64,000 nucleotides of DNA. Source: Candidatus Moraniibacteriota bacterium. GTDB lineage: Bacteria; Patescibacteriota; Minisyncoccia; Moranbacterales; UBA1568. The translations under genes and the position numbers were made by a program. The stretch covers positions 373,458-437,457 of the forward strand of contig JAUSGT010000002.1 of NCBI GenBank assembly GCA_030648835.1, in the 5' to 3' direction. The notes under the pieces were generated by a model. The model was not told the origin of the DNA. It saw only the letters and a program-made list of their open reading frames with translations, and did not search any database. This document shows, piece by piece, positions 1 to 64,000 of this stretch. Numbering within the stretch: the stretch's first letter is position 1; every line of letters begins with the position of its first letter.

Positions 1-2
1 CC

Positions 3-2018
3 ATCTACGAGCAAGACTTTAAATATAAGAGGCGCTTTTCTCAGAAAGTTGTGATTCCAAAAATATCTAAGGAATACTCATTATTTTGGAGTAGTGTAGT
101 AGGTAATTACCCTAAAGAGTTTAGGAATATTATTTTAGAGGAATATAAGTCAGCATTAGATATAGAGATTCCAACGTTGAAACCAAAAATTCTCAGTAGT
201 CTTTATAAGAATAACAAACTAACCCCTAGAGCAATCTCACGTTTTGAGCTAGATAATTATTCTTCAGCTGGGCTTTTTACTGACACTATTTTTTTTATGG
301 ATGCCACTAAGGGGTTGGACATAATAGATTTTTGGAACTTAAGAGCTACAGGAAGAAAAGTTGTCCCATTTCCTATCCAGTATTCGAAAGATAAAGAAAT
401 TCAGAAAATTGTTCGTGATTTTATAAATATGTCTTATGGTTCTTTAAAGCACAACCCTAAAATATTCAATCACGCATCTTTTATAAAGAGCCGTAGCCTG
501 GAGATGAAACAGATGGAGCAAGCTGTTAAAAGTTTAAAAGTTAGAAAGAAATCTTCTCCAAAAGGTGGGCTATATTTTTCATTGCAATGGTGGTACCCAA
601 GAATGTGGCAAGAAAATTATGTTGATTCTGATAACGTAATACCTGTCGAGGTTTATAATAGTACTCAGAGCATAGATGTAATAGATGAAGATGGAACAAT
701 CTCTTTGCCACCAGTCTTACCTAAGTTTCTTGGGGAAAATCAATCTCTTTTCAGAAGAAAAGTAGGATATGTAAATGAGATAAACATTACCCCTTATAGT
801 TTTGGTTCAAAAATGATTTCTCAAGTATTTCCAATGGGTAAGGAGAACACTTTAAGAGTTATTGATCCTTTGGGGATGCCTGAACAATGGAGAGTAGGGA
901 AAAAGTCTTTAATAAGAGAAGTCTCTTATCAGCATTCCCAGAGGTGGGCTGTTCCTGATTCTCAAGATATATTTTTTTCTTGGCTTAAGGATCTTGGTTT
1001 TAGCGACCTCAAACTTTCTCCCCCTGGTATTTTAGCTAAACAGATTTTTTTTCAGTTAGATGGTTGGCTTAGGATTTTTGCTATTAATGGCATTCTAGAA
1101 CTTTTTGATTCAATGAGTAGGGGGTCTCATAGTGAAGTTGGTATGGCTGTAGGGGCTGTGAAGTCAAAGATCGAACTAATGGGTCGTGATACACAGTTCT
1201 TGGATTTTTTAAATACAAAGAAGATATTTAAAATTGGTGCTAATATTCAGTGCCCGAAGTGTTTCCGTCATTCTTGGTACAGTCTTAGTGATCTAAAAGA
1301 AGAAACAATTTGTTTGAAGTGTCTTAATTCGTTTCCTACAATTTCAAGTATTAATAATAAATGCTGGTATTATAAAACAGCCGGACCTTTCAGTATAGGA
1401 AATCACGCAGAGGGAGCGTATTCTGTCTTGCTATGCTATGATTTTTTCGTAAATGTTATGCATCTGAAAACTAGCGTTGCGTTTAGTTTTAATTTTGAGA
1501 AAAACGGGGAAAAACTTGAAGCTGATTTGGGCTTGTTATGGCTTGATAGTCTTTTTGACAATGTTTCAAATAATACGTTATTCGCAGAGTGTAAGTCTTA
1601 TAACAATTTTGAACAAGGAGATATAGATAGGATGGCTCTTTTAGTTCAAAATTTTCCTGGGGCTGTAATAGTCTTTTCCACACTTAAAAACGAGCTTACT
1701 GTCAACGAGAAAAAGATGATTAAGAAACTTGCAAAAAAATGTAGGAAGTATCATAAAAATAATCTTCCTATAAATCCGCTGCTTGTGCTTACCTCTAATG
1801 AATTACTTTCATTACATCACCCACCGTATTGTTGGAGGGGGAATAGCAAACTTACAGAGAGAGAAAAAAGTAGTATACACTCTTTGTATGATATATGTAA
1901 TGCGAGCCAAAAAATTTATCTTGATCTACCTTCTTGGTATTCTGAATGGGATGAAGAGTGGAAAAAGAAATCTGCTGTGAGAAAAAAGAAGCTGAATGCA
2001 GAATATGTTTGTGAGTAA
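3..2018 (+). CDS. Large hypothetical protein (at least 655 aa, probably 5'-partial). Contains a C4 zinc ribbon (CPKC...CLKC). Lies in the AT-rich island.
   Basis: Frame-3 ORF is open from position 3; the ORF track start at 51 is a GTG. No upstream stop within the window. CxxC-x17-CxxC motif. No recognisable catalytic motif. Confidence 0.45.
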   Translation: MYEQDFKYKRRFSQKVVIPKISKEYSLFWSSVVGNYPKEFRNIILEEYKSALDIEIPTLKPKILSSLYKNNKLTPRAISRFELDNYSSAGLFTDTIFFMDATKGLDIIDFWNLRATGRKVVPFPIQYSKDKEIQKIVRDFINMSYGSLKHNPKIFNHASFIKSRSLEMKQMEQAVKSLKVRKKSSPKGGLYFSLQWWYPRMWQENYVDSDNVIPVEVYNSTQSIDVIDEDGTISLPPVLPKFLGENQSLFRRKVGYVNEINITPYSFGSKMISQVFPMGKENTLRVIDPLGMPEQWRVGKKSLIREVSYQHSQRWAVPDSQDIFFSWLKDLGFSDLKLSPPGILAKQIFFQLDGWLRIFAINGILELFDSMSRGSHSEVGMAVGAVKSKIELMGRDTQFLDFLNTKKIFKIGANIQCPKCFRHSWYSLSDLKEETICLKCLNSFPTISSINNKCWYYKTAGPFSIGNHAEGAYSVLLCYDFFVNVMHLKTSVAFSFNFEKNGEKLEADLGLLWLDSLFDNVSNNTLFAECKSYNNFEQGDIDRMALLVQNFPGAVIVFSTLKNELTVNEKKMIKKLAKKCRKYHKNNLPINPLLVLTSNELLSLHHPPYCWRGNSKLTEREKSSIHSLYDICNASQKIYLDLPSWYSEWDEEWKKKSAVRKKKLNAEYVCE

Positions 2019-2065
2019 AATCGGGACTCTGATAAAGTAGAGGTATTATTTTTTTACTACTGTTT

Positions 2066-2305
2066 ATGAGTAATCAAGAAAGAATTTATAAGTTATGTTT
2101 TTATTGTGAGCACCCCATTATAGAGAATGACAGATTATCAATTGGCTCTATAACTCATGCAGGACTGAAATATAATATCTCAAAGAGACACAGGGAGAAA
2201 ATAGCCTCAATTACTAATAGCGCAGCTTACGAATCGGATCTTATGCACTTACATTGTTATGATTCCGTTGCGTCAGAATTAGGGTTTGGTAATGGTATGT
2301 ATTGA
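2066..2305 (+). CDS. Small Cys-containing hypothetical protein (79 aa)
   Basis: ORF with CFYC motif. AT-rich island context. Confidence 0.3.
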   Translation: MSNQERIYKLCFYCEHPIIENDRLSIGSITHAGLKYNISKRHREKIASITNSAAYESDLMHLHCYDSVASELGFGNGMY

Positions 2306-2423
2306 AGAGGTTGAGACCACTATGTATATCAAAGGGAATTGTAGTAAATGTCACGAATACGGTAGTCTTGAACCAGACGATTCTTTTCGGAATGGTTTTT
2401 GTGAGGATTTTGATTTATAAAGT

Positions 2424-3230
2424 ATGAAAAAACAATTTACCATATTATCAATTATAGCTTTACTATTTTTGGGGAGCCTTGTTTTCGCTATCCCAACAGT
2501 ATCTTCTGCTGAATGTTGGATTTATGGATCGGCTGCAACGGAGGATTACTTAACGGGAGAGTGTAAATGCAGAGCGGGCTATATTATGAGTGATAGACAC
2601 TGCACAAGTGGGGCTACGGCGTGTCTTCTTAAAAATGGCGGATTTTCAACGTATAATGAATCGAAAGGTTCTTGTGAATGCCTTTTCGGCTATACGCTAG
2701 ATAACACTAATCGATGTGTTAAAAAACAAAATAATGTTTACTTTACATTAGAGGAATTAGATACGGGCAACAAGAAGGCGATAATTAGAAGTAACAGTGA
2801 TTTTAATTACTACTTAGTGATTTATAATACTGGTTGTTATGATCGTTCGTTTGAAAGGTATTTAGGAAAACAGATAGTTATAAATTTAGGAACGGATTAC
2901 TATTTGGATACTTTGGACAAAATAGTGTTACAAGATGACAATGAAACATGTGACATAATAAGTAGAGAAAAAGTTGATTCGAGTACAACTTTAAAAGAAG
3001 AAGGTGTGATAATCAAAAGAAGTTATCCATCAACAGTAGTTCCTGAAATTAAAAGAAAACAGGCTGCCATACCTGATACCAACAACAATCCAACAAAAAA
3101 TTCTTCAGTAGAAACTAATACAAATGAAAGTGGATTTAACCCATTTTTTGTTTTAGTTTTTATAATTCTTAGCGGAGGATTTGTCTGGATAATTTGGAAA
3201 TCAATGAAGAATAACATTGAAAGATTATGA
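2424..3230 (+). CDS. Secreted or surface-anchored Cys-rich protein with EGF-like CxC...C repeats (signal peptide plus C-terminal TM anchor)
   Basis: N-terminal signal peptide MKKQFTILSIIALLFLGSLVFAIPTVSSA. Repeated ECKCRAGY...C and SCECLFGY...C modules. C-terminal hydrophobic helix FFVLVFIILSGGFVWIIW. Stop overlaps the next start (ATGA). Confidence 0.6.
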   Translation: MKKQFTILSIIALLFLGSLVFAIPTVSSAECWIYGSAATEDYLTGECKCRAGYIMSDRHCTSGATACLLKNGGFSTYNESKGSCECLFGYTLDNTNRCVKKQNNVYFTLEELDTGNKKAIIRSNSDFNYYLVIYNTGCYDRSFERYLGKQIVINLGTDYYLDTLDKIVLQDDNETCDIISREKVDSSTTLKEEGVIIKRSYPSTVVPEIKRKQAAIPDTNNNPTKNSSVETNTNESGFNPFFVLVFIILSGGFVWIIWKSMKNNIERL

Positions 3231-4444
3231 AAAATAAAATATTCAGTTTAATCAAAGTTACCTCGCTGGTATTTTTAGTAATATTTATTGCACTAGTTAT
3301 TAATTATGCATTCCAATATTTCTGGATTTCTCCACGCTATTGGGGTGGCACAGTTACGCGATCAAACGAGAAAGTGGCAAATACTACGAAAAACTTTATT
3401 AACCTCTATGGATCTGAAAAATTTGCCGCGCTCAATCCTGCTCAAATCAAAAAAGATTATTCTGCGCTCGGCTATAATCTTTTTCTTGAGATAAGACGAA
3501 GTAATCAGGTTGTCGTACGTACTACCTATGCGATTTCTACTATCTTAGATGACCCAAAGACCCATTATACGATTGATTGTGCAATTCCCGGTGTGGGTGA
3601 AAGCTGCTCTATTTTAATTCTAGAGGATGTTAATTCTAAAGCACGTGATTTTAACGCAAATCATACCAATTGGTTGAAAAACTGGTTTATCGCCCCAAAA
3701 GATAATTTCGAAGATAAATATAATAACATTACATGGCCGTTTTTTGTAGCTTTGAGTAGCTCTTCATTGATTGCGACTATTATTCTTGGTTGGTATTTTT
3801 ATGCTAACAAGAAAAAAAGAATATTTCGGGAAAAAGAAGAAGAAAGTCAGAAACTTGAAGAACATATAATAGAGCTTCATCAGATTTTAAGTAATACAAA
3901 AGAGGAAGCTGAAACGGCGAGAGTTGAACTAGACAGGCTTAATTCAGACACAACAACAAACACACAAGAAAATGAGTCTGAAAAGCAGAGACTGCATGAA
4001 AGGGTTAATGAATTAGAAGCCGAGAAGAAAGAGGTAGATGAGGAGGTATTAGTATTTATTGACATTCGGGCAATAGAGAGAGCTATGCGCAATATAATTC
4101 ACAAAAAACTGTCTCAGAGATACCCCCATGGGAATTATTGGGATGTCGCAATTCCAAATGACATAAGAGAACGACTAAGGGATCGTTTAACTTGGCTTAA
4201 GGAGCAAGACAACAGAAAAAGGATTGATGAAACCTATTTCGGCGAGTGCAGAGATATTATAAGGTACAATTATGGTTTATTTGTGGGTATATTTGGGAGA
4301 AAAGATGACGCAATGTCGTATTTCAGAATACTGATTAATACCAGGAATGCACTAGCTCATGACAGAGAAAACAGTGATTTGAGATATATACCTAACGCCA
4401 TAGAATGGGCAAAAAGAAAACTGGAAATAAACAACGATGCATAG
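3227..4444 (+). CDS. Membrane-anchored (2 TM) coiled-coil protein with a C-terminal DUF4145/HEPN-like domain (Rx4H motif RNALAH). Putative RNase-type effector.
   Basis: TM helices near residues 10-35 and about 165-190. Charged coiled-coil (EEESQKLEEH...ELEAEKKEVDEE). C-terminus IDIRAIERAMRNIIHKKL ... FRILINTRNALAHD matches DUF4145/HEPN signatures. Translationally coupled to the flanking genes. Confidence 0.55.
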   Translation: MKNKIFSLIKVTSLVFLVIFIALVINYAFQYFWISPRYWGGTVTRSNEKVANTTKNFINLYGSEKFAALNPAQIKKDYSALGYNLFLEIRRSNQVVVRTTYAISTILDDPKTHYTIDCAIPGVGESCSILILEDVNSKARDFNANHTNWLKNWFIAPKDNFEDKYNNITWPFFVALSSSSLIATIILGWYFYANKKKRIFREKEEESQKLEEHIIELHQILSNTKEEAETARVELDRLNSDTTTNTQENESEKQRLHERVNELEAEKKEVDEEVLVFIDIRAIERAMRNIIHKKLSQRYPHGNYWDVAIPNDIRERLRDRLTWLKEQDNRKRIDETYFGECRDIIRYNYGLFVGIFGRKDDAMSYFRILINTRNALAHDRENSDLRYIPNAIEWAKRKLEINNDA

Positions 4445-5909
4445 GGAGATACTAACTTTTATGGAAAGTACACTTTTTATTACGCCGAGTAGACCACTTG
4501 ATGAAATAAGCCGGCTTATTGGCAATGGGCTAAAAAAGAACGGCCTTATCGAAAAAGGAAATCCGCGAAGAGCGAATACTCGTTTTAAATTATCTGAGAA
4601 TGATTACTTTGTAGGGTTTTCTTGGTGTTACGAAACTATTCCTGATAGTGTAGTAATCCTTCTGGAAATCTCAAAATACTATGAAGAAGAGGAGAGAAAG
4701 AAGGATACCCCATCTAAGTTAACCAAGCCTGAAATAATCAACTATGCCAAAAGCTTTAAGAAATATATTGAATCTGAACAACTGCCAATATCAGAGGTGA
4801 AAATAAAACAATTTAAATTATCGAAGTCTTTGTCTGTAGAATATGAACTGGGTAATAAAATTGTTTCGCCATCAAAGAGGGGGGCATTGCATAACCCATT
4901 TGAACTTAGAGCGTTGCCGGAATCAATTCGTGTATATTGGCCTGCGGGGTCTCTTAACGAAAGTGATCGGGCGTGTAGAATGCTTGCCGATAGTTTGATA
5001 AGATTCGGCGTTAGGGGGGCAAGAATGTTCCCAGAACTTTATAATAATCAAACGCTACCTTTACCGGATAATGATTCTTTTGAGTGTATAATTATTATTC
5101 CTAATATTGAGGATGAATTAGCAAAGCCACTTATTGTAGAATTAAAGAAACGACCCAGGGGCATACATATATTTGATTTTGATGATAATGGCAATCAATA
5201 CAAATTTGACAATTTGGCCGCTGGTATTTTATATAATAGTGGCAGTGAACTTTGGAGAGTTCATGGTTTGGATCAAAATAACTCCATATATGTTGGTATT
5301 GACTTAGGTCACGACCCCAAACTAAGAAAGTCTAAAATATGTATGACTTTTATTGACAAGAATGGTCGGGAGCTTTCTGAGCATAGGTATATTGCAGAGG
5401 ACTTACCTTTGAATGAAAAACAACAACTGATAGGTATTCTTACTGATAAGTTAGAAAAAATTCAAAAAGAAAATGGATTTGAAAACGTTATTATTCACAA
5501 AGATGGCCGAATTCTGGAAAATCACGATACGCTTTATTACACACTAAAACAAAAATTTGGAAGCGTCTCGCTTATTGAAGTAGTAAAGTCAAATTCAGCC
5601 TTTATTCTAGATCCAGAATCTAAAATGGGTGATATTTTTGATTTTGGAAATTTTATACTTTTACAAACGTTACCATTTAACCACCTTGGGAAATGTACTG
5701 AGCCTATAAAAATTAAGATACTGAAATCCGATTTAGATAGGATGTTTCTTATTGACAATGTATTTAAACTTTCGAAGGCTTTTTGCGGAGATTCATTATA
5801 CGCAGACAAGAAATTACCAATTACAACACATATTGCTGATCGATTCTCATCATTCCAAACAGGTAAGACGTTACAGTCGTTTAATATTGCGAAAAAGTGG
5901 ATAAAATAA
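4437..5909 (+). CDS. Short prokaryotic Argonaute (MID-PIWI, about 480-490 aa). PIWI motifs GIDLGHD, IIHKDGR, IEVVKS and SLYADKK are present.
   Basis: Motif-level match to Argonaute PIWI. GIDLGHD matches the GxDVxH beta-strand that carries the first catalytic Asp. VIIHKDGR matches IHRDGR. SLIEVVKSNSAFIL matches the VEVVKSGN segment. FILLQTLPF...GKCTEP matches FYLxSQ..GTxRP. SLYADKKL matches YYADxxA, which carries the last catalytic residue. A preceding Rossmann-like MID segment (CIIIIPN ... NQYKFDNLAAGILYNSGSELW) is present. An alternative start at 4461 has an AGGGAG RBS. Confidence 0.65.
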   Translation: MHREILTFMESTLFITPSRPLDEISRLIGNGLKKNGLIEKGNPRRANTRFKLSENDYFVGFSWCYETIPDSVVILLEISKYYEEEERKKDTPSKLTKPEIINYAKSFKKYIESEQLPISEVKIKQFKLSKSLSVEYELGNKIVSPSKRGALHNPFELRALPESIRVYWPAGSLNESDRACRMLADSLIRFGVRGARMFPELYNNQTLPLPDNDSFECIIIIPNIEDELAKPLIVELKKRPRGIHIFDFDDNGNQYKFDNLAAGILYNSGSELWRVHGLDQNNSIYVGIDLGHDPKLRKSKICMTFIDKNGRELSEHRYIAEDLPLNEKQQLIGILTDKLEKIQKENGFENVIIHKDGRILENHDTLYYTLKQKFGSVSLIEVVKSNSAFILDPESKMGDIFDFGNFILLQTLPFNHLGKCTEPIKIKILKSDLDRMFLIDNVFKLSKAFCGDSLYADKKLPITTHIADRFSSFQTGKTLQSFNIAKKWIK

Positions 5910-5956
5910 AAATATGAAAAATAAACTTCTCTATTTTGCGGTAAACTTTTAAATAA

Positions 5957-6463
5957 GTGAGACAGAAAAACATGGAAACAAAAGATCCTATTCAAAAAGA
6001 TTCAGGAAAAAAGTGGCCGAAAACACTGCTTAAATATTTGTTTGCCATAATCATCATTTTCGTATTGCTGTTTAGTTTGGTCGGTTCTTACGAAGATCTA
6101 CTTGATGTGTCCTTTTTGGTCTTCGTTCTTGCGGTGATTACCGTTATAGCACTTATAGCCGGGGGTTTGCTGACAGGGTATGAACATGTTAAGCCGATAG
6201 CAGATAAATTTGAGGACGAGAATGTATGGCAGTATATCAGAATGGCGATCATCAGATTATTGATTGGTGGGTTCATAATTTATTGGATGATTGGTGGCGA
6301 GGGATTTCTTAGTCTTGACAGCCTCGAAAATATCGTTCATAATCTTGGGAAATTTTCTCTCTGGATTTTTGCAATATATTTTGTTCTGGCCGGGCTAAAG
6401 AGTCTCTATTGGGTTATTCGAGAAGTAATAAAAAATTTAACGAGTGATGGAGACGAGGATTGA
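5957..6463 (+). CDS. Small 4-TM membrane protein, possibly part of the pAgo module
   Basis: Four hydrophobic helices. Acidic C-terminus. Begins 48 bp downstream of the pAgo gene. Confidence 0.5.
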   Translation: MRQKNMETKDPIQKDSGKKWPKTLLKYLFAIIIIFVLLFSLVGSYEDLLDVSFLVFVLAVITVIALIAGGLLTGYEHVKPIADKFEDENVWQYIRMAIIRLLIGGFIIYWMIGGEGFLSLDSLENIVHNLGKFSLWIFAIYFVLAGLKSLYWVIREVIKNLTSDGDED

Positions 6464-6478
6464 TTTCAAGAGATAAAG

Positions 6479-7420
6479 ATGAACCAGGATAATTTCGTTA
6501 AAATTGAAGGGTGTTTCAGACAAGCTAGAATCACTAGCGAGCTTGCGGATTCTTCGGTTGCAAAATATCGTGATTCAATTAAGAAATTCTTTTCTGTCAT
6601 TGGCAACAAAGATTTTGAATTACTGGTAATCGTTGACTTTGAGAACTTGATTCTAAAAATGCGGGATAATGGTGCGGGTAATTCCAGGATTGCCAACGTA
6701 ATTTCTGCTGTTAAGTGGCTTACTAAAAAACTTCAAGATGGGGGAAAAATACCAAAAACGCTTGATTTAGAGAAGGTAAAAAAACCGAAAATTGAAAGGA
6801 AGGAAGTTGAATATTTGAACGATCAAGAAATAAAAAGGCTCATTGACTGTATTTTAGACGATCTTTCAAAAGGGGAATTCATAAGGAAGGTGAGGATAAT
6901 GGCGCTTGTAGTGTTTTTACTAGAAAGCGGTGCAAGAATTGGCGAAGCCCTTTCAATCAAAATTGAAAAAATTGACTGGGATAACAATGAAATCCCCATT
7001 GTTGGAAAAGGGAAAAAACCGAGAACGTTGTTTTTCAGGGATCGTTCTAAATATTGGTTTCAAAAGTATTTATCCATAAGAAAAAGTGATAGCGAGTTTT
7101 TGTTTGTTACTCTCAGTGGCTTGGCTAAATGGTCACAAACAGACGTAGGGAGATCTTTTAGACGGTATAGGAACTTGTCCGGAATAAAGAAAAAGCTTGT
7201 TTTGCATACACTGAGGCATACTACTGCTACCCAACTATCATTTAAGGGCGCTCAATTTAACGAAATACAAGCCCTTTTGGGTCACGCTCGACTAGAAACC
7301 ACAGTAAAGTATTATATCGGCGCGGCAGGAAAACAGAGGGTCAAGAAAATGATGCAGGATAAATACTATGATTTCATTCCTGAATCAGTGTTGAAAGTTA
7401 ATAAATCAGTGAAGGCATAG
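6479..7420 (+). CDS. Tyrosine-type site-specific recombinase/integrase (XerC/XerD-like)
   Basis: SGARIGEAL (Arg box I). HTLRHTTATQL (HxxR). LLGHARLETTVKYY (catalytic Tyr region). Confidence 0.8.
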   Translation: MNQDNFVKIEGCFRQARITSELADSSVAKYRDSIKKFFSVIGNKDFELLVIVDFENLILKMRDNGAGNSRIANVISAVKWLTKKLQDGGKIPKTLDLEKVKKPKIERKEVEYLNDQEIKRLIDCILDDLSKGEFIRKVRIMALVVFLLESGARIGEALSIKIEKIDWDNNEIPIVGKGKKPRTLFFRDRSKYWFQKYLSIRKSDSEFLFVTLSGLAKWSQTDVGRSFRRYRNLSGIKKKLVLHTLRHTTATQLSFKGAQFNEIQALLGHARLETTVKYYIGAAGKQRVKKMMQDKYYDFIPESVLKVNKSVKA

Positions 7421-7682
7421 TAAATGTCGTCAAAACGTTATTCTTTGGTTTAGCCTCCAAGCTGCCAAATCTGGTCGGGTAGAATACGACAGCGTCCACC
7501 ATAATCTCCAAAGGCTCATCAAAGAGGCTCTTAGGCCTACTAATTGGCGTCTGATGAGCGATGGAGTCACTTATCGCCTTGGGTTTCCTCCAAGGGCGCT
7601 TAAGAGGTGTAGAAGGTGAAGAAGCTCTCCGAAAGCTCGTAGAATTAGAGCAAAAAAAGTTAACTCCTAAAAAGAGGAATTT

Positions 7683-8462
7683 ATGAACGAAAATGCCAAG
7701 GGAAAGATCGAATTTCTTATTCAAGATAACCTACGCGCCATTAAATCGAAACATCCAAAGATCGCGTTGAAGGCAGATCCCAATATTTTAGAACAAGACA
7801 AAAAGAAATCTGCGGAAGAGATCGCGCTTACTCTGCCTTCTCTTCAGAAGCATCTTGATGAATTGTTACCATTTATCCAAAATCTTCGAAAGCATATTCA
7901 GGATATTACTGAACAGACGCATATTTGTGCTGCTTATCTGTTACTTGCTCGTGCTACGCAAGATTGGAAATCGTTACTTTCCTTGGCAGAGAAGGGAGAT
8001 ATCGGCTGTTGGTCATTCATACGTCTAATTAAGGAATCTGTAGCACTCGCAGATCTTTTCGCTTTGGAATCTAGAGGAGATAGTCGTAAGTATATTGAAA
8101 AATGGTTTTCCGGACAGATTATTGGTCATGCAGCCTACAGAGAGGTTCAGACGGAATTCATGCGTCAAGATCCAAGCAACGCAGGTATTGATATAGAAGC
8201 CATGGCCACGGAGCTTTATCAAATGGAGTCTTTGGTAATTCACGCTTCATATAGCACGATGCTAGAGAGCGTAAGTCCATTCACGGAAGATTTTGACTAT
8301 ACAGGCCGTACCCAATATTCTCGTACTAGTAAGGCTTTGGGATATGCTCATGGCACTATGGTAAATATGAATATTGTTCTGAAATCAGTCTATCTTTTCC
8401 TAATCAAAGATAGCAATGCATACGAGGATCTTGATAAGATACTGATTAAATACTCGAGATAG
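7683..8462 (+). CDS. Hypothetical protein (259 aa), first cassette-like unit after the recombinase
   Basis: ORF with an AAGAGGAAT RBS. No recognisable domain. Confidence 0.45.
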   Translation: MNENAKGKIEFLIQDNLRAIKSKHPKIALKADPNILEQDKKKSAEEIALTLPSLQKHLDELLPFIQNLRKHIQDITEQTHICAAYLLLARATQDWKSLLSLAEKGDIGCWSFIRLIKESVALADLFALESRGDSRKYIEKWFSGQIIGHAAYREVQTEFMRQDPSNAGIDIEAMATELYQMESLVIHASYSTMLESVSPFTEDFDYTGRTQYSRTSKALGYAHGTMVNMNIVLKSVYLFLIKDSNAYEDLDKILIKYSR

Positions 8463-8475
8463 ATAGAGACACCAA

Positions 8476-8639
8476 GCTGTCTCATATGGTAAAATAAGAC
8501 AGGGTCTGTCCTGTGTCTCATTTGTCTCGTTTTACCCCCAAAACCGCGACCCGAGAGCCTCAATCCACTCGTCGGCCAAGACCTCCAAGAAATCCCTCAA
8601 CGGCTTGATTTCTCAAAGTTCTAGACCGATGACGCCCGC
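8476..8639. repeat. About 164 bp GC-rich intergenic repeat, copy 1. Contains the hairpin GGTAAAATaAGACA...TGTCTCGTTTTACC.
   Basis: Near-identical to 9891..10054. Its 3' half matches 13986..14080. Confidence 0.85.
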
Positions 8640-8861
8640 AGTGAACGTTAGTGAACGGAGGAGAGGAGGAAGCCAACTGCTTGGCTTCCGTGATGGATGA
8701 GAAAGGCGGAGCGATGTTTCGCGAGTACGCGAAACCGTGAGCCAGGGTCGTGGAAATTTATGAGCGTCGGCGAATAAATTATCCCTGACCGAATCCCTGC
8801 CTCTCTGTAGGCAGGTTTCCCTCTTCGCCAAAATTGAAAATCGGAATCGGAAGCTGAAAAT

Positions 8862-9842
8862 ATGAGTAAGGAAAAGAAATTCGGAATTATCGCTGGAGCA
8901 GTTCTCATTGCTATTGCGGGTCTGTTTATAATGAACCGTGTATTTTTCAACGCACCTCAATCTCAGGAAGAAAAGACAGTTTTTATTATGAATCGTAGTC
9001 AAACCGAAACACAAACATTGGATAAATTAAAAACTCAAGGATTGATTAGAAATAAATGGGCATTTAAGTTGGTTCTATTTCTCAAGCATAACAAAATTGA
9101 GCCTGGCGGTTATACTGTGTCAAAAAGTATGAGCGCTTGGCAAATCGCCAACAAACTTATTTCTGCTCCTGATATGAAATGGGTGGTAATCCCCGAGGGA
9201 CTGCGAAAGGAGCAGATTGGGGAAAAACTGGCGGAGACATTCGATTGGAGTGACGAAGAACTTGGTAAATGGAATACGGAATACACTAAAATGAGGATAG
9301 ATTATATCGAGGGGACGTATTTCCCTGATACCTATCTTATTCCGGTAAATGAAGGCGGATTCAAAATGGCTGAACGAATGACGAGGCGTTTTGATGAAAA
9401 ATTTGCTCCGTATATCAGCCAGTTTGCCCAACAAAATATCCTGTGGACTACTGGGCTCAAATTAGCTTCAATTATCCAGAGAGAAGCCGGGGGGAAAGAC
9501 GATATGCCCCTTATCGCTGGAGTCATGTGGAACAGGCTCGATCAAAATATGAATTTAGAAATAGACGCGACTGTCCAGTATGCACGAGGGAAAGCCGAGG
9601 CTGGCTGGTGGGCACCCGTTACATCTGGAGGTATACAAAGCATCGATTCTCCATACAATACTTACAAAAACAAGGGACTACCTCCCTTTCCTATTTCTAA
9701 TCCAGGGATTGATGCGATTGAAGCGGTCTTACATCCAGTTGAAACTGATTGTCTATACTACCTTCACGACAGCGATCGGCAAATCCACTGCGCTAAGACG
9801 TTTGAAGAACACAAGGAAAATATAGAGAAGTACTTGCGGTAA
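8862..9842 (+). CDS. mltG: Endolytic murein transglycosylase MltG (YceG-like)
   Basis: N-terminal TM. YceG-like motifs (GGYTV, EGLRKEQI, SIIQREAG, GVMWNRL, LEIDATVQY). Confidence 0.75.
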   Translation: MSKEKKFGIIAGAVLIAIAGLFIMNRVFFNAPQSQEEKTVFIMNRSQTETQTLDKLKTQGLIRNKWAFKLVLFLKHNKIEPGGYTVSKSMSAWQIANKLISAPDMKWVVIPEGLRKEQIGEKLAETFDWSDEELGKWNTEYTKMRIDYIEGTYFPDTYLIPVNEGGFKMAERMTRRFDEKFAPYISQFAQQNILWTTGLKLASIIQREAGGKDDMPLIAGVMWNRLDQNMNLEIDATVQYARGKAEAGWWAPVTSGGIQSIDSPYNTYKNKGLPPFPISNPGIDAIEAVLHPVETDCLYYLHDSDRQIHCAKTFEEHKENIEKYLR

Positions 9843-9890
9843 TCACATGAAAATGTACCTCTACGGAAACATCCAAAAGGGAGACATCCC

Positions 9891-10054
9891 GCTGTCCCAT
9901 ATGGTAAAATGAGACAAGGTCTGTCCTGTGTCTCATTTGTCTCGTTTTACCCCCAAAACCGCGACCCGAGAGCCTCAATCCACTCGTCGGCCAAGACCTC
10001 CAAGAAATCCCTCAACGGCTTGATTTCTCAAAGTTCTAGACCGATGACGCCCGC
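9891..10054. repeat. About 164 bp GC-rich intergenic repeat, copy 2
   Basis: Near-identical to 8476..8639 (a few substitutions). Confidence 0.85.
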
Positions 10055-10301
10055 TAAGATTATTTTTCACCCTTCTGGGTGTAAAATAGGCTTTGTTGAT
10101 TGGAAGGATGAGAAGGGCGTGAGTCGGATGCGAACAAGCGAGCATCCTGTGTGTAGCGCCCAGGCTCCGAGTCGGAGCGAGGAGGAATCCCTCCTTCTCC
10201 GCCCTCGCTCGCCGAAGCGAACCTTCGGCGTGACGAAGTCCGCTGTAGATACGTGAAAGTTTTCGAGGTTCCGGTTGATGATCTTTTGAAGAAATAAAAC
10301 T

Positions 10302-11288
10302 ATGAAAAAATTAATTGTACATAAAGTAAATATTTCTCATCAGCGTCTTGTTGAACTATCTAAACTAGCCGATCAGGCAAAGCCTTTTTACGATTGGGTT
10401 GAAAAGGTAGCAAAAAAAGTTACTGGATCGCACAGAAGTTTGAACGAGATAATTTTTCAGTCATCAAAAAAAGAAATTCATACCATAATTAAAAGTTGTT
10501 ATTCCAATGGAGCGGAAACAAAACCTTTTTTGTTTGATGGCGTTGGTAGAGTTTATCCTCACTTTAAGGCTTGTTTTTACTTTTTTGCTTGGATAGTTCG
10601 AGACGCTCCACAACAAAGACTTTCCCCCTTAATTAGTCGTATGCAAAAAGCCGACAAGGTTTCTAAAATTACGGCGGAAACAGATGCGCTTGTAAAATTA
10701 ATTTTTGAATACAAATCTGTAGTAAAAAGTTTTGAATGGCAAGCTGTGCGAGAAGTGATAATTGATAGGTTGGAGGGGTCTAGGCGAAGTATTCGCGGAC
10801 ATGCTTTAGAGGCGAGCGCGCGAACAAGCTTGGTTACCGCTATTCAAAATTATTATTCAATTCACGGAGATTACGGGAAATTTAAGAAAGTTGAAATTGC
10901 TGATAAGCAGATAAAAATAGGTAGGCACACTGTAGACGTTTCCGCTTTGCTCTATCCTAAAAATGAATCAGTTCCTATTCGACTGCTTATCCCAATAAAG
11001 ACAAGGGAGACCGAAGGCGGTGGTCATTCTCATATCTTCACTAGAGATGTAATTTCCGCGATTACTGATATTAAAGCCGAAAAGAAAAAAGATCATATTA
11101 TAGTTGTGATTGTTGCCGAAAATTGGTCTCCAAGAGAAATCCAGACAATAGATGATGCGATTGATTTGATTTTTCATTTCAATATGAGTCCGAATGCATT
11201 TGAGGGCTTTGACGAGAGCGCTCAAGTTACATTGAATCAGTATATTGAAAAAATATTTAGCGAATATGAAAAGCAAGCACGAAAATAA
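10302..11288 (+). CDS. Hypothetical protein, putative restriction endonuclease partner of the downstream methyltransferase
   Basis: Overlaps the MTase gene by 44 nt in the same operon. No nuclease motif could be confirmed by eye. Confidence 0.35.
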   Translation: MKKLIVHKVNISHQRLVELSKLADQAKPFYDWVEKVAKKVTGSHRSLNEIIFQSSKKEIHTIIKSCYSNGAETKPFLFDGVGRVYPHFKACFYFFAWIVRDAPQQRLSPLISRMQKADKVSKITAETDALVKLIFEYKSVVKSFEWQAVREVIIDRLEGSRRSIRGHALEASARTSLVTAIQNYYSIHGDYGKFKKVEIADKQIKIGRHTVDVSALLYPKNESVPIRLLIPIKTRETEGGGHSHIFTRDVISAITDIKAEKKKDHIIVVIVAENWSPREIQTIDDAIDLIFHFNMSPNAFEGFDESAQVTLNQYIEKIFSEYEKQARK

Positions 11289-12150
11289 AATACTACTTGG
11301 TGATGTACGGGAAGTGATAAAAATCTTTCCCGATCTGCACTTTCAAGCTATTATCACTAGCCCGCCATATTTTGGTCATAGAAAATATTCAGAAAAAAGT
11401 TCTAGTGGCGAGGTGGGTCGGGAATCAAACCCAGAACAGTATATTGAGAATATTAGGCAAATTTTCAACGGGCTTAGGCCAAAATTAAAAGACAATGGAT
11501 TATTGTGGTTAAACCTTGGCGATACCTACAGAGAGAAAACCCTACTTGGTATTCCGTGGCGGACTGCTCTGGCTTTGCAATCTGACGGCTGGATACTCCG
11601 AAGTGATATTATTTGGCGAAAAACAAATGCTATGCCGTCGTCCATCAAAGATCGACCTACTACTGATCATGAGTATGTATTTATGTTTTCCAAAACTCCA
11701 GAATATCTTTATTACGCGGACGCAATTAGAGAGCCACATGTTACGTTTTCTGATAAATCCAAAATGAAGGGTGGAAGAAATCATTTTGGGAAACGAGACG
11801 GTACACCGGAAAACGGAAAGAATGGCGGCAACTCAAATCTTCACAATGGAAGGTGGGATCAAGCTTTTCACCCAAATGGAAGGAATAAAAGAACTGTTTG
11901 GGATATTTCTCTAGGCAAGTTTAGAGATACGCATTTTGCGGTTTATCCTGAAAAGCTTGTAGAAACTTGTATTCTTGCATCTACAAAAGAGGGCGATTTG
12001 GTTTTTGACCCATTTATGGGTTCTGGTACAACAGCATTGGTGGCGTGTAAGCTAGGGAGAAATTTTACTGGTGTTGAGTTAGTCGAAAAATATAAAGACA
12101 TGGCGGAAAAAAGAGTCTCGCCTTATCTTAAACAAGCAAAATTAGTATGA
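11245..12150 (+). CDS. DNA methyltransferase, beta-class N4-cytosine/N6-adenine (motif IV SPPY before motif I FMGSGTT)
   Basis: IITSPPYFG (D/S-PPY). DPFMGSGTTALVA (FxGxG SAM-binding motif) near the C-terminus. Confidence 0.85.
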   Translation: MKKYLANMKSKHENKILLGDVREVIKIFPDLHFQAIITSPPYFGHRKYSEKSSSGEVGRESNPEQYIENIRQIFNGLRPKLKDNGLLWLNLGDTYREKTLLGIPWRTALALQSDGWILRSDIIWRKTNAMPSSIKDRPTTDHEYVFMFSKTPEYLYYADAIREPHVTFSDKSKMKGGRNHFGKRDGTPENGKNGGNSNLHNGRWDQAFHPNGRNKRTVWDISLGKFRDTHFAVYPEKLVETCILASTKEGDLVFDPFMGSGTTALVACKLGRNFTGVELVEKYKDMAEKRVSPYLKQAKLV

Positions 12151-13208
12151 ATGAAAGACAACAGATAATCAAAGAAATTGAGGATTTGCGAGGTTCGCGC
12201 GTTATAACCTACATAACGAGCGATAGACCCGGAATAATCTCAATGATTGATCCAATGGATTTACGAGAGATTTTTGATCATCTGAAAGATATCCCCAAAG
12301 ATACAAAAATTGATTTATACATTTACAGTCGCGGTGGAAATTCCGTAACTGCGTGGGCTCTCGTAAATCTTATTCGCGAACACACTAAAGATTTTAATGT
12401 TCTTGTACCTTATCGCGCACACAGTTGTGCTACTGCTATTGCAATTGGGTCAAATGAAATAGTTATGGGACGAATGGGAGAGTTAGGACCAATAGACCCA
12501 ACACTTTCTGCAATAGTTGATAATAAAAAAGTTGATGTCTCAACCGAAGATTTATCTAGCTACATTGCTTTTTTGAAAGAAAAGTTTGGTATCAATCGTC
12601 AAAAGCATACGATTCAAGCATTTAGCCAACTTGCCGAAAACGTAAAACCTCTTTTGCTTGGTAGAGCGTACCGCTCGTATCTCAAAGCAACTGATGACGC
12701 GATAAAACTTTTGCGACTACATTTGAGTGACGAAAGGAAAATCAAAAGCATTGCTGAACATCTTGTTGAGAAACTTTATGCCCACGATCATATTATCTCT
12801 CGTAGGGAAGCTAAAGAAAAAATTGGCCTGAACGTTCTTTGCGCTGAAGGAGATTTGGAAAAGAAAATGTGGGAGTTATACCTCAAATACGAGGATATGC
12901 TAAAATTAAAAGAACCATACAAGGATGAACCAACGACAGGAAACGATCCAAGAATTTTGCCGGTTACTGTCGTTGAAAGTATAACTATGACTAGCAAAAA
13001 GAACGTTCGACAATTCATTAAGGAAGTCAGCTTGCCACAGCAAAATATGGCGGCGATGCCTGTTATTGTTGGTGATAAGCCCGCGCTCATGTTCCCAAAC
13101 GGACAAGCTATTCAGATTGTAACAGAGGGGCAAACTGTTGTTTTAGATCAGAAGTTTTTTGCTAAAACGGAAACTATAGTTTGGGAACAAGAGGTAGTAA
13201 CGGAATAA
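12147..13208 (+). CDS. ClpP/SppA-superfamily (S14/S49-like) serine peptidase with a C-terminal extension
   Basis: IDLYIYSRGGNSVTAWALVNLIRE ... YRAHSCATAIAIGSNEIVMG aligns with the ClpP core (DIYLYINSPGG ... GQAASMG). ATGA overlap with the MTase stop. Confidence 0.5.
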   Translation: MNERQQIIKEIEDLRGSRVITYITSDRPGIISMIDPMDLREIFDHLKDIPKDTKIDLYIYSRGGNSVTAWALVNLIREHTKDFNVLVPYRAHSCATAIAIGSNEIVMGRMGELGPIDPTLSAIVDNKKVDVSTEDLSSYIAFLKEKFGINRQKHTIQAFSQLAENVKPLLLGRAYRSYLKATDDAIKLLRLHLSDERKIKSIAEHLVEKLYAHDHIISRREAKEKIGLNVLCAEGDLEKKMWELYLKYEDMLKLKEPYKDEPTTGNDPRILPVTVVESITMTSKKNVRQFIKEVSLPQQNMAAMPVIVGDKPALMFPNGQAIQIVTEGQTVVLDQKFFAKTETIVWEQEVVTE

Positions 13209-13598
13209 TGCGCGTAGCGATTTCCCTGCGGTCTTGCCGCAGGAACCACTAAGGAAAGTTTGAAAACCTTGGTTTTCAAGTTAGACTATAGTGGCAAAGC
13301 CTCGGGTCATACCCTGTGGTCTTGGCATAGGGTTGTTGATTTTTGTTGCTTGAAATTCGCCAAAAGAAAACAGCGGAGCAAATGGAAAATTCCTCCCCAA
13401 ACCCCTCCTCCTCCGCTTGCGACATCCGAATTCAAAAACAAATGAGCGTACGAGGCAGTCTCGAGCCACCACGCGCTCCGTGCGTGCGATTAGTCGGCAT
13501 CATGGTTGCTTTCAAAATACATTCGAACTTTGTATAATACACACCGCATCAAACTCATAGTATCGAGTAGACTTGAGCTTTAATAATAAGAAAACAAT

Positions 13599-13985
13599 AT
13601 GGGAGAGTTTATTGCATTTTTAAGTTTTCTAGGTACTAACATACAGGCACTAAGTTTTTTAGTTGTGGTGGTTGGAGGAGTTTTTGCTTGGGTAAAATTT
13701 AGAGAGTACGTAAAAGATAAGAGATTTACAACTTACCATAATTTGATAGATCAGCTTGTAGATGATAAAAGCCATCCAAGTGGAAAGTTGATGTTGGATA
13801 GACAAATTGCAATTGTTTTTGAACTTAGAAGTTTTCCTAAATATTATAAAGTTACTCAGAGAATTCTAGAGGGACTTAAGAATGAAGAAACCTGGAAGAC
13901 TGGAAATCCAAGACTTGTTGAAGAAGTCGATCTAACTTTAGAATATATAAACTCAAATATATTCTGCCGATTGTTTAAGAGATAA
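13599..13985 (+). CDS. Small membrane protein (128 aa), hypothetical
   Basis: N-terminal hydrophobic segment. A consensus TATAAT box about 60 bp upstream. Confidence 0.4.
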   Translation: MGEFIAFLSFLGTNIQALSFLVVVVGGVFAWVKFREYVKDKRFTTYHNLIDQLVDDKSHPSGKLMLDRQIAIVFELRSFPKYYKVTQRILEGLKNEETWKTGNPRLVEEVDLTLEYINSNIFCRLFKR

Positions 13986-14080
13986 TGCGACCCGACCTTT
14001 CCAATCCGTTCGTCGGCCAAGACCCCTAAGAAATCCCTCAACGGCTTGATTTCTCAAAGTTCTAGACCGATGACGCCTGC
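13986..14080. repeat. Partial (3' half) copy of the 164 bp repeat, copy 3
   Basis: Matches the 3' roughly 95 bp of the copies at 8476 and 9891 with a few substitutions. Confidence 0.8.
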
Positions 14081-14109
14081 ACCGAGTATTAAGTATCGGA
14101 TATACCCAT

Positions 14110-14721
14110 ATGGATGATTTCGAGCTATCGGAAGTTAAAGAATTAATAGAACTCGTTCGTCTTAAAGTCGATGATGGGTTTTGGATGGTTCAATACCTAC
14201 GACTCCAATCAGTCTATATATATTTTCAATATGCAGTAGTACAGACAAGAATTCAAGAAGAAAATTTAAAGTTAATGGAGAATGGGGAACATAAGAACTT
14301 CCCTGCACATGAAGCATATGCTGAGAGTGATTTAAGGATTTATTCATCAGCTTTGTCGACATATGCCTACATGCGTACGTGTCTTCATATCACTTATGAG
14401 TTAGCTGAAGCTATACCTAATGATGAAGAACTTAAAAAATATAGAGAAGAGAATAAGGCATGGGGAAAGGATTTAATAGATAAGAGAGATAAGCTGCAGG
14501 CTCATCCGTACAATGAATGTGCATTAGTCTGGAAAAGAACTATGCGAAGCAGTGATGGGAGAATAGAATTTCCGATTAGGAACTTGGTCGATTTATCTAA
14601 GAGTGAAAAAATAATGATTTGGCCTAGGAAAAACCTTGAAGAGGTGCGAATATATTTACAAACCATTTCTATCCACCTAAAAAGGTTATATGGTAATTTT
14701 GTCTCGAGCGTTTCAAAATGA
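14110..14721 (+). CDS. Hypothetical protein (203 aa), last gene of the AT-rich island
   Basis: ORF. No recognisable domain. Confidence 0.4.
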   Translation: MDDFELSEVKELIELVRLKVDDGFWMVQYLRLQSVYIYFQYAVVQTRIQEENLKLMENGEHKNFPAHEAYAESDLRIYSSALSTYAYMRTCLHITYELAEAIPNDEELKKYREENKAWGKDLIDKRDKLQAHPYNECALVWKRTMRSSDGRIEFPIRNLVDLSKSEKIMIWPRKNLEEVRIYLQTISIHLKRLYGNFVSSVSK

Positions 14722-14725
14722 TAGT

Positions 14726-14768
14726 GGAGACACTCTTCAAAAAGCCTTAATGAGAGTGTCATTTTTGA
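14726..14768 (+). terminator. Rho-independent terminator (GGAGACACTCT...AGAGTGTC plus T-run)
   Basis: 8 bp stem, 16 nt loop, ATTTTTG tail immediately after the stop at 14721. Confidence 0.6.
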
Positions 14769-14812
14769 TAGTGCTCAAATCCGAATAACTTGCAGTAAAC
14801 ATTTTTACCGTT

Positions 14813-15730
14813 ATGAAAATCACCCCACCGGTTGTTATATTGCCGCTTGAAGAAATTACTATCAAGAAAGGAAATGTCCGGATATTTGGCAACGGTGTTT
14901 GGGGGACGGCGCTTGGTAGCGTCATTTCTCGACCACCGGCCGGTCTCAAGGTTTTTATATTTGCTTTGCCGACGAACGTGCTGCGGAACGTTCTTTGGGA
15001 AGTGAAGGATCGGATAGATAACAAGACGCTGGTCATCAATGCCAGCAAGGGCATCGAGCAGAAGACACACAAACTTCCTTATGAAATCATCGAAGAGGTG
15101 CTTGGCAAAAGAGCGCATTATTTTTCCTTGATCGGACCCGGGTTTGCCCAGGAGGTAGTAAAGAAAAATCCGACCATCGTGAATCTGGGGTATCGTAATA
15201 AAAAATATCTGGCAGCAGCCAGAGCGGTTTTTCAAAAATCTTATTTCGATGTTGTCCCTACTCCGTGTCTCTACGCTATCGAAGTGATGGGATCGTTCAA
15301 AAATATCTATGCTATAAGTTGTGGTATTGCGGAAGGGCTGGGGTATGGTGTCAATACAAGAACGAAACTGATCCTCTTGGCATATCAGGAATTGAAAAAA
15401 CTTCTGATCGCGCTTGGTCATGATTATAATCGGTCTGCGGAGATCGCTTTTATGGGGGATCTCATCTTGACCTGTAGCAGTACCGAGAGTCGCAATTTTA
15501 CTTTCGGAAAGTTTTTGACACGTCACTCCGCCAGGGAGAGTCTGAATAAAATCAAGGAAACGGTAGAAGGGCTTTCTTCTGTCTCTTCGGTACGTTTTTT
15601 CGAACAGAAGGCTCAAATAAAATTGCCACTGGCGAGATTGATTCATGATATTATCGATATGAAGAATCATAGACTTGCGAAGAAACATTTTACGGATTTT
15701 ATCTTGCGTTCCCATTTGGAAGTAGTCTAG
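14813..15730 (+). CDS. gpsA: NAD(P)H-dependent glycerol-3-phosphate dehydrogenase
   Basis: GNGVWGTALG. GPGFAQEV. GDLILTCSSTESRNFTFG. Confidence 0.8.
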   Translation: MKITPPVVILPLEEITIKKGNVRIFGNGVWGTALGSVISRPPAGLKVFIFALPTNVLRNVLWEVKDRIDNKTLVINASKGIEQKTHKLPYEIIEEVLGKRAHYFSLIGPGFAQEVVKKNPTIVNLGYRNKKYLAAARAVFQKSYFDVVPTPCLYAIEVMGSFKNIYAISCGIAEGLGYGVNTRTKLILLAYQELKKLLIALGHDYNRSAEIAFMGDLILTCSSTESRNFTFGKFLTRHSARESLNKIKETVEGLSSVSSVRFFEQKAQIKLPLARLIHDIIDMKNHRLAKKHFTDFILRSHLEVV

Positions 15731-15873
15731 AAACACTTGATCCGTTATTCAAAAAAGTCCCTAAAAAGCTCTTTTTTCGTTTTTTATCGTATATGGTAGA
15801 ATGAAAACCACAAAGAAGCGGGGCATCAGTATTGTGTTTGTGATAATCAAATAATTTTTTAGGAAGTACGTTT

Positions 15874-16602
15874 ATGGAGAACGAAGTACCAAAGGCAGAG
15901 ACGAAGGCAGGAGAAATGAAGACATCGCAAGCGGAGGTAATCGGAGCAAAAACTGCTTCGGTGAAAAAGTCTCTCGTTGCGAAAATAGCGGCGCTCAAGG
16001 AGCATGTAGCAAAAATGAGTCGGACGACCAAGACTTTTGCCGGCGTGCTTGTAGTGTTTGCCATTCTTTTGGGAGCTTTGTATTATTTCAAGGGGGTATT
16101 TGTGGCGGCGACGGTCAATGGCAACCCGATCAGCCGGTTGAGCATCGTTTCAGAACTGGAAAAGAAAGCCGGTAAAAGTATTTTGGACACGGTAATTACC
16201 AAGAAGCTTATCGAAAACGAAGTAAAAAAACAGGGGATTGTCGTCTCGAGCGAGGACATCGATACCGAAATCAAAAACGTGGAAGCCCAAATCGCGGCCC
16301 AGGGCGGGACTTTGGAACAGGCGCTGTCTCAGCAAGGTATGACGACAGAGGATCTACGGGAACAAATTATGATCAACAAAGAGCTGGAGCAGGTGCTCGG
16401 TGACAAGCTTGCAGTGAGCGACGAAGAAGTCAATCAGTATTTGAGCGCGAATAAAGTGTCTCCGACCAAAGGAGCGAGTTCGGATGATCTCATGAGTCAG
16501 ACACGGGAACAACTGAAAGGACAGAAATTCAACACGGAAGCGGCGCGATTGATCGATGACCTGCGGGCCAAGGCAGTCATTAATTATTACACGCAGTACT
16601 AA
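15874..16602 (+). CDS. SurA N-terminal domain-like periplasmic chaperone
   Basis: TM anchor followed by VNGNPISRLSI ... EVNQYL, typical of the SurA/PpiD N-domain. Confidence 0.55.
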   Translation: MENEVPKAETKAGEMKTSQAEVIGAKTASVKKSLVAKIAALKEHVAKMSRTTKTFAGVLVVFAILLGALYYFKGVFVAATVNGNPISRLSIVSELEKKAGKSILDTVITKKLIENEVKKQGIVVSSEDIDTEIKNVEAQIAAQGGTLEQALSQQGMTTEDLREQIMINKELEQVLGDKLAVSDEEVNQYLSANKVSPTKGASSDDLMSQTREQLKGQKFNTEAARLIDDLRAKAVINYYTQY

Positions 16603-16646
16603 CTTTTACCTGATATTGTCTATGAACTCATATTAAGTTACCCCTC

Positions 16647-16723
16647 TGTCATTCCCGCGAAGGCGGGAATCCAGGCTCTACGGAAAGATTATTTCTGGAT
16701 CCCGTATCAAGTACGGGATGACA
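16647..16723. repeat. Palindromic element TGTCATTCCCGCGAAGGCGGGAAT ... ATCCCGTATCAAGTACGGGATGACA
   Basis: TGTCAT/ATGACA termini enclose two hairpins. Related copies at 36825..36877 and 54539..54609. Confidence 0.7.
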
Positions 16724-16789
16724 AAAGAAAAAGTCTTTTACTGGCTTGTTGGAAGCCTAGGTGGAAATTACTTACTACGGGTTATATAG

Positions 16790-16827
16790 AAAAAAGAGTT
16801 ACGTAATCAGTTACGTAATTCTTTTTG
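16790..16827. terminator. Bidirectional hairpin terminator between the convergent SurA-like and comF genes. Contains the double TTACGTAA palindrome.
   Basis: AAAAAAGAGTTACGTAATCAGTTACGTAATTCTTTTT: an A-run, a roughly 13 bp stem, then a T-run. Confidence 0.5.
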
Positions 16828-16829
16828 TA

Positions 16830-17564
16830 TCAGCGAGCCAAGACTATCCCGAAAACTTTTTTGGCGCCGGATTTTTTGAGGACTGTGGCGCATTCTTCCA
16901 GTGTAGTACCGGTCGTGGCGACATCATCGATGAGCCAGAGTGTCTTCCCTTGGATGAGCGGGATACTTTCCTCTGTGATGGCGAAGGCATTCCTCAGGTT
17001 GGCTAAGCGTTCTTTGCGCGTCTGTGTTTTTATCTGCGGCTTGGTGAAGCGGGTGCGCAAAAGACAGTTCTCCAAGACAGGAATGTCGAATCCCGGCGTG
17101 AGTATGTCGGCCAGTGTCCGAGCGAGGAGTGTGGATTGATTGAACCCGCGAAAACGCAGCCGGCGCGAGTGGAGCGGTACCGGAATGAAGTAATCGGGGA
17201 GCGCCACATCGGCTTCCGTGATTCTTTCCGCGAGCCAGTTCCCGAGCGGCTTGGCAAAGGCAGGGATGAAACGATATTTGAATATATGGATCGATGCCGA
17301 GACGATGGGAGAGCGGTAGAGAGACGCAGCAAAAAGCCCATCGAGGGAATGTATCCCAAAACAAGAAGAACAAACTTCACCGCGCGGAGTGGTGGTTTTG
17401 AGACAAGTGGGACAGCGTTGGCGCAAACGTCGGGGGAAAATATTGAGACACGTTTGGCAGAGATACTCCTTTGGAACATCACAACCGAAGCAACGGATAG
17501 GGAACAGCGTATCCAATATGCCAACGCCGATTTTTTTCAACACTAACTGGACATTGGGTGACAC
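16830..17564 (-). CDS. comF: ComF family phosphoribosyltransferase (competence protein ComFC)
   Basis: N-terminal Cys4 zinc finger (CFGC...CQTC). C-terminal PRTase motif LWLIDDVATTGTTL. Confidence 0.8.
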   Translation of the reverse strand: MSPNVQLVLKKIGVGILDTLFPIRCFGCDVPKEYLCQTCLNIFPRRLRQRCPTCLKTTTPRGEVCSSCFGIHSLDGLFAASLYRSPIVSASIHIFKYRFIPAFAKPLGNWLAERITEADVALPDYFIPVPLHSRRLRFRGFNQSTLLARTLADILTPGFDIPVLENCLLRTRFTKPQIKTQTRKERLANLRNAFAITEESIPLIQGKTLWLIDDVATTGTTLEECATVLKKSGAKKVFGIVLAR

Positions 17565-20062
17565 ACAACCATGTCATTTTTTAGCGAGAGACGAAGGGAC
17601 TTTTTTTCCGGAGCATCGATGAGTTCTTCTGCGATGCTTTTTTCGACGAAGTCTTGGATATTTTTTCTGACCAACCGAGCGCCTTGTTCGGGGGCAAAGC
17701 TTTTTTTCGCGATAAAGCGTACCAAGGCGTCAGGATATTTCAGAATTATATTTTGTGGCTTCAAGCGTTTGGCAAGGACCCCCAGTTCCAAACGAGTGAT
17801 AGCGTGAATGGCTTCTTCAGAGAGGGCGTTGAAGACGATGGTATGATCGAGACGCGCCAGAAGTTCCGGACGCATTTCTTTTTTGAGTTCATCGAGGACT
17901 TCACGTTTGATTATCTCAAATCGTTCTTTTATCCAAGAGTTTTTTGCCGCTGTCTTGGCCGTTCCGCCAGAGACGGTGGTTGCGAAACCGATGCGGGCGG
18001 TTTTGGTGAAAGAAGCGGTACCGATATTGGAAGTGAGAATAATGAGCGCGTTTTTGAAACTGACCCGCCGCCCCTCGGCGTCAGTGAGGATCCCTTCATC
18101 GAGAATTTGGAGAAGAATACTCCAAACATCCGGATGCGCTTTTTCAATCTCATCAAACAGGATGACAGAATAGGGTTTGCGGCGCACGGCTTCGGTCAAT
18201 TTTCCACCTTCACCGTAGCCGACGTAGCCGGCGGGAGCACCGAGAATCTGAGCTACGCTGTGGCGTTCCATAAATTCACTCATATCGAGGCGAATCAGCG
18301 CGTTTTGATCACCAAAAAATTCTTCGGCCAAAATCTTGGCGGCCAGGGTTTTGCCCACGCCAGTCGGACCGAGAAAAAGGAACGATCCCAAGGGACGATT
18401 CGGATCGCCGATACTTGAGAGCGAACGGGTCAGCGTTTTTTCGAGAGCCAGAGCCGCTTCTTTCTGCCCGATGAGTTGGGTATCGAGGGCTTTATGGAGA
18501 CGAGTGAGTCTCTGCCGCGGATTTTCTTTAGAAAGCTTGGCAAAAGGAATGCGCGCCATTTGGGAAACAGTTTTCAATATATGCTCTCCGGAAACCGTGA
18601 TTCGTTCATTTTCCGAATTTTCTTTCAGTCCTTCTTTGAGGGTGGTGATTTTTTGGGAAAGGGCTTTTTCTCGCGCGTGCCATTTGGCGGCGTCATCATA
18701 ATTTTCGTCTTTGATGAGGGATTCTTTGAGGTCACGCACGGTCCGCCGTTCTTCTCCCAGCTCAATCAAAATCTTGGTTGTTTCCGGTATCTCCCGTTTT
18801 TGTTTTGCCAAGGTAGAGGCCTCATCGATGATATCGAGCGCTTTGTCCGGCAGAAAACGCTCAGGGAGGTAGCGGACGCTGAGCTCCACGGCCATATCAC
18901 TGACTTCTTTGGAGAGGGCGATATGGTGGAAATCCTCGTAGCTTTTTTTGATGTGCCAAAGGATTTCTTTTGTCTCATCAATGGTCGGTTCCACGATAAG
19001 GACAGACTGGAAGCGTCGATCCAGCGCCGGATCTTTTTCGAGGTGGCGTTTGTATTCGGTGAATGTCGTCGCGCCGATGCATTGGATCTCACCGCGCGAA
19101 AGAGCGGGTTTGAGAATATTGGCCGCGTCGAGACCGCCACTGGTGTTACCGGCGCCAACGACGGTATGAATTTCGTCAATGAAAAGAATTGTGTCGTGAT
19201 TCTGTGTGGCTTCACGGATAATTTCTTTGAGACGGGATTCAAATTCTCCCCGGAAATTGGTACCGGCAACGACGAGTGTCAGATCGAGTGAAAGTATGCG
19301 TTTGCCGAGAAGCGTATGCGGAACGGCCCCGCGTTGAATCATCTTGGCCAGCGCCACGATGAGAGCGGTCTTGCCGACACCGGGATCGCCCAAGAGGAGC
19401 GGATTATTTTTTCGTTTGCGGGTAAGGATCTGAATGATTCGGTCAAGTTCTTTTTCTCTCCCCACGAGTGTTTCTTCGGCATAGCTTGGCGACCTTGCCA
19501 TATCGACGGCGTATTGGTCGAGAAAAGGAGTGGCATTGCTTTTTGTTGTTCTGTTTTTTGTGAGGAGATTTTCCGGGAGATCGAGCATTTTGGAAAGTTG
19601 GGGGAAGTGGTCGAAGTTCAGATGCGATTCGAGGGTGGCACGCACTTTGGTATCGTTGATTTTGAGCGCGCTCAAGATACGCTCGAGGGTTTCGTTTTCC
19701 GATTCAAAGAGGGCGTAGAGGATATGTTCCGTGCCGACGTAAGGATAATGGAACTGATTGGCGAGAAAATAGGCGCGACGCAAGATGTCCTTGAGTGCAG
19801 AAGAGAGCGGGAGCGGATGGTTGACCGGGAGTGATTTGCCCTTTGTTTTTTTCTTGAGACACAGCTTGACCAAAATTTCTCTTTCGAATCCTATGTTTTG
19901 GAGAAGGATACCCCCGAGGCTAGTGCTTTCGAAAAAGATAGCTATGAGCACATGTTCCGGTTCTATGGATGTATGGCAGGCAGCGCGCGCGATGTCTCGG
20001 GCTTCTTTGAGACTGTGTCTGGCGTGCAGAGTCAGTTTTTGACTGAAATTTGTTTCAAGCAT
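17543..20062 (-). CDS. clpC: ATP-dependent Clp protease ATP-binding subunit ClpC
   Basis: Clp_N repeats. Two AAA+ modules (GDPGVGKTA; GPTGVGKT). 839 aa. Confidence 0.9.
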   Translation of the reverse strand: MLETNFSQKLTLHARHSLKEARDIARAACHTSIEPEHVLIAIFFESTSLGGILLQNIGFEREILVKLCLKKKTKGKSLPVNHPLPLSSALKDILRRAYFLANQFHYPYVGTEHILYALFESENETLERILSALKINDTKVRATLESHLNFDHFPQLSKMLDLPENLLTKNRTTKSNATPFLDQYAVDMARSPSYAEETLVGREKELDRIIQILTRKRKNNPLLLGDPGVGKTALIVALAKMIQRGAVPHTLLGKRILSLDLTLVVAGTNFRGEFESRLKEIIREATQNHDTILFIDEIHTVVGAGNTSGGLDAANILKPALSRGEIQCIGATTFTEYKRHLEKDPALDRRFQSVLIVEPTIDETKEILWHIKKSYEDFHHIALSKEVSDMAVELSVRYLPERFLPDKALDIIDEASTLAKQKREIPETTKILIELGEERRTVRDLKESLIKDENYDDAAKWHAREKALSQKITTLKEGLKENSENERITVSGEHILKTVSQMARIPFAKLSKENPRQRLTRLHKALDTQLIGQKEAALALEKTLTRSLSSIGDPNRPLGSFLFLGPTGVGKTLAAKILAEEFFGDQNALIRLDMSEFMERHSVAQILGAPAGYVGYGEGGKLTEAVRRKPYSVILFDEIEKAHPDVWSILLQILDEGILTDAEGRRVSFKNALIILTSNIGTASFTKTARIGFATTVSGGTAKTAAKNSWIKERFEIIKREVLDELKKEMRPELLARLDHTIVFNALSEEAIHAITRLELGVLAKRLKPQNIILKYPDALVRFIAKKSFAPEQGARLVRKNIQDFVEKSIAEELIDAPEKKSLRLSLKNDMVVCHPMSS

Positions 20063-20174
20063 AGGTAAAGATGAGTATAACCATTCTATTTTCTATTGTC
20101 GCTCATGTCAACCATGTTGTTCACAAACGATGGAGTTGACACTCTTGCTAAAGACTTTTGGCGCCTACGAAAAT

Positions 20175-20184
20175 GTGTTATACT
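20175..20184 (+). promoter_or_regulatory. Extended -10 promoter (TGtTATACT) upstream of pilM
   Basis: TGTTATACT lies about 50 bp upstream of the pilM start. Inference only. Confidence 0.35.
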
Positions 20185-20234
20185 AGATACATACTTGAAC
20201 AAATATAAACAAGTTTTCGTTTGATAATAGACAT

Positions 20235-21359
20235 ATGGTCTTCGGTTTTGGAAAACCACATTTTCTTGGTATTGATTTTGGTACAGCTTCTATCAAGGCG
20301 GTGGAGCTTTCTGTTGAAGATGGTCATCCGGTGCTTACGAACTATGGGCAAATAAGTTTGTCGGATCTGGAGAAAGGTACACCAGCTCAGGGACGTTCGT
20401 ATGATGAAGAGATCGTGCTCCACCTCCAGGCACTTATAGAGCGTATGAAACCCAAGAGTCGCGCGGCTTACGTGGCAATGCCGGCTTTTATCGGGCTCAT
20501 ATCGTTGGTGGAGTTTCCCGTGATGGAAGAATCAGAACTGGAGGAAGCAGTGCGTTTTGAGGCGCATAAGTATATTCCTTCGTCGCTTGATGATGTGGCG
20601 CTCAGTTGGGAGGTTATCGAGAGACGAGGCGCCCCGGGTGGAGAGGAAAAAATGGAAGTACTCCTGGTGGCGGCGCTCAATAAGGAAGTGGCGCGCTATG
20701 AGCGCTATATCAACAAAGCGGGGCTAACAGTCGATTTTTTGGAATTGGAAACGTTTTCTTTGGCGCGTTCGATTGTCGGAGAAGAGCCGGGGCTTTCGCT
20801 TATGATCGATATCGGTTCGCGAGCGACCAACCTTGTGTTGATCGAAAACGGATTGGTGAGAGTGAGCCGCAATCTCGATATCGGTGGAAGAGATATTACC
20901 CGGACTCTGGCGGAGAGTCTCAGTATCACGCAGGAGCGTTCGAAAGTATTGAAAAAAAGCGGTAAGGATTTTCTTACCAATCCACAGTCGGCTCTGGTCT
21001 TCCCTGTTCTGCAAATGATTGCCGGTGAGGCTACGAGAATTCTGGCTTCTTATCAGGCAAAGCATTCTGGTGTACAATGTAAGAACATAATACTCTCGGG
21101 TGGCACGGCCCAATTTACCGGGTTGGTGAAATACTATACGGACATATTCAAATTGCCGGTGGTTCTCGGCAACTCATGGAGGAATATAAAGTACGATCCA
21201 AGACTTGCCAAAAAAATCCAGGAATCGGGCACGTCGTTTTCCATAGCAGCCGGACTGGCGTTGCGTGGTACGGAAACGGTTTTGAAGAAGAAAGAAAATC
21301 TGTTTCCTGTTTCGAAAAAGAAATTTTCTTTGAAAGAGCTTTTCACAAGAAAAATATAA
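20235..21359 (+). CDS. pilM: Type IV pilus assembly protein PilM
   Basis: Actin-like ATPase. Starts FLGIDFGTASIKAVEL. Confidence 0.85.
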   Translation: MVFGFGKPHFLGIDFGTASIKAVELSVEDGHPVLTNYGQISLSDLEKGTPAQGRSYDEEIVLHLQALIERMKPKSRAAYVAMPAFIGLISLVEFPVMEESELEEAVRFEAHKYIPSSLDDVALSWEVIERRGAPGGEEKMEVLLVAALNKEVARYERYINKAGLTVDFLELETFSLARSIVGEEPGLSLMIDIGSRATNLVLIENGLVRVSRNLDIGGRDITRTLAESLSITQERSKVLKKSGKDFLTNPQSALVFPVLQMIAGEATRILASYQAKHSGVQCKNIILSGGTAQFTGLVKYYTDIFKLPVVLGNSWRNIKYDPRLAKKIQESGTSFSIAAGLALRGTETVLKKKENLFPVSKKKFSLKELFTRKI

Positions 21360-21411
21360 GAGCCAAAACAAGCGTGAGAATACGCTCGAATAAACATTAA
21401 AACACAAAGCG

Positions 21412-21936
21412 ATGGCCGGATTGAATCTTTCCTCGTCAGGAGGAGAAAAAAAAGAGGGTGGCGGGGGAATTTCTGACAGTTCTCTCATAGTCATTTCGTC
21501 TATTTTTTTTCTTGTGATTGCCGGTTGGGGCGGTATGCGTTGGTATATCAAAACGCAGAATGATACGTTGGCGAAGCTCGATGCCTCGCTTGAAGAAAGT
21601 TCCTCACAGTTGCGGGGGAACAAGGTAAACCGCGTGGCATATTTTGATGCTCGTTCGGGGCTTATCGGAGAGCAGTTGAAAGGTGAATCTGTTGATGCCA
21701 AGAAACTTCTCAGTCAGATAGAGGGGCTTACCGTGCCTCAGGTCCGGTTGACAAAATATGAATATAACGCGACGGAAAGGTTTGTGGAAGTGGTAGGAGA
21801 GACGGATAACTTCAGATATATCGCAGAACAGATTATCAGTCTCAAATCGGAGAATCTGTTTGCGGGAATAAAAGTGAATTCGTTGAAGCGGACCGAAACG
21901 GGGCGTATAGAGTTTTCCCTCAAGGCCCAATTCTAA
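21412..21936 (+). CDS. pilN: PilN-like pilus assembly protein
   Basis: Single N-terminal TM plus a periplasmic domain. Sits between pilM and the PilO-like gene. Confidence 0.5.
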   Translation: MAGLNLSSSGGEKKEGGGGISDSSLIVISSIFFLVIAGWGGMRWYIKTQNDTLAKLDASLEESSSQLRGNKVNRVAYFDARSGLIGEQLKGESVDAKKLLSQIEGLTVPQVRLTKYEYNATERFVEVVGETDNFRYIAEQIISLKSENLFAGIKVNSLKRTETGRIEFSLKAQF

Positions 21937-21955
21937 TAAACTATTTATAATTATT

Positions 21956-22693
21956 ATGCGGCTCAAAGTACTCATCCCGCCTTTCCTTATTGTCATGATA
22001 CTCATTTTGTCTATCGGATTTATCAAACCCGACATTGAAGTCTTGCAGGCGAAGAAGACGGATATTCTTGTTAAAAAAACCATGGTGGCAAATGTGGATG
22101 CGGTCATTGCCGATATCGGCACTCTGAACAGCTCTCTGGATGCCAAGCAGGATTTTGAGAAATTCGTGTATCGCTACTTGCCGAGCACGCAGAATCAAGA
22201 GCAGGCGATAGATGCTTTTAACTTTTTTGCTATGCAGTCCGGAGTGGTTATCACCAAAATGGATTTGAAGCAACCGTTAGTTCAGAATATGCTGTCGGAA
22301 GAGGGGAATGGAGAAACCTCCGATTTGTCTCAAAAACCCGCTCTTTCGGTGGCCAAGACATTTACTTTTTCAGGCAGTGTTATTGGGTCGTACGAAAACA
22401 TCAAGGCATTTTTCAATCGTCTGGTTCATATGGAACGGTTTCAAAAAATAAGTTTTTTTTCCATAGCTACCGATACCAATACGGAGTCCCTTGATACGAG
22501 TCACCTAGTGGGCGAATTTGAAACGGAGCTTGGGTATTTGCCGCCGGAACCGTTGGCAACGGCAATCAATACGCCGATTTTTCTGAATTCTCAATTTGAT
22601 TTTTCGAACGTGAGTAAATCATTGGAGCGGGTGACGGGTGCCATGCCGGTTCTTGAGAAAGGCCCAACCGGTAGGCCAAATCCGTTTCAGTAG
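21956..22693 (+). CDS. pilO: PilO-like pilus assembly protein
   Basis: N-terminal TM. Sits between pilN and pilB. Confidence 0.45.
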   Translation: MRLKVLIPPFLIVMILILSIGFIKPDIEVLQAKKTDILVKKTMVANVDAVIADIGTLNSSLDAKQDFEKFVYRYLPSTQNQEQAIDAFNFFAMQSGVVITKMDLKQPLVQNMLSEEGNGETSDLSQKPALSVAKTFTFSGSVIGSYENIKAFFNRLVHMERFQKISFFSIATDTNTESLDTSHLVGEFETELGYLPPEPLATAINTPIFLNSQFDFSNVSKSLERVTGAMPVLEKGPTGRPNPFQ

Positions 22694-22802
22694 TAGAAAT
22701 TTGTTATACTATCTCACATTCTTTTATCTTTGCCGTCGAACGAAACAGTTGTCTTCAGCGTTGAGGCAAGCTCTCGAGTGAAAACTTTTATGTTCATAAG
22801 GT

Positions 22803-24482
22803 ATGTCGGAAGCATCATCAAAAGAGACAGACAATGCCCACAGTGAGGCTCTTGACGCGACCACTCTTGCGGCGAAAGCAGAAACACTCGGAATGCCGTT
22901 TCTCGCGGAGGCGCCCAAAGGGATAGACAAAAATCTGCTTTCGGTCATCCCCGAAGATACCGCAAAGCGATATGGTACGATACCGTTTCGCAAGGAAAAG
23001 GGTGTTCTTTCCGTGGCAATGACAAATCCGCAGGATTTTGAGGCGCTCAATGTCCTTCGCTTTATTGCCGAAAAAGAGCAGGTCAGCATCGAGGTATATC
23101 TTGTATCGGAGAAGGTTTTTTCCAATATCGCCAAATACTATACCGGGACGGATATGGCTTTGAAGGAGGCCATCTTTTCGTTGAAAAAGGAGTCTGAGGA
23201 AATCACGGATCCCTCAGAAGAGAAAAAGAAAAACAAGGACGCGGAAATTTTTCAAGACGCGCCGATAGCCAAGTTGGTGGAAGTCATTGTCAAACATGCT
23301 CTTGATGGACGGGCGAGTGATATTCATATCGAACCCATCGAGGGGAGTTTCCGGGTGCGTTTTCGTGTGGACGGGATTCTCCGTTCTCAGCTCGTTTTTC
23401 CGCTCGAGATAGGCCGAGCGGTTATTTCGCGTATCAAAATTTTGGCTAATCTCAAAATCGACGAGAAACGCAAACCGCAGGATGGGCGTTTTCGCTTCGA
23501 AGGCGAGGCTGGGCATGCCGTTGACTTGCGTGTTTCCAGTTTGCCGGTCATTGATGGAGAGAAAATCGTCATGCGCGTGCTCGACAAAACTTCCAATTCG
23601 ACGGATATTGAGAAACTTGGATTGTGGGGGAGGAACCGTGTCGTCTTGGAAAAGCGTATTCGTGAACCGTTCGGCATTATACTCATGACCGGGCCTACGG
23701 GATCGGGGAAAACGACGACCCTCTACGCCTTTCTTGAAATCTTGAATAAAGAAGAGCGGAATATCGTGACGCTGGAAGATCCGGTGGAATATTATGTCGA
23801 GGGTATCAATCAGAGCCAGATCAAACCGGAAATCGGGTACACGTTTGCGAGCGGGCTCAGGTCTATTTTGCGTCAGGATCCAAACGTCATTATGGTGGGT
23901 GAAATTCGCGATGCCGAGACGGCGGAATTGGCTATTCACGCGGCGTTGACCGGGCATCTCGTCTTTTCGACACTGCACACCAATGATGCTGTCGGCACCA
24001 TTCCGCGTCTCGTGGATATGGGGGTGGAATCCTTTTTATTGGCTTCGTCACTCCAGGTGGTGGCGGCGCAGCGTCTGGTGAGACGCATCTGCGAGAAATG
24101 TCGGGAAGAGGCTTCTCTCACGGAACTGCAAAAGAAGCGCATCCAAGGATTGTTTGATTCGATCGCTCCCAAGGAAGTGGAAGCGTACGGGCTTGACCCG
24201 AAACAAAAAATCATATTTTATCAGGGGAAAGGTTGCAACCAATGTAATGAATCCGGTTATCGAGGACGCGTGGCTATTTACGAAGTGATAGAAGTGGATG
24301 AAGAAATGCGGGCTATTATCACCGATCAGAAAGGCAATGAAGGAGAAGTACAGAAAGCCGCCATTCGGCAAGGTATGTCCAGCATGAAGCAGGATGGTAT
24401 TCTGAAAGCGCTCAAAGGACTGACGACGCTTTCGGAAGTGGAGCGTGTTACGGAGGGAAAAATTTTGGTTGATGAGGCATAA
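22803..24482 (+). CDS. pilB: Type IV pilus assembly ATPase PilB (GspE family)
   Basis: GspE N-domain. Walker A GPTGSGKTTT. CxxC...CxxC zinc motif (CEKC...CNQC). Confidence 0.9.
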   Translation: MSEASSKETDNAHSEALDATTLAAKAETLGMPFLAEAPKGIDKNLLSVIPEDTAKRYGTIPFRKEKGVLSVAMTNPQDFEALNVLRFIAEKEQVSIEVYLVSEKVFSNIAKYYTGTDMALKEAIFSLKKESEEITDPSEEKKKNKDAEIFQDAPIAKLVEVIVKHALDGRASDIHIEPIEGSFRVRFRVDGILRSQLVFPLEIGRAVISRIKILANLKIDEKRKPQDGRFRFEGEAGHAVDLRVSSLPVIDGEKIVMRVLDKTSNSTDIEKLGLWGRNRVVLEKRIREPFGIILMTGPTGSGKTTTLYAFLEILNKEERNIVTLEDPVEYYVEGINQSQIKPEIGYTFASGLRSILRQDPNVIMVGEIRDAETAELAIHAALTGHLVFSTLHTNDAVGTIPRLVDMGVESFLLASSLQVVAAQRLVRRICEKCREEASLTELQKKRIQGLFDSIAPKEVEAYGLDPKQKIIFYQGKGCNQCNESGYRGRVAIYEVIEVDEEMRAIITDQKGNEGEVQKAAIRQGMSSMKQDGILKALKGLTTLSEVERVTEGKILVDEA

Positions 24483-24537
24483 TGCCGATTACTTTGTGGT
24501 ATACTGGAGGTAAAGATGTTTCAAAACAAAAAGAAAA

Positions 24538-25617
24538 ATGGAAACACTACATACAGAACAGCGGTTGAAAAATCTTTTGTTGCTTGTTGGGCAACAGGGA
24601 GCTTCCGATTTGCATTTGGTGGTTGGACGTTATCCGACGCTCCGCGTCGATGGCAAGCTCCAGCCGATTACCGGGGAAAAAGTCCTGACTCCGGCCGATA
24701 CAAAGGCTTTGAGTGATGTATTGTTGACAGAAGACAAAAAACAGGAGCTGACCGGGATGGGGCAGACGGATTTTTCCTATAATTTTGAGGATCGGGTGCG
24801 TTTTCGCACCAACGTTTTTTTTCAAAAGGGCTACGTCAGCGTCACCATGCGCTTCATCATGGATCGTTTGCGCAACTTAGAGGAGTTGAGCATGCCAAGT
24901 TCGTTGTATGGTTTCGCGAACTATTCTCAGGGGCTGGTACTGATTACCGGTCCGGTGGGACACGGCAAGTCGACGACTCTGGCTGCCATCATCGATTATA
25001 TCAATCACAATCAGGAAAAACACATTATCACCATTGAAGATCCGATTGAGTTTGTTTACAATCAGGATCGTTCCATCATCAATCAGCGTGAAATCGGTCG
25101 GGATGCCAAAAATTTCCCGGATGCTTTGCGCGCCGTCTTTCGTGAGGATGCCAATGTGGTGCTTTTGGGAGAACTGCGTGATTTGGAAACTATTAGTACG
25201 GCGATGACGGCGGCTGAAACCGGGCATCTTATCTTCGCGACACTGCATACCAACGACAGCGCGCAGACGATCGATCGTATCATCGATGTCTTCCCGTCTC
25301 ATCAACAAAATCAGATTCGTTCGCAGTTGGCAAATGTGCTTCTCGGTGTCATTTCACAGCGTCTCATCCCGCGTGTCGGCGGCGGCCGTATTCCGGCGAC
25401 GGAAATTATGTTCAAGAATCACGCCGTAGAAAACCTCATTCGGGAAAACAAGGTGCACCAGCTGGATTCAGTCATTGAAACAGGATTGAAAGAAGGGATG
25501 ATGTCTTTGGACCGGGTTTTGGCGGATTTGGTGCGCAGGGGGCTTATCGCTGTCAACGATGCTTTTATTTATGCCAAAAACCGTGAGTATCTTCAGATGT
25601 TGATGAGCAAAGAGTAG
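24538..25617 (+). CDS. pilT: Twitching motility ATPase PilT
   Basis: GPVGHGKSTTL. AETGHLIFATLHT. Confidence 0.9.
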   Translation: METLHTEQRLKNLLLLVGQQGASDLHLVVGRYPTLRVDGKLQPITGEKVLTPADTKALSDVLLTEDKKQELTGMGQTDFSYNFEDRVRFRTNVFFQKGYVSVTMRFIMDRLRNLEELSMPSSLYGFANYSQGLVLITGPVGHGKSTTLAAIIDYINHNQEKHIITIEDPIEFVYNQDRSIINQREIGRDAKNFPDALRAVFREDANVVLLGELRDLETISTAMTAAETGHLIFATLHTNDSAQTIDRIIDVFPSHQQNQIRSQLANVLLGVISQRLIPRVGGGRIPATEIMFKNHAVENLIRENKVHQLDSVIETGLKEGMMSLDRVLADLVRRGLIAVNDAFIYAKNREYLQMLMSKE

Positions 25618-25621
25618 CGTT

Positions 25622-26857
25622 TTGTACTCTAATCGGTATAATAAATATATGAAATTTCTTTTTAAAGCAAAAAATGATGCTGGCCAGATCCGGGAAGGAT
25701 TGGTGGAAGCCATAAATTGGGAAACGGCCGCGCAGATCCTCGAGAAGAATGGTCTGATACCGATTACCGTCCAGGAACAAAAATCATCCATGCTTTTTAT
25801 GAAAAGCTTCCAGAAGCTTTTGGAGGGCGTGAGTCAAAAAGAGCTGATGACATTTTTCCGTCAGCTGGCGACTCTCATCGAAGCGCGCGTGCCTATCACT
25901 TCCGCACTGCATACTATCGGGGAGCAGATGGAGAACAAATATTTGCGCATCATCGTCAAAGAGGTAGAAGATACCATCGGGGACGGTATGCCATTTTCCG
26001 AGGCGTTGGCGAAACATCCGGACGTCTTTTCCCCTCTTACCGTCAATATGATTCGTTCCGGTGAAGCTTCCGGCAGTTTGCAGAAAGCCATTGTTTTCGT
26101 AGCCGAAAATATAGAAAAGAGCTACCAGTTGACATCCAAAATCAAGAGCGCGTTTTATTATCCGATTTTCGTTTTCTCTGTCGCTTTTATCGTTGGGTTT
26201 TTGGTGGTGACATTCATTTTGCCCAAGATTACGGCGCTTATCAAGGATATGAATATACCTATTCCCTGGTACACGGCATTTCTTGTCTGGCTCGGAGACT
26301 TTATGAATCAGTATTGGTGGGCGGTGCTTCTTGTTATTGTGGCCGGTGTAGGTACTTTTGTCTATTACATCCGAACGGAAGCCGGCCGCTATGAGTGGCA
26401 AGTCATTCTTCTCAAGATCCCTGTTATTGGCACTTTGGCACGCAATATCTATATCACGCGTTTTGCCGACAATCTGAGCGCTCTTCTCGGTGGCGGTATC
26501 CCGGTCGTGCGGGCGCTTTCAATTGTGAGCGAGGTTATCGGAAATCATGTTTTTCGAAAGATTATCCTCCGGGCCGCGGAAGAAGTACGGGCCGGTGGCA
26601 CTATGAGTACCGTATTTTTGCAAACGAAAGAGATACCACCGATTGTTTCGCAGATGGTGCGCATCGGGGAAGAGACGGGGTTGTTGTCCCAGGTTCTGAA
26701 GAAGACCGGAGATTTCTACAGCCAGGAGGTGGAACTTACGACGAAAAATTTGACCACACTTATCGAACCAATATTGATTGTACTTCTCGGTATCGGTGTG
26801 GCTATCTTGGTGGTGGGAGTTCTCTTACCTATTTATAATATCGCGGGGCAGTTATAA
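25622..26857 (+). CDS. pilC: Type IV pilus inner-membrane platform protein PilC (GspF family)
   Basis: Duplicated GspF domains. 3 TM blocks. Confidence 0.85.
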   Translation: MYSNRYNKYMKFLFKAKNDAGQIREGLVEAINWETAAQILEKNGLIPITVQEQKSSMLFMKSFQKLLEGVSQKELMTFFRQLATLIEARVPITSALHTIGEQMENKYLRIIVKEVEDTIGDGMPFSEALAKHPDVFSPLTVNMIRSGEASGSLQKAIVFVAENIEKSYQLTSKIKSAFYYPIFVFSVAFIVGFLVVTFILPKITALIKDMNIPIPWYTAFLVWLGDFMNQYWWAVLLVIVAGVGTFVYYIRTEAGRYEWQVILLKIPVIGTLARNIYITRFADNLSALLGGGIPVVRALSIVSEVIGNHVFRKIILRAAEEVRAGGTMSTVFLQTKEIPPIVSQMVRIGEETGLLSQVLKKTGDFYSQEVELTTKNLTTLIEPILIVLLGIGVAILVVGVLLPIYNIAGQL

Positions 26858-26981
26858 GAGGGGTTGACAGAACTATCCACAAATGTGTCAAAAAGAGGTA
26901 CAATAAGAGTAGGCTTGGGAGGCTTTTCGAAGACTTTCAAACAGCTAAAAAATAAAAACAAAAATAGAAGGAGGTGAGCAT

Positions 26982-27347
26982 ATGAAAAAAATATTCAAGG
27001 GATTTACCCTCATTGAACTCCTCATCGTTATCGCCATTATTGGCATTCTCGCCTCTATCGTATTGGTAAGTCTTTCGGGTGCTCGGACAAAAGCTCAAAA
27101 GGCCGCGTTCAAGGCAGAGGTATCGAGCGCTGTTTCGGGATTTACTCTCCAGTGTGATACAGATGATCCGACAGCTCAACCAGATACTACCGTGACTAAT
27201 TGGGATGATGCTTTTGCTGCTACCCCGGATTGCGGGTCGACAGGGGCTGGAACATTCTCAATTGGTGCGGCTCCGGTAGCCACTATCGCTGGCTGTACTG
27301 CCGCGACCGTGACTGAAACAGGTGCTGATTTTACGAGTTGTCCATAA
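26982..27347 (+). CDS. Type IV pilin (prepilin; class III signal [21 protein letters not shown])
   Basis: Canonical G|FTLIEL N-methylation motif. Strong RBS AAGGAGGTGA. Confidence 0.85.
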
Positions 27348-27411
27348 GATATTCGTAAGGTAGAATAAAAAATAAATCATTATAAAGTTGAAAGGGGAGG
27401 TGAAAAATATT

Positions 27412-27795
27412 ATGAAAAAAACACTTAAGGGCTTTACCCTTATAGAACTTCTCATCGTTATTGCCATCATCGGTATTTTGGCATCCATCGTATTAGTGAG
27501 TTTGAGCAGCGCGCGTAGTAAAGCAAATGTCGCTGCGTTTAAGGCAGAAGCTGCCGGTTCGGTAGCTGGATTTATTATTGCGTGTGATACAGATGCGGCA
27601 ACATTAACAGCTTCAGCGGCATCTGCAACCTCGGCGAGTTCAAATGTTACGTTTGCTATAACTGCCTCGCCATGTGGTCCTACCGGAACTGGATTATTCA
27701 CGGGGACGGCAGCTCCGAAAAAAACTCTTTCGGTAACGTGTACTCCGACAGCTATTTCGTCAACCGGAGTCACATTCCCCAGTACCTGTATCTAG
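27412..27795 (+). CDS. Type IV pilin, second paralogue
   Basis: [25 protein letters not shown] at 27412 preferred (RBS GGGGAGGTG) over the ORF-track start at 27388. Confidence 0.8.
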
Positions 27796-27820
27796 TCGGA
27801 TTTTCCAAATTTGGAACAAA

Positions 27821-27846
27821 AAACGCGGTAATTCCGCGTTTTTTTG
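27821..27846 (+). terminator. Rho-independent terminator (AACGCGGTAATTCCGCGTT plus T7)
   Basis: Hairpin plus T-run after the pilin stop. Confidence 0.65.
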
Positions 27847-27928
27847 TTATATATGGATACACAAATTTTCTCCCCATTTCTTTTTTGGCTCTCTTTGTTT
27901 TTTTCCCATTCAGACGTATACTATAAAC

Positions 27929-28720
27929 ATGTTCTCTCTCACATTTTCATTTTTTATTCTTGGCCTGATCATCGGGAGTTTTCTCAATGTTTTGGTGTAT
28001 CGCCTGAAAGATGTCGAGACTCTTTTGGGGCGCTCGTTTTGCCGTAGTTGCAGACATCAGATTCGCTGGTATGACAATATCCCGCTTCTCAGTTTCGTAC
28101 TGCTCAAAGGAGAATGTCGCGACTGCAAATCGGGCATTTCTTGGCAATATCCGTTTCTGGAAATCTTGACAGCTGGGTTGTTCGCTTTCGCGGGGGCTTA
28201 TTTTTTCTCTCCGAGAGACGTCTCTTCTTGGTTGGAGACAGCGTGGCTGCTCGGTATCATAGCCTGTTTTGTCGTTATTGCGGCGTATGATCTGCGCTAT
28301 ATGGAAATTCCCATCATTCTGCTTTTTGTCAGTCTTGGTTTGACGCTTTTATTTTTTACTCTGCAATTTCATAGCGGACAAGCCCTCTGGTCAAGCCGCA
28401 TCGGGCTGGGTCTGTTTGGCGGAGCCGCGGTCTCGCTTTTCTTTTTCGCGCTTGTTTTTATGTCGAAAGAGACATGGATGGGCTGGGGCGATGTCTGGCT
28501 TGGTTTCGTCTGCGGAATGATTGTCGGCCTGCCTTTGGCGTTGTTTATGCTGACGCTTTCTTTCACCCTCGGGGCTTTTGTCGGTGTGGCGGGCATTTTT
28601 CTCAAAGGCAAGAGTTTGAAAAGTCAGGTGCCGTTTGCGCCTTTTCTCGTAGTGGGGACACTCTCTACTGTTTTTCTTCAGCATATTTTTCCGGAATTTA
28701 TCCGCTTCTTTTTACTCTAG
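27929..28720 (+). CDS. pilD: Prepilin peptidase PilD (A24 family)
   Basis: CRSC...CRDC zinc motif. Multiple TM helices. Confidence 0.85.
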   Translation: MFSLTFSFFILGLIIGSFLNVLVYRLKDVETLLGRSFCRSCRHQIRWYDNIPLLSFVLLKGECRDCKSGISWQYPFLEILTAGLFAFAGAYFFSPRDVSSWLETAWLLGIIACFVVIAAYDLRYMEIPIILLFVSLGLTLLFFTLQFHSGQALWSSRIGLGLFGGAAVSLFFFALVFMSKETWMGWGDVWLGFVCGMIVGLPLALFMLTLSFTLGAFVGVAGIFLKGKSLKSQVPFAPFLVVGTLSTVFLQHIFPEFIRFFLL

Positions 28721-28758
28721 TTTTCTGATACAATAAAATATGCAACGTACATAAAAAA

Positions 28759-29247
28759 ATGAAAATTCCAAAATTGAAATTGTTTTCCGGTTTTACCATT
28801 ATTGAACTTCTCGTCGTTATTGCCATCATCAGTATCATCACTGTCGTCTTATTGCTCAGTTTCGGGGATAGTCGGGTCAAGAAGGAGCTGGAAACGAACG
28901 CCAATGAGTTCGCTGGGGTGGTGCGCGAAGCACAGAATTATGCTCTTACGGGAAAACAGGCCGGAGGGGGTACCGTGTGCGCTTTCTCCGTGACTTGGAC
29001 AACTCCGTCAACGTATAGCTTGGGGTATACCGCGTCTGGAAGTTGCGCGACAGCACCCACTTCTCTTGTCAGTTATTCTCTCAAAAATGGAGTAATCTTC
29101 AGCAATTCTGGAGCGGTTTCTTTCAAGTCACCGTGGGCGGAGGTCACAACAGGCGATGTGCAAGTAAATTTTTCCCGATCGGGAAATACCCACTCTGTCT
29201 GTGTCAATGCGGAGGGAAAGATATCCGAAGGGATAACCTGTCCATAA
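28759..29247 (+). CDS. Pilin-like (minor pilin/pseudopilin) protein
   Basis: SGFTIIELLVVIAIISI prepilin leader. Confidence 0.7.
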   Translation: MKIPKLKLFSGFTIIELLVVIAIISIITVVLLLSFGDSRVKKELETNANEFAGVVREAQNYALTGKQAGGGTVCAFSVTWTTPSTYSLGYTASGSCATAPTSLVSYSLKNGVIFSNSGAVSFKSPWAEVTTGDVQVNFSRSGNTHSVCVNAEGKISEGITCP

Positions 29248-29257
29248 GAATATTGTT

Positions 29258-29827
29258 ATGTTTTTTTTCGCGTGGAAGCGTTTTTTAAAGAAACCGGCCC
29301 GGAAAGGGTTTTTATTGGGTGAGATACTGCTGGCGGTGTTTGTGCTGGCAGTTGGCCTGACTTCAATCATCGCTATTATCGGGAACAGTCTCCAATATTC
29401 TCTTGAAAGCCAAAATATAATTGTGGCTTCTCAACTGGCTCAGGAAGGTATAGAGCTTGTACGCAATGTCCGTGATAACGATTTTGCGACCGGGGGGACC
29501 GGGTTTGCGGCTTTTTCCGGGAGTAAGCACTGCCGTATCGACTACAACAATTCCACAACAAACCTAAATTGCAATTCGTCTCTAGGATCGGCGGCTCGTT
29601 ATACACTGACGTATTCGGGCGGATTTTACCAGCATCAGGAATCTTCTCAAGAGCGTTTTTCGCGGTATGTCTATATTAATTACAGCGCGTCCGATTATGG
29701 CAAGGCTACGGTAAGAAGTTTTGTTTATTGGGGAACGTTTATACCGCTGAGTTCTGGCGAAGTCACCGGCTGTACGGCAGGGAACAGGTGCGTATTCAAT
29801 GAAGTCGATCTCAGAGGGTGGAAATAA
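29258..29827 (+). CDS. Minor pilin-like protein
   Basis: RKGFLLGEILLAVFVLAVGL, a prepilin-type leader with Glu at +5. Confidence 0.5.
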   Translation: MFFFAWKRFLKKPARKGFLLGEILLAVFVLAVGLTSIIAIIGNSLQYSLESQNIIVASQLAQEGIELVRNVRDNDFATGGTGFAAFSGSKHCRIDYNNSTTNLNCNSSLGSAARYTLTYSGGFYQHQESSQERFSRYVYINYSASDYGKATVRSFVYWGTFIPLSSGEVTGCTAGNRCVFNEVDLRGWK

Positions 29828-29841
29828 TCTCTCACATATTT

Positions 29842-30393
29842 ATGATACGAGTCTTTTCTCAAAAAAATCGGAGCGGTTTCACACTGATAGAAGTGTTGGT
29901 TTCGGTGGCTATTTTTCTTGTCGTTATGGTAACCACGTCGTATATCTTCACGCGGGCCTTCGCGGGGTACAAGGAAACGAAAGCTCTCCAGCACGATATC
30001 GAGAACGCGCAGTACGTACTGAATCTTCTGGCCAAGGAATTGCGCACCAGTTCTATCGCCGATTTCGGTTCGGATTGGGTGCAGTTCATTGATTATTCCC
30101 AGAGCATATGTTTTCGATATCGGATCAACGGTGGAAGTCTGCAGGTGGCGAAAGTATCAAGTATGAAAACGCTTTCTGCTTGTCAATCGAATAGTTTCGT
30201 ATCAGGGGACTACACGACCATCAGTACCGGAACGGTAAGCGGGAAGTTTAATGTCATACGCTCAGATCCGACCGTGGGTTCGAAAAGAGTCGGGAAAGTC
30301 ACTACTTCGCTTGTTATCCGTGAAGGAACGGCGCATGAGGCTCGTATCCAGACAACAGTTTCCCTTCGGGATTTCGGTTATATCGTACTTTAA
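29842..30393 (+). CDS. Minor pilin-like protein
   Basis: SGFTLIEVLVSVAIFLVV. Internal ATG at 29842 preferred over the ORF-track start at 29818. Confidence 0.65.
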   Translation: MIRVFSQKNRSGFTLIEVLVSVAIFLVVMVTTSYIFTRAFAGYKETKALQHDIENAQYVLNLLAKELRTSSIADFGSDWVQFIDYSQSICFRYRINGGSLQVAKVSSMKTLSACQSNSFVSGDYTTISTGTVSGKFNVIRSDPTVGSKRVGKVTTSLVIREGTAHEARIQTTVSLRDFGYIVL

Positions 30394-30414
30394 ACGAAGT
30401 CTCCATTTTTGCTT

Positions 30415-30442
30415 TGAAAAAGCTCTTTTTGGAGCTTTTTTT
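30415..30442 (+). terminator. Rho-independent terminator ending the pilus operon
   Basis: AAAGCTCTTTTTGGAGCTTT followed by T7. Confidence 0.65.
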
Positions 30443-30533
30443 CATTCCTCCAAGATGGTATACTGTATGTATCAGAACCCATCTCAAGTAGAATCCTCTG
30501 TCTTTCTGAGCAAAGCGAAGAATCCCGTTATAG

Positions 30534-32852
<2,319 letters not shown>

Positions 32853-32975
32853 AATGTTTTCAATACCTAAGACCTAATATCCAATACCTAATAAAAATTT
32901 AATGCTTAAATTTCAAAATTTACATATTGGATATTTATTAGAAATTAGGAATTAGATATTAGAAATTTTTGAAGT
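32853..32975. repeat. AT-rich palindromic word spacer S1a (CCTAATAT / ATTAGGAATTAG words)
   Basis: Reverse complement of 35386..35500. Confidence 0.7.
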
Positions 32976-33263
32976 ATGTTAACGAAAGAAGAAGTAAAAA
33001 ATATTGCTCTATTGGCTCGTATCGGAATCAAGGAGGACGAGGTAGAGAAGTACCAAAAGGACCTTTCGGCGGTGCTTGATTTTTTTCGTGAGCTGGAAAC
33101 AGTAAAAACAGACGGTGTAGAACCGATTGGCCATATTACCGGAATGGTCGGTGTGGCGCGGACGGATCAAACGGAAGATTTCGAAAGTGTGGGGAAAGCG
33201 GAAATCATCAAGAATGTTCCGGAAACGAAAGATGGGTTCGTGAAAGTGAAGTCCGTATTTTAG
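32976..33263 (+). CDS. gatC: Asp-tRNA(Asn)/Glu-tRNA(Gln) amidotransferase subunit C
   Basis: 95 aa. Immediately upstream of gatA. Confidence 0.8.
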   Translation: MLTKEEVKNIALLARIGIKEDEVEKYQKDLSAVLDFFRELETVKTDGVEPIGHITGMVGVARTDQTEDFESVGKAEIIKNVPETKDGFVKVKSVF

Positions 33264-33395
33264 TGTATGCCCGGTAGTAGAATTTCGACCGGGCAAGTTT
33301 GTAAACGTACTTAAAGTTATGACTAAAAGATTAAGAAGGATTTAAATTTCTAGAATGTATGTGTTGAATACATTGTCGAAATTTCACTACCGGGT

Positions 33396-34847
33396 ATGAT
33401 TCGCGAGCTTCATGAAAAACTTGTCAGAGGTGAGATAACCTCTGTCAGCCTTACAGAAAAATATCTCCAAGCCATCGAAGCAAAAGACGGCGAAATAGGG
33501 GCGTATTTGACGGTGCTGCGCGAGCAATCTTTGGTGGAAGCGTCTTTTGTGGATGAACAACTAAGGCGAGGGGAGAAGATTGATTTGCTTTCGGGTATCC
33601 CCGGCGCGATCAAAGACAATATCTGTGTGGCGCGTGTTCGGGCAACCGCCGGTTCAAAGATCCTCGACAATTATATCGCTCCGTACGATGCCACCGTGAT
33701 TGAAAGGGTCAAGAGGAAAGGGGCTGTTGTATTGGGGAAAACCAATATGGATGAATTCGCTATGGGTTCATCGACAGAAAATAGCGCTTATCGGAAAACC
33801 AAGAATCCAGTCGATATTTCGCGGGTGCCGGGCGGCTCTTCCGGTGGATCGGCCGCCGCTGTGGCGGGAGGTGAAGCGGTATGGGCTCTGGGGTCCGACA
33901 CCGGCGGTTCTATTCGCCAGCCAGCCTCGTTTTGTGGTGTGGTGGGGCTCAAACCGACCTATGGACGCGTATCGCGCTTCGGGCTGATAGCGATGGCATC
34001 GAGTCTGGATCAAATCGGTCCATTTGGGGAGAGTGTGGAAGATGTGGCTATAGTTTTTTCTCGGATAGCCGGGTTTGATAAGAAGGATGCGACAACGGCT
34101 CCAAGCGGCAATGACAAGCCTTTTGAAGAATATCTGACTGGTGATATAACTGGGCTTTCTATCGGCATCCCCAAGGAATATTTTTCCGAAAGTTTGGATC
34201 CGCGTGTCCGAGCAATTACGGATAAAGCTATCGAACGCTTTACATCACTTGGGGTAATCGTAAAGGAAATCTCTTTGCCACACAGTGAGTACGCCTTGCC
34301 CGTGTACTATATCATCATGCCTTGTGAGGTGAGTTCCAATTTGGCGCGTTTCGACGGCATCAAATATGGGATGCGTGTCAACGATGTCAAAGATTCTCTT
34401 GCCCATACGAATGCACTGCTGGAAACGTATTTGGATACACGGCGGGTTGGTTTTGGCACAGAGGTGAAACGACGTGTTATGCTGGGGACGTACGCGCTCT
34501 CTGCCGGGTACTATGACGCGTATTATCTCAAGGCGCAGAAGGTCCGGGCGCTTATCAAGCAAGATTTTGAAGAAGCTTTCAAACAGGTAGATTTGATTTT
34601 TTCTCCGACCACCCCGGAGCCGGCATTTCGGTTCGGTGAAAAGGGAGATGATCCGCTCAAGATGTATCTCTCGGATATTTATACGGTGACGGCGAATCTG
34701 GCCGGTGTCCCGGCAATTTCCTTTCCAATGGGGACTATTGAAAAGGGAGATAAAGCGCTTCCGATCGGTGGGCAGCTTTCCGCCAAATGGTTTGATGAGG
34801 AAACTCTCTTGCGGGCGGCGGATGCTTTTGAAAAAAGCTTAAAATAA
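33396..34847 (+). CDS. gatA: Glu-tRNA(Gln) amidotransferase subunit A (amidase signature)
   Basis: Amidase signature GGSSGGSAAAVA. Confidence 0.9.
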   Translation: MIRELHEKLVRGEITSVSLTEKYLQAIEAKDGEIGAYLTVLREQSLVEASFVDEQLRRGEKIDLLSGIPGAIKDNICVARVRATAGSKILDNYIAPYDATVIERVKRKGAVVLGKTNMDEFAMGSSTENSAYRKTKNPVDISRVPGGSSGGSAAAVAGGEAVWALGSDTGGSIRQPASFCGVVGLKPTYGRVSRFGLIAMASSLDQIGPFGESVEDVAIVFSRIAGFDKKDATTAPSGNDKPFEEYLTGDITGLSIGIPKEYFSESLDPRVRAITDKAIERFTSLGVIVKEISLPHSEYALPVYYIIMPCEVSSNLARFDGIKYGMRVNDVKDSLAHTNALLETYLDTRRVGFGTEVKRRVMLGTYALSAGYYDAYYLKAQKVRALIKQDFEEAFKQVDLIFSPTTPEPAFRFGEKGDDPLKMYLSDIYTVTANLAGVPAISFPMGTIEKGDKALPIGGQLSAKWFDEETLLRAADAFEKSLK

Positions 34848-34854
34848 ATAGGGT

Positions 34855-35385
34855 ATGGAGACTGATATTTTTGGTGCCGCATATATCATTTGGCAAAATC
34901 TGGCCCAGTTTTTTTCCGGCTCTTTTCTGGTTGCGGCGATAAAATTCTTTCTCTTTATCTATGTTACAGTTTTGTTTATCGACATCATCCTGCTCCTCGT
35001 GTTGCGCGGAGTTTCCGCGGATATCAAGAAGACGCTTTTCGGTACCCACCGCCCACTCCTTTTGCGTTCCACGGCAATCAATCGTTTTGAAAAAAGTCTT
35101 GCTCGTTTGAAAAGCGGCAATCCGTCACAGTACAAAGTGGCTCTGCTTGAGGTGGATGCCTTTGCTGACGAGGTTCTTTCCGATATCGGGTATAAGGGCG
35201 CTACAATGACCGAGAAATTGGAGAGTATCCAAGATGGTCATTTGGGGGCAAAAGATCTCCTGATTGAGGCTCACCATGTTCGTAACCGTATCATTCACGA
35301 AGCCGATTTCGCGCTTACCTATGAAGAAGCCGAGAAATGGATAACCACCTATCGCGTGTTCTTCAACGAAGTGGAGCTATTTTAA
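34855..35385 (+). CDS. Membrane-anchored protein with a C-terminal DUF4145/HEPN-like motif (RNRIIHE)
   Basis: Two N-terminal TM helices. YKVALLEVDAFADEVL ... AHHVRNRIIHE resembles the C-terminus of the island protein at 3227..4444. Confidence 0.4.
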   Translation: METDIFGAAYIIWQNLAQFFSGSFLVAAIKFFLFIYVTVLFIDIILLLVLRGVSADIKKTLFGTHRPLLLRSTAINRFEKSLARLKSGNPSQYKVALLEVDAFADEVLSDIGYKGATMTEKLESIQDGHLGAKDLLIEAHHVRNRIIHEADFALTYEEAEKWITTYRVFFNEVELF

Positions 35386-35500
35386 AATTCCTAATATCTA
35401 ATTCCTAATTTCTAATGAATGCTCAATTCATAAATTTTGAAATTAAAACATTGAAATTTTGTTAGGTACTAGATATTAGGTATTAGGCATTGAAAACCTA
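35386..35500. repeat. AT-rich palindromic word spacer S1b (inverted copy of S1a)
   Basis: TTCCTAATATCTAATTCCTAATTTCTAAT is the reverse complement of S1a 32940..32968. The outer ends also match in inverted orientation. Confidence 0.7.
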
Positions 35501-35571
35501 TTTTTTAGCAGAGTATTGGATGTTCGCAGCCACGTTGACAAGAGGAAGTCTATCTGATATCTTAGCTACAT

Positions 35572-35591
35572 AAAGCCCTCGGGGCTTTTTT
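35572..35591 (+). terminator. Hairpin plus T-run (AAGCCCTCGGGGCTTTTTTT) between a TTGACA/TATCTT promoter and secE
   Basis: GC hairpin followed by T7. Preceded by TTGACA - 17 nt - TATCTT at 35537..35565. Confidence 0.5.
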
Positions 35592-35615
35592 TAAGAGGGA
35601 AAGTAGAGAGTTTTT

Positions 35616-35801
35616 ATGAATAAGCTATTTTCATTTCTGGCAGAAGCCAAAGTCGAGCTTTCCCGCGTCAATTGGCCGACAAAGAAGCAGATTACCCGGT
35701 ACACCATTTTGGTTATTATTATCAGTCTTGTTGTGGCGCTTTTTCTCGGTAGCTTGGATTTTGTGTTCAGTTCTCTTGTCGAAAAATACCTCATCAAATA
35801 A
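35616..35801 (+). CDS. secE: Preprotein translocase subunit SecE
   Basis: 61 aa with a single TM. Conserved position upstream of nusG. Confidence 0.75.
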   Translation: MNKLFSFLAEAKVELSRVNWPTKKQITRYTILVIIISLVVALFLGSLDFVFSSLVEKYLIK

Positions 35802-35825
35802 TACCCACGTTAATTATCTTTTGTT

Positions 35826-36371
35826 ATGGCAAAACAAACGCAACATCATGGACGCGCGTGGTATGTGCTTCACACGTACTCGGGCTATGAAGACAATGTG
35901 GCGCGCAATCTGAAACAGAGAATTGAGTCGATGGATATGCAGGAATTTATCTTTGATGTCCTTGTCCCCAAAGAAAAGAAGATCAAGATCAAGGGTGGCA
36001 AACGTGTGGTAGTGGAGGAACGCATTTACCCCGGATACGTGTTGGTGGATATGATGGTGACGGATGCTTCATGGTATGTCGTACGCAACACGCCCAATGT
36101 GACCGGTTTTATCGGTTTGGGCACGACACCGACTCCGATTGATACCAAGGAAATCGAGGCTTTGAAGAAACGGATGGGTGTCGCCGAACCGAAGTACAAA
36201 ATCGATGTGCACGTGGGAGATGCGATCAAGATTATTGATGGTCCATTCAAAAACTTTGACGGTAAGATTCATGAAGTGGATGAGGAAAAGGGGAAAGTGA
36301 AGGTATTTGTTTCTATTTTCGGACGCGAGACGCCGGTGGAATTGGATTTCCTTCAGGTGAGAAAAGCATAA
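35826..36371 (+). CDS. nusG: Transcription termination/antitermination factor NusG
   Basis: NGN domain (WYVLHTYSGYE). KOW motif near the C-terminus. Confidence 0.9.
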   Translation: MAKQTQHHGRAWYVLHTYSGYEDNVARNLKQRIESMDMQEFIFDVLVPKEKKIKIKGGKRVVVEERIYPGYVLVDMMVTDASWYVVRNTPNVTGFIGLGTTPTPIDTKEIEALKKRMGVAEPKYKIDVHVGDAIKIIDGPFKNFDGKIHEVDEEKGKVKVFVSIFGRETPVELDFLQVRKA

Positions 36372-36389
36372 TTTATCAAAGAATATATT

Positions 36390-36818
36390 ATGGCAAAGAC
36401 AATCAAGACCGTTATCAAACTGCAAATTGCCGCGGGTAAGGCGAATCCGGCCCCTCCGGTGGGCCCGGCTCTCGGTCAACATGGTCTGAATATTCAGGAT
36501 TTTTGCGGCAAATTCAACGAGGCGACCAAGGATCGTATGGGTGATGTTGTGCCGGCTGAGATTACCGTGTATGAAGATCGAACATTCACATTCGTTTTGA
36601 AAACATCTCCGGCTGCCGATCTCTTGAAGAAAGCCGCCAAGATAGACAAGGGTGCAGCCAATCCGCTCAAAGACAAGGTAGGCACCGTGACCAAGGCTCA
36701 AGTTCGTGAAATTGCCGAAAAGAAAATGGCGGATCTCAATGCCAATGATGTGGAAATGGCCATGCGGATTATTGAAGGTTCCGCTCGTTCGATGGGAATT
36801 AAAGTGACAGAAAATTAA
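36390..36818 (+). CDS. rplK: 50S ribosomal protein L11
   Basis: [26 protein letters not shown]. Confidence 0.95.
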
Positions 36819-36824
36819 ATTTTC

Positions 36825-36877
36825 TGTCATCCCCACGAAAGCGGGGATCTAGATCCCGGATCAAGTCCGGGATGACA
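36825..36877. repeat. Palindromic element TGTCATCCCCACGAAAGCGGGGAT...ATCCCGGATCAAGTCCGGGATGACA
   Basis: Same family as 16647 and 54539. Confidence 0.7.
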
Positions 36878-36941
36878 ATAAGATTATCATTAATAATGTG
36901 GGAGAGTTATAGTAAAAAACTCGTTTGTACCACGTAAAATT

Positions 36942-37631
36942 ATGTCTAGAGGAAAACAGTATCGCAGCGTAGCGGAAAAGCTTGACGTCGAAAAAGAATA
37001 CGCCCCGGAAGAAGCTATCGCATTTTTGAAGGAGAATAAGACCGCGAAGTTTGATGAATCTGTGGAAGTGCATGTGCGATTGGGGATCAATATCAAGAAA
37101 TCCGATGAAATGGTGCGGGCAACGATCGTTCTGCCGGAAGGCACCGGTCGGTCTCAAAGAGTGGCTGTCGTTACCAGTACGAAAGAAAAAGAAGCCAAGG
37201 AGGCAGAGGCGGATCTTGTAGGTGGTGAAGAGCTGATCAAAGATATTAAGGATGGCAAGGTGATCCCCGGTCAGGCGTTTGACGTTTTGCTCGCGACACC
37301 GGAAATGATGCCGAAACTCGCTCCGATTGCCAAAATCCTTGGCCCCAAAGGAATGATGCCGTCACCCAAAACGGAAACCGTCACCCCCAAGATCAAGGAG
37401 GCCGTTCTGATGCTCAAGAAGGGAAAAAAAATCAGTTTCAAGAACGATGATACGGGCAATCTGCATCAGATTATCGGCAAACTCTCTTTTACCGCCGAAG
37501 CATTACTTCAAAATTATCAGGCTCTTCGTGAAGCGCTCAATAAGATAAAACCGGAGAATATGAAGGGGAAACTCATCAAGTCAATTACTCTCTGTTCGAC
37601 GATGGGGCCGAGTCTCCAAATCAAGACATAG
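36942..37631 (+). CDS. rplA: 50S ribosomal protein L1
   Basis: L1 signature. Conserved rplK-rplA order. Confidence 0.95.
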   Translation: MSRGKQYRSVAEKLDVEKEYAPEEAIAFLKENKTAKFDESVEVHVRLGINIKKSDEMVRATIVLPEGTGRSQRVAVVTSTKEKEAKEAEADLVGGEELIKDIKDGKVIPGQAFDVLLATPEMMPKLAPIAKILGPKGMMPSPKTETVTPKIKEAVLMLKKGKKISFKNDDTGNLHQIIGKLSFTAEALLQNYQALREALNKIKPENMKGKLIKSITLCSTMGPSLQIKT

Positions 37632-37642
37632 TTCTCCCAAAA

Positions 37643-37670
37643 GATCCCGCTGTGGCGGGATTTTTCTTTT
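37643..37670 (+). terminator. Rho-independent terminator after rplA
   Basis: GATCCCGCTGTGGCGGGATTTTTCTTTT. Confidence 0.65.
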
Positions 37671-37727
37671 GTTTGACCGGCTTTTTCGCCTTTGGTATAC
37701 TGAAAGGGACCTTTTACGTGTAGTGCT

Positions 37728-38408
37728 ATGGCCGCCGGTTTTGAAATTGAAATAAAGAGCTTGCTCGGAAGCAAGGAAAATGCCGACGCTTTGAAAGAAC
37801 GTTTTTTTGTTTTGTTCCCGCAAGCAAAACTGGTCAGCAAGAACAACCAACTCAATCATTATTTCGAAGGAGGGGATATTGTAAAATTGCGGGAAAAATT
37901 TGCGGAGCGCGTCCCGACTGATCACAAGGATGCTTTCGAGAATATCTTGCGTGTTGGGAAAAATCACTCTGTCCGCACACGACAATTGGACAAAACGGTT
38001 ATTTTGGTCATCAAAGCATCGATCGATGATACGACCAGTTCCAACGGTATCTCACGTATGGAATGCGAAGTGATTTTTCCCGAGCTCACTCTCGACCAAC
38101 TTGACCAACTGTTACTTGAAGCGGGTTTTACGTATCAGGCAAAATGGTCGCGGGAACGGGAGCAGTATGAAGCTCCCGAGATGACGTTGTGTATCGACAA
38201 GAATGCCGGGTATGGTTATTTGGCCGAATTTGAGAAAGTAGTCCAATCTGCCGAAGCCGCGGAAAAAACGCGCGATGAATTGCGCAAGGTTATGCACCAA
38301 TTGGAGGTTGCGGAGCTTTCTCAGGAACGACTCGAGCGTATGTTCGCTTTTTACAACGCTCATTGGCCCGAATATTATGGAACCGATAAAGTATTTACTA
38401 TTGAATAA
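37728..38408 (+). CDS. CYTH-domain protein (triphosphate tunnel metalloenzyme family)
   Basis: N-terminal ExExK motif (FEIEIK). Confidence 0.55.
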   Translation: MAAGFEIEIKSLLGSKENADALKERFFVLFPQAKLVSKNNQLNHYFEGGDIVKLREKFAERVPTDHKDAFENILRVGKNHSVRTRQLDKTVILVIKASIDDTTSSNGISRMECEVIFPELTLDQLDQLLLEAGFTYQAKWSREREQYEAPEMTLCIDKNAGYGYLAEFEKVVQSAEAAEKTRDELRKVMHQLEVAELSQERLERMFAFYNAHWPEYYGTDKVFTIE

Positions 38409-38417
38409 TACAAGCAT

Positions 38418-38981
38418 ATGTATCTCTCCGATCGTGATATCAAACAGGCGGTGAAGGAAGGGACGATTACCATCCGTGATTTCGATCCGAAACGCTTGGG
38501 CCCGGTCAGCTATGACGTCATTCTTGACAATGATTTTATTGTGACGGACGTGCATCGGACGTTGGTCATCGATCCCGTAAAAAAAGTGTTTCCTCAAACG
38601 AAAGAGCACCATGTCAAAGAAGGAGAACCGTTCTATCTCTTCCCTGGGGAGACAGTGCTCGGCAAGGTGCGCGATTTTGTGGGGAGCGACAAATACCTCA
38701 TCCAGATTTCAGGCAAAAGCAGTTTGGCGCGCATTGGCCTCGTCGTGCATAATACCGCGGGGCTTATCAATCCCGGGCATTATCTCAATCTGACACTGGA
38801 ACTCTCCAATATCAATCGTGTTCCGCTCGTCTTGCGTCCCGGGATGCAGATCGCGCAATTCGTGTTTTCGACTCTGACGAGTCCCGTTATGAGCAATTAC
38901 AAGGAAGTTGGCCGCTTTCATAAGAATAACTGGGAACATTTCAAGCCAGCCAAGTCGCGCAGCATCAAGAAAAAGAAGTAA
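38418..38981 (+). CDS. dcd: dCTP deaminase (dUTPase superfamily)
   Basis: MYLSDRDIKQAV...PVSYDV... beta-barrel dUTPase-like motifs. Confidence 0.8.
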   Translation: MYLSDRDIKQAVKEGTITIRDFDPKRLGPVSYDVILDNDFIVTDVHRTLVIDPVKKVFPQTKEHHVKEGEPFYLFPGETVLGKVRDFVGSDKYLIQISGKSSLARIGLVVHNTAGLINPGHYLNLTLELSNINRVPLVLRPGMQIAQFVFSTLTSPVMSNYKEVGRFHKNNWEHFKPAKSRSIKKKK

Positions 38982-38991
38982 TATCAAAACC

Positions 38992-39990
38992 ATGGAAACG
39001 AAACGTCATCCGGAATATCAGTACCTCGATCTTTGCCAAGATATTCTTGACCATGCGACACGTCAAGAGGACCAAGGAACGGGTGATGTAACGCACAGCG
39101 TGTTCGGTCGTCAGATACGCTTTGATTTGGCTCACGAGTTTCCGCTGCTCACTACCAAGAAGGTATTTTGGAAGGCAGTGATACACGAACTGTATTGGTT
39201 TATCTCCGGTCAATCCAACGTACAGTATCTGGCCAAAAACGGCGTGCATATATGGGATGATTATCCGTACCGGATCTACCGTGAAAAGATAAGCAAGGGT
39301 CTCATGCCGGAGATGACCAAAGAAGATTTTGTTAAAAAGCTCATAGAGGATGATACGTTTGCCAAAGAACACGGAGAACTTAAGCATATTTATGGAGAAT
39401 TATGGCGACGGTGGCCAGCAACCGATGGACGAAACGTTGATCAGTTGGCCTGGGCGGTAGAGGAACTCCGACATGATCCGAACGCACACAATGTTATTGT
39501 GACTTCGTGGAATCCACAGTATCTCTACGGTATGGCGCTTCCGGAAGAGGCACTGCGTTTCCCAATTTGTCACAATATGTATCAATTGAGTATCCAGCAC
39601 GAGAAAGTCTGCCTTCAACTCTATCAGCGGAGCGCCGATATTTTTCTCGGTGTGCCTTTCAACATCGCAAGCTACGCACTTTTGACGCATATTGTGGCGC
39701 GCGCGTTGGGGCGAGAAGCGGGTGAGTTTATCCATACATTCGGGGATGTGCATGTGTATGAAAATCATATTGAACAAGTGAAGGAACAGATGGGTCGTGA
39801 GCCGCGGCCTTTCCCGCAGATTTCCCTTGATGCCAGCGTGAAGAGTATTGATGATTTCCGCCCCGAGCATGTCACTTTGACCGGGTATGATCCTCATCCA
39901 GCGATCAAGGCAGAATTGGCGCTGGTCGGTGGAAAAAGCTCGTCAGAGTGGAAAGAATTTATACGGAAGAAGAAAGCGAGTATACAGTAA
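38992..39990 (+). CDS. thyA: Thymidylate synthase ThyA (with insertion)
   Basis: EYQYLDL. Active-site RFPICHNMYQ (Cys nucleophile). ATG at 38992 preferred over the ORF-track start at 38908, which would overlap dcd. Confidence 0.85.
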   Translation: METKRHPEYQYLDLCQDILDHATRQEDQGTGDVTHSVFGRQIRFDLAHEFPLLTTKKVFWKAVIHELYWFISGQSNVQYLAKNGVHIWDDYPYRIYREKISKGLMPEMTKEDFVKKLIEDDTFAKEHGELKHIYGELWRRWPATDGRNVDQLAWAVEELRHDPNAHNVIVTSWNPQYLYGMALPEEALRFPICHNMYQLSIQHEKVCLQLYQRSADIFLGVPFNIASYALLTHIVARALGREAGEFIHTFGDVHVYENHIEQVKEQMGREPRPFPQISLDASVKSIDDFRPEHVTLTGYDPHPAIKAELALVGGKSSSEWKEFIRKKKASIQ

Positions 39991-40006
39991 TGGGTTTTGA
40001 TCAGCT

Positions 40007-40495
40007 ATGCAGAAACCGCGTATCAGCATGATTGCCGCCATCGCGAAAAAAGACCGCGCTATCGGGAAAGATAACGCGCTTCTGTGGCATATTCCGGAAG
40101 ATTTCCAGCATTTCAAGAACACGACGAGCGGGCATGCCATTATTATGGGAGAGAACACGTTCAAATCAATTGGCAAAGCGCTTCCCAGCCGTATCAATAT
40201 TGTGCTGTCGCTGACGCCGGATTTCGCGCCGGAGGGCTGTCTTATGGTACATTCTCTTGATGAGGCGCTGGCCGTAGCCAAAGAACATGAATCGGAAGAA
40301 ATTTTTATTTGTGGTGGAGCGAGCGTCTATAAGCAAATGATTTCGTATGCTACACGTTTGTACCTGACACTGGTGGAAGGTAATTTTGAAGCCGATACTT
40401 TTTTCCCCGAGTATGGCGAGTTTACGAAGGTGGTAAGCGAAGAAAAAATCGATACCGGGGAATACGCATTCACGTTTGTGGTGCTAGAAAGATAA
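40007..40495 (+). CDS. folA: Dihydrofolate reductase
   Basis: ISMIAAIAKKDRAIGKDNALLWHIPEDFQHFK. Confidence 0.85.
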   Translation: MQKPRISMIAAIAKKDRAIGKDNALLWHIPEDFQHFKNTTSGHAIIMGENTFKSIGKALPSRINIVLSLTPDFAPEGCLMVHSLDEALAVAKEHESEEIFICGGASVYKQMISYATRLYLTLVEGNFEADTFFPEYGEFTKVVSEEKIDTGEYAFTFVVLER

Positions 40496-40512
40496 ATAAT
40501 TAATAGGTAAAT

Positions 40513-41070
40513 ATGCAAAAAATTATTATCGGTGTCGCGGGAGAAATCGCTTCCGGTAAGGATACGGTGGGAAAATATATAGCGGAAAAGTATGACGCTT
40601 TGCCACTCCGGTTTTCTCAGCCTCTGCGGGACATTCTTGATAGAATAGGGATAGAACAAAATCGGGAAAATATGGCCAAGCTTTCTCTCTATCTACGCAA
40701 AGCTTTCGGTGAAGATATCCTTTCGAGATCTATCCTCATTGAAGCGGAAAAAAGTCCGAAGAACCTTGTGGTAGTGGATGGCGTGCGCCGATTGCCGGAT
40801 ATCATTCATATGGAAACGGATGAACATTTCTATTTTGCCTTTGTGGAAGTTTCTTCGGAAAAACGTTACGAGCGGCTTATCAAGAGGCGACAGAATGTGG
40901 ATGACGCGACAAAAACCCCTGTTCAGTTCGACAAGGATGCCAAGCTGGAGACGGAGCTGCAGATCGGCGATCTGAAGACACGGGCAGATTTCATAATCAA
41001 TAATGACGGGACATTGGAAGAGCTGTATACACAGATTGACAGGGTAGTGGAAGAGTTGAAAAAAAGATAA
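40513..41070 (+). CDS. P-loop nucleoside/nucleotide kinase, putative (d)NMP kinase
   Basis: Walker A GVAGEIASGKDT. Sits within the pyrimidine dNTP cluster. Confidence 0.4.
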   Translation: MQKIIIGVAGEIASGKDTVGKYIAEKYDALPLRFSQPLRDILDRIGIEQNRENMAKLSLYLRKAFGEDILSRSILIEAEKSPKNLVVVDGVRRLPDIIHMETDEHFYFAFVEVSSEKRYERLIKRRQNVDDATKTPVQFDKDAKLETELQIGDLKTRADFIINNDGTLEELYTQIDRVVEELKKR

Positions 41071-41075
41071 GGCCT

Positions 41076-41690
41076 ATGGCAGGAAAGATGATCACGTTGT
41101 ATGGAGTGAATGGCATCGGGAAAACGACCCAGGCAGGGCTTTTGATAAAATTTTTGTGGGGAGAGGGAAAACGGGCCAGTCATTTGAAGTATCCGGTGTA
41201 TGATTTGGAACCGGAAGGGCCGTTCATCTACAAATATTTGCGAGAAGCAGATTTTCGCGGGAAGAATGAGTTGACGACAGAAGCTTTGCAGAAAAAGTAC
41301 GCTGACAATCGCAGGCGCTACGAGACAAAACTTATGGAACGGCTCTCAGCGGGGGAATGGATTGTAGCAGAGGATTATATCGGTACCGGTATCGCTTGGG
41401 GACTGACATGGGGAGCGAATCTGGAATACTTGGAAGAAATAAATGAGGACCTGTTTCAGCCTGATTTGAATGTTTTTATGTATGGTGAGGGCTTCAAGAC
41501 GGCGGTGGAAGCGGGACATCGCAATGAAATGGCTGATGAAAAAATGCAGATTTGCAAGAATTTTTATTTGCTTCTTGCTGACAGATATGAATGGAAAAGG
41601 GTAGATGGGAATCAGAACATTGAGGCAGTTTCACATGATATAATAGCTGCAGTAAAGGATTGTTTTTCTTCTGAGTTTAAAGAGAAGTGA
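41076..41690 (+). CDS. tmk: Thymidylate kinase
   Basis: ITLYGVNGIGKTTQ P-loop typical of Tmk. Confidence 0.65.
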   Translation: MAGKMITLYGVNGIGKTTQAGLLIKFLWGEGKRASHLKYPVYDLEPEGPFIYKYLREADFRGKNELTTEALQKKYADNRRRYETKLMERLSAGEWIVAEDYIGTGIAWGLTWGANLEYLEEINEDLFQPDLNVFMYGEGFKTAVEAGHRNEMADEKMQICKNFYLLLADRYEWKRVDGNQNIEAVSHDIIAAVKDCFSSEFKEK

Positions 41691-41727
41691 GAACTCTGAA
41701 ATCCCATATTCTTAATTTTTTCCCAAA

Positions 41728-43209
41728 ATGAAATACAATGTCACTATCGGTATGGAGGTGCATGCGGAGTTGAAAACCGACTCCAAGATGTTTTGTACGT
41801 GCAAAAATGGACTGGGCTTGGAAAAAGAGCCCAATGTGCATATTTGCCCGGTCTGTACGGCCCAGCCAGGAACGCTACCGGTACCCAATCGCCGGGCTAT
41901 TGAAGCTGTTCAGCGGGTGGGGTTGGCACTCGGCTGTACACTGCGTCTCCACTCCAAATTTGACCGGAAGAATTATTTCTATCCTGATATTCCGAAGGGG
42001 TATCAGATTTCCCAGTATGACGAACCGTTTTGCGAGAAGGGCGAAATGGAAATTCAAGATGGAAAGGAGACAAAAAAATTCCGGATTACGCGTATCCATC
42101 TTGAGGAAGACACCGGGAAGTCGATGCATCCGAGTGGCGCGGATTACACGCTGGTGGACTTCAATCGGGCTGGGGTGCCTTTGATGGAGCTGGTGACGGA
42201 GGCGGATTTTACCACCGGCAGAGAGGCCAGTTTGTTTTGCCAGAAATTGCGGCAGATCCTGCGTTATCTCGATGTCTCCAGCGCCGATATGGAAAAAGGT
42301 CAGATGCGTTGTGAGGTGAATATTTCACTTTATAAAGACGGCGCAGAGCGATTATCTGGAACAAAGGTAGAGGTCAAAAATATCAATTCTTTCCGTTTTG
42401 TTGAGCGCGCCATCGAGTATGAAATAAAACGTCAGACAGAGATGTTGGAAGCGGGGAAAAAGATAATACAGGAAACGCGAGGGTGGGATGAAGTGAAAAA
42501 CGTAACTGTTTCCCAAAGAAAGAAAGAATCAGCCCATGATTATCGCTACTTTCCGGAGCCGGATATTCCGCCATTTGAATTTACTCCAGGCTATGTGGAA
42601 CAATTACGGACAACTCTGCCGGAACTTCCGGATGCCAAGTTGAAACGTTTTATTATGGAATATGTACTGCCAGAGGCTGATGCGGTGATTCTGACCGAAG
42701 ATCACAAGTTGGCAACTTACTTTGAAAATGTCGCAAGCGAGCTCATGGAGAAAATCGAATCGAAAGAAATCAGCGCATCATTTGAACGGACTATCAAACT
42801 GGCCGCGAATTATATGTTGACGGAACTGCGGAAGTATATGGCGGAGAGTGAACAGGAAGTTACCGATATTGCCATCACCCCCGAAAATTATGCCGAATTT
42901 ATCGGTATCGTAGCGGATGGAAAAATCAATTCCAGTGCGGCGCAGACATTGCTTACCGAGATGTATCGAGGTGGTGACAACGATCCATCACATATTATAG
43001 ATCGCCTAAATTTGGCTCAAGTAAGCGATATTTCGGAGCTTGAAACGGCAGTGGCTACAGTGCTTGTAGCCAATGAAAAATCTGTTACTGATTATAAAGC
43101 CGGTAAGCAGAATGCTTTGCAATTTCTTATGGGGCAAGTTATGTCGGTTACGGAGGGGAAAGCCAATCCAAAAATGGTGTTGGAGTTACTGAAGAAAAAG
43201 CTTGAGTAA
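41728..43209 (+). CDS. gatB: Asp-tRNA(Asn)/Glu-tRNA(Gln) amidotransferase subunit B
   Basis: MKYNVTIGMEVHAEL N-terminus. C-terminal GatB/YqeY domain. Confidence 0.9.
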   Translation: MKYNVTIGMEVHAELKTDSKMFCTCKNGLGLEKEPNVHICPVCTAQPGTLPVPNRRAIEAVQRVGLALGCTLRLHSKFDRKNYFYPDIPKGYQISQYDEPFCEKGEMEIQDGKETKKFRITRIHLEEDTGKSMHPSGADYTLVDFNRAGVPLMELVTEADFTTGREASLFCQKLRQILRYLDVSSADMEKGQMRCEVNISLYKDGAERLSGTKVEVKNINSFRFVERAIEYEIKRQTEMLEAGKKIIQETRGWDEVKNVTVSQRKKESAHDYRYFPEPDIPPFEFTPGYVEQLRTTLPELPDAKLKRFIMEYVLPEADAVILTEDHKLATYFENVASELMEKIESKEISASFERTIKLAANYMLTELRKYMAESEQEVTDIAITPENYAEFIGIVADGKINSSAAQTLLTEMYRGGDNDPSHIIDRLNLAQVSDISELETAVATVLVANEKSVTDYKAGKQNALQFLMGQVMSVTEGKANPKMVLELLKKKLE

Positions 43210-43249
43210 ATGATCTCAAATCTCCCGGGAAGATTCTTGCGACAAAAGA

Positions 43250-44272
43250 TTAATCTTGTTGACCAATAATTTCAAAAGCTTCTTTTGGATCGGTAATCCA
43301 ATGGATTGAGGCGCCGAGTTTTTCGAAACGTCGGAGCCAAGTGAGCTGGCGTTTGGCGTAGTGCCAAATTTCATGTTTCAAATTTTCTTGCATCATATCG
43401 CGTGTGATTTTCCTCTCTAGGAAGAGAGCGATGTTTTTGTATTCCAATCCGAAACTTTCCAGTCTTTTCCAACTGACGCCATCCATATGCAGGTGTCTTA
43501 CTTCGGATACCATACCCTTCTTTAACCTTTTTTCTAGGCGCGTCTCGATATTTTTTTGTAATGTTTTTTTGTTGGGATTCAATGCGATGATGAGAAAATT
43601 TGAATCTTGAATATCGAATCTCGAATTTTGCTCGGGAACGGTTCCAAGGGATTCGCATATTTCAAGAGCACGGATAAGACGTATTTTGTTGTGTTGATCT
43701 ATGTCAGTTGCACGTCTTGGGTCTTTCTTCTGAAGCATTACAAAAAGTCTCTCGGTTGATAATTTGCTAAGCTTTTCCCGTAACTTCGCATCAGGTTTCA
43801 CAGCGGGGAAAGCATTGTTCTCAATCAGCGCTTGTACCCAAAATCCGGTACCGCCACAAACGATAGGTATCTTTTCGCGTTTTTTGATATCGATGATAAT
43901 CTTTTTGGCATCGCGGACAAAATGAGTAACGTTGTAGTTTCTTTTCGGACTAGCGACATCGATGAGGTGATGGCGGATGCCATCTGAGTAGAAAAAGCTG
44001 TCATTTCGAGCTTGTTGAGGAATCTTATTTTTTATAGCACTTACTTTGTAATTACGGGATCCTTCGACAAGCTCAGGATGACTCGCAACTTTGTCGCGAG
44101 CCACCTTACCGGATCCTATGTTCATCCCTCGATACACTTGGCGGCTGTCGGCAGAAATAATTTCTCCATTGTATTTGCGCGCCAAAAGAATAGCTAAATC
44201 CGACTTACCTCCAGCTGTTGGCCCCACTATTATGAGCGTTTTTTTCAAAATATTTTCCCCTGTAGATTTCAT
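43250..44272 (-). CDS. miaA: tRNA dimethylallyltransferase MiaA (with insertion)
   Basis: P-loop GPTAGGKS. ISADSRQVYRGMNIGSGK. Confidence 0.85.
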   Translation of the reverse strand: MKSTGENILKKTLIIVGPTAGGKSDLAILLARKYNGEIISADSRQVYRGMNIGSGKVARDKVASHPELVEGSRNYKVSAIKNKIPQQARNDSFFYSDGIRHHLIDVASPKRNYNVTHFVRDAKKIIIDIKKREKIPIVCGGTGFWVQALIENNAFPAVKPDAKLREKLSKLSTERLFVMLQKKDPRRATDIDQHNKIRLIRALEICESLGTVPEQNSRFDIQDSNFLIIALNPNKKTLQKNIETRLEKRLKKGMVSEVRHLHMDGVSWKRLESFGLEYKNIALFLERKITRDMMQENLKHEIWHYAKRQLTWLRRFEKLGASIHWITDPKEAFEIIGQQD

Positions 44273-44386
44273 GGCAGTTTTTTAAGCTTATGGTCGTGTA
44301 TTATGTATAACGCATTATATATTATGCGAAGAAGAAATTAATTTAGTATCATACGTGATGCCTGAACACTATACGAGATACATTCT

Positions 44387-47300
44387 CTACCCAACGGATT
44401 CTACTCCTTCCAGCGTCTTTATTTGTGTGAGGTGTTCTTCGGTTGGAGCAAGGGTGAAAGTGGTAACGATAGTGGCGCCCTGGATCCTCACCGCCACTTT
44501 TTTTGACCCAACAGGGATAGTTTTCAAAAGTTGAGAAAGATGTTCAATGATTTTTGGTGGGGCGTCATTTTTGACAGTAATAACAAGATGTTTATCGGTA
44601 TTTTCCTCTGGAGGTGCTTGCGGGTGGTTTTTGGCGCGCGTGGCTTCGGCACGGGCGAATTGATGCACGGTATTTTGGGAAATGCGTTCGACGCCTTCGG
44701 CAATGCACCGGAACATACTGTCTTTGTGTGAAACGCGGGCGTCAACGATAACAATCTCATCTTCGATCCATGATTCTCCCGTTTGGAGGGCGGTTTTGCC
44801 GAAAACCAGGAGTTCAACGCGGCCAGTCATATCTTCGAGACCGATGAAGTACATAGTATTTTGATTTTTGGTGAGGATTTTTCGGACGCCTGTGATGACA
44901 CCGCCGATGCGGACGCGGGCCTGGTCCGGTTTCTTCTCCAGTTCATGTAGCGGTACAGTAGCTTTATCGAAGTAAGCTTGGTATTCAGTGACCGGATGAT
45001 CGCTGACATAGAGACCCAAGAGCTCTTTTTCCCAGCCCAGTTTCATTTTTTTGGTCGCCGGAATGGCAGGAGCCAGCTGAATGGTGCTGGTTGCTATGGC
45101 CATAGCGCTAAAAAGACTGTTCTGGTGCGTATCAGCGATGGCCTTCAGATTTTTTCCGTGTTTTTGTATGGCATCGATGCTTTCCAAGAGTTGATTGCGT
45201 TCACCGAAACCCTCCAGTGCTCCCACTTTGATCAAAGCTTCAACGGATTTTTTATTCAAATCCTTGGTTTTTACGCGTTCGATGAATTGTTCGAGAGTGG
45301 CATATTTTCCTCCGCGTTTGCGTTCCTCGACAATTTCTTGAGCAACGATATGTCCGACATTTTTGATCGCATTCAGTCCGAAACGCACTCGTTCCACTCC
45401 GTCGGCACCGATGATGACAGCGAACTCTTCGAAGCTTTCGTTGATATGTGGTGGGAGAACAGCGATGCCTATTTCTTTGGCTTCGTGCACTTCGATAGCG
45501 ATACGATCGATATTATCCTGGTCAGAGGTAAGGAGCGCCGCCATAAATTCCGCCGGATAATGCGCTTTGAGGTAGGCGGTCTGATAACCGATGAGCGCGT
45601 AGCAGGCGGCATGTGAGCGGTTGAAACCATAGCCGGCGAACGGTTCGATGAAGGAAAATACCTTCTCCCCGATATTTTTTCTGATGCCATTTTTGACACA
45701 GCCTTCGATAAATTTTTCCCGTTGTTCCGCGACCAATTCTTTGATCTTTTTACCGACTGCTTTGCGCAAGACATCCGCCTCTCCATAGCTGAAGCCCGCC
45801 AGATCGCGCGCGATCTGCATCAGTTGCTCCTGATAGACGGCGACACCGTAGGTGTTCTTGAGGATTGGTTCGAGTATTGGGTGAAGGTATTCGATTTTTT
45901 TCGTACCATGTTTGCCGGCGATAAAATCGGGAATATACTCCATCGGTCCCGGTCGATAGAGGGCTACCATGGCGACAATATCTTCGAAAACGGTCGGCTT
46001 TAGTTGTTTTAGATAGCGTTTCATGCCGGAGCTTTCCAATTGGAATACGCCGGTGGTCCGGGCTTCCTGAAGGAGCTCGAATGTCTGTTTATCATCGAGT
46101 GGTATGCGTTCGATATCGATGTCCGGTTGTTTTATTTTTCGGACGATGCGCAAAGTATTCTGAATGATGGTGAGGTTTTTTAGTCCCAGAAAGTCCATCT
46201 TCAGCAAACCGATTTTTTCGACGGCATTCGATTTGGTAGAGGCGGAGTATTGTGTCACGACACCAACGTGCGCTCCTGAAACACGTTGGAGCGGCGTATA
46301 CTCGGTGACGGGGTCTTTGGTGATGACGACACCACAGGCGTGCATCGAAGCGTGCCTGACGAGACCTTCGACTTTCATGGCGGCATCAACCAATCTTTTT
46401 ACATCAGCGCTCCCCCCGTACCACTGTTTGAATTCCGGCACTTCCAGAAGTGCCTTCTTGATTGAGGTGAACATCGGAATCATTTTGGATGTTTTGTCGC
46501 AAAGTTCGTAAGGAAATCCAAGGGCTCGACCGACATCACGGACAGCGGCCCTTGCAGCCATTGTTCCGAATGTTATAATCTGCGCGACATGGTCATTACC
46601 GTATTTTTCACGCACGTAATTGAGCACATCATCCCGGCGATCATCGGCGAAGTCCATATCGACATCGGGCATCGAAATGCGTTCGGGATTGAGGAAGCGT
46701 TCAAAGAGAAGATTGTATTCTATCGGGTCGATGTTGGTGATGCCGGTGAGATAGGCGACGAAACTTCCCGCTGCCGAACCACGACCCGGGCCGACGACAA
46801 CGCCATTATTTTTTGCCCAGTTGACGAAATCCTGTACGATCAAGAAGTACGAGGCGAAGCCGGTACTTTTGATTACCCCGAGCTCATACTCCATACGTGT
46901 TCGCTGCTCGGTTGTGATTTCTTTTCCGGTGTAGCGCTTTTGGAGTCCTTGTTCGCAGAGTTCGCGTAAAAAATCGTCAGCCAGTTTTTCTTTCGGCAAG
47001 GGGAATTCCGGCAGATGACTCTCATCCATGCGAATTTTGAAATCGCAAAGAGCGGCGATTTTTTCCGTGTTCTCGATTGCCGCAGGAAAACCCTTGAAAA
47101 TTTCTGTCATCTCCTCTCCCGACCTGAGCGACAAGTCAAGCGCCATCATACTGAAACGTTCTTTGTCAGTCACTTTTTTGTTATCGCGGATACAGAGGAG
47201 AATGTCTTGAATTTCCGCGTGTTCTCGTTTGACGTAGTGCACGTCCGACGCAGCCACTACCGGGATGCCCGTTTCGCGGCTGATCTCCGCGAGACCTTGG

Positions 47301-47857
47301 TTGGCGATTACTTGGTTTTCATACTCGAAATTGGGTCCCAATTCGAGATAGAAGTTTTCTTTGCCGAAAATATCCTGATATTCGAGGGCAGCGATTTTGG
47401 CGCGCTCATAATTTCCGTAAATGATTTCCGAAGGCACTTCGCCCTGGAGCGATCCGGAAAGCGCGATGAGTCCTTCATGGTATTGTCTGAGGAGATTCTT
47501 ATCGGCGCGGGCTTTGTAATAGAAACCATCCAGCTGAGCGATGGAGATGATCTTCATCAGATTTTTGTAACCGATTTCGTTTTTGACGAGGAGAACGAGT
47601 TGGTTACGGCGACGGTCTTCAGTCGTGTTGTTTTTACTGTGGAGGTCTTTGCAAACGTATATCTCCGCGCCGATAATCGGTTTGATGCCATATTCCTTGG
47701 CCTTGCTCTGAAATTCCACGGCGCCGTAGAGAGCCGACGTGTCAGTGAGAGCGAGGGACGTCATACCGAATTCTTTGGCCTGCGCCAAAAGTTCCTCAAC
47801 CTTCGGTAGGGCAGTCAAGAGGCTGTAATGCGAGTGAACGTGGAGATGAGTGAACAT
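44387..47857 (-). CDS. dnaE: DNA polymerase III alpha subunit DnaE
   Basis: PHP domain (HLHVHSHYSLL). 1156 aa. Confidence 0.95.
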   Translation of the reverse strand: MFTHLHVHSHYSLLTALPKVEELLAQAKEFGMTSLALTDTSALYGAVEFQSKAKEYGIKPIIGAEIYVCKDLHSKNNTTEDRRRNQLVLLVKNEIGYKNLMKIISIAQLDGFYYKARADKNLLRQYHEGLIALSGSLQGEVPSEIIYGNYERAKIAALEYQDIFGKENFYLELGPNFEYENQVIANQGLAEISRETGIPVVAASDVHYVKREHAEIQDILLCIRDNKKVTDKERFSMMALDLSLRSGEEMTEIFKGFPAAIENTEKIAALCDFKIRMDESHLPEFPLPKEKLADDFLRELCEQGLQKRYTGKEITTEQRTRMEYELGVIKSTGFASYFLIVQDFVNWAKNNGVVVGPGRGSAAGSFVAYLTGITNIDPIEYNLLFERFLNPERISMPDVDMDFADDRRDDVLNYVREKYGNDHVAQIITFGTMAARAAVRDVGRALGFPYELCDKTSKMIPMFTSIKKALLEVPEFKQWYGGSADVKRLVDAAMKVEGLVRHASMHACGVVITKDPVTEYTPLQRVSGAHVGVVTQYSASTKSNAVEKIGLLKMDFLGLKNLTIIQNTLRIVRKIKQPDIDIERIPLDDKQTFELLQEARTTGVFQLESSGMKRYLKQLKPTVFEDIVAMVALYRPGPMEYIPDFIAGKHGTKKIEYLHPILEPILKNTYGVAVYQEQLMQIARDLAGFSYGEADVLRKAVGKKIKELVAEQREKFIEGCVKNGIRKNIGEKVFSFIEPFAGYGFNRSHAACYALIGYQTAYLKAHYPAEFMAALLTSDQDNIDRIAIEVHEAKEIGIAVLPPHINESFEEFAVIIGADGVERVRFGLNAIKNVGHIVAQEIVEERKRGGKYATLEQFIERVKTKDLNKKSVEALIKVGALEGFGERNQLLESIDAIQKHGKNLKAIADTHQNSLFSAMAIATSTIQLAPAIPATKKMKLGWEKELLGLYVSDHPVTEYQAYFDKATVPLHELEKKPDQARVRIGGVITGVRKILTKNQNTMYFIGLEDMTGRVELLVFGKTALQTGESWIEDEIVIVDARVSHKDSMFRCIAEGVERISQNTVHQFARAEATRAKNHPQAPPEENTDKHLVITVKNDAPPKIIEHLSQLLKTIPVGSKKVAVRIQGATIVTTFTLAPTEEHLTQIKTLEGVESVG

Positions 47858-47945
47858 GTCGTGTATAGTGTATCAAGTATTATGTATCATGTATGGGGTT
47901 TGCTTAATACCTAATACTTTATACATGATACTTTTCAAACAAAAA
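47858..47945. repeat. AT-rich palindromic word spacer S2a (GTATCATGTA / TACATGATAC words)
   Basis: Shares words in direct orientation with 51405..51530. Confidence 0.6.
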
Positions 47946-48149
47946 AACGCCAATCAGAATGAAGGGCGAAATATCGGAAAAATAAAAAGTGTTTTCATAA
48001 GGTCGAAAGTCTCCCATCGCCCGGATCACTCCATGGGCTTTTGCGGAGAAATTATTGCATGTATACAGTAGCATTTTTTAAAGATAAAAAAAAGGGGAGT
48101 ATTTCCTTATGGTAGGCCGAAAAGAAACCTCAGAGTATAATAGACACAT

Positions 48150-48905
48150 ATGCAAGAAACAACTTTTGAAAAAGAGCGGGAGCGAAGCCTTTTGGGGTAT
48201 GCGTTCGTCGTGGGTATCGATGAAGCAGGGCGGGGGCCTTTAGCCGGGCCCGTTGTAGCTGCCGCAGTCACTTTAAAAAACCAAGATTTTGGAAGTTTTG
48301 GAAGCAAGGCTTCCAAAAATGAGAATGAGAATCAAGAGAATGCGAAGATGTGGTATTTGGTTCGAGATTCAAAGAAACTTTCGGAGAAACAGCGGGAGAA
48401 AATGTTTGATTTTATTCACAGGCACTTCCATGTGGGGATCGGTATTATCAACGCGGAAACTATTGATCGAGTGAATATTTTGCAAGCCACGTTCCTCGCG
48501 ATGAAAAGCGCAGTCGCTGCGCTCAGAAAACAGTTAGCAGTTAATGGCCAACAAAAATTTACAGATGAGGGACTGTACTTGCTCGTTGACGGGAATCAGA
48601 AAATACCCAATTGTTCGTACCAGCAAGAAGCGGTGATCGGGGGAGACGGGACGGTGAAATCCATCGCCGCGGCATCTATCGTTGCGAAGGTGACGAGGGA
48701 TCGGATGATTGTGGAATATGACAAAGAATATCCAGATTATGGTTTTGCCAAGCACAAGGGCTATGGCACGAAGATGCATATGGATGCATTGCGCCGTTTG
48801 GGGCCGTCGCCCATCCATCGGATGTCGTTTAGGCCCGTACAGCTTTCTATCCCAGAGAATGTGAATAAGAGGTTTGGTAATGTTTTGAAACCGAAAAGGA
48901 AATAG
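48150..48905 (+). CDS. rnhB: Ribonuclease HII (with insertion)
   Basis: GIDEAGRGPLAGPVV. Confidence 0.85.
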   Translation: MQETTFEKERERSLLGYAFVVGIDEAGRGPLAGPVVAAAVTLKNQDFGSFGSKASKNENENQENAKMWYLVRDSKKLSEKQREKMFDFIHRHFHVGIGIINAETIDRVNILQATFLAMKSAVAALRKQLAVNGQQKFTDEGLYLLVDGNQKIPNCSYQQEAVIGGDGTVKSIAAASIVAKVTRDRMIVEYDKEYPDYGFAKHKGYGTKMHMDALRRLGPSPIHRMSFRPVQLSIPENVNKRFGNVLKPKRK

Positions 48906-49182
48906 ACATTTACTGACATATATCTGCAGCTAAAATCTTTCCGGGAGAGTTGAAGTTTTTTTGAGCACGGCGCCGTCCCGCCAGGGCGGGACGGATCAAA
49001 AAAAGTTCATAAGTGGAGTTCATCGCTGGATGAACGAACGACTCTCGGAAAGGTTGTTAGCTGTCAGGTATATGTATTGGTCGGTTGCAGATACATCGGT
49101 TGTGAGCGGCGGTGCTTATGCGGAGTCTTGCCAAAAGCGAAAACGGATGTTAGAGTAAAAATGTTATTCATTTTATACCGTT

Positions 49183-49395
49183 ATGGCAAATCCAAAGCAA
49201 CGACATACCCGTCATCGTCGCGATCGCGCGCGCAAGCAGTATGATACCGTTCTCAAGAACACCCAGGAATGTCCCAAGTGTCAGGCACGGATTCTTTCAC
49301 ACCGTGTGTGCCCAAAGTGTGGGACATACAAGGGTAAAGAAATGGTAAACACCGCGCCAAAACTCAAATCTGACAAAAAGAAAAAGGCTGCCTAA
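49183..49395 (+). CDS. rpmF: 50S ribosomal protein L32
   Basis: N-terminal basic KQRHTRHRRD. CxxC...CxxC zinc ribbon. Confidence 0.7.
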   Translation: MANPKQRHTRHRRDRARKQYDTVLKNTQECPKCQARILSHRVCPKCGTYKGKEMVNTAPKLKSDKKKKAA

Positions 49396-49502
49396 GATGC
49401 GAATTCTTGCCTACCGGCAGGCGGGCTTGCCCGTCTGAGCGAGAGATCTTTTCTCCACTTTCGGTAGGGTACGCATATGTTTCTTAGGTTGTTCTCACCA
49501 AC

Positions 49503-50114
49503 ATGGCAAATCGGCACCTTCAAAGATCAGTAGCGATGCAGTCCCTCTTCGAGTGGGATTTTCAGGGCAAGCACGATGAAAAATCTCGTGACGTTTTGCG
49601 ACGCAATATCGGTGAATTCGCGCCGGGGTTGGAGGAGACTGTTTTTGCCGAGCATCTGATGGAAGGGACTTTGCGTGAACGCAAAACTATCGACAAACTC
49701 ATCGAAAAATGCGCTCCGGAATGGCCATTGGAGCAGGTGACGGTCATTGACAGGAATATCCTGCGTCTGGGAATCTACGAACTCATGTTCGGAAATTATG
49801 ACGAAGTGCCGCCGAAGGTTGCGATCAATGAGGCTATCGAGTTGGCCAAAACGTTCGGGAGTGATAGTAGCCCCCGTTTCGTCAATGGTGTTTTGGGGAC
49901 CATCTATCGCGAAATGGGCGAACCGATGAAGGATGATATTTCCGAAAATCACAAGCGCAATCTCGAAGCAGAAGAGAAAAAGTCTGCCAAAGGAAAATTT
50001 CAGCTCAAGGCCGTCCAACCTCGGGCTGGCGCAAATCCTGACGGGAAAGAAGTGAAGACAAAAAAAGCTTCCAAAAAAACTACTTCAAAAGCCATCAAAA
50101 AGAGCGTCAAGTAG
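49503..50114 (+). CDS. nusB: Transcription antitermination factor NusB (with Lys-rich C-terminal tail)
   Basis: [10 protein letters not shown]...FVNGVLG. Confidence 0.8.
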
Positions 50115-50146
50115 ACGCTTTTTTCTACAATATTTCACACCAAGTT

Positions 50147-50842
50147 ATGGAAACGCCTATCAATCTCACTCAATTGAAAAAAAAGTTGGCCATCGAGATA
50201 CAGAATCCCGATTTGTTTCAAGAGGCCTTGACGCATCGTTCCTATCTCAATGAACACAAGGAGTACGAACATCCCCACAATGAGCGGTTGGAATTTTTGG
50301 GTGACGCGGTGCTCGAACTTTCGGTGACTAAATATCTTTTTGATCACTTCGATAATCCGGAGGGGGAGTTGACGAGTTTTCGTGCGGCACTCGTCAATGG
50401 GGATATGCTGGGAAAGATCGGCTACGATCTTGGTATACAGGATTTCCTTCTCATGAGTCGCGGCGAAGCCAAAGACACCGGGCGGGCGCGCAACTATCTC
50501 GTCGCCAACGCGATGGAATCCATCATCGGCGCGCTCTATATCGATCAGGGATATGATGCCGCCAAAGATTTCATCGAGAAACATATCATCTCGCATCTGG
50601 ACGAAGTCCTCAAACAAGAACTTTATACCGATCCCAAGAGTCGTTTTCAAGAATTGGCCCAGGAGAAGACCGGGGTGACACCGGGGTATCGCGTCTTGAA
50701 GGAATGGGGACCGGATCATGACCGACATTTCATCGCGGGGGTGTTTTTGGGCGAAGAGCTCGTAGCGGAAGGTGAGGGCATATCCAAACAAGACGCTCAG
50801 CGCGAAGCCGCTCGGCAGGGGCTTATTGTTAAGGGTTGGTAA
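50147..50842 (+). CDS. rnc: Ribonuclease III
   Basis: ERLEFLGDAVLEL catalytic signature. C-terminal dsRBD. Confidence 0.9.
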   Translation: METPINLTQLKKKLAIEIQNPDLFQEALTHRSYLNEHKEYEHPHNERLEFLGDAVLELSVTKYLFDHFDNPEGELTSFRAALVNGDMLGKIGYDLGIQDFLLMSRGEAKDTGRARNYLVANAMESIIGALYIDQGYDAAKDFIEKHIISHLDEVLKQELYTDPKSRFQELAQEKTGVTPGYRVLKEWGPDHDRHFIAGVFLGEELVAEGEGISKQDAQREAARQGLIVKGW

Positions 50843-50998
50843 TTTTATTGATTTAGACGGAGGATAAGCCAACTTTTTCCTCTTGACCCCGCACCAATTC
50901 TTGCAGAATACTTGATATAGTAGCAAGTGTAAGCCGATAGGTGGCTACGCCTGGCATCTTGCTGTAAGTTATGAGTTTTCCCTGGAATTGGTGCGGGG

Positions 50999-51027
50999 TT
51001 GACAAAATCAGTAAAAAGGCGTACAGT
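50999..51027 (+). promoter_or_regulatory. Near-consensus sigma70-type promoter (TTGACA - 17 nt - TACAGT)
   Basis: TTGACAaaatcagtaaaaaggcgTACAGT. The -35 lies in the 3' arm of a 17 bp hairpin (50880..51005). Confidence 0.5.
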
Positions 51028-51069
51028 GTTAGGTTATTTACCAAATGAAATTTCAACGGAGGATGTGCC

Positions 51070-51339
51070 ATGCCCAAGACAATCGTTAGCGTACAAGAAG
51101 CGTCGCATGTAATCCATCAGGAAGGGGGAAAATTTGGACCGCATCGTACGATGTGCCCACTCCATCCGGAACGGGAGGCTCACTCCCATTGTTTCGTGAG
51201 ATTTCCCGGCACGCTTGAGGCGCTGCAAAGGGACAGGGAGGCAGGGCATCGGGAGGACGCGGGGGTTTCCACCGGTGGGTTTTGTTGCCACACTCTATAC
51301 CCTACCTTGGCGCAGAATGACAGCGTCAGGGATACCTGA
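51070..51339 (+). other. Small His/Cys-rich ORF (89 aa) or structured sRNA, with promoter, GGAGG RBS and downstream terminator
   Basis: GGAGGA 7 nt before the ATG. GC-rich and hairpin-rich. Terminator GCGGGTGG...ACCCCCGC plus T9 at about 51350..51400. Confidence 0.3.
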
Positions 51340-51404
51340 TTTCGATTGTGGTACTGCGGGTGGTAATGCTGATTCTTAGCAGAACCCCCGCTTTTTTTTT
51401 GCTT

Positions 51405-51530
51405 CAAAATAGGATATACTGGGGAAGAATTAGGTATTATGTATAGTGTATTATGTATCAGGCGAGAGGTCTGAGCATTTTCTTTGTATTTATACATACT
51501 ACTTGATACCTGATACTTGATACTTTTTCA
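51405..51530. repeat. AT-rich palindromic word spacer S2b
   Basis: TGTATAGTGTATTATGTATCA and TGATACTTTTTCAAA words shared with S2a. Confidence 0.6.
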
Positions 51531-51533
51531 AAA

Positions 51534-53834
51534 ATGTATTTAAAGAAACTCGAAATTTCCGGTTTTAAATCCTTTGCCAATAGGACTGTTTTGGATTTTC
51601 TTCCCGACTTTGACGTTGCCGGGAGCAGTAAATCAGGGATCACGGTCATCGTCGGACCAAACGGCAGCGGTAAGTCCAACGTAGCTGACGCCATACGCTG
51701 GGCCATCGGCGAACAATCGCTCAAGAATTTGCGCGGCAAGAAATCCGAAGACGTCATCTTCGCGGGGACGGACAAAAAAACCCGTCTCGGTACGGCTTCG
51801 GTGACTCTGTATTTCGATAATTCCGACAAACGCATCCCGATAGAGTTTGCGGAAGTGTCCATTACGAGAAAGGTCTATAGGAGCGGTGAGAGCGAGTATC
51901 TTATCAATGGCGCGCGCGTGCGTTTACTCGACATCGTCGATCTTTTGGCGAAGGCCGGTATTGGTAAGGACAGTTATTGTGTCATCACGCAGGGGATGAG
52001 TGATGCGGTACTGAATGCATCGCCTATTGAGCGACGGGCGGTTTTCGAAGACGCGGCCGGAGTGAAACAATACCAAATTGAAAAGGAACGCGCCTTGCGG
52101 AAGTTGGAGAGTACGCGCGAGAATCTGGTACGGGTGGACAGTCTTCTTCAGGAAATCGAACCGCATTTGAAGAACTTGCGTCGCCAGGCGGAAAAAGCCG
52201 GTGCCGGTAAAGAGATCGCGGAAAAACTGCGTGTCAAACAAGTGCTCCTCTACAGTTTTCTTTGGGATAATTTTCAGGGTGAACGGGGAGTTCTCCTCAA
52301 GGAGCGCGACACGGCGCAGAAACAGGTATTCGATTTGGAAGTAGAGACCAACACTCTCAAGCGCGAAGTGACGGAGGCTTCGGGAGCAATGGAAGATCAA
52401 AGCCAGGAAGAGAAAATCGGTCACGCTCTGGACGCCGCGCGTAATGAAGCAAACATCCTTTTGCGCGATAGAAGTATCATTGAGGGGAAAATTGAGATCG
52501 AGAAAGAAAAGCAAAAAATAGAGGAAGCTATCCGTGTCATTCCTGTCGATCTCAAGTACGTCAAGCGGGCGCTTGAAGAAATTCGCGCCAATCAAAGCGA
52601 GCTTATCGATCGCATTCAAAACGCGGAGAAACTCGAAGACTTGCAGGATATTCGTGAATTTGCCCAAGTTATCAAACAAAAACTTTATGATTTGTACGAG
52701 AAGGCCGGCAAAGGGAGTGTCAAAGAAAAGCAGATTATCGCCTTGCCGGATGCGGAGAAGAAAATAAGCGATGAGCGTTTGGCGTCTCTTATAAAAGAGA
52801 AAGAAACTTGCAATAAGCGTTTGGGAGTCTTGGAGAAGACCATTCAGGAGAAAGAACGGGAGTTGCAAGTTTTGCGTGCGGCCAGTCGCAGCAGTCGGGA
52901 AATTTTCTTTAGCAAGGAGAAAGAGTGGCGTGAGAAGGAATACAAACTAACCTCGCTCAAGGATCAATTGAACGAAGTGAAAGTGCGGTTGGCACGGGTG
53001 GAAGTGCGTGAAGAAGATCTTGTTAATCTGGTTCGCGCGGAGCTCTCACAGGGAGTGGATACTCTCAAATATGACGGTACTCCCGTGGAACGTGAGAAAT
53101 TGGAACGTGAAATCGCGCGGCTCAAGGTAGAGGTGGAGCATATCGGTACCATCGATCCAATGGTCATGGAAGAATATCAGGAAACGGAAGAACGCTTTAC
53201 TTTTTTGACTCGCGAGTCGATCGATCTCAAGCAAGCGACAGAATCACTGCATACGGTTATCAAAGAAATGGATCAGAAGATCGATAAAGTATTCCACGCG
53301 GCGTTTTTGGAGATTAAGAAAAAATTTACAGCCTATTTCAAAATCATTTTCGGAGGTGGCAAAGCAGATATCGAAATAGTGAAGATAAGGAAGCGCAGAG
53401 TAGGTATCGAAAATGAAGATTTAGGAGAAGAGAATGAAGAATCCGCCGACGCCGAGGCTGTGGCGGACGAGGTTGGTATCGAAATTTATGCTTGTCCCCC
53501 GGGGAAGAAAATCACCCATCTTTCGATGCTCTCCGGCGGTGAACGCTCTTTGACATCTTTGGCACTTCTCTTTGCTATCATTTCACACAATCCGCCACCG
53601 TTCGCGGTCTTGGATGAGGTGGAAGCGGCTCTCGATGAAGCCAATTCCAAGCGTTTTGGCACGATGCTCCGTGAACTCTCTCTTCACACACAATTTATTG
53701 CTATCACACACAACCGTGAAACGATGTCCCAAGCTGGACTGCTCTATGGCGTGACGATGGGTGCGGATGGTGTTTCTCAACTCCTCTCTGTTCGTTTGGA
53801 TCAGGTAGGAGAGAATGGGAAATTGAAAGCGTAA
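51534..53834 (+). CDS. smc: SMC-family chromosome segregation ATPase (short, 766 aa)
   Basis: Walker A GPNGSGKSN. Coiled coils. ABC signature LSGGERSLTSLALL. Walker B FAVLDEVEAALD. Confidence 0.8.
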   Translation: MYLKKLEISGFKSFANRTVLDFLPDFDVAGSSKSGITVIVGPNGSGKSNVADAIRWAIGEQSLKNLRGKKSEDVIFAGTDKKTRLGTASVTLYFDNSDKRIPIEFAEVSITRKVYRSGESEYLINGARVRLLDIVDLLAKAGIGKDSYCVITQGMSDAVLNASPIERRAVFEDAAGVKQYQIEKERALRKLESTRENLVRVDSLLQEIEPHLKNLRRQAEKAGAGKEIAEKLRVKQVLLYSFLWDNFQGERGVLLKERDTAQKQVFDLEVETNTLKREVTEASGAMEDQSQEEKIGHALDAARNEANILLRDRSIIEGKIEIEKEKQKIEEAIRVIPVDLKYVKRALEEIRANQSELIDRIQNAEKLEDLQDIREFAQVIKQKLYDLYEKAGKGSVKEKQIIALPDAEKKISDERLASLIKEKETCNKRLGVLEKTIQEKERELQVLRAASRSSREIFFSKEKEWREKEYKLTSLKDQLNEVKVRLARVEVREEDLVNLVRAELSQGVDTLKYDGTPVEREKLEREIARLKVEVEHIGTIDPMVMEEYQETEERFTFLTRESIDLKQATESLHTVIKEMDQKIDKVFHAAFLEIKKKFTAYFKIIFGGGKADIEIVKIRKRRVGIENEDLGEENEESADAEAVADEVGIEIYACPPGKKITHLSMLSGGERSLTSLALLFAIISHNPPPFAVLDEVEAALDEANSKRFGTMLRELSLHTQFIAITHNRETMSQAGLLYGVTMGADGVSQLLSVRLDQVGENGKLKA

Positions 53835-53917
53835 GGGATCGTGATGATGGGGTTGACGCGCTTTGAAAAGTACGTTAGAGTAAAACCTGTATTGTTATAA
53901 AACTATTTATTTGAATT

Positions 53918-54532
53918 ATGTTGGCTATCCGTTTCAACCGCACAGGCAAGAGAAACCACGCGTCTTTCCGTGTGGTGCTTCAAGAACATACCAAGGCCCC
54001 GGGGAAACGCCATGTGGAAATTTTGGGGAGTTACGATCCGCACAAGAAGGCCACCATTTTGAATAAAGACCGAATTTTGTATTGGATCGGTCAGGGCGCA
54101 CAGACTTCCCCGGTGGTAACAAATTTGCTCATTCGTGAGGGTATCATCGAAAGGAAAAAGATTGCCAAGAAAATGCCCCGTCCCGTCGTAAAAGAGCCCG
54201 CCGCCGCTCTAGCTGTGGCGGACAAGCCCGTTGTTGAAGCGAAAGCAGAGGAAGCTGCTGCTCCAGTTGTAGAAGAGGGGGTTAAGGTAGAAGAGACCCC
54301 CGCATCAGTTGCCCCAGAAACGAAAACGGAAGAGGCATCCGTATCGGCTGAAGGAGTAAAGATAGAAGAGGTTTCTGCCGAAGCTCTCGTGGAAGAAGTA
54401 AAAGTATCAGAAACAGCGCCAGCTGAAGCTAACGCGGAGATGGTTGCCGAAACAGCAGTTGAAGCCAAGGAAGAAGTGCCTGTTGTCGAGAGCGTTCCTG
54501 CAGCAGAAGTCTCTGCTGAACCAAAAGCCTAA
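53918..54532 (+). CDS. rpsP: 30S ribosomal protein S16 with a roughly 120 aa Ala/Glu/Val-rich C-terminal extension
   Basis: MLAIRFNRTGKRNHASFRVV core. Low-complexity tail. Confidence 0.85.
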   Translation: MLAIRFNRTGKRNHASFRVVLQEHTKAPGKRHVEILGSYDPHKKATILNKDRILYWIGQGAQTSPVVTNLLIREGIIERKKIAKKMPRPVVKEPAAALAVADKPVVEAKAEEAAAPVVEEGVKVEETPASVAPETKTEEASVSAEGVKIEEVSAEALVEEVKVSETAPAEANAEMVAETAVEAKEEVPVVESVPAAEVSAEPKA

Positions 54533-54538
54533 TACTTG

Positions 54539-54609
54539 TGTCGTCCCGGACTTGATCCGGGATCCAGAGAATCATCATTCTAGATTCCGGCTCGGTGGCC
54601 GGAATGACA
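54539..54609. repeat. Palindromic element, inverted-orientation copy (GTCGTCCCGGACTTGATCCGGGAT ... CCGGCTCGGTGGCCGGAATGACA)
   Basis: Reverse complement of the hairpin-2 region of the 36825 copy, plus an ATGACA terminus. Confidence 0.65.
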
Positions 54610-54770
54610 AACGGGGAGGGCTTGACTGGAAAGAGGAAAAAGAGTACCATCAATATACAACAAAATATCCGTAGACATGAGGCAAAGAAGTAAGTCCTCA
54701 CGAGGAATGACTCAGAGTGTGCTCCAAAAGATAGCACTCAGGAGTTGTTTATAAAGAGATTTTCTCACAG

Positions 54771-54800
54771 TCTGCGGTTCTTGCCGCAGATTTTCGTTTT
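54771..54800 (+). promoter_or_regulatory. L10 leader hairpin (TCTGCGGTTCTTGCCGCAGA plus T-rich), putative autoregulatory attenuator
   Basis: Stem-loop plus TTTTCGTTTTT immediately upstream of rplJ. The same hairpin motif occurs at 13225..13243. Confidence 0.4.
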
Positions 54801-54820
54801 TAAATGTCATATTACATTAT

Positions 54821-55342
54821 ATGCAGAACAAACAGCAGAAAAAAACACTTGTCGCGGAAGTGACCAAGAAAATCAAAGCTTCCAAAGCTCTGGTGTTTGC
54901 CAATTTCAAGGGGGTGTCAGTGAAGGATGTGACGACCGTTCGCAAGGAACTGACGCAGAGCGGTTCCGGTTGGCAAGTGCTCAAGAAAACACTTTTGAAT
55001 ATCGCGCTCAAGGATGCCGGTATCGCAATTGATGTAAGAAAACTGGATGGGCAGATTGGTGTGGCATTTTCTCACGATGAAGTCACCGCCGCCAAAGTAC
55101 TCGCTCAATTTGCCAAAGCTAACAAAGAGATACCGTTTACCATCGAAGGCGGAGCACTCGGCGTCAAAGAGCTTTCCATAGACGAGGTTAAAGCGCTTGC
55201 CAAGCTCCCGAGCCAAGATGAGCTCAGAGCGCAATTGGTGGGGACGCTCCAGGCGCCGATTTCCAGTTTTGTCCGAGTTTTGAGTGGCAATCTCCGTGGG
55301 TTGGTGCAGGTGTTGAAAGCGATTGAAGAAAAGAAAGCATAA
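54821..55342 (+). CDS. rplJ: 50S ribosomal protein L10
   Basis: L10 family sequence. Upstream of rplL. Confidence 0.9.
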   Translation: MQNKQQKKTLVAEVTKKIKASKALVFANFKGVSVKDVTTVRKELTQSGSGWQVLKKTLLNIALKDAGIAIDVRKLDGQIGVAFSHDEVTAAKVLAQFAKANKEIPFTIEGGALGVKELSIDEVKALAKLPSQDELRAQLVGTLQAPISSFVRVLSGNLRGLVQVLKAIEEKKA

Positions 55343-55381
55343 TTTTATTATCAACTAAGTAATTTAAATAAGTATAACTCT

Positions 55382-55789
55382 ATGTCAGAGGAAAAGAAGG
55401 AAATCGTGGTGCCGGCGAAGTTTGAAAAACTCGTGGCAGAAATTGAGAAAATGAGCGTGCTCGATCTTTCCGAGCTTGTGAAGGTTCTCGAGGATAAGTT
55501 TGGCGTGTCAGCCGCCGCTCCAATGATGATGGGGGCGATGCCGGCTGCCGCGGGAGTTGCCGAAGCTGCCGAAGAGAAAACCGAGTTTGATGTCGAACTA
55601 ACGGCCGCCGGTCAGCAGAAGATCAACGCCATCAAAGCGGTGCGGGAAATCACCGGTCTGGGGTTGAAAGAAGCCAAAGATATGGTAGACGCCGCTCCGA
55701 AGGTTATCAAGGAAAAAGTGTCCAAGGCCGATGCCGAGAATTTTAAAAAGAAGCTCGAGGAAGCCGGCGCGACTGTGACCTTGAAGTAA
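55382..55789 (+). CDS. rplL: 50S ribosomal protein L7/L12
   Basis: Ala-rich hinge plus a conserved C-terminal domain ([21 protein letters not shown]). Confidence 0.95.
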
Positions 55790-55825
55790 TCGGATATTTT
55801 GAAGATTCTTTTGAAAAATACCCCG

Positions 55826-55852
55826 ACTGTTTGTCCGGGGTTTTTTCTTTGT
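55826..55852 (+). terminator. Rho-independent terminator after rplL
   Basis: CCCCGACTGTTTGTCCGGGG plus T-run. Confidence 0.6.
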
Positions 55853-55897
55853 TGTTTCTCGGGTATAATGAAGAAGGTAAACCGGTAAGAATGTACT

Positions 55898-56494
55898 ATG
55901 GAATTTTTTGGGATTGATTTGATATCTTTGATCAAAGCAGTCGGGTATGTTGGGGTATTTTTTATAGTGTTTGCGGAAACAGGGTTATTTTTGGGATTTT
56001 TTTTGCCGGGAGATAGTCTTCTCTTTATAGCGGGTCTGTTGGCAAAGCAGGGTTTCTTTTCTTTGTCGGTGCTTGTCTTCGGGTTATTTATTTCCGCTGT
56101 TTTGGGAAATCTGTTCGGGTATGAATTTGGACGACGGATCGGGCCGAAACTTTTCAGCCGAGAAGACTCGCTTATTTTCAAAAAGGCGCACGCGCTCAAA
56201 GCGCAGAGTTTTTACGATAAGCATGGACCGAAGACAATCCTTCTGGCGCGCTTTATGCCTATTGTGCGGACATTCGCGCCGATTGTGGCAGGGGTAGCCA
56301 ATATGCGTTACCCGGTGTTTTTTTTGTATAATCTTATTGGGGCGTTTCTCTGGACAATCGGGCTTGTTTTTCTCGGATACTTTCTGGGAAATGTAATTGA
56401 CGTCGACAAATATCTTTTGCCAATCATACTTATCATTATTTTCCTCTCTTTTCTTCCAGCAATCACTGCGTATGTACGAGAGAGATATCGGTAA
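55898..56494 (+). CDS. dedA: DedA/TVP38 family membrane protein
   Basis: GFFLPGDSLLF motif. Multi-TM. Confidence 0.8.
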   Translation: MEFFGIDLISLIKAVGYVGVFFIVFAETGLFLGFFLPGDSLLFIAGLLAKQGFFSLSVLVFGLFISAVLGNLFGYEFGRRIGPKLFSREDSLIFKKAHALKAQSFYDKHGPKTILLARFMPIVRTFAPIVAGVANMRYPVFFLYNLIGAFLWTIGLVFLGYFLGNVIDVDKYLLPIILIIIFLSFLPAITAYVRERYR

Positions 56495-56496
56495 AC

Positions 56497-56526
56497 AAAA
56501 ATCCCCACTTCTCAGCGGGGATTTTT
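56497..56526. terminator. Bidirectional terminator (AAAATCCCCAC...GGGGATTTTT) between convergent genes
   Basis: A-run, 6 bp GC stem, T-run. Confidence 0.6.
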
Positions 56527-56540
56527 GTTATGACCTTTTG

Positions 56541-57353
56541 TTACCACATCCAGCGAGTGAGAACGAAAAAGTAGATGATGAGAAGAACCCAAAAGCTTGA
56601 AATAAAGAAGCGGCGGCCTCGGGCTTTCAGTTGTTCGTTCATGGCTATTTCTTTTGTCACCAAACCGAAATCTTTGAAGACAAAAATAGATTCATAGAGC
56701 CGAACAATGACGACCCACGTGACGAAGAGCATCACCAGGATGCCGAGTCCTGCCAGAGAAGGATTGGCGAGTTCCGCTGTCGGTGTCCCACCGCCAAACT
56801 TTAGCCACTTCATCCATCCGCTCCATTTCATCGCATAGACGTGGATGAGGGTGAAGAGAATGACGAGGCGGAGTCCCCAACGTTGTAAAAACCACCAACG
56901 ACTCGCGCCTATGAGATCGATGGCTCTCTTGAAAGAAATGATAAAAAGAAAAAGGAGCAAAACCGTCCCGATCAGCCCGGCAGCGAATGGTAGAGAGTCA
57001 AAAGTCAGGTATACTTGGGGAAACTTGAGGGGGAGCATGAAATACGAAATGAACGCATGAAAGAAAACGAGAAATCCGCCCACGATACCAATTTCTTTGC
57101 GGTAACCGAGCCACTTATCGAAGCGGTCGAAATAGCGCACGATTGGACCGATGAGAAACGCAAAAGCCAGAAGTACCGTACCGACCCCGACGATCGCTTT
57201 ATTGGGGACATAGAGCATATCGGCAGTCGGAGGCGCGTCGAAAAAATAGCCACGGCGGATAAGAAGGTAACAACCAAAGAACACCGTTAACGCACTTGCA
57301 ATAAGCAAAGAAATGAGGTAGTCACGAAAACCAGATGGTTTGTGCATGTCCAT
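56541..57353 (-). CDS. Polytopic membrane protein, possibly ferric-reductase-like/MsrQ-like
   Basis: Six or more TM helices with conserved His (FHAFISYF; IHVYAMKWSGW). Confidence 0.4.
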   Translation of the reverse strand: MDMHKPSGFRDYLISLLIASALTVFFGCYLLIRRGYFFDAPPTADMLYVPNKAIVGVGTVLLAFAFLIGPIVRYFDRFDKWLGYRKEIGIVGGFLVFFHAFISYFMLPLKFPQVYLTFDSLPFAAGLIGTVLLLFLFIISFKRAIDLIGASRWWFLQRWGLRLVILFTLIHVYAMKWSGWMKWLKFGGGTPTAELANPSLAGLGILVMLFVTWVVIVRLYESIFVFKDFGLVTKEIAMNEQLKARGRRFFISSFWVLLIIYFFVLTRWMW

Positions 57354-57429
57354 TTTATTGTTATTAATTACTTAATAGTATAGCATCTATTTTGTGTTTT
57401 CGTGGCTGGAAAAGTATCATACGTCGTGG

Positions 57430-58053
57430 TCAAAGTGGTGTTGTTAATAAACGAGAGAGTGCATCTATGATTGGCTTCATTTCTAGCTGTTCTTCTTTTT
57501 GGGTATGTTGTACCGCTGGTTTATTGGTAGCTTTGGAAATATAGAGGGCGCGCACCGGCATCTGGATGTGTGTTTCCCCGAACTCTTGATCGGTCAAGAT
57601 GACCTCTCGTTTGGAATCGGCTGTGTGTATAGTCCCATCGGGATCAAGCAAGACGAAAGCTTCTATCCACGCTGCGTCTACTTTTCCCCCGTGCTTTTTT
57701 GCGATCTTTCTCCAAAATTCCAAAAGAGCTTTTCCGATTTCTTTTTTGGTGAGTGTCTGCTCGTTTTTCCCCGCCAGAGCGATTCTTTTTGGCGCGTCGA
57801 CGAGACCTTCTCCTTCAACGAAGAAGCCGGTATCGTTGGCAAGAATCGGCATAGCGACTTTTCCGAAGTAGGCGCGCGCTTTGATTTCCGCGTTTTCAGC
57901 CAAGGTTTTTCCATTTTCTTCGGCCTCGATGTCTTCGATTTTCAAATCGAGAGGCGTGAAAACCTCCACGTCAAACCCGGTATGGCGGATGAGATCTTTG
58001 AATCTTTCAATCTTTCCTTCGTTTTGTGTGGCGAGGAATATTTTCTTTCTCAT
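57430..58053 (-). CDS. rdgB: Non-canonical purine NTP pyrophosphatase (RdgB/HAM1)
   Basis: FLATQNEGKIERF is N-terminal Ham1-like. Confidence 0.7.
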   Translation of the reverse strand: MRKKIFLATQNEGKIERFKDLIRHTGFDVEVFTPLDLKIEDIEAEENGKTLAENAEIKARAYFGKVAMPILANDTGFFVEGEGLVDAPKRIALAGKNEQTLTKKEIGKALLEFWRKIAKKHGGKVDAAWIEAFVLLDPDGTIHTADSKREVILTDQEFGETHIQMPVRALYISKATNKPAVQHTQKEEQLEMKPIIDALSRLLTTPL

Positions 58054-58062
58054 AGATTTCGA

Positions 58063-58659
58063 TTACTGTAGTTTTTGGACGATATCTTCCCATGAGGAAA
58101 CACGGACGATAGGGGGAAAGACCTCCATCTGATTCCATGGACGATTAAAGAGAAAAACCTGTTCGCAGACAGTCGCGACATCGAGAGCGTGGGCGGGGCC
58201 GTCTTCGACGAACACCTGGATGCCAAGCCGTCTGCAGAGCTCACTTTTTGTCCTACGCTTATTTTTATCCCCAAGCCAATGGTTCGTGAAATGAATAGAT
58301 TGGAACATTGCGGGAAAGTGTTTCTCCAGCCACTTTACAGTCAGGGGGCGTAAATAGTCAGGTTTGGAAGTGACCAGGATAAGCGAGTGATTCTTTCTTA
58401 AACGTTCGATGCCTTGCACGGCGCCTGATACGGGCAGGGCATTTTTGTGTTCATCGGTGAGATAGAAATCAACTATTTTGGCAACAGCCTCTGCTCGTGT
58501 GCATTTCCAGATGTCTTCTATAAAGTATGACGTCACGTCTTTGTGCTCGAAGGACGTCCCATACGTAGCATTGTGCCAGGCATAGAGGGTAGGATTGAAA
58601 TCAAGGAGGACATCATCCAAATCAATGCCAATAATTTTTTTCTTCTTTTGCGTATGCAT
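58063..58659 (-). CDS. HAD-superfamily 5'(3')-deoxyribonucleotidase (NT5C-like)
   Basis: N-terminal GIDLDDVL DxD motif. Confidence 0.6.
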   Translation of the reverse strand: MHTQKKKKIIGIDLDDVLLDFNPTLYAWHNATYGTSFEHKDVTSYFIEDIWKCTRAEAVAKIVDFYLTDEHKNALPVSGAVQGIERLRKNHSLILVTSKPDYLRPLTVKWLEKHFPAMFQSIHFTNHWLGDKNKRRTKSELCRRLGIQVFVEDGPAHALDVATVCEQVFLFNRPWNQMEVFPPIVRVSSWEDIVQKLQ

Positions 58660-58684
58660 TATGTTTATTGGTCATTGGTTTTTT

Positions 58685-59800
58685 TTAGCGTACTGTCTGA
58701 TAACCACCATGCACCCCGTTTTTGGAAAGCACAATCTGCCAGAGTTGGCTGTCACGAGCACGAAATGCCCCTGCCACACAGAGGAGATAATATTTCCACA
58801 TACGATAGAAGCGCTCATCATATTTATCTTTGAGCCGTGGCCAGGCAGTATCAAAGTTGGCAAACCAGACCATGAGGGTTTTATCGTAATCTGCACCGAA
58901 GTTATGCCAGTCCTCCATCACAAAAAGACCCTCAATCGCCTTCCCTATCTGTGAAATTGAAGGGAACATACCGTTGGGGAAAATGTACTTATCGAACCAA
59001 GGGTCGCCGATAACAGTCGTTTCATTACCCCCAATCGTATGAAGGAGGAATATTCCATCATCAGTGAGATTTCGATATACCACCCTCATGAGCTCTCGAT
59101 AATTTTTATACCCCACGTGTTCAATCATCCCGCAGACAAGGATTTTATTAAAGCTGCTCTTAAGGTCTCGGTAATCCTGTAAGCGCAGTTCTACAGGGAG
59201 GCCTTTGGTAAACTTTTTTGCATAGGCTAGTTGTTCTTTTGAAATCGTAATTCCTGTGACCGAGACGCCAAAATGAAGTGCAGCATATTTAGCAAATCCT
59301 CCCCAGCCACAGCCAATGTCGAGTACTCTATCGCCGGGCTTGAGTCGTAGTTTTTTGCAAATGAGATCTAATTTTTGTTCCTGCGCAACGTTGAGATTTT
59401 CTGTGTTTTTGAAATAGCCACAGGTGTATTGATTGTACGGATCCAGAAATGAGGTATAGAGTTCTGTACTAAGATCATAGTGTTCGCGCGCAACAATTGT
59501 TGCGCGTGCTCTCGATTGTCTATTGAAAAGGACACTGGCAATATTTTGTAAAATCTTTCCAGTTTGGCTGATTCGCTTATCCAGTCGCATGTGTAACACT
59601 CTTGTAAAAAATTCATCTAAACATTTTACATCCCACCACCCGTCCATATAGGACTCGCCTAAGCCGATCGATCCTTGAAACAAAACTCTGCGATAAAATC
59701 GCTCGTCATGAACGGTAACATCCCATGGTCGGTCGCCATTTATTTGGATGTCAGCTTCAGCTAATATCTTCTGTGATTTTTCTTTGAGAGAGAGGGTCAT
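58685..59800 (-). CDS. cfa: Cyclopropane-fatty-acyl-phospholipid synthase family SAM-dependent methyltransferase
   Basis: VLDIGCGWGGFAKYAA motif I. CFA synthase-like N-terminal region. Confidence 0.8.
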   Translation of the reverse strand: MTLSLKEKSQKILAEADIQINGDRPWDVTVHDERFYRRVLFQGSIGLGESYMDGWWDVKCLDEFFTRVLHMRLDKRISQTGKILQNIASVLFNRQSRARATIVAREHYDLSTELYTSFLDPYNQYTCGYFKNTENLNVAQEQKLDLICKKLRLKPGDRVLDIGCGWGGFAKYAALHFGVSVTGITISKEQLAYAKKFTKGLPVELRLQDYRDLKSSFNKILVCGMIEHVGYKNYRELMRVVYRNLTDDGIFLLHTIGGNETTVIGDPWFDKYIFPNGMFPSISQIGKAIEGLFVMEDWHNFGADYDKTLMVWFANFDTAWPRLKDKYDERFYRMWKYYLLCVAGAFRARDSQLWQIVLSKNGVHGGYQTVR

Positions 59801-59813
59801 TTTTTTGACTCAT

Positions 59814-60716
59814 TCAAGCACCCAAGAGGTATTTTAGCAGAGCCATACGGATGAGCAAGCCGTAATGAGTTTGTTTGAAATAAATGGCTTTTTTGGATTT
59901 GTCTACTTCCGGAAGAATCTCATCCACGCGTGGCAGGGGGTGCATAATAATCGATTTGGTTCGCATCCGTTTTACCAGCTTTTCGTCTATCTGATAACAG
60001 CCTTTGAGTTTCTGGTATTCTTCTTCACTTTTGAAGCGTTCTTTCTGAACTCTCGTCACGTAAAGAACATCCACTTTGGAAATGACAGTGTCGAGATCGG
60101 CTGTTTCCGTGTAATCAATCCTGTGTTCCTCCAGATAGCTTTTGATATCGTCACCGACTTTCAGAACGTGTGGTGAGACAAAGTATATCTTGATATTTTT
60201 GTATTTTCCGAGCAAGTAGGAAAGCGAACGGATTGTCCGGCCATTTTTCAGGTCGCCGATGAATGCGATGCTGATATCATCAATTTTTCCGAGTTCCTTT
60301 TTAATGGTGTAGAGATCGAGCAGAGCCTGAGTAGGATGTTGGCCGGCTCCATCGCCGGCATTGATGAGCGGTACTTCGGAAACGGTGGCCGCCCTGGCCG
60401 ATGCGCCTTGCTCATAATGACGCATCACGATCACGTCGACGTAGTTGTTGATGACGCGGATGGAATCTTCCAAGGTTTCTCCTTTGGCAGCGGAAGAAAA
60501 CTCTTTGGCGTTTTCCGTGGTGATGACACTGCCACCGAGGCGGAGCATTGCCGATTCGAATGAAAACCGGGTCCGTGTGCTCGGTTCGTAAAAAAGAGCC
60601 GCCATTATTTTCCCTTTGAGCGGCGTTCCGGTTTTTTTCTCCAACTTGTCTGCCATGGAGAAAAGCTGGCCAAGTATTTTCCGGTCAAACTGCTGTGACT
60701 CGACAACGTGTTTCAT
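59814..60716 (-). CDS. pyrB: Aspartate carbamoyltransferase catalytic subunit
   Basis: STRTR. HPTQALLD. HPLP motifs. Confidence 0.8.
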   Translation of the reverse strand: MKHVVESQQFDRKILGQLFSMADKLEKKTGTPLKGKIMAALFYEPSTRTRFSFESAMLRLGGSVITTENAKEFSSAAKGETLEDSIRVINNYVDVIVMRHYEQGASARAATVSEVPLINAGDGAGQHPTQALLDLYTIKKELGKIDDISIAFIGDLKNGRTIRSLSYLLGKYKNIKIYFVSPHVLKVGDDIKSYLEEHRIDYTETADLDTVISKVDVLYVTRVQKERFKSEEEYQKLKGCYQIDEKLVKRMRTKSIIMHPLPRVDEILPEVDKSKKAIYFKQTHYGLLIRMALLKYLLGA

Positions 60717-60895
60717 ACGTTTGGAGATTATGATTTAACAATTTATCGAGTATTTTGAAAAAATTTGATATTTATCTATTTTACAATACCACAAATAGAA
60801 AAGCCCCTAAAGAGAAGCTTCAATTTTCTTGTTTGATTTCTACCTCTAAATTATATCAAATTTTGATACCAAAAGGCATCAAAATTTGCTAATGC

Positions 60896-60967
60896 TGGGG
60901 AGGAAGGGATCGAACCTTCGCATGGAGGCTTCAAAGGCCCCTGCCTTACCGCTTGGCTACTCCCCAT
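60896..60967 (-). tRNA. tRNA-Gln (anticodon UUG) with U1:A72 pair and G73 discriminator. CCA not encoded.
   Basis: Manual fold of the reverse complement: 7 bp acceptor stem, U8, anticodon stem GGGGC/GCCTC, loop CTTTGAA, T-arm GAAGG-TTCGATC-CCTTC. Confidence 0.75.
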
Positions 60968-60975
60968 CGTAAGGA

Positions 60976-61016
60976 ATTTTCAATTTACAATTATCAATTT
61001 TCAATTTTTGAAATCA
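60976..61016. repeat. AT-rich word spacer S3a (CAATTTACAATTATCAATTTTCAAT)
   Basis: Shared with 62721..62850. Confidence 0.55.
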
Positions 61017-62717
61017 CTAGGATTCACTCACAAGTTTCCCACCGAGGAGATCCATCGCCTGGCTGACGAGGGGATTGAGAACAGCTTCATTAGCTGCACT
61101 AGCTTCGTTAGCTTTTGGAGCAGGAGTGTCTTCAACCACGATGCGGATTTTTATTTTTGATTTGAGTATCGTATCAAAGGCGGTAGCCAGTGTCAATTGA
61201 TTGGCGCGTTCATTCAAGCGTTCCTTGTGAAAAGGATATTTGACGGCGATAACGACGGTCGAACCGGTGGTCTCGATGGGACGGGAGGTAGAGAGGGCGA
61301 GGGAAAGCCCAGCATTCAACTGCTTGGCAGTATTGAGAATTATAGACCACTTCTCCTGTATAGTATCGAGAGAGATTGAATTTTGAACCTCTGAGGCTGT
61401 TGTTAATTTTTCTTTATCCTGATTCGTAATTCGTAACTCCTGCCCGTCCGCCAAAGCTTTAGCGACGGAGGGATTCTTTTTCGTAGTTGTTGCTGTTTTT
61501 GTTTCAACTTTTGGTGATTCTTTTTTAATGGTGGAAGGTATCGAAGGTTTTGACGGCACAGCCGGTGTGTGTGGCGGCTTACTGTTACCTGTTGATTGTT
61601 GATTGCCTGCCTGTCCGGTAGGCAGGTTGTCTGACAAAATCTTCACGATGGCGATCTGGAGGGGGAGTTCCGGGATGACGGAGGTTTTGCTCGTGACCTG
61701 GGCAATTTGGAAATATTCCAGCATCCGGACGACTTCCGCCGGCGAGAATATTTTTGCCAGTTCAAGGAGCGCTGTTTGTTGCTCGTCGGTGAGCAAATCC
61801 AGTTCGCTCGGGCCGTTCAGAGGGTCGGCGGAAACAAGCAGGAGATCGCGGAGGTAATGCAGGAGCGTGCCGGAGAATATTGAAAGGTCGGCACCGTCTT
61901 CCGAAAGCGAGCTTACGAAGCGGAGACTGGCGTAGAGTTCGCGCTGACCGATGAGCCTGAGAAGCGTAACGATACTTAACTTCTTGGTGGTGCCGAGGAC
62001 TTCGATGACCTTGTCCTCAGTGATGGGGGAGGCTTCGAGTGAGATGATCTGCATCAAGAGTGATTCTGCGTCCCGCATCCCGCCTTCGGCTGTAAGTGCG
62101 ATCATTTCGAGTGCCCCTCGGTCAATCTTCAGCTTTTCTTGTTTGGTGATCATTTCCAATTTTTCTATGATGCTTTTCACCGGGAAACGGGAAAGGTCAA
62201 AGCGCTGGCAGCGCGAAAGAATCGTGTCGGGGACTTTGTTGAGCGCCGTGGTGGCGAGGATAAAGATGACATGGGCCGGTGGTTCTTCCAGAGTTTTCAA
62301 GAGCGCGTTGAACGCCCCGATGGAGAGCATATGCACTTCATCGATGATATAAATCTTGTGTGAACCGAGGGTCGGCGGGAGGTTGGCTGTCTCGCGCAGT
62401 TCGCGGATATTGTCAACACCGGTATGTGAAGCCGCATCAATTTCGATGACATCAAACGAACGTCCTTCGGCCATGAGAACGCAGTGCTCGCATTTGTTGC
62501 AAGGTTCCGCGCCATGGCGGTTGGAACAATTAACGGCTTTGGCGAAGAGGCGTGCCAAGGTGGTCTTCCCGGTACCGCGCGGACCGGTCAGAAGATACGC
62601 CTGCCCGATTCGAGCCAGCTTGAGAGCGTTGGTGAGAGTGGTGACGACGTGTTTTTGTCCGACGACTTCGGCGAAGGTCTGCGGGCGGTATTTACGGTAG
62701 AGGGCGGTAGAGGACAT
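61017..62717 (-). CDS. dnaX: DNA polymerase III subunit gamma/tau
   Basis: YRPQTFAEVVGQ. GPRGTGKTT. C4 zinc module. Confidence 0.9.
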   Translation of the reverse strand: MSSTALYRKYRPQTFAEVVGQKHVVTTLTNALKLARIGQAYLLTGPRGTGKTTLARLFAKAVNCSNRHGAEPCNKCEHCVLMAEGRSFDVIEIDAASHTGVDNIRELRETANLPPTLGSHKIYIIDEVHMLSIGAFNALLKTLEEPPAHVIFILATTALNKVPDTILSRCQRFDLSRFPVKSIIEKLEMITKQEKLKIDRGALEMIALTAEGGMRDAESLLMQIISLEASPITEDKVIEVLGTTKKLSIVTLLRLIGQRELYASLRFVSSLSEDGADLSIFSGTLLHYLRDLLLVSADPLNGPSELDLLTDEQQTALLELAKIFSPAEVVRMLEYFQIAQVTSKTSVIPELPLQIAIVKILSDNLPTGQAGNQQSTGNSKPPHTPAVPSKPSIPSTIKKESPKVETKTATTTKKNPSVAKALADGQELRITNQDKEKLTTASEVQNSISLDTIQEKWSIILNTAKQLNAGLSLALSTSRPIETTGSTVVIAVKYPFHKERLNERANQLTLATAFDTILKSKIKIRIVVEDTPAPKANEASAANEAVLNPLVSQAMDLLGGKLVSES

Positions 62718-62720
62718 AGA

Positions 62721-62850
62721 GCAGGAGATAAAAAAATCAATTTACAATTATCAATTTTCAATGAATTTACAATGATTCAATATTTCAAAGATTATAGTAT
62801 TGTGACATTGCAATTTGAAAATTGATTGAAAATTGGAAATTGAACATTGA
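62721..62850. repeat. AT-rich word spacer S3b
   Basis: CAATTTACAATTATCAATTTTCAAT plus further CAATTGAAA-type words. Confidence 0.55.
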
Positions 62851-62886
62851 AAATTTATACGTCCTCATTATACCCTTTCTTAGCCA

Positions 62887-62916
62887 AGAAAAAAAGCCTG
62901 AGAATATCAGGCTTTC
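62887..62916 (-). terminator. Rho-independent terminator (minus strand) downstream of the GtrA-like gene
   Basis: On the minus strand: AAAGCCTGATATTCTCAGGCTTTTTTT. Confidence 0.6.
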
Positions 62917-62933
62917 AGACGATGAAAATGGGG

Positions 62934-63419
62934 TCATTTTTTAAAAACGAAGAATTTGTAACCGATAAAGTTCCAAATGAGAGAGACTCCGGTAGCCATC
63001 AGTTTGGCGATATTGGCCCAAAGGACAGCACTCAAACCGAAGAGCGGCGGAATGTAAGAAGTGATGCTTGTGAGTATCAATCCGTTGATAATGATGCCGA
63101 TGATACTGACGGCCAGAAATTGTGAGAATTTTATCGGTTCCTGCTGTGTTTTCGTTTTGTCTTGGAACGTCCAATGTTTGTTCATGAAGTAGCTGTTGAT
63201 AACAGCTACCGAAAAAGAAATACAATTCAAAATAAACAATTCGACACCGGCCGTGACGCCGGTGATATAGATGAGGATATTCAGGATAAAAAAATCAATG
63301 CCGGTGTTGATACCTCCGACAATAATGAATTTGGAAAACTGTTTGACCAGTTTTAAAAAAAGGCCTTGATCAGCAGGCATCGCCATGAGGGGAGAGTTCT
63401 CTATTATCTCATTGTTCAT
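62934..63419 (-). CDS. GtrA-family membrane protein
   Basis: KFIIVGGINTGIDFFILNILIY. 4 TM helices. Confidence 0.65.
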   Translation of the reverse strand: MNNEIIENSPLMAMPADQGLFLKLVKQFSKFIIVGGINTGIDFFILNILIYITGVTAGVELFILNCISFSVAVINSYFMNKHWTFQDKTKTQQEPIKFSQFLAVSIIGIIINGLILTSITSYIPPLFGLSAVLWANIAKLMATGVSLIWNFIGYKFFVFKK

Positions 63420-63441
63420 AAATGGTATGTGTTTTTATTCG

Positions 63442-63984
63442 TTAGGATGTTTGCTTGATTTCTTTTTCGATTTCTTCCATATCGCGTACCCAGGAGTCGA
63501 GCATATGTGTGTCGCCACGCGAGGGGGTATCGGCAGGCTTTATTATTTCAGATGCGATTGGAGATTTATCTTTCAATTCTTTTTTCCAACTGTTGATATT
63601 TTCATTCTCTTCTTCGGCTTTGGAGAGAGCCGATTGCCAGTCCTGGTGAGCACCTTTTTGGATGACATTCTCGATGGCTGCCCAGGTGGCGTCGAGACCG
63701 TGTGGGATGACGATAGCTACCTCATCGCCGGGAGCCGCCTTGAAATACGTAATGGAAGCCAAGAGGACACGGTATGGTTTGCCATTGGCGAGGATGTAGT
63801 AATTGCCGTTTTCATCCTGGGTTACGACGGCGATGGCATGGCGACGTTCGATTGGACCGATTTGCTTATAGAGAAAAGCACCATCCGCCGTGATGGTCAG
63901 TTTCAGCATATCGCCTTCGACAAGTTTGGATTTGGAGGCGTAATTTGCCGGCACGGGATATTGTTTGCCGTCTGTGCCAAGCAT
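63442..63984 (-). CDS. Hypothetical protein (180 aa)
   Basis: ORF with start ATG at 63984. No recognised domain. Confidence 0.35.
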   Translation of the reverse strand: MLGTDGKQYPVPANYASKSKLVEGDMLKLTITADGAFLYKQIGPIERRHAIAVVTQDENGNYYILANGKPYRVLLASITYFKAAPGDEVAIVIPHGLDATWAAIENVIQKGAHQDWQSALSKAEEENENINSWKKELKDKSPIASEIIKPADTPSRGDTHMLDSWVRDMEEIEKEIKQTS

Positions 63985-64000
63985 AATCTGACCATCGAAC

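What the first reader, a model, noticed from the sequence alone, without database searches (positions are those of the whole stretch)
2424..6463. Candidate novel Argonaute-based defence module: surface Cys-rich protein, membrane-anchored DUF4145/HEPN protein, short pAgo (MID-PIWI) and 4-TM protein
Three genes are translationally coupled (ATGA overlap at 3227; 8 nt overlap at 4437) and a fourth follows after 48 bp. The module sits in an AT-rich island next to a tyrosine recombinase. The 490 aa protein has clear PIWI motifs and a MID-like Rossmann segment but no N/PAZ region, so it is a short pAgo. Known short pAgos pair with APAZ proteins fused to SIR2, TIR or Mrr-like effectors (SPARSA/SPARTA/SPARDA). 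Here the immediate upstream partner is instead a 2-TM coiled-coil protein ending in a DUF4145/HEPN-like putative RNase domain, and no APAZ-like gene is adjacent. A membrane-tethered HEPN effector coupled to a guide-dependent PIWI sensor would be an undescribed effector combination. The flanking 4-TM protein recalls membrane effectors of other pAgo systems (SiAgo-Aga2; long-B pAgo plus TM effector).
Basis: partly seen in the sequence, partly recalled or inferred. Interest (0 to 1): 0.9.

Follow-up and report, generated by a model that had tools for sequence, protein, structure and literature searches.

The report
Compact Argonaute with membrane HEPN partner
An unusually small Argonaute gene that still has all its cutting residues, found only in ultra-small (CPR) bacteria, sits directly behind a gene for a membrane-anchored putative RNase; it looks like a new variant of known Argonaute immune systems, not a wholly new kind.

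Summary
The four ORFs, the ATGA overlap, the low-GC island and the adjacent tyrosine recombinase are all real. The 490/482-aa protein is a genuine PIWI protein (PADLOC pAgo E 2e-20; family profile vs CpAgo 6e-27). It is not a canonical short pAgo. Its DEDD catalytic tetrad is intact and invariant, its PIWI is closest to active long-A pAgos (CpAgo, KmAgo, CbAgo, MpAgo), and it has no APAZ partner. It is a truncated, probably active, long-A-like pAgo. Its clade is tiny and appears CPR-restricted, with about six clusters among 1.84 billion representatives. The 405-aa partner has two TM segments, a coiled coil and a C-terminal HEPN-like domain. That domain matches HEPN_Swt1 (E 7.5e-5, below Pfam's cutoff) and PDC-M34B (1e-10) and carries an Rx4H motif; DUF4145 is not matched. 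In all four informative loci a gene of about 400 aa abuts the pAgo start, but it belongs to three unrelated types, so it is an exchangeable cassette. The Cys-rich 268-aa and 4-TM 168-aa genes recur nowhere, so the conserved core is two genes. HEPN-pAgo pairings are already described (AmAgo-Agap; long-B effectors). Verdict: new variant of a known kind, interest about 0.6.

The parts
3227..4444 (+). Partner gene (405 aa; NCBI Q7S04_02975): TM1 - ectodomain of about 130 aa - TM2 - coiled coil - HEPN-like domain
   Evidence: ORF. TM segments at residues 3-35 and 168-191. PADLOC PDC-M34B E 1.1e-10 over residues 231-381. Only itself found in the 5.8-billion-protein word-index search.
3233..3799 (+). 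Membrane part of the partner: TM1 (3233-3331), predicted extracytoplasmic loop (3332-3727), TM2 (3728-3799)
   Evidence: Kyte-Doolittle windows. KKKR follows TM2, which fits a cytoplasmic C-terminus by the positive-inside rule (inference). No family match for the loop.
3809..4051 (+). Coiled-coil / long alpha-helical linker of the partner (residues 195-275)
   Evidence: AF2 predicts long helices at 181-240 and 247-298, the best-scoring part of the model (pLDDT 59-84). The sequence is highly charged. Weak coiled-coil-type Pfam and NCBIfam hits.
4052..4441 (+). HEPN-like C-terminal domain of the partner (residues 276-405), with the Rx4H motif R373-NALA-H378 at nt 4343-4360
   Evidence: Domain-only Pfam scan: HEPN_Swt1 E 7.5e-5 (23.4 bits, cutoff 27.5) and HEPN_Apea E 3e-3. 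Motif read from the sequence. Fold not confirmed.
4437..5909 (+). Truncated long-A-like pAgo (490 aa from ATG 4437; 482 aa from ATG 4461 as annotated, Q7S04_02980)
   Evidence: PADLOC pAgo/PprPIWI E 2.4e-20. NCBIfam argonaute E 1e-12. PDB CpAgo and MpAgo. Foldseek top hits are all Argonautes.
4461..4796 (+). N-terminal domain of the pAgo, origin unknown (predicted beta-alpha-beta4-alpha)
   Evidence: Secondary structure from the AF2 model. No similarity to any region of 45 long pAgos. Low-confidence KA1-like fold hits.
4914..5186 (+). MID-like Rossmann segment without the canonical Y-x3-K...Q 5'-phosphate pocket residues
   Evidence: The family profile aligns to CpAgo from residue 443 onward. 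beta-alpha-beta pattern. Pocket columns: family invariants are D247, K256 and N259 instead. The segment alone is not significantly similar to long pAgo MIDs.
5187..5876 (+). PIWI domain with an intact DEDD tetrad: D289 (5301-5303), E327 (5415-5417), D356 (5502-5504), D468 (5838-5840)
   Evidence: Invariant in all family members. Aligned to CpAgo D544/E580/D614/D730; the PDB mutant 9jh8 differs from 9jh7 exactly at the HRDG aspartate. Coordinates.
2424..3230 (+). 268-aa secreted/anchored Cys-rich protein, translationally coupled (ATGA) to the partner gene; membership in the system not supported
   Evidence: Signal-peptide-like N-terminus, C-terminal TM and 10 Cys in two C-x16-17-CxC-x3-GY modules. 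Only sub-threshold EGF-like hits. No homologue in any related locus.
5957..6463 (+). 168-aa protein with about 4 TM segments (likely start ATG 5972); membership not supported
   Evidence: No hit in Pfam, PADLOC, NCBIfam or PHROGs. Absent from related loci.
6479..7420 (+). Xer-like tyrosine recombinase at the right end of the low-GC island (context, not part of the system)
   Evidence: Pfam Phage_integrase E 3e-30. NCBIfam XerA/XerC/XerD all below their cutoffs. GC profile.

Best explanation
The functional unit is a two-gene Argonaute module carried on a low-GC mobile island of a Candidatus Moranbacteria (CPR) genome.

Gene 2 is a very compact pAgo: an unknown N-terminal domain, a reduced MID and a PIWI domain, with no N, L1 or PAZ. 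It descends from the catalytically active long-A branch and keeps a complete DEDD slicer site. It most likely binds a small guide through a non-canonical, phosphate-independent MID pocket and recognises complementary invader nucleic acid, which it can cut itself.

Gene 1 is co-translated with gene 2. It is an exchangeable partner cassette of about 400 aa. In this genome it is a membrane-anchored coiled-coil protein ending in a cytoplasmic HEPN RNase domain. I propose that the helical region docks the pAgo at the membrane, and that target recognition by the pAgo releases or activates the HEPN RNase. Collateral RNA cleavage and growth arrest would then back up direct slicing.

Shown: gene order and coupling, PIWI homology, the intact tetrad, the TM/coiled-coil/HEPN-like architecture, and conservation of the partner position with swapping of its sequence. 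Inferred: physical interaction, guide type, activation of HEPN by the pAgo, and a defence function.
For: PIWI homology and long-A affinity.

Invariant DEDD aligned to the CpAgo catalytic residues.

No Y-x3-K/Q pocket.

A partner gene of about 390-420 aa lies immediately upstream on the same strand in 4 of 4 informative loci, with spacing of -8/+16, +33, +1 and -7 nt.

There are three unrelated partner types. The window pAgo is 69% identical to the L001 pAgo, which carries a different partner. The L001 and L004 partners are 57% identical although their pAgos are only 36% identical. This is the cassette-swapping pattern typical of effectors.

The TM + coiled-coil + variable C-terminal domain layout is shared by partner types I and II. 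It parallels the published alpha-helical domain + TM/TIR/HEPN/PD-(D/E)XK effectors of long-B pAgos (PMC10954474).

HEPN-like domain with Rx4H.

Active pAgos that use accessory effectors have a precedent in NpAgo-PLD (PMC11442185).

Defence-island context: a type II R-M system 4 kb downstream; MTases, DUF6119 and PDDEXK_4 in L004; GmrSD and UvrD in L006.
Against: Effector-dependent pAgos are normally catalytically dead, and here the tetrad is intact.

The HEPN assignment is below Pfam's curated cutoff, and the fold could not be confirmed (pLDDT 46.6; Foldseek uninformative).

No interaction evidence exists.

Only four loci carry context, and three of them come from one sample (SRR13727527).

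The type III partner (L006) has no TM segments or coiled coil, so membrane tethering is not universal in the family.

The pAgo model is poor (pLDDT 49.5), so the MID and N-terminal domain assignments are soft.
Confidence: 0.4

Rival explanations
1. Guide-biogenesis model (AmAgo/Agap-like). The HEPN RNase does not kill the cell. It cuts transcripts into 5'-OH RNA fragments that load into the phosphate-independent MID pocket of the active pAgo, which then slices complementary invader DNA or RNA.
For: The layout is the same as published for AmAgo-Agap: the HEPN gene lies upstream and overlaps the pAgo by 4 or 8 nt, the tetrad is intact, the MID lacks [Y/R/H]KQK, and HEPN has Rx4H (PMC11162769; window). 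The nearest PIWI relatives include MpAgo and MpAgo-like '...LANN' proteins that use 5'-OH RNA guides.
Against: The closest pAgo relatives (69% and 36% identity) carry non-HEPN partners. A dedicated guide-making RNase should be conserved with its pAgo, as Agap is. Membrane anchoring and a 130-aa ectodomain are unexplained by this model. No sequence comparison with Agap was possible.
Confidence: 0.25
2. The surface Cys-rich protein, the membrane HEPN protein, a short inactive-sensor-type pAgo and the 4-TM effector act together as one system.
For: All four genes are co-oriented. The 268-aa and 405-aa genes share an ATGA overlap. No terminator-like site was found on the + strand between 2424 and 7420.
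Against: The 268-aa and 168-aa proteins have no homologue beside any other family member. In L004 the flanks are DUF6119 and a reverse-strand gene, and in L006 they are a helicase and a 524-aa protein. Neither protein has a family hit. The pAgo is not of the short, inactive type.
Confidence: 0.1
3. Independent neighbours. The 268-aa + 405-aa pair is a separate membrane HEPN toxin or Abi-type element, and the pAgo works alone like other long-A nucleases. Their adjacency reflects packing within a defence island.
For: [quoted passage not shown] The 405-aa protein matches a stand-alone PADLOC candidate family, PDC-M34B. The partner sequence is not conserved across the family.
Against: A gene of about 400 aa abuts the pAgo start in every informative locus, with spacing of -8 to +33 nt, across pAgos as divergent as 30% identity and two genetic codes. 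That is unlikely without functional linkage.
Confidence: 0.12
4. Split-Argonaute model. The upstream gene supplies the missing N/L1/L2 (APAZ-like) half, as AfAgo-N does for AfAgo.
For: Upstream position and tight coupling resemble fAfAgo (PMC10954474). The soluble 418-aa type III partner in L006 is of unknown fold.
Against: The window partner is fully accounted for by TM1, ectodomain, TM2, coiled coil and HEPN, which leaves no room for an N-L1-L2 domain. There are no APAZ or N-domain hits.
Confidence: 0.05

Closest known systems
AmAgo-Agap-HEPN system (Alteromonas macleodii; Agapov et al. 2024, PMC11162769)
   Same: A HEPN (Rx4H) gene lies immediately upstream of the pAgo gene and overlaps it by 4-8 nt. 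The pAgo has an intact catalytic tetrad. The MID lacks the [Y/R/H]KQK 5'-phosphate motif.
   Different: AmAgo is a full-length long-A pAgo, whereas this pAgo lacks N, L1 and PAZ. Agap is soluble and conserved across its clade. Here the partner is membrane-anchored with a coiled coil, and close relatives carry non-HEPN proteins in its place. Homology between the two HEPN proteins was not tested.
Long-B pAgo systems with Af1317-type effectors (alpha-helical domain + TM/TIR/HEPN/PD-(D/E)XK; BPAM/BPAN/BPAS; PMC10954474 section 26)
   Same: The partner is built from a helical region plus a swappable effector domain, with HEPN and TM among the options. The cassette-exchange pattern is the same.
   Different: Those pAgos are catalytically inactive long-B proteins and the effector lies downstream. 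Here the PIWI is DEDD-intact and long-A-like, and the partner lies upstream. No sequence relationship was shown.
Short pAgo systems SPARTA / SPARSA / SPARDA
   Same: The pAgo is small (about 480 aa), has no PAZ, and is co-encoded with a partner.
   Different: Short pAgos have a dead PIWI and an APAZ-fused TIR, SIR2 or nuclease effector. Here the tetrad is intact, no APAZ is detected, and the profile similarity to SPARTA pAgos is marginal (about 1e-4 versus 6e-27 for CpAgo).
Truncated long pAgos / pseudo-short pAgos (31 cases in Ryazansky 2018, PMC6299218; AfAgo)
   Same: A long-clade PIWI that has lost the PAZ-containing half.
   Different: AfAgo is long-B and inactive, and is completed by an N-L1-L2 protein. 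This family is long-A-like and DEDD-intact, has a novel N-terminal domain, and is paired with a membrane/HEPN partner.
MpAgo and MpAgo-like MID-OH pAgos
   Same: They are among the best PIWI matches, and their MID pocket is also non-canonical.
   Different: MpAgo is full length (639 aa), has a DEDN tetrad and is CRISPR-linked. No CRISPR or cas genes were seen next to this gene.
NpAgo-AgaP (PLD) system (PMC11442185) and SiAgo-Aga1-Aga2 (PMC11788926)
   Same: NpAgo shows that an active pAgo can use an accessory effector. SiAgo has a membrane-associated effector (the Aga2 membrane role is from my own knowledge).
   Different: The effector families differ (PLD; Aga2), and SiAgo is inactive. No homology was tested.

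Membership tests
Argonaute/PIWI superfamily | PIWI (RNase H-like) domain detectable by profile | tested here: met
   PADLOC pAgo models down to E 2.4e-20. NCBIfam argonaute E 1e-12. Family profile vs CpAgo E 6e-27. Foldseek top 26 hits are Argonautes. Pfam Piwi gives no hit for the window protein and only a weak one for P0007.
Argonaute/PIWI superfamily | MID domain preceding PIWI | tested here: inconclusive
   The profile alignment extends into the CpAgo MID (443 onward), and a Rossmann-like beta-alpha-beta pattern is predicted. The segment alone is not significantly similar to long pAgo MIDs, and the model is low confidence.
Short pAgo clade (SPARTA/SPARSA/SPARDA type) | Catalytically inactive PIWI (substituted DEDX tetrad) | tested here: not met
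   D289/E327/D356/D468 are invariant and aligned to the CpAgo catalytic residues.
Short pAgo clade (SPARTA/SPARSA/SPARDA type) | APAZ-containing partner or fusion | tested here: not met
   No APAZ or effector-APAZ hit for any of 9 neighbouring proteins in Pfam, PADLOC or NCBIfam. The partner's architecture leaves no room for APAZ.
Short pAgo clade (SPARTA/SPARSA/SPARDA type) | MID-PIWI sequence clusters with short pAgos | tested here: not met
   Profile vs PDB: SPARTA short pAgos E 1.5e-4 to 1.8e-4, versus long-A CpAgo 6e-27, KmAgo 2.5e-21, CbAgo 4e-21, MpAgo 1.4e-18 and AaAgo 1.7e-17. No formal tree was built.
Long-A pAgo clade | Intact DEDX tetrad and closest PIWI similarity to long-A nucleases | tested here: met
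Long-A pAgo clade | Full N-L1-PAZ-L2-MID-PIWI architecture | tested here: not met
   Length is 464-505 aa. The N-terminal 150 aa match no region of 45 long pAgos. The protein is therefore a truncated long-A-like pAgo.
AmAgo/Agap-HEPN type system | HEPN (Rx4H) gene upstream, overlapping an active pAgo whose MID lacks YKQK | tested here: met
   compared with PMC11162769.
AmAgo/Agap-HEPN type system | Partner homologous to Agap and conserved throughout the pAgo clade | tested here: not met
   Conservation fails: L001/L004 and L006 carry unrelated partners. Homology to Agap itself could not be tested because no Agap sequence was available.
HEPN superfamily (405-aa partner) | Rx4-6H catalytic motif | tested here: met
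   R373-N-A-L-A-H378 within ...FRILINTRNALAHD....
HEPN superfamily (405-aa partner) | Profile match above the curated threshold | tested here: inconclusive
   HEPN_Swt1 E 7.5e-5 at 23.4 bits (cutoff 27.5). HEPN_Apea E 3e-3 at 18.4 bits (cutoff 24.4), domain-only query. PADLOC PDC-M34B E 1e-10, but that family's fold is undocumented. DUF4145 is not matched.
HEPN superfamily (405-aa partner) | All-alpha HEPN fold | tested here: inconclusive
   The AF2 single-sequence model has pLDDT 46.6. Helices are predicted at 311-328, 335-348 and 384-399, but the motif region is unmodelled. Foldseek returns only coiled-coil noise.
Long-B pAgo + Af1317-type effector systems | Inactive long-B pAgo with a downstream alpha-helical + effector protein | tested here: not met
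   The PIWI is active-type, the partner lies upstream, and there is no PDB-profile hit to RsAgo or AfAgo. Only the helical-plus-effector architecture is analogous.

The most novel reading that the evidence does not exclude
This CPR-restricted family is a self-sufficient minimal slicer of about 465-505 aa, the smallest catalytically competent Argonautes known. It is recruited to the cell membrane by exchangeable partner cassettes. In this genome the membrane-bound HEPN RNase both senses events at the envelope through its ectodomain (possibly together with the coupled Cys-rich surface protein) and feeds 5'-OH RNA guides to the pAgo at the site of nucleic-acid entry. That would couple surface sensing to guide-directed cleavage, a mode of Argonaute immunity not yet described.
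Probability: 0.15. Interest if true: 0.85.

Novelty: new variant of a known kind. Interest (0 to 1): 0.6.

Why it matters
If the pAgo is active, it would be the most compact programmable Argonaute nuclease known: about 480 aa, against 640-770 aa for characterised active pAgos. That is of practical interest. It would also contradict the working rule that PAZ-less, partner-associated pAgos are catalytically dead sensors.

The family also gives a first view of Argonaute immunity in CPR/Patescibacteria. These are ultra-small episymbionts with few recognised defence systems, yet this genome carries two paralogues on one 636-kb contig.

The upstream gene keeps its position while its sequence is swapped, giving a natural set of variants (HEPN, an unknown alpha/beta domain, a soluble protein). 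These could be used to test how accessory proteins plug into an Argonaute.

Tried and rejected
- **Genome and metagenome scans.** Two genome-contig scans with the family alignments found nothing, so the MAG is not a GTDB representative. Two attempts with alignment A3 failed because no stretch was conserved enough. The metagenome scans found nothing or only three distant PIWI-only hits; where the whole gene is visible (L008, L010) these are long pAgos of about 650 aa and not family members.
- **Mobile-element collections.** The viral-contig scan found nothing. Phage tblastn gave one marginal PIWI hit. Plasmid tblastn with the HEPN region found nothing.
- **Structure prediction.** Both models are low confidence: pAgo pLDDT 49.5 from a 5-sequence alignment and partner pLDDT 46.6 from a single sequence. 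The fold search on the partner was uninformative. I used the pAgo fold search only as soft support.
- **Partner homology.** Tests by BLASTP, hhalign and a PDB profile search were all negative. I rejected my initial impression that the C-terminal domain of the L001/L004 partner is DUF2325-like, because no Pfam, NCBIfam or PHROGs hit supports it.
- **Paralogue context.** The context of P0004 (Q7S04_01470) could not be retrieved. The look-up of the 405-aa protein returned only a 2.7-kb Logan contig identical to the window, so the island's left border remains unseen.
- **N-terminal domain.** A profile of the pAgo N-terminus searched against 45 long pAgos gave no consistent hit.
- **Literature.** Searches for PDC-M34, for CPR/Patescibacteria Argonautes, and for pAgo + HEPN + membrane + coiled-coil found no description of this arrangement.
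- **Neighbouring proteins.** The 655-aa and 259-aa proteins have no match in PDB, Pfam, PADLOC, NCBIfam or PHROGs.

Full report
**Observation.** The four co-oriented ORFs exist as described: 2424-3230 (268 aa), 3227-4444 (405 aa), 4437-5909 (490 aa) and 5957-6463 (168 aa).
- The ATGA overlap at 3227-3230 is visible in the sequence, as is the overlap of ATG 4437 with the TAG stop at 4442-4444.
- A Xer-like tyrosine recombinase follows 16 nt after the fourth ORF (Pfam Phage_integrase E 3e-30; all Xer equivalog scores are below cutoff).
- Region 1 to about 7500 is 34-35% GC, against 44-50% for most of the window. The left border of the island lies outside the window.
- The source is a 635,596-bp contig of a Candidatus Moranbacteria MAG. 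The 405-aa and pAgo genes are annotated as hypothetical proteins Q7S04_02975 and Q7S04_02980.

Two details need correction.
- Homologues begin at MEST..., NCBI annotates 482 aa, and an AGGGAG motif lies 12 nt before ATG 4461. The pAgo may therefore start at 4461, leaving a 16-nt gap instead of an 8-nt overlap.
- The fourth ORF probably starts at ATG 5972.

**The Argonaute.** Pfam gives no hit. The evidence that this is a PIWI protein comes from elsewhere:
- PADLOC pAgo models match residues 245-473 down to E 2.4e-20.
- NCBIfam argonaute matches at E 1e-12.
- phmmer finds CpAgo and MpAgo in PDB.
- A profile of the family scores CpAgo 6e-27, KmAgo 2.5e-21, CbAgo 4e-21, MpAgo 1.4e-18 and AaAgo 1.7e-17. 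TtAgo scores only 2.6e-5 and SPARTA short pAgos about 1.5e-4. RsAgo and AfAgo are not hit at all.
- Even the poor AF2 model (pLDDT 49.5) retrieves Argonautes as its top 26 Foldseek hits, with MpAgo first.

The catalytic tetrad is complete and invariant in every family member. The residues are D289 (GIDLGH), E327 (LNEK), D356 (HKDG) and D468 (HIAD). They align to CpAgo D544/E580/D614/D730, and the catalytic-mutant PDB entry 9jh8 differs from 9jh7 at exactly the HRDG aspartate.

According to the literature, all predicted pAgo nucleases belong to long-A, and long-B and short pAgos carry tetrad substitutions (PMC11162769). This protein is therefore not a canonical short pAgo. It is a truncated long-A-like pAgo, a category known in principle (31 PAZ-less long pAgos in PMC6299218).

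In the MID-like segment the Y-x3-K and Q residues that are visible in the CpAgo-like sequences (YNPFK...PSQ) are absent. The family invariants there are D247, K256 and N259.

The first 150 residues or so have a predicted beta-alpha-beta4-alpha arrangement. They show no similarity to any part of 45 long pAgos. Low-confidence KA1-like fold hits are only a lead.

**Rarity and distribution.** An exhaustive HMMER search of 1.84 billion cluster representatives returned 74 hits. Only P0003 (the window's cluster), P0007, P0009, P0010, P0011 and a fragment match beyond the PIWI domain.
- P0009 and P0010 carry Trp where the family has conserved Gly. The L006 genes hold 20-29 in-frame TGA codons each, and translation with code 25 restores the Gly residues.
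- These two proteins therefore come from UGA=Gly lineages (Gracilibacteria/Absconditabacteria).
- The family thus appears confined to CPR bacteria.
- A 54%-identical paralogue (Q7S04_01470) lies on the same contig. Its context could not be retrieved.

**The partner.** The 405-aa protein has the following parts:
- TM segments at residues 3-35 and 168-191, around a loop of about 130 aa.
- Long, confidently helical, highly charged stretches between residues 181 and 298.
- A C-terminal domain that matches PADLOC PDC-M34B (E 1.1e-10).
- Scanned alone, that domain matches Pfam HEPN_Swt1 (E 7.5e-5, 23.4 bits against a cutoff of 27.5) and HEPN_Apea (E 3e-3).
- It carries the motif R373-NALA-H378.

DUF4145 is not matched. 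The fold could not be confirmed. I consider the HEPN assignment probable but not proven.

**Conservation of the neighbourhood.** Every locus with upstream sequence has a gene of about 390-420 aa on the same strand abutting the pAgo start:
- window, with L011 as an identical contig: -8 or +16 nt;
- L001: +33 nt;
- L004 and L005: +1 nt;
- L006 and L007: -7 nt.

The partners fall into three types that are unrelated by BLASTP and hhalign:
- Type I (window): 2 TM, coiled coil, HEPN.
- Type II (L001, L004): 4-5 TM, coiled coil, and an unknown alpha/beta domain (GVxG...ETDY...KKWLIxGxHPH).
- Type III (L006): a soluble 418-aa protein. Its operon also encodes a UvrD-like helicase and a 524-aa protein.

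The window pAgo is 69% identical to the L001 pAgo, yet the two have different partners. The L001 and L004 partners are 57% identical although their pAgos share only 36% identity. So the position is conserved and the cassette is exchanged.

The 268-aa, 168-aa, 655-aa and 79-aa proteins have no counterpart in any related locus and no family hit. The conserved core is therefore two genes, not four.

**Mechanism.** Two published precedents frame the options.
- **AmAgo-Agap.** A HEPN RNase gene upstream overlaps an active long-A pAgo by 4-8 nt. That pAgo's MID lacks YKQK, and the RNase makes its 5'-OH guide RNAs (PMC11162769). The layout here is very similar.
[quoted passage not shown] The swappable-domain logic is the same.

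The partner is replaced by non-HEPN proteins in close relatives, and two of the three types share the TM + coiled-coil + variable-domain plan. I therefore favour the effector/adaptor reading (confidence 0.4). In it, the pAgo, docked by the helical region at the membrane, recognises and can slice invader nucleic acid, and it activates the HEPN RNase as a second line of defence. An active pAgo that uses an accessory effector has a precedent in NpAgo-PLD (PMC11442185).

The guide-biogenesis reading (0.25) is the main rival.

**Comparison and novelty.** The gene is a member of the Argonaute superfamily.
- It fails three defining tests for the short-pAgo clade: inactive PIWI, APAZ partner and sequence clustering.
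- It meets the catalytic and similarity criteria of long-A but lacks the N-terminal half.
- It works most like either AmAgo-Agap or the long-B effector systems, without being a member of either.

I found no description of CPR Argonautes or of a membrane-anchored coiled-coil HEPN partner in the held literature. That library is incomplete.

I rate it a new variant of a known kind with interest 0.6.

**Limits.**
- Only four loci carry context, and three of them come from one sample (SRR13727527).
- Both structure models are poor.
- No interaction or activity data exist.
- The HEPN call is below the curated threshold.
- The paralogue's context is unknown.

Noticed in passing
window 8466-8639, 9881-10054, about 13990-14080: A 174-nt direct repeat (97% identical) flanks the YceG/MltG gene (8862-9842). 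A third copy shares a near-identical core of about 95 nt; a 36-mer is exact at 8601, 10016 and 14042, with 0 expected by chance. All copies are intergenic on the + strand. There is no Rfam family. The fold z-scores are moderate (-2.4 on the + strand, -2.9 on the - strand), with a long hairpin in the core. Copies 2 and 3 bracket the R-M genes. The repeat could be att-like duplications from tandem island insertions or an unknown ncRNA/repeat element.
   Followed up: partly
L006 343-5816 (GCA_020049755.1); proteins P0009, P0010: The database proteins P0009 and P0010 have Trp at conserved Gly positions (HKDW, DFWNF). The L006 genes contain 20-29 in-frame TGA codons each, and code 25 (UGA=Gly) restores the motifs. 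These public protein predictions were made with the wrong genetic code.
   Followed up: yes
same MAG, locus tag Q7S04_01470 (outside the window); protein P0004: A second family member (505 aa, 54% identical) lies on the same 636-kb contig, about 150 genes away. That gives two copies of this rare pAgo in one very small genome. Its neighbours could not be retrieved.
   Followed up: partly
L001 7-1215 vs L004 8824-9999: The rates are discordant. The type II partners are 57% identical while the pAgos they precede are only 36% identical, which suggests recent exchange of the partner cassette between lineages living in the same sample (SRR13727527).
   Followed up: partly
L006 343-5816: In the code-25 organism the pAgo ends a tightly packed four-gene array: a UvrD-like helicase (405 aa), a 524-aa unknown protein, the 418-aa partner and the pAgo, with gaps of 12, 15 and -7 nt. 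GmrSD and a full UvrD helicase lie nearby.
   Followed up: partly
L004 1-14052: The P0007 locus looks like a defence island. It holds two N6_N4 methyltransferases, a DUF6119 protein directly upstream of the partner, and a PDDEXK_4 nuclease-like protein downstream.
   Followed up: no
window 10302-13208: A type II restriction-modification pair (REase, PADLOC E 2.8e-84; N6_N4 MTase, Pfam E 7e-54, overlapping it) is followed by a ClpP-like SDH-type serine protease gene. All lie in a second lower-GC stretch (about 40%).
   Followed up: partly
window 51-2018 and 2066-2305: A 655-aa protein has no match in Pfam, PADLOC, PHROGs or PDB, and only a sub-threshold NCBIfam zinc-binding hit (E 0.013, residues 388-428). 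It contains a CPKC...CLKC zinc-ribbon-like motif and a D...AECK (ExK-like) motif that hints at a PD-(D/E)XK nuclease. A 79-aa ORF follows it in the same low-GC island. It may be a separate unknown defence gene.
   Followed up: partly
window 5908-5936 vs 3221-3249: Just after the pAgo stop, a 12-codon mini-ORF (ATGAAAAATAAACTT..., MKNKLLYFAVNF*) resembles the 5' end of the partner gene (MKNKIFSL...; 29 nt, 76% identical). It could be a scar of cassette exchange, or chance in AT-rich DNA.
   Followed up: no
window 4461-4796 (pAgo N-terminal domain): The low-confidence model of the N-terminal 100 residues or so gives Foldseek hits to KA1 / AMPK-type beta-alpha-beta4-alpha domains (TM-score up to 0.71 relative to the target). 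KA1 domains bind acidic phospholipids (my own knowledge), which would fit a membrane-associated system, but the model is too weak to rely on.
   Followed up: no

What the first reader, a model, noticed from the sequence alone, without database searches (positions are those of the whole stretch)
3227..4444. Membrane-tethered coiled-coil DUF4145/HEPN-like protein as the putative effector
The architecture is a TM helix, a roughly 140 aa extracytoplasmic segment, a second TM helix, a long acidic/basic coiled coil, and a C-terminal domain. That domain carries IDIRAIERAMRNII... and FRILINTRNALAHD, which contain an Rx4H motif of the HEPN RNase type and match DUF4145. HEPN toxins tethered to the membrane and coupled to a PIWI protein have not, to my knowledge, been described.
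Basis: partly seen in the sequence, partly recalled or inferred. Interest (0 to 1): 0.7.

Follow-up and report, generated by a model that had tools for sequence, protein, structure and literature searches.

The report
Receptor-shaped membrane HEPN RNase beside mini-Argonaute
This gene from an uncultured Moranbacteria genome encodes a membrane protein built like a signalling receptor (outside sensor-type domain, stalk, inside HEPN RNA-cutting domain), and it sits directly in front of a shortened Argonaute that keeps its cutting residues, a rare pairing I did not find described in the literature I searched.

Summary
ORF 3227-4444(+) encodes 405 aa: TM1, a 137-aa ectodomain, TM2, a heptad stalk of about 80 aa, and a C-terminal domain.

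- **Downstream PIWI protein.** It is 482 aa, starts 16 nt after the stop, lacks PAZ and keeps an invariant DEDD slicer tetrad.
- **Conservation.** The pair recurs in 4 loci, including a second paralogous pair in the same genome. Both ends of the membrane protein are swapped among relatives, and three relatives show no Argonaute downstream.
- **Rarity.** About eight relatives turned up in roughly 15 billion proteins.

I rate "Argonaute-linked toxic RNase effector" as most likely (about 0.42). A guide-RNA-making role, as in AmAgo/Agap-HEPN, is a serious rival (about 0.25).

Soluble HEPN partners and membrane partners of Argonautes are each known; this combination was not found in the literature searched. 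I class it as a new variant of a known kind.

The parts
3227..4444 (+). Whole gene: 405-aa two-pass membrane protein with a cytoplasmic HEPN domain (NCBI Q7S04_02975)
   Evidence: ORF. Exact match to the NCBI MAG protein. Its ATG overlaps the stop of the upstream gene (ATGA at 3227-3230).
3251..3319 (+). TM helix 1 (aa 9-31), N-terminus inside the cell
   Evidence: Hydropathy up to 2.7 over 19-residue windows, with MKNK before it.
3320..3730 (+). Extracytoplasmic domain (aa 32-168) with a PDC/Cache-like sensor fold. Invariant R37-Y38-W39, T42, Y83-N84, C118, C127 and W149.
3731..3802 (+). TM helix 2 (aa 169-192)
   Evidence: Hydropathy about 1.7. It is followed by NKKKRIFREK, consistent with the positive-inside rule.
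3803..4051 (+). Cytoplasmic heptad-repeat stalk (aa 193-275): two heptad segments with a polar break at about aa 240-252
   Evidence: Heptad a/d scan, and no Pro or Gly in 193-285. Weak hits to coiled-coil families only.
4052..4441 (+). HEPN domain of the Abi2/Swt1 clade (aa 276-405)
4343..4360 (+). Predicted catalytic motif R373-N-A-L-A-H378 (RNxxxH)
   Evidence: R and H are invariant in all 10 aligned domains, together with R288 and W394.
4443..4449 (+). Shine-Dalgarno-like AGGGAGA overlapping the HEPN gene's TAG stop, 12 nt before the ATG at 4461
   Evidence: Read directly from the sequence. NCBI and all homologues start at MEST....
4461..5909 (+). Partner gene: 482-aa PAZ-less Argonaute (MID-PIWI) with DEDD tetrad D289/E327/D356/D468. 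Numbering follows the 490-aa ORF that starts at 4437.
   Evidence: PADLOC pAgo/PIWI models at E 2e-20. Profile against PDB: CpAgo 6.5e-14, MpAgo 1.2e-12, with catalytic residues aligned. Tetrad invariant in the family wherever the sequences cover it.

Best explanation
The gene encodes a receptor-shaped membrane RNase that works as the toxic RNA-cutting output of a two-gene Argonaute defence module.

**Anatomy (shown).** N-in TM1; an extracellular PDC/Cache-like domain with a conserved cysteine pair; TM2; a heptad stalk of about 80 residues; and a cytoplasmic Abi2/Swt1-type HEPN domain with an intact RNxxxH motif. The gene is followed 16 nt later by a PAZ-less Argonaute, and the pair is conserved as a unit.

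**Mechanism (inferred).**
1. The stalk pairs two chains, so that two HEPN domains sit side by side under the membrane. HEPN RNases generally need a dimer to form the active site (as reviewed in PMC11162769).
2. When the Argonaute, loaded with a guide, binds invader nucleic acid, it engages the stalk/HEPN region.
3. This, possibly together with a signal from the ectodomain, switches the HEPN dimer on.
4. The RNase then degrades RNA at the membrane and arrests the infected cell or the invader's expression.

The swapping of the C-terminal domain among relatives is read as effector exchange.
For: - **Topology.** It places HEPN in the cytoplasm.
- **Gene linkage.** The Argonaute lies immediately downstream, with gaps of 5-33 nt, in the window, L001, L002 and L003. 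L003 corresponds to a second paralogous pair, Q7S04_01465/01470, named for the same MAG contig. No + strand terminator-like site lies between 2424 and 5909.
- **Modularity typical of defence effectors.**
  - The same N-terminal module carries HEPN (window, P0009) or a different domain of about 110 aa (P0007, P0008, P0010, P0011).
  - The closest Argonaute (69% identity, L001) has a partner with a different multi-TM anchor and a third C-terminal domain.
  - The closest HEPN (P0012) sits on that other anchor.
  - Partner architecture therefore does not track the Argonaute tree.
- **Defence context.**
  - The domain matches the PADLOC candidate model PDC-M34B at E 1e-10.
  - P0016's locus carries genes with SduA_C, CYTH and HD domains.
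  - L003 carries a DNA methylase and DUF6339.
  - In the window, an integrase and a methyltransferase lie nearby.
- **Precedents.** Membrane effectors are activated by pAgo complexes in SiAgo-Aga1-Aga2 (PMC11788926) and BPAM (10.1101/2023.03.09.531850). Catalytically active pAgos also use accessory effectors (PLD; PMC11442185).
Against: - The Argonaute keeps an invariant DEDD tetrad. Characterised effector-coupled short and long-B pAgos are catalytically dead (PMC11788926, PMC11162769 introductions).
- No APAZ or N-L1-L2 adaptor was detected in either protein by profile searches. No physical link between sensor and effector is therefore indicated.
- A folded, conserved extracellular sensor-type domain is unnecessary for a purely Argonaute-triggered toxin.
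- Three relatives of the membrane protein show no Argonaute gene downstream (P0010/L005 and P0016/L007; P0012, judged from gene sizes only because no DNA was held). The protein may therefore work on its own.
- The alternative C-terminal domains could not be identified as toxins.
- RNase activity, toxicity and any Argonaute contact are untested.
Confidence: 0.42

Rival explanations
1. Guide-RNA maker. The HEPN domain cuts cellular or invader transcripts into 5'-OH fragments. The adjacent slicer-competent mini-Argonaute loads these as guides and then cleaves the invader itself, as in the AmAgo/Agap-HEPN pair. The membrane anchor only positions the pair, for example where foreign DNA enters the cell.
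For: - Published precedent: Agap-HEPN makes 5'-OH guides for a catalytically active pAgo and is required for defence (PMC11162769).
- The Argonaute here keeps DEDD.
- Its best solved relatives are active long-A enzymes. One is MpAgo, which uses 5'-OH RNA guides (PMC6299218).
- The last Lys of the MID 5'-phosphate motif YKQTNK is Asn here: LYNSGS against CpAgo ILGKIGG. By the criterion in PMC6299218 section 8 this is a non-canonical MID pocket.
- HEPN products carry a 5'-OH (PMC11162769).
Against: - Closely related Argonautes have partners whose C-terminal domain is not HEPN (L001, L002). A dedicated guide-processing enzyme would be expected to co-evolve with the MID pocket rather than be swapped.
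- The alternative domains are not shown to be RNases. The hhalign comparison to RelE/YoeB/YafQ/ParE gave probability 0.2%.
- The model offers no reason for a conserved extracellular domain.
- The rest of the MID pocket could not be aligned to any solved Argonaute.
Confidence: 0.25
2. Autonomous transmembrane receptor-RNase (Ire1-like logic). The extracellular PDC/Cache-like domain senses a ligand or an envelope event, such as phage adsorption, host-cell contact or wall damage. The signal passes through TM2 and the stalk and switches the HEPN dimer on. The Argonaute is an optional downstream add-on in some loci rather than the trigger.
For: - The ectodomain has 12 invariant positions, including a Cys pair.
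- Family members occur with no Argonaute gene downstream (L005, L007; P0012 from gene sizes only).
- Output-domain swapping on a constant sensor is typical of signalling receptors.
Against: - In every locus where a downstream same-strand neighbour could be read, it is the Argonaute, with a gap of 5-33 nt.
- The membrane module itself is swapped for a multi-TM one without a sensor domain in L001/P0012. The sensor is therefore not essential to the Argonaute partnership.
Confidence: 0.18
3. Membrane disruptor or scaffold. As in SiAga2 and bAgaM, the toxic or functional part is the membrane segment (pore formation or depolarisation on oligomerisation), or the protein simply anchors the Argonaute to the membrane. 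The HEPN domain would serve as an RNA-binding or Argonaute-docking module rather than as a nuclease.
For: - What all Argonaute-linked partners share is membrane helices plus a stalk, not the C-terminal domain.
- Membrane effectors of pAgos are established (PMC11788926; 10.1101/2023.03.09.531850).
- Some HEPN domains are non-catalytic binders. The 2013 survey (PMC3710099) infers that the eukaryotic Swt1 HEPN domain might be inactive because it has lost the conserved motif.
Against: - R373, H378 and R288 are invariant, and the motif is the canonical RNxxxH. This argues for catalysis.
- Only two TM helices separated by a folded domain is a poor pore-former.
- The two anchor types are unrelated in sequence.
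Confidence: 0.1

Closest known systems
AmAgo / Agap-HEPN (Alteromonas macleodii; PMC11162769)
   Same: A HEPN RNase with conserved R...H is co-encoded with an Argonaute that has an intact catalytic tetrad. The system is implicated in defence.
   Different: Agap is described there without a membrane anchor and was purified and assayed in solution; here the RNase has two TM helices, an ectodomain and a stalk. [quoted passage not shown] Sequence relatedness of the two HEPN domains was not tested because no Agap sequence was held. Here the HEPN domain is replaced by other domains in sister loci.
SiAgo-Aga1-Aga2 (Sulfolobus islandicus; PMC11788926) and long-B BPAM systems (10.1101/2023.03.09.531850)
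   Same: A truncated or short Argonaute is genetically coupled to a transmembrane partner and is thought to trigger abortive infection.
   Different: In those systems the Argonaute is catalytically dead (SiAgo has A213/L257/T291/N435 in place of DEDX), SiAgo needs an APAZ-like Aga1 adaptor, and toxicity is membrane depolarisation. Here the tetrad is DEDD, no adaptor gene or domain was found, and the partner carries an RNase domain and an extracellular sensor-type domain.
Abi2/AbiF and bacterial Swt1-like HEPN proteins (PF18731, PF07751; PMC3710099; PDB 8vz6, 4pqz)
   Same: The closest fold and sequence family of the C-terminal domain. It shares the same Rx4H and N-terminal helix Arg. The family is typically found in defence contexts, for example fused to GmrSD-like DUF262/DUF1524 nucleases as in P0013, P0017, P0019 and P0020.
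   Different: The known members I saw are soluble and fused to nucleases or other cytoplasmic domains. None of the 2013 survey passages retrieved for Argonaute, PIWI or transmembrane links a HEPN domain to an Argonaute operon. AbiF is controlled by a non-coding RNA, and no such RNA was looked for or seen here.
Ire1 / RNase L type sensor-coupled HEPN (KEN) RNases of eukaryotes (PMC3710099)
   Same: The design logic is shared: a sensing domain on the far side of a membrane, a membrane span, and a HEPN-superfamily RNase. Activation of Ire1 by dimerisation or oligomerisation is stated from general knowledge.
   Different: This is analogy only. There is no kinase domain, the sensor fold is different, the HEPN clade is different, and activation by the ectodomain is not shown here.
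SPARTA / SPARSA / SPARDA / SPARHA short-pAgo systems
   Same: Two-gene operon with the effector gene directly upstream of a MID-PIWI Argonaute. Effector domains are exchangeable between related systems.
   Different: Those effectors are fused to an APAZ domain, are soluble, and pair with catalytically inactive short pAgos that have canonical HK/RK MID motifs (PMC6299218). None of these features is met here.

Membership tests
HEPN superfamily | All-helical up-and-down bundle fold shared by solved HEPN domains | tested here: met
HEPN superfamily | Conserved Rx4-6H motif, with a polar residue after R | tested here: met
   R373-N-A-L-A-H378. R and H are invariant in 10 aligned domains.
HEPN superfamily | Metal-independent endoribonuclease activity | not testable with these tools
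   Needs an RNA cleavage assay with R373A/H378A controls.
Pfam HEPN_Swt1 (PF18731), Abi2/Swt1 clade | Profile score at or above the curated cut-off of 27.5 bits | tested here: inconclusive
DUF4145 (PF13643) | Match to the family profile | tested here: not met
   DUF4145 is not listed at E<=1 for the whole protein, at E<=10 for the isolated domain, or among the families hit by any of the 10 homologues.
PDC/Cache extracytoplasmic sensor domains | Fold: long N-terminal helix from TM1, central antiparallel sheet, C-terminal helix into TM2 | tested here: met
PDC/Cache extracytoplasmic sensor domains | Match to a Cache/PAS-type sequence profile | tested here: not met
   No Pfam family at E<=10 for residues 35-170.
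Short-pAgo effector systems (SPARTA/SPARSA/SPARDA/SPARHA) | Effector fused to an APAZ domain | tested here: not met
   Neither gene hits an APAZ-containing model in PADLOC or Pfam. Structure-level APAZ similarity of the Argonaute's first 245 residues was not tested.
Short-pAgo effector systems (SPARTA/SPARSA/SPARDA/SPARHA) | Catalytically inactive PIWI domain (DEDX lost) | tested here: not met
   D289, E327, D356 and D468 align to the catalytic residues of CpAgo and MpAgo. D356 aligns to the residue that is Ala in the CpAgo mutant entry 9jh8. The tetrad is invariant wherever the family sequences cover it.
SiAgo-like / BPAM membrane-effector systems | Transmembrane partner encoded next to the Argonaute | tested here: met
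SiAgo-like / BPAM membrane-effector systems | Inactive Argonaute plus (for SiAgo) an APAZ-like Aga1 adaptor | tested here: not met
   The DEDD tetrad is present. No third conserved gene was found: the window's flanking genes have no counterpart in L001-L007.
AmAgo/Agap-HEPN type (guide-making RNase plus active pAgo) | HEPN RNase co-encoded with an Argonaute that has a catalytic tetrad | tested here: met
AmAgo/Agap-HEPN type (guide-making RNase plus active pAgo) | Homology of the RNase to Agap and of the Argonaute to the AmAgo clade; guides depend on the RNase | not tested
Guide dependence needs an experiment.
PADLOC candidate system PDC-M34 | Match to the gene B model plus the presence of the system's other gene(s) | tested here: inconclusive
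   PDC-M34B matches residues 231-381 at E 1e-10. No neighbouring gene matched a PDC-M34 model, and the system's composition could not be looked up.

The most novel reading that the evidence does not exclude
This reading is an outside-in, self-programming Argonaute immunity. The membrane protein would be a true receptor. An extracellular event sensed by the PDC/Cache-like domain, such as phage docking or host contact, would switch on the HEPN dimer under the membrane. The RNase would chop local transcripts into 5'-OH guides, and the slicer-competent mini-Argonaute would load them on the spot to cut the incoming nucleic acid. That would amount to a bacterial Ire1-like sensor wired to an RNAi-like effector.
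Probability: 0.1. Interest if true: 0.9.

Novelty: new variant of a known kind. Interest (0 to 1): 0.66.

Why it matters
- **A fourth style of Argonaute partner.** Known partners are soluble APAZ-fused enzymes, membrane disruptors and a soluble guide-making RNase. A membrane receptor-like RNase would add a new type and would tie Argonaute function to the cell envelope.
- **It challenges a working rule.** The field assumes that truncated Argonautes are catalytically dead sensors that rely on effectors. This truncated Argonaute keeps its slicer residues.
- **It gives a clean test case.** The same stalk carries HEPN or other domains, and two unrelated membrane anchors carry the same HEPN. This can be used to ask whether an Argonaute-linked RNase is a toxin or a guide maker.
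- **Host biology.** The family is confined, as far as seen, to a handful of metagenomic contigs; the only ones with a taxonomic label come from one Moranbacteria (candidate phyla radiation) MAG. The defence biology of such uncultured bacteria is little explored.

Tried and rejected
- **DUF4145 assignment.** Rejected: no profile hit.
- **Sequence search of solved structures.** The whole protein and the HEPN profile gave only chance-level hits. Fold comparison was needed.
- **Word-indexed protein search.** With the full protein it found only the protein itself. With the N-terminal profile it found only P0009 and P0010. The exhaustive representative search was what revealed the family.
- **RelE/ParE idea for the alternative C-terminal domain of about 110 aa** (the W-K-G ... 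E-R-L-F-V-Q ... D-Y-x-H-K pattern looks RelE-like by eye). Not supported:
  - Nothing was found in Pfam, PDB sequences, PADLOC, PHROGs or NCBIfam.
  - The third C-terminal domain (L001) and that of P0016 are equally unidentified.
- **More loci.** Scans of genome, metagenome and viral contig collections with the Argonaute and ectodomain profiles gave no confirmed relatives; one further scan failed to build a pattern. A plasmid tblastn gave only distant PIWI proteins at 21-26% identity.
- **MID pocket of the Argonaute.** The N-terminal 277 residues match no solved chain. Only the last motif position could be read.
- **A conserved third gene.** The window's flanking genes (655 aa, 268 aa, 168 aa) have no counterpart in the related loci.
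- **'PprPIWI'.** The name of the best PADLOC model could not be traced in the literature.
- **AFDB fold search.** Unavailable.
Full report

Yes. An ATG-to-TAG ORF of 405 codons occupies exactly 3227..4444 on the + strand. It is identical to a hypothetical protein, Q7S04_02975, of a Candidatus Moranbacteria metagenome-assembled genome, on a contig of 635,596 bp.

Hydropathy gives two membrane helices, residues about 9-31 and 169-192. Lys/Arg clusters lie at the extreme N-terminus and just after the second helix. This places the 137-residue loop outside the cell and everything after residue 192 inside.

Residues 193-285 contain no Pro or Gly. They show a steady heptad pattern in 197-240 and again in 253-285, with a polar break between the two segments.

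An RxnH string by itself means little, since the protein has three, one of them in the ectodomain. The one at R373-H378 is different, as shown below.

**2. What the C-terminal domain is**

- **Profile searches.** Scanned alone, residues 273-405 score against Pfam HEPN_Swt1 (E 7e-5, 23.5 bits, below the 27.5-bit cut-off) and HEPN_Apea (E 3e-3). DUF4145 is not listed even at E<=10. The PADLOC candidate-defence model PDC-M34B matches residues 231-381 at E 1e-10.
- **Homologues.** An exhaustive HMMER search of 1.84 billion representative proteins found nine proteins that match this domain. Several of them are GmrSD-like DUF262/DUF1524 nucleases with a C-terminal copy of it.
- **Alignment.** Across ten domains, R288, R373, H378 and W394 are invariant. 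Seven of the ten hit HEPN_Swt1, with a best E of 1.8e-15.
  - then Csm6, AbiA, classical HEPN toxins and Cas13.

The domain is therefore a HEPN domain of the Abi2/Swt1 clade defined in the 2013 survey (PMC3710099). It carries a canonical RNxxxH motif. It is not DUF4145.

**3.

Six proteins in the representative search match only residues 1-265, that is TM1, ectodomain, TM2 and stalk. Their alignment shows twelve invariant ectodomain positions, including R37-Y38-W39, Y83-N84 and the cysteine pair C118/C127.

A model of residues 33-170 is of moderate confidence (pLDDT 72.6). It shows a long helix, short helices, a four-stranded sheet and a C-terminal helix.

If it holds, the protein has the layout of a transmembrane signalling receptor whose output domain is an RNase.

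**4. The partner gene**

The next ORF matches pAgo/PIWI models (PADLOC E 2e-20). NCBI and all homologues start it at the ATG at 4461, giving 482 aa. That start lies 12 nt after a Shine-Dalgarno-like AGGGAGA which overlaps the TAG stop of the HEPN gene.

A family profile finds CpAgo (E 6.5e-14) and MpAgo (E 1.2e-12) as the closest solved relatives. These printed alignments show three things:
- D289, E327, D356 and D468 align with the catalytic residues.
- D356 aligns with the residue that is Ala in the CpAgo mutant entry 9jh8.
- The last Lys of the MID YKQTNK motif is Asn here. By the criterion of PMC6299218 this is a non-canonical 5'-end pocket.

D289, E327 and D356 are invariant in all five family sequences. 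D468 is invariant in the four that reach that region.

This is therefore a PAZ-less but apparently slicer-competent Argonaute. It is not a typical dead short pAgo.

**5. Is the pairing conserved?**

Loci where the Argonaute follows directly:

| Locus | Argonaute identity to the window's | Partner protein upstream |
|---|---|---|
| L001 | 69% | About 400 aa: TM helix, short loop, several TM helices, stalk, unrelated C-terminal domain |
| L002 (P0007) | 51% | Same N-terminal module as the window, different C-terminal domain of about 110 aa |
| L003 (P0009) | 52% | Same N-terminal module, HEPN |

- **Paralogous pair.** P0009 and the Argonaute paralogue P0005 carry locus tags Q7S04_01465 and 01470 of the same MAG contig. 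One genome therefore carries two diverged copies of the pair. L003 itself was fetched from a Logan assembly of SRR13727527.
- **Undecided.** In two loci the contig ends right after the membrane-protein gene.
- **No Argonaute downstream.** Two relatives, P0010 and P0016, have none. P0012 also has none by gene size, but no DNA was held for it.
- **Cross-combination.** P0012 combines the L001-type multi-TM anchor (36% identity, E 7e-26) with the HEPN domain closest to ours.

Both ends of the protein are thus exchangeable around a stalk. Partner architecture does not follow the Argonaute tree.

The family is very small. I saw about eight relatives among roughly 15 billion proteins. None turned up in the genome, metagenome, viral or plasmid collections scanned.

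**6. How it most likely works**

*Shown:* the topology, the HEPN fold and motif, the sensor-like ectodomain fold, operon-like coupling to a DEDD Argonaute, recurrence of the pair, and the modular swapping.

*Inferred:* everything about activity and direction of signalling.

I favour, at about 0.42, a model in which the stalk holds two HEPN domains as a dimer beneath the membrane and the RNase is the toxic output of an Argonaute defence module. The reasons are:
- Effector-style domain swapping between closely related Argonautes.
- The effector-first gene order typical of short-pAgo operons.
- The defence-type contexts: SduA_C, CYTH and HD genes next to P0016; methylase and DUF6339 in L003; integrase and a methyltransferase in the window.
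- Precedents for membrane and accessory effectors (PMC11788926; 10.1101/2023.03.09.531850; PMC11442185).

The main rival, at about 0.25, is the Agap-HEPN model, in which the RNase makes 5'-OH guide RNAs for an active Argonaute (PMC11162769). It is supported by the DEDD tetrad, the non-canonical MID position and the MpAgo relationship. It is weakened by the replacement of HEPN with unidentified domains in sister loci.

A third reading, at about 0.18, takes the receptor shape at face value. In it the ectodomain is the trigger and the Argonaute is optional, which fits the relatives that lack an Argonaute. A scaffold or membrane-disruptor role is least likely (about 0.1), given the invariant catalytic motif.

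**7. Comparison with what is known, and novelty**

- A soluble HEPN RNase co-encoded with a pAgo is published (PMC11162769).
- Transmembrane pAgo effectors are published (SiAga2, bAgaM).
- Truncated long pAgos without PAZ were catalogued in 2018 (PMC6299218).

Full-text searches found no paper that combines a membrane-anchored or sensor-linked HEPN protein with an Argonaute. The 2018 pAgo survey contains neither 'HEPN' nor 'membrane'.

The system fails defining tests for SPARTA-type systems: no APAZ was detected and the PIWI domain is active. It fails those for SiAgo/BPAM: the PIWI domain is active and there is no adaptor. It matches the AmAgo/Agap type only in outline.

I class it as a new variant of a known kind, namely Argonaute plus accessory-protein operons.

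**8. Verdict**

Interest is 0.66. This is a rare and architecturally unusual Argonaute system with a clear, testable dichotomy between toxin and guide maker. It also raises the possibility of outside-in control.

Noticed in passing
window 4461-5909 (+): The PIWI protein is only 482 aa and lacks PAZ, yet it keeps an invariant DEDD tetrad (D289/E327/D356/D468 in 490-aa numbering). It has Asn in place of the last Lys of the MID YKQTNK motif. Its closest solved relatives are the active long-A enzymes CpAgo and MpAgo.
   Followed up: partly
window 4437-4463: The longest ORF for the Argonaute starts at 4437 and overlaps the HEPN gene. The likely true start is the ATG at 4461, preceded by AGGGAGA (4443-4449), which overlaps the upstream TAG stop. 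All homologues begin MEST...
   Followed up: yes
L003 6001-8549 (same MAG by protein name, locus tags Q7S04_01465/01470): A second, diverged copy of the same pair (sensor-TM-stalk-HEPN plus Argonaute, about 40% and 54% identity) is named for the same Moranbacteria contig. In L003 it lies downstream of genes for a DNA methylase, DUF6339 and DUF4760.
   Followed up: partly
L001 7-1215 and protein P0012: A second, unrelated multi-TM anchor with a conserved juxtamembrane PYESPIDK(K/R)EEKIREYE motif carries either an unidentified alpha/beta-looking domain (L001, next to the closest Argonaute) or the HEPN domain (P0012). In L001 the first helix after the stalk, IEKAIKNILH, still resembles HEPN helix 1 (IERAMRNIIH). 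The rest does not, which suggests a recombination point there; the match is weak (E 0.026).
   Followed up: partly
proteins P0007, P0008, P0010, P0011 (C-terminal ~110 aa): An unidentified C-terminal domain replaces HEPN on the same sensor-stalk scaffold. It has 26 invariant positions, among them K59, G63, E84-R85-L86, Q89, D102-Y103 and H105-K106. It looks RelE/ParE-like by eye, but no search supported this.
   Followed up: partly
window 2424-3230 (+): A 268-aa protein with a signal-peptide-like N-terminus, Cys-rich repeats that give weak EGF-like hits, and a C-terminal TM helix. Its stop overlaps the start of the HEPN gene (ATGA). It has no counterpart in the related loci.
   Followed up: partly
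window 1-8500: G+C is 32-38% from 1 to about 7000 and 40-45% from about 7000 to 11000. The low-G+C stretch ends with a tyrosine recombinase gene (6479-7420, Phage_integrase E 3e-30). This suggests that the Argonaute pair sits on an integrated island. No att repeats or flanking tRNA were looked for, and the only tRNA in the window is at 60894-60966.
   Followed up: no
window 51-2018 (+) and 5957-6463 (+): A 655-aa protein with a CxxC...CxxC zinc-ribbon-like stretch lies upstream, and a 168-aa multi-TM protein lies downstream of the Argonaute. Neither has a significant family match or a counterpart in the related loci.
   Followed up: partly
window 10302-12150 (+): An N4/N6 DNA methyltransferase gene (11245-12150, E 7e-54) overlaps the end of an unassigned 328-aa ORF (10302-11288). 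Together these may form a restriction-modification pair, a second defence-type element near the Argonaute island.
   Followed up: no
L007 3442-5727; L005 1663-4464 (-): Relatives of the membrane protein that lack an Argonaute downstream sit in loci with other nucleic-acid or defence-type genes. L007 carries genes with SduA_C (Shedu nuclease C-terminal domain), CYTH and HD domains about 2-4 kb from P0016. In L005 a 933-aa DinG-like helicase with an RNase_T exonuclease domain lies convergent to P0010.
   Followed up: no

What the first reader, a model, noticed from the sequence alone, without database searches (positions are those of the whole stretch)
4437..5909. Short pAgo whose PIWI catalytic tetrad positions appear intact
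Short pAgos described so far are catalytically dead and work as sensors. Here the motifs that carry the DEDX residues retain acidic residues: GIDLGHD (first Asp), IIHKDGR (RDG Asp) and SLYADKK (YYAD-type last residue). That pattern suggests a nuclease-competent short PIWI protein.
Basis: partly seen in the sequence, partly recalled or inferred. Interest (0 to 1): 0.75.

Follow-up and report, generated by a model that had tools for sequence, protein, structure and literature searches.

The report
Compact PAZ-less Argonaute with intact DEDD
The gene encodes an unusually small (482 aa) Argonaute from a Candidatus Moranbacteria genome; it has lost the PAZ domain but keeps all four catalytic residues, so it is probably a working guide-directed nuclease, but it belongs with the cutting "long-A" Argonautes, not with the catalytically dead "short" ones.

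Summary
The ORF is real. Its start is more likely ATG 4461 (482 aa) than 4437. Its C-terminal half is a genuine PIWI domain (PADLOC pAgo profiles 2e-20; family profile against CpAgo in the PDB 6e-27).

SLYADKK is not the fourth catalytic position. The fourth residue is D468 in THIADRF. The glutamate finger is present: E327 in LNEK, the same motif as E482 of MpAgo. The DEDD tetrad is therefore complete, and it is kept in every relative that covers those positions.

The protein is not a member of the short pAgo clade. Its family profile scores 66-98 bits against long-A nucleases (CpAgo, KmAgo, CbAgo, MpAgo, AaAgo) and about 24 bits against SPARTA short pAgos. A confident AlphaFold model (pLDDT 91) aligns about 440 residues with long Agos, including a remnant of the N-lobe. 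It has no PAZ domain and a reduced MID.

PAZ-less "truncated long-A" pAgos with predicted tetrads were already listed in 2018, and I found none that has been characterised.

The gene sits 16 nt downstream of a membrane-anchored coiled-coil protein with a HEPN-like domain, in a low-GC region next to an integrase gene. The family is very rare; its placed members come from a Moranbacteria MAG and UGA=Gly hosts.

Verdict: a new variant of a known kind, of moderate interest.

The parts
4461..5909 (+). Coding sequence of the compact Argonaute: 482 aa from ATG 4461. The mechanical ORF starts at ATG 4437 and gives 490 aa. Residue numbers in this report use the 490-aa ORF; subtract 8 for the 482-aa protein.
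   Evidence: ORF list. A 100% match to NCBI MAG Candidatus Moranbacteria Q7S04_02980, 482 aa. Homologue N-termini begin MEST. RBS and start context.
4444..4449 (+). GGGAGA Shine-Dalgarno-like sequence, 11 nt upstream of ATG 4461. It lies in the 16-nt gap after the partner's stop codon (TAG 4442-4444).
   Evidence: Sequence read directly.
4464..4916 (+). N-lobe remnant, aa 10-160. It is a beta-alpha-beta4-alpha domain (aa 10-112) followed by a 48-residue linker. There is no room for a PAZ domain.
4917..5186 (+). Reduced MID-like Rossmann domain, aa 161-250. The canonical Y/H/R-K loop and the Gln of the 5'-phosphate pocket are absent.
5187..5888 (+). PIWI (RNase H-fold) domain, aa 251-484.
5301..5303 (+). 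Codon GAC for D289 (GIDLGHD), first catalytic Asp.
   Evidence: Aligns with MpAgo D446. D in every one of the 74 relatives that covers the column. Lies in strand 283-293.
5415..5417 (+). Codon GAA for E327 (LNEK), the glutamate finger.
   Evidence: Aligns with MpAgo LNEK E482 (PMC5435312). Invariant in the family. Lies in the loop between strand 318-324 and helix 332-346.
5502..5504 (+). Codon GAT for D356 (HKDGR), third catalytic residue.
   Evidence: Aligns with MpAgo D516 and the CpAgo Asp, both replaced by Ala in the dead mutants 5UX0 and 9JH8 (PMC5435312). Lies at the end of strand 350-356.
5838..5840 (+). Codon GAT for D468 (THIADRF), the real fourth catalytic residue.
   Evidence: Aligns with the D of CpAgo GYADKI and with N624 of MpAgo HIANK. 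D or N in all but one of the relatives that cover it (H in P0055). Lies in helix 462-471.
5805..5807 (+). It is not a catalytic column.
   Evidence: The column is P/S/H/K/A in other pAgos and Q/W/R in family members P0006, P0008 and P0010. Lies in the loop between helices 435-445 and 462-471.
3227..4444 (+). Upstream partner gene, 405 aa. It has two predicted TM segments (aa 3-35 and 168-191), a coiled-coil region (about aa 195-275) and a C-terminal HEPN-like domain (about aa 273-405).
   Evidence: ORF list. Hydropathy. PADLOC PDC-M34B 1.1e-10. HEPN_Swt1 7e-5 and HEPN_Apea 3e-3 on the isolated C-terminal domain, both below the gathering score. A roughly 400-aa gene sits in the same position in L001, L002/L003 and L005/L006.
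4343..4360 (+). R373-N-A-L-A-H378, an Rx4H motif of HEPN type in the partner.
   Evidence: Sequence read directly. Catalytic significance is inferred from the HEPN family definition.
6479..7420 (+). Tyrosine recombinase (integrase) gene in the low-GC region.
   Evidence: Pfam Phage_integrase 3.1e-30. GC is 0.35 at 1-6000, 0.39 at 6001-8000, 0.39-0.44 at 8001-16000 and 0.44-0.50 beyond 16 kb.

Best explanation
Window 4461-5909 encodes a 482-aa compact Argonaute. It descends from the catalytically active long-A type; the closest solved relatives are MpAgo and CpAgo.

It has lost the PAZ domain and shortened its linkers and MID. It keeps an N-lobe remnant, a full PIWI RNase H fold and a complete DEDD tetrad (D289, E327, D356, D468 in ORF numbering).

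The most likely mechanism (inferred, not shown) has three steps:
1. The protein binds a short nucleic-acid guide in the MID/PIWI channel.
2. It pairs the guide with a complementary invader strand.
3. The glutamate finger E327 swings in to complete a two-metal site with D289, D356 and D468, and the target is cut.

The gene is co-transcribed with a variable upstream partner. In this window the partner is a two-pass membrane protein with a cytoplasmic coiled coil and a HEPN-like Rx4H domain. I infer that it acts as an accessory effector, probably an RNase, or as a membrane tether that supplements direct slicing.

The pair lies in a low-GC region next to an integrase gene in a Candidatus Moranbacteria (CPR) genome. 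It is therefore most likely a horizontally acquired defence module.
For: **Shown**
- PIWI homology.
- Residue-by-residue mapping of D/E/D/D onto MpAgo D446/E482/D516/N624 and onto the CpAgo active site. This includes the positions that depositors mutated to kill cleavage (PMC5435312).
- The tetrad is kept in every family member that covers the positions, down to 25% identity, including hosts that read UGA as Gly.
- AF2 model with pLDDT 91.4 and pTM 0.92. D289 is in a strand, E327 in the strand-to-helix loop, D356 at a strand end and D468 in a helix.
- The family profile scores 66-98 bits against long-A nucleases and 23-24 bits against SPARTA short pAgos.
- In an NJ tree the family is monophyletic and sits next to DEDN long pAgos whose best PDB hit is MpAgo.
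- A roughly 400-aa gene lies immediately upstream in all four independent loci that include upstream DNA.
- Partner features.
- Low GC and the integrase.

**Inferred**
- Guide binding, slicing, the role of the partner and the defence function.
Against: - There is no biochemical evidence. An intact tetrad is necessary for slicing but not sufficient.
- The MID lacks the canonical Y/H/R-K and Q residues of the 5'-phosphate pocket. In this clade the last Lys of the motif is Asn (N267). How a guide is anchored, or whether one is, is unknown.
- With no PAZ domain there is no 3'-end pocket.
- The HEPN call is below Pfam's gathering score (23.5 against 27.5 bits), and the partner has no detectable homologues.
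- Partners in related loci are not homologous to this one, so any partner role is not conserved in detail.
- The placement near long-A rests on profile scores and a crude NJ tree. It does not rest on a reference phylogeny that includes long-B and short sequences.
Confidence: 0.6

Rival explanations
1. Sensor-effector system. The Argonaute mainly senses invader nucleic acid and then activates the membrane-anchored HEPN partner, giving abortive infection by RNA degradation or membrane damage. This is how short pAgo, SiAgo-Aga and long-B systems work. The retained tetrad would serve only guide generation or would be redundant.
For: - The gene pairing is tight and an upstream partner is present in every related locus.
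- The partner's architecture (TM, alpha-helical coiled coil, effector domain) resembles the alpha-helical-plus-TM/HEPN/TIR/PD-(D/E)xK effectors described next to long-B pAgos (PMC10954474).
- The partner hits PADLOC candidate defence protein PDC-M34B at 1.1e-10.
- Catalytically active pAgos that use accessory effectors are reported (title and abstract of PMC11442185).
Against: - All described sensor-type pAgos have lost DEDX (PMC6299218). Here DEDD is invariant across a family that diverges to 25% identity, which argues that catalysis itself is under selection.
- Partners are not homologous between loci.
Confidence: 0.25
2. Guide-independent nuclease. With a degenerate MID pocket and no PAZ domain, the protein acts as a structure- or duplex-specific RNase H/EndoV-like nuclease and not as a programmable Argonaute.
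For: - The canonical 5'-end-binding residues are missing.
Against: - The overall bilobed Ago architecture is kept, with about 440 residues superposable on guide-bound long Agos.
- MpAgo also lacks the canonical pocket, yet it uses 5'-OH guides (PMC6299218; PMC5435312).
Confidence: 0.1
3. A true member of the short pAgo clade that has kept or regained the catalytic tetrad.
For: - Its length (482-490 aa) is typical of short pAgos, and it lacks PAZ.
Against: - The family profile scores about 24 bits against SPARTA pAgos and 66-98 bits against long-A nucleases.
- The nearest 74 relatives keep both catalytic Asp positions, with one exception at the third, and are mostly DEDD or DEDN.
- The protein has an extra N-lobe remnant.
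- It lacks the HK/RK MID motif.
- No APAZ-type partner was detected.
Confidence: 0.03
4. A decaying or mis-called gene with no function.
For: - There is no Pfam hit, and NCBI annotates it as 'hypothetical protein'.
Against: - Full-length intact ORFs occur in at least six independent contigs, plus a 54%-identical paralogue in the same genome. Catalytic and core residues are invariant.
- The fold prediction is confident.
Confidence: 0.02

Closest known systems
MpAgo, the Marinitoga piezophila Argonaute (PDB 5I4A/5UX0), and MpAgo-like long-A pAgos
   Same: - It is the best Foldseek hit (4e-22).
- The GIDL(G/S)HD and LNEK motifs around the first Asp and the glutamate finger are identical or nearly so, and the HIA(D/N) motif matches at the fourth position.
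- Both lack the canonical 5'-phosphate MID pocket (PMC6299218).
- The nearest long relatives of the query family have MpAgo as their best PDB hit.
   Different: - MpAgo is 639 aa, with N, L1, a small PAZ (154-208), L2 and a 144-aa MID. The query is 482 aa, with no PAZ and a MID of about 90 aa.
- The fourth residue is Asn in MpAgo and Asp here.
- MpAgo-like genes are described as CRISPR-linked (PADLOC description). No CRISPR-like repeats occur in this window.
- Sequence similarity is confined to PIWI.
CpAgo, CbAgo and KmAgo, mesophilic DNA-guided long-A nucleases (PDB 9JH7, 6QZK, 8XHS)
   Same: - They share the DEDD tetrad, with the fourth Asp in a YAD/IAD helix.
   Different: - They are 737-751 aa with a full N-PAZ lobe and a canonical YK MID pocket. 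The loop carrying Y..K is absent from the query family.
'Truncated long-A' pAgos catalogued by Ryazansky et al. 2018, for example WP_037994439.1 from Thermoactinomyces sp. Gus2-1 (454 aa)
   Same: - They have long-A affinity by MID-PIWI, no PAZ domain, a length of about 450-490 aa and a tetrad predicted to be intact (Table S1).
   Different: - That example keeps a YK MID motif, and the query family does not.
- No Moranbacteria, Parcubacteria or 'candidate division' entries occur in that census.
- I did not compare the sequences directly.
- I found no characterised member in the held literature.
PAZ-less long-B pAgos and the AfAgo/AfAgo-N heterodimer, with their alpha-helical effector proteins (PMC10954474)
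   Same: - They share the N-L1-L2-MID-PIWI architecture without PAZ.
- A neighbouring gene encodes an alpha-helical region fused to a TM, HEPN, TIR or PD-(D/E)xK module.
   Different: - Long-B proteins are catalytically inactive. Their effector gene lies downstream, whereas here the partner lies upstream.
- AfAgo and RsAgo were not hit by the family profile.
Short pAgo systems (SPARTA, SPARSA, SPARDA) and SiAgo-Aga1-Aga2
   Same: - The protein length is similar, and each is in a two-gene operon with an effector-like partner. SiAgo uses a membrane effector.
   Different: - These pAgos lack DEDX, carry HK/RK MID motifs and pair with APAZ (N-L1-L2) proteins (PMC6299218).
- The query has DEDD, has its own N-lobe remnant, has no APAZ partner and has only weak profile similarity (about 24 bits).

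Membership tests
Argonaute/PIWI superfamily | PIWI domain with an RNase H fold | tested here: met
   [not shown]
Argonaute/PIWI superfamily | MID (Rossmann-like) domain preceding PIWI | tested here: met
   [not shown]
Catalytically competent (slicer) Argonautes | Complete DEDX tetrad at the four canonical positions, including the glutamate finger | tested here: met
   D289/E327/D356/D468 align with MpAgo D446/E482/D516/N624 and with the CpAgo active site. They lie on the expected secondary-structure elements.
Catalytically competent (slicer) Argonautes | Guide-dependent cleavage activity | not testable with these tools
   Needs biochemistry.
Short pAgo clade (Makarova 2009; Ryazansky 2018) | Placement in the short clade by MID-PIWI sequence | tested here: not met
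   The family profile scores 23-24 bits against SPARTA pAgos and 66-98 bits against long-A proteins. It gives no hit to SPARSA, SPARDA or SiAgo. All 74 nearest relatives keep the first catalytic Asp where they cover it and all but one keep the third, as long-A nucleases do. No formal reference phylogeny was run.
Short pAgo clade (Makarova 2009; Ryazansky 2018) | Loss of the DEDX tetrad (PIWI*) | tested here: not met
   DEDD is intact.
Short pAgo clade (Makarova 2009; Ryazansky 2018) | MID-PIWI-only architecture with a canonical HK/RK 5'-phosphate motif | tested here: not met
   About 100 extra N-terminal residues superpose on the N-lobe of long Agos. The Y/H/R-K loop is absent.
Short pAgo clade (Makarova 2009; Ryazansky 2018) | Partner or fusion carrying APAZ plus an effector (Sir2, TIR, Mrr/DREN, HNH) | tested here: inconclusive
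   The partner shows no Sir2, TIR, nuclease or APAZ hit in Pfam, PADLOC or NCBIfam. It has TM segments, a coiled coil and a HEPN-like domain. APAZ is hard to detect by sequence, and no structure was predicted for the partner.
Long-A pAgo | Closest MID-PIWI similarity to long-A nucleases, with a DEDX tetrad | tested here: met
Long-A pAgo | Full N-L1-PAZ-L2 lobe | tested here: not met
   Only about 160 residues precede the MID, against 284 in MpAgo. The model has one small domain and a 48-residue linker, with no PAZ-like module. The protein therefore fits the 'truncated long-A' category.
MpAgo-like (MID-OH, CRISPR-associated) subgroup | 5'-OH-specific MID pocket residues | not tested
   No MID-level alignment to MpAgo could be obtained. 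Sequence similarity is limited to PIWI.
MpAgo-like (MID-OH, CRISPR-associated) subgroup | Location in a CRISPR-cas locus | tested here: not met
   No spaced direct repeats occur in the 64-kb window. The immediate neighbours gave no cas-family hits.
HEPN superfamily (the partner, 3227-4444) | Alpha-helical HEPN domain with an Rx4-6H motif | tested here: inconclusive
   The Rx4H motif R373-NALA-H378 is present. HEPN_Swt1 gives 7e-5 but 23.5 bits, below the 27.5 gathering score, and HEPN_Apea gives 3e-3. PADLOC PDC-M34B gives 1.1e-10. There is no PDB sequence hit and no structure model.

The most novel reading that the evidence does not exclude
This is a naturally minimised Argonaute from ultra-small CPR bacteria that is a true guide-programmed slicer at only 482 aa, with no PAZ domain and no canonical 5'-end pocket. 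That would make it one of the smallest active Argonaute nucleases known. It would also work together with a membrane-tethered HEPN RNase as a two-layer defence, combining direct cleavage with abortive infection, and the partner slot would be swappable between lineages.
Probability: 0.25. Interest if true: 0.75.

Novelty: new variant of a known kind. Interest (0 to 1): 0.55.

Why it matters
If the protein is active, it would show that PAZ, most of the linkers and the canonical MID pocket are dispensable for Argonaute slicing in nature. It would also offer a programmable nuclease scaffold about 35% smaller than CbAgo or KmAgo.

It would add pAgo systems to the defence repertoire of CPR bacteria. 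I found no paper in the held library that links Argonautes with the CPR. The 2018 pAgo census has no entries named Moranbacteria, Parcubacteria or 'candidate division'.

The pairing of a pAgo that appears catalytically intact with a membrane-anchored HEPN-like protein blurs the usual division between active pAgos that cut and inactive pAgos that signal to an effector.

It does not overturn the rule that short-clade pAgos are catalytically dead.

Tried and rejected
- **Pfam.** A scan of the pAgo gave no hit. Homology had to come from PADLOC, NCBIfam and the PDB.
- **First AlphaFold run.** With the 5-sequence alignment it failed (pLDDT 49.5). It was replaced by a 69-sequence alignment.
- **Word-index homologue searches.** They returned only 5 close relatives, twice. 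A search with the partner returned only the partner itself.
- **Genome and metagenome scans.** The first genome scan confirmed no relative and the later scans found only distant PIWI relatives.
- **Paralogue P0004.** Its locus could not be retrieved, and it is not in the window.
- **hhalign of the family against long pAgos.** It aligned only PIWI, so the N-lobe assignment could not be confirmed by sequence.
- **afdb50 fold library.** It was unavailable.
- **BFVD viral fold search.** It gave only generic RNase H-fold hits.
- **PDB sequence search with the HEPN-like domain.** Nothing meaningful.
- **Shared context genes among related loci.** None apart from the position of the partner. Partners from different sub-lineages are not detectably homologous.
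- **DUF2325-like domain idea.** I suspected by eye that the C-terminal domains of the L001, L002 and L005 partners were DUF2325-like. Pfam did not support this, so I dropped it.
- **SLYADKK as the fourth catalytic motif.** Rejected.
- **P0027 (470 aa) and P0028 (465 aa) as further compact active pAgos.** Not accepted, because P0027's cluster contains a 618-aa member, so these may be truncated ORFs.
Full report
**1. What is in the sequence**

An ORF runs from 4437 to 5909 on the + strand and encodes 490 aa.

The start is more likely ATG 4461, which gives 482 aa, for three reasons.
- The identical NCBI protein begins there. It is the MAG Candidatus Moranbacteria protein Q7S04_02980, on a 635,596-bp contig.
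- Homologues begin with MEST.
- A GGGAGA Shine-Dalgarno sequence lies at 4444-4449, directly after the upstream gene's TAG stop at 4442-4444.

Residue numbers below follow the 490-aa ORF. Subtract 8 for the 482-aa protein.

**2. Is it a PIWI protein?**

Pfam finds nothing. Other libraries do.

| Search | Best result |
|---|---|
| PADLOC pAgo/PIWI profiles, aa ~245-476 | E down to 2.4e-20 |
| NCBIfam Thermotogae Argonaute model | 1.1e-12 |
| phmmer against PDB chains | CpAgo 2.7e-10, MpAgo 1.5e-9 |
| Profile of the close family against the PDB | CpAgo 6e-27 |
| Profile-profile comparison with long pAgos | probability 99.9, E 1.5e-34, PIWI only |

This is far beyond chance.

**3. The catalytic tetrad**

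In the HMMER alignments to MpAgo (chain numbering is native +3) and CpAgo, the positions map as follows.

| Query residue | Motif | Aligns with | Place in the model |
|---|---|---|---|
| D289 | GIDLGHD | MpAgo D446 | strand 283-293 |
| E327 | LNEK | MpAgo LNEK, E482 | loop between strand 318-324 and helix 332-346 |
| D356 | HKDGR | MpAgo D516; CpAgo Asp | end of strand 350-356 |
| D468 | THIADRF | D of CpAgo GYADKI; MpAgo N624 | helix 462-471 |

- E482 is the residue named as the glutamate finger in PMC5435312. That paper places the finger in a flexible loop between a beta-strand and alpha-helix 1 of PIWI, which matches the position of E327.
- D516 is the residue mutated to Ala to block cleavage in 5UX0. 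The two deposited MpAgo sequences differ at exactly this column, and so do the two CpAgo sequences 9JH7 and 9JH8.

D457 lies in a loop, and its column is P/S/H/K/A in other pAgos. It even varies within the close family: Q in P0006, W in P0008 and R in P0010.

The observation of an intact tetrad is therefore right in substance (DEDD).

**4. Conservation**

An exhaustive HMMER scan of 1.84 billion representative proteins found only 74 relatives. The close family consists of the query, P0002-P0005 and the C-terminal fragment P0007, plus P0006 (464 aa), P0008 (467 aa), P0009 (506 aa) and the fragment P0010.
- Every member that spans the positions has D-E-D-D. Identity to the query falls as low as 25%.
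- P0008 and P0009 are stored with Trp where the family has Gly. Re-translating their loci with table 25 restores GIDLGH, HRDG and HKDG. Their hosts therefore read UGA as Gly.
- P0004 is a second copy, 54% identical, in the same Moranbacteria genome. It lies outside this window.
- Scans of public genome and metagenome collections found no further close members.

The family is very rare. Its placed members come from a Candidatus Moranbacteria MAG and from hosts that read UGA as Gly.

**5. Which kind of Argonaute?**

The family profile scores as follows against solved structures.

| Target | Type | Bits |
|---|---|---|
| CpAgo | long-A nuclease | 97.7 |
| KmAgo | long-A nuclease | 79.2 |
| CbAgo | long-A nuclease | 78.5 |
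| MpAgo | long-A nuclease | 70.3 |
| AaAgo | long-A | 66.6 |
| TtAgo | long-A nuclease | 26 |
| SPARTA pAgos | short | 23.6-23.9 |

SPARSA, SPARDA, SiAgo, AfAgo and RsAgo were not hit.

The other 60-odd relatives are mostly 600-880-aa proteins. All keep the first Asp where they cover it, and all but one keep the third. Most have DEDD or DEDN tetrads, and the rest vary at the glutamate position or carry one D-to-E or D-to-H change. A neighbour-joining tree of the PIWI region makes the compact family monophyletic. It sits next to DEDN long pAgos, and the nearest of these, P0011, has MpAgo as its best PDB hit.

The second AlphaFold run, with a 69-sequence alignment, gave pLDDT 91.4 and pTM 0.92. 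Its layout is:
- aa 10-112: a beta-alpha-beta4-alpha domain
- aa 113-160: a 48-residue linker
- aa 163-247: a small Rossmann-like MID
- aa 251-484: PIWI

The canonical 5'-phosphate pocket is degenerate.
- The CpAgo loop that carries Y..K is an insertion relative to the family profile.
- The last Lys of the motif is N267 in the query's sub-clade.

The protein is best described as a PAZ-less, compacted derivative of the long-A nucleases, that is, 'truncated long-A'. It is not a member of the short clade.

**6. Genomic context**

A 405-aa ORF (3227-4444) ends 16 nt before ATG 4461. Its features are:
- two hydrophobic segments at aa 3-35 and 168-191
- a charged region of heptad-like character at about aa 195-275
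- a C-terminal domain that hits PADLOC candidate PDC-M34B at 1.1e-10
- when that domain is scanned alone, HEPN_Swt1 at 7e-5 and HEPN_Apea at 3e-3, both below the gathering score
- an Rx4H motif, R373-NALA-H378

Every related locus that includes upstream DNA also has a gene of about 400 aa abutting the pAgo gene.

| Locus | Partner position | Features |
|---|---|---|
| L001 | 7-1215 | about four TM segments, a coiled coil and a different C-terminal domain; 57% identical to the L002 partner |
| L002 / L003 | 8824-9999 / 8469-9644 | as for L001 |
| L005 / L006 | 3163-4419 / 445-1701 | 418 aa, no clear TM segment |

The partners from different sub-lineages show no detectable homology with each other. 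No other neighbouring gene is shared. The conserved feature is a partner slot, and its content varies.

The first 6 kb of the window has GC 0.35 and the next 2 kb 0.39. GC is 0.39-0.44 from 8 to 16 kb and 0.44-0.50 beyond. A tyrosine recombinase gene lies at 6479-7420 (3e-30). This is consistent with a horizontally acquired island. No CRISPR-like repeats occur in the window.

**7. Mechanism**

Shown:
- the fold
- the complete and conserved DEDD tetrad at canonical positions
- the affinity to long-A nucleases
- the loss of PAZ
- the operon arrangement with a partner

Inferred: the protein loads a short guide, pairs it with a complementary invader strand, and cuts once E327 has inserted into the D289/D356/D468 metal site. 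The membrane-anchored HEPN-like partner would add a second activity (an RNase, or abortive infection) or localise the complex.

The main rival is a sensor-effector mode like that of the short and long-B systems. The invariance of DEDD across a family that diverges to 25% identity argues that catalysis itself is under selection. [quoted passage not shown]

Caveats:
- The MID pocket is degenerate and there is no PAZ, so the chemistry and anchoring of the guide are unknown.
- I could not inspect the model's coordinates.
- The HEPN call is below threshold.

**8. Comparison with what is known, and novelty**

Ryazansky et al. 2018 state that every pAgo of the short clade lacks DEDX and that predicted active tetrads occur only in long-A. 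Their Table S1 lists 19 'longA_trun' proteins without PAZ. At least one of them, WP_037994439.1 from Thermoactinomyces sp. Gus2-1 (454 aa), has a 'putative' tetrad. The category is therefore known.

I found no paper in the held library that characterises such a protein or that links Argonautes with the CPR. That census has no entries named Moranbacteria, Parcubacteria or 'candidate division'.

PAZ-less single-chain architectures, and effectors built from an alpha-helical region plus a TM or HEPN module, are described for inactive long-B pAgos (PMC10954474). Active pAgos with accessory effectors are also reported (PMC11442185, listed).

The finding is a new variant of a known kind. It is a rare family of compact pAgos, probably active, with a non-canonical MID and a swappable partner that is often membrane-anchored.

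**9. Verdict**

| Item | Result |
|---|---|
| Observation | partly confirmed |
| Interpretation | partly supported: nuclease competence is plausible, 'short pAgo' is wrong |
| Interest | 0.55 |

Noticed in passing
window 3227-4444 (+): The upstream partner gene encodes a two-TM protein with a coiled coil and a HEPN-like domain carrying R373-x4-H378. Its N-terminal half (aa 5-246) also matches phrog_857, a phage protein family of unknown function, at 1.6e-7. No homologue was found in the 5.8-billion-protein word-index search.
   Followed up: partly
L004 190-1710; L005 4413-5816; L006 1695-3098: The relatives P0008 and P0009 come from contigs that need genetic code 25 (UGA=Gly). The stored proteins carry Trp where Gly is conserved, for example HKDWKF and IWIDSS. 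Re-translation restores the PIWI motifs. The family therefore spans a Candidatus Moranbacteria MAG and hosts that read UGA as Gly.
   Followed up: yes
outside the window (protein P0004, NCBI Q7S04_01470): A second copy of this compact pAgo (505 aa, 54% identity, DEDD intact) exists elsewhere on the same 635-kb Moranbacteria contig. Its neighbourhood could not be retrieved.
   Followed up: partly
window 2424-3230 (+): A 268-aa protein with N- and C-terminal hydrophobic segments and a Cys-rich middle that gives weak EGF-like hits. Its stop overlaps the partner's start by 4 nt, so it may belong to the same operon. It is not found in related loci.
   Followed up: partly
window 51-2018 (+): A 655-aa ORF with no family hit in Pfam, PADLOC, NCBIfam or PHROGs. 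By eye it has a CxxC...CxxC pair and a D...ECK stretch that resembles a PD-(D/E)xK nuclease. This was not tested.
   Followed up: no
window 1-8500: A low-GC stretch (0.35-0.39, against about 0.46 for the rest of the window) that includes a tyrosine integrase gene (6479-7420) and a 4-TM ORF (5957-6463). It is probably an integrated island whose left end lies beyond the window. No tRNA or Rfam RNA was found at its right end.
   Followed up: partly
window 10302-12150 (+): An unannotated 328-aa ORF overlaps an N6/N4 DNA methyltransferase gene (Pfam 7e-54). This is a likely restriction-modification pair, about 4 kb downstream of the pAgo gene and still in DNA of below-average GC.
   Followed up: no
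L002 5396-8610; L003 5041-8255; L005 9007-13688: Related pAgo loci carry other defence-type genes nearby: an N6_N4 methyltransferase and DUF6119 in L002 and L003, and GmrSD and a UvrD-type helicase in L005. This suggests that the family sits in defence islands.
   Followed up: no
[not shown]
   Followed up: no
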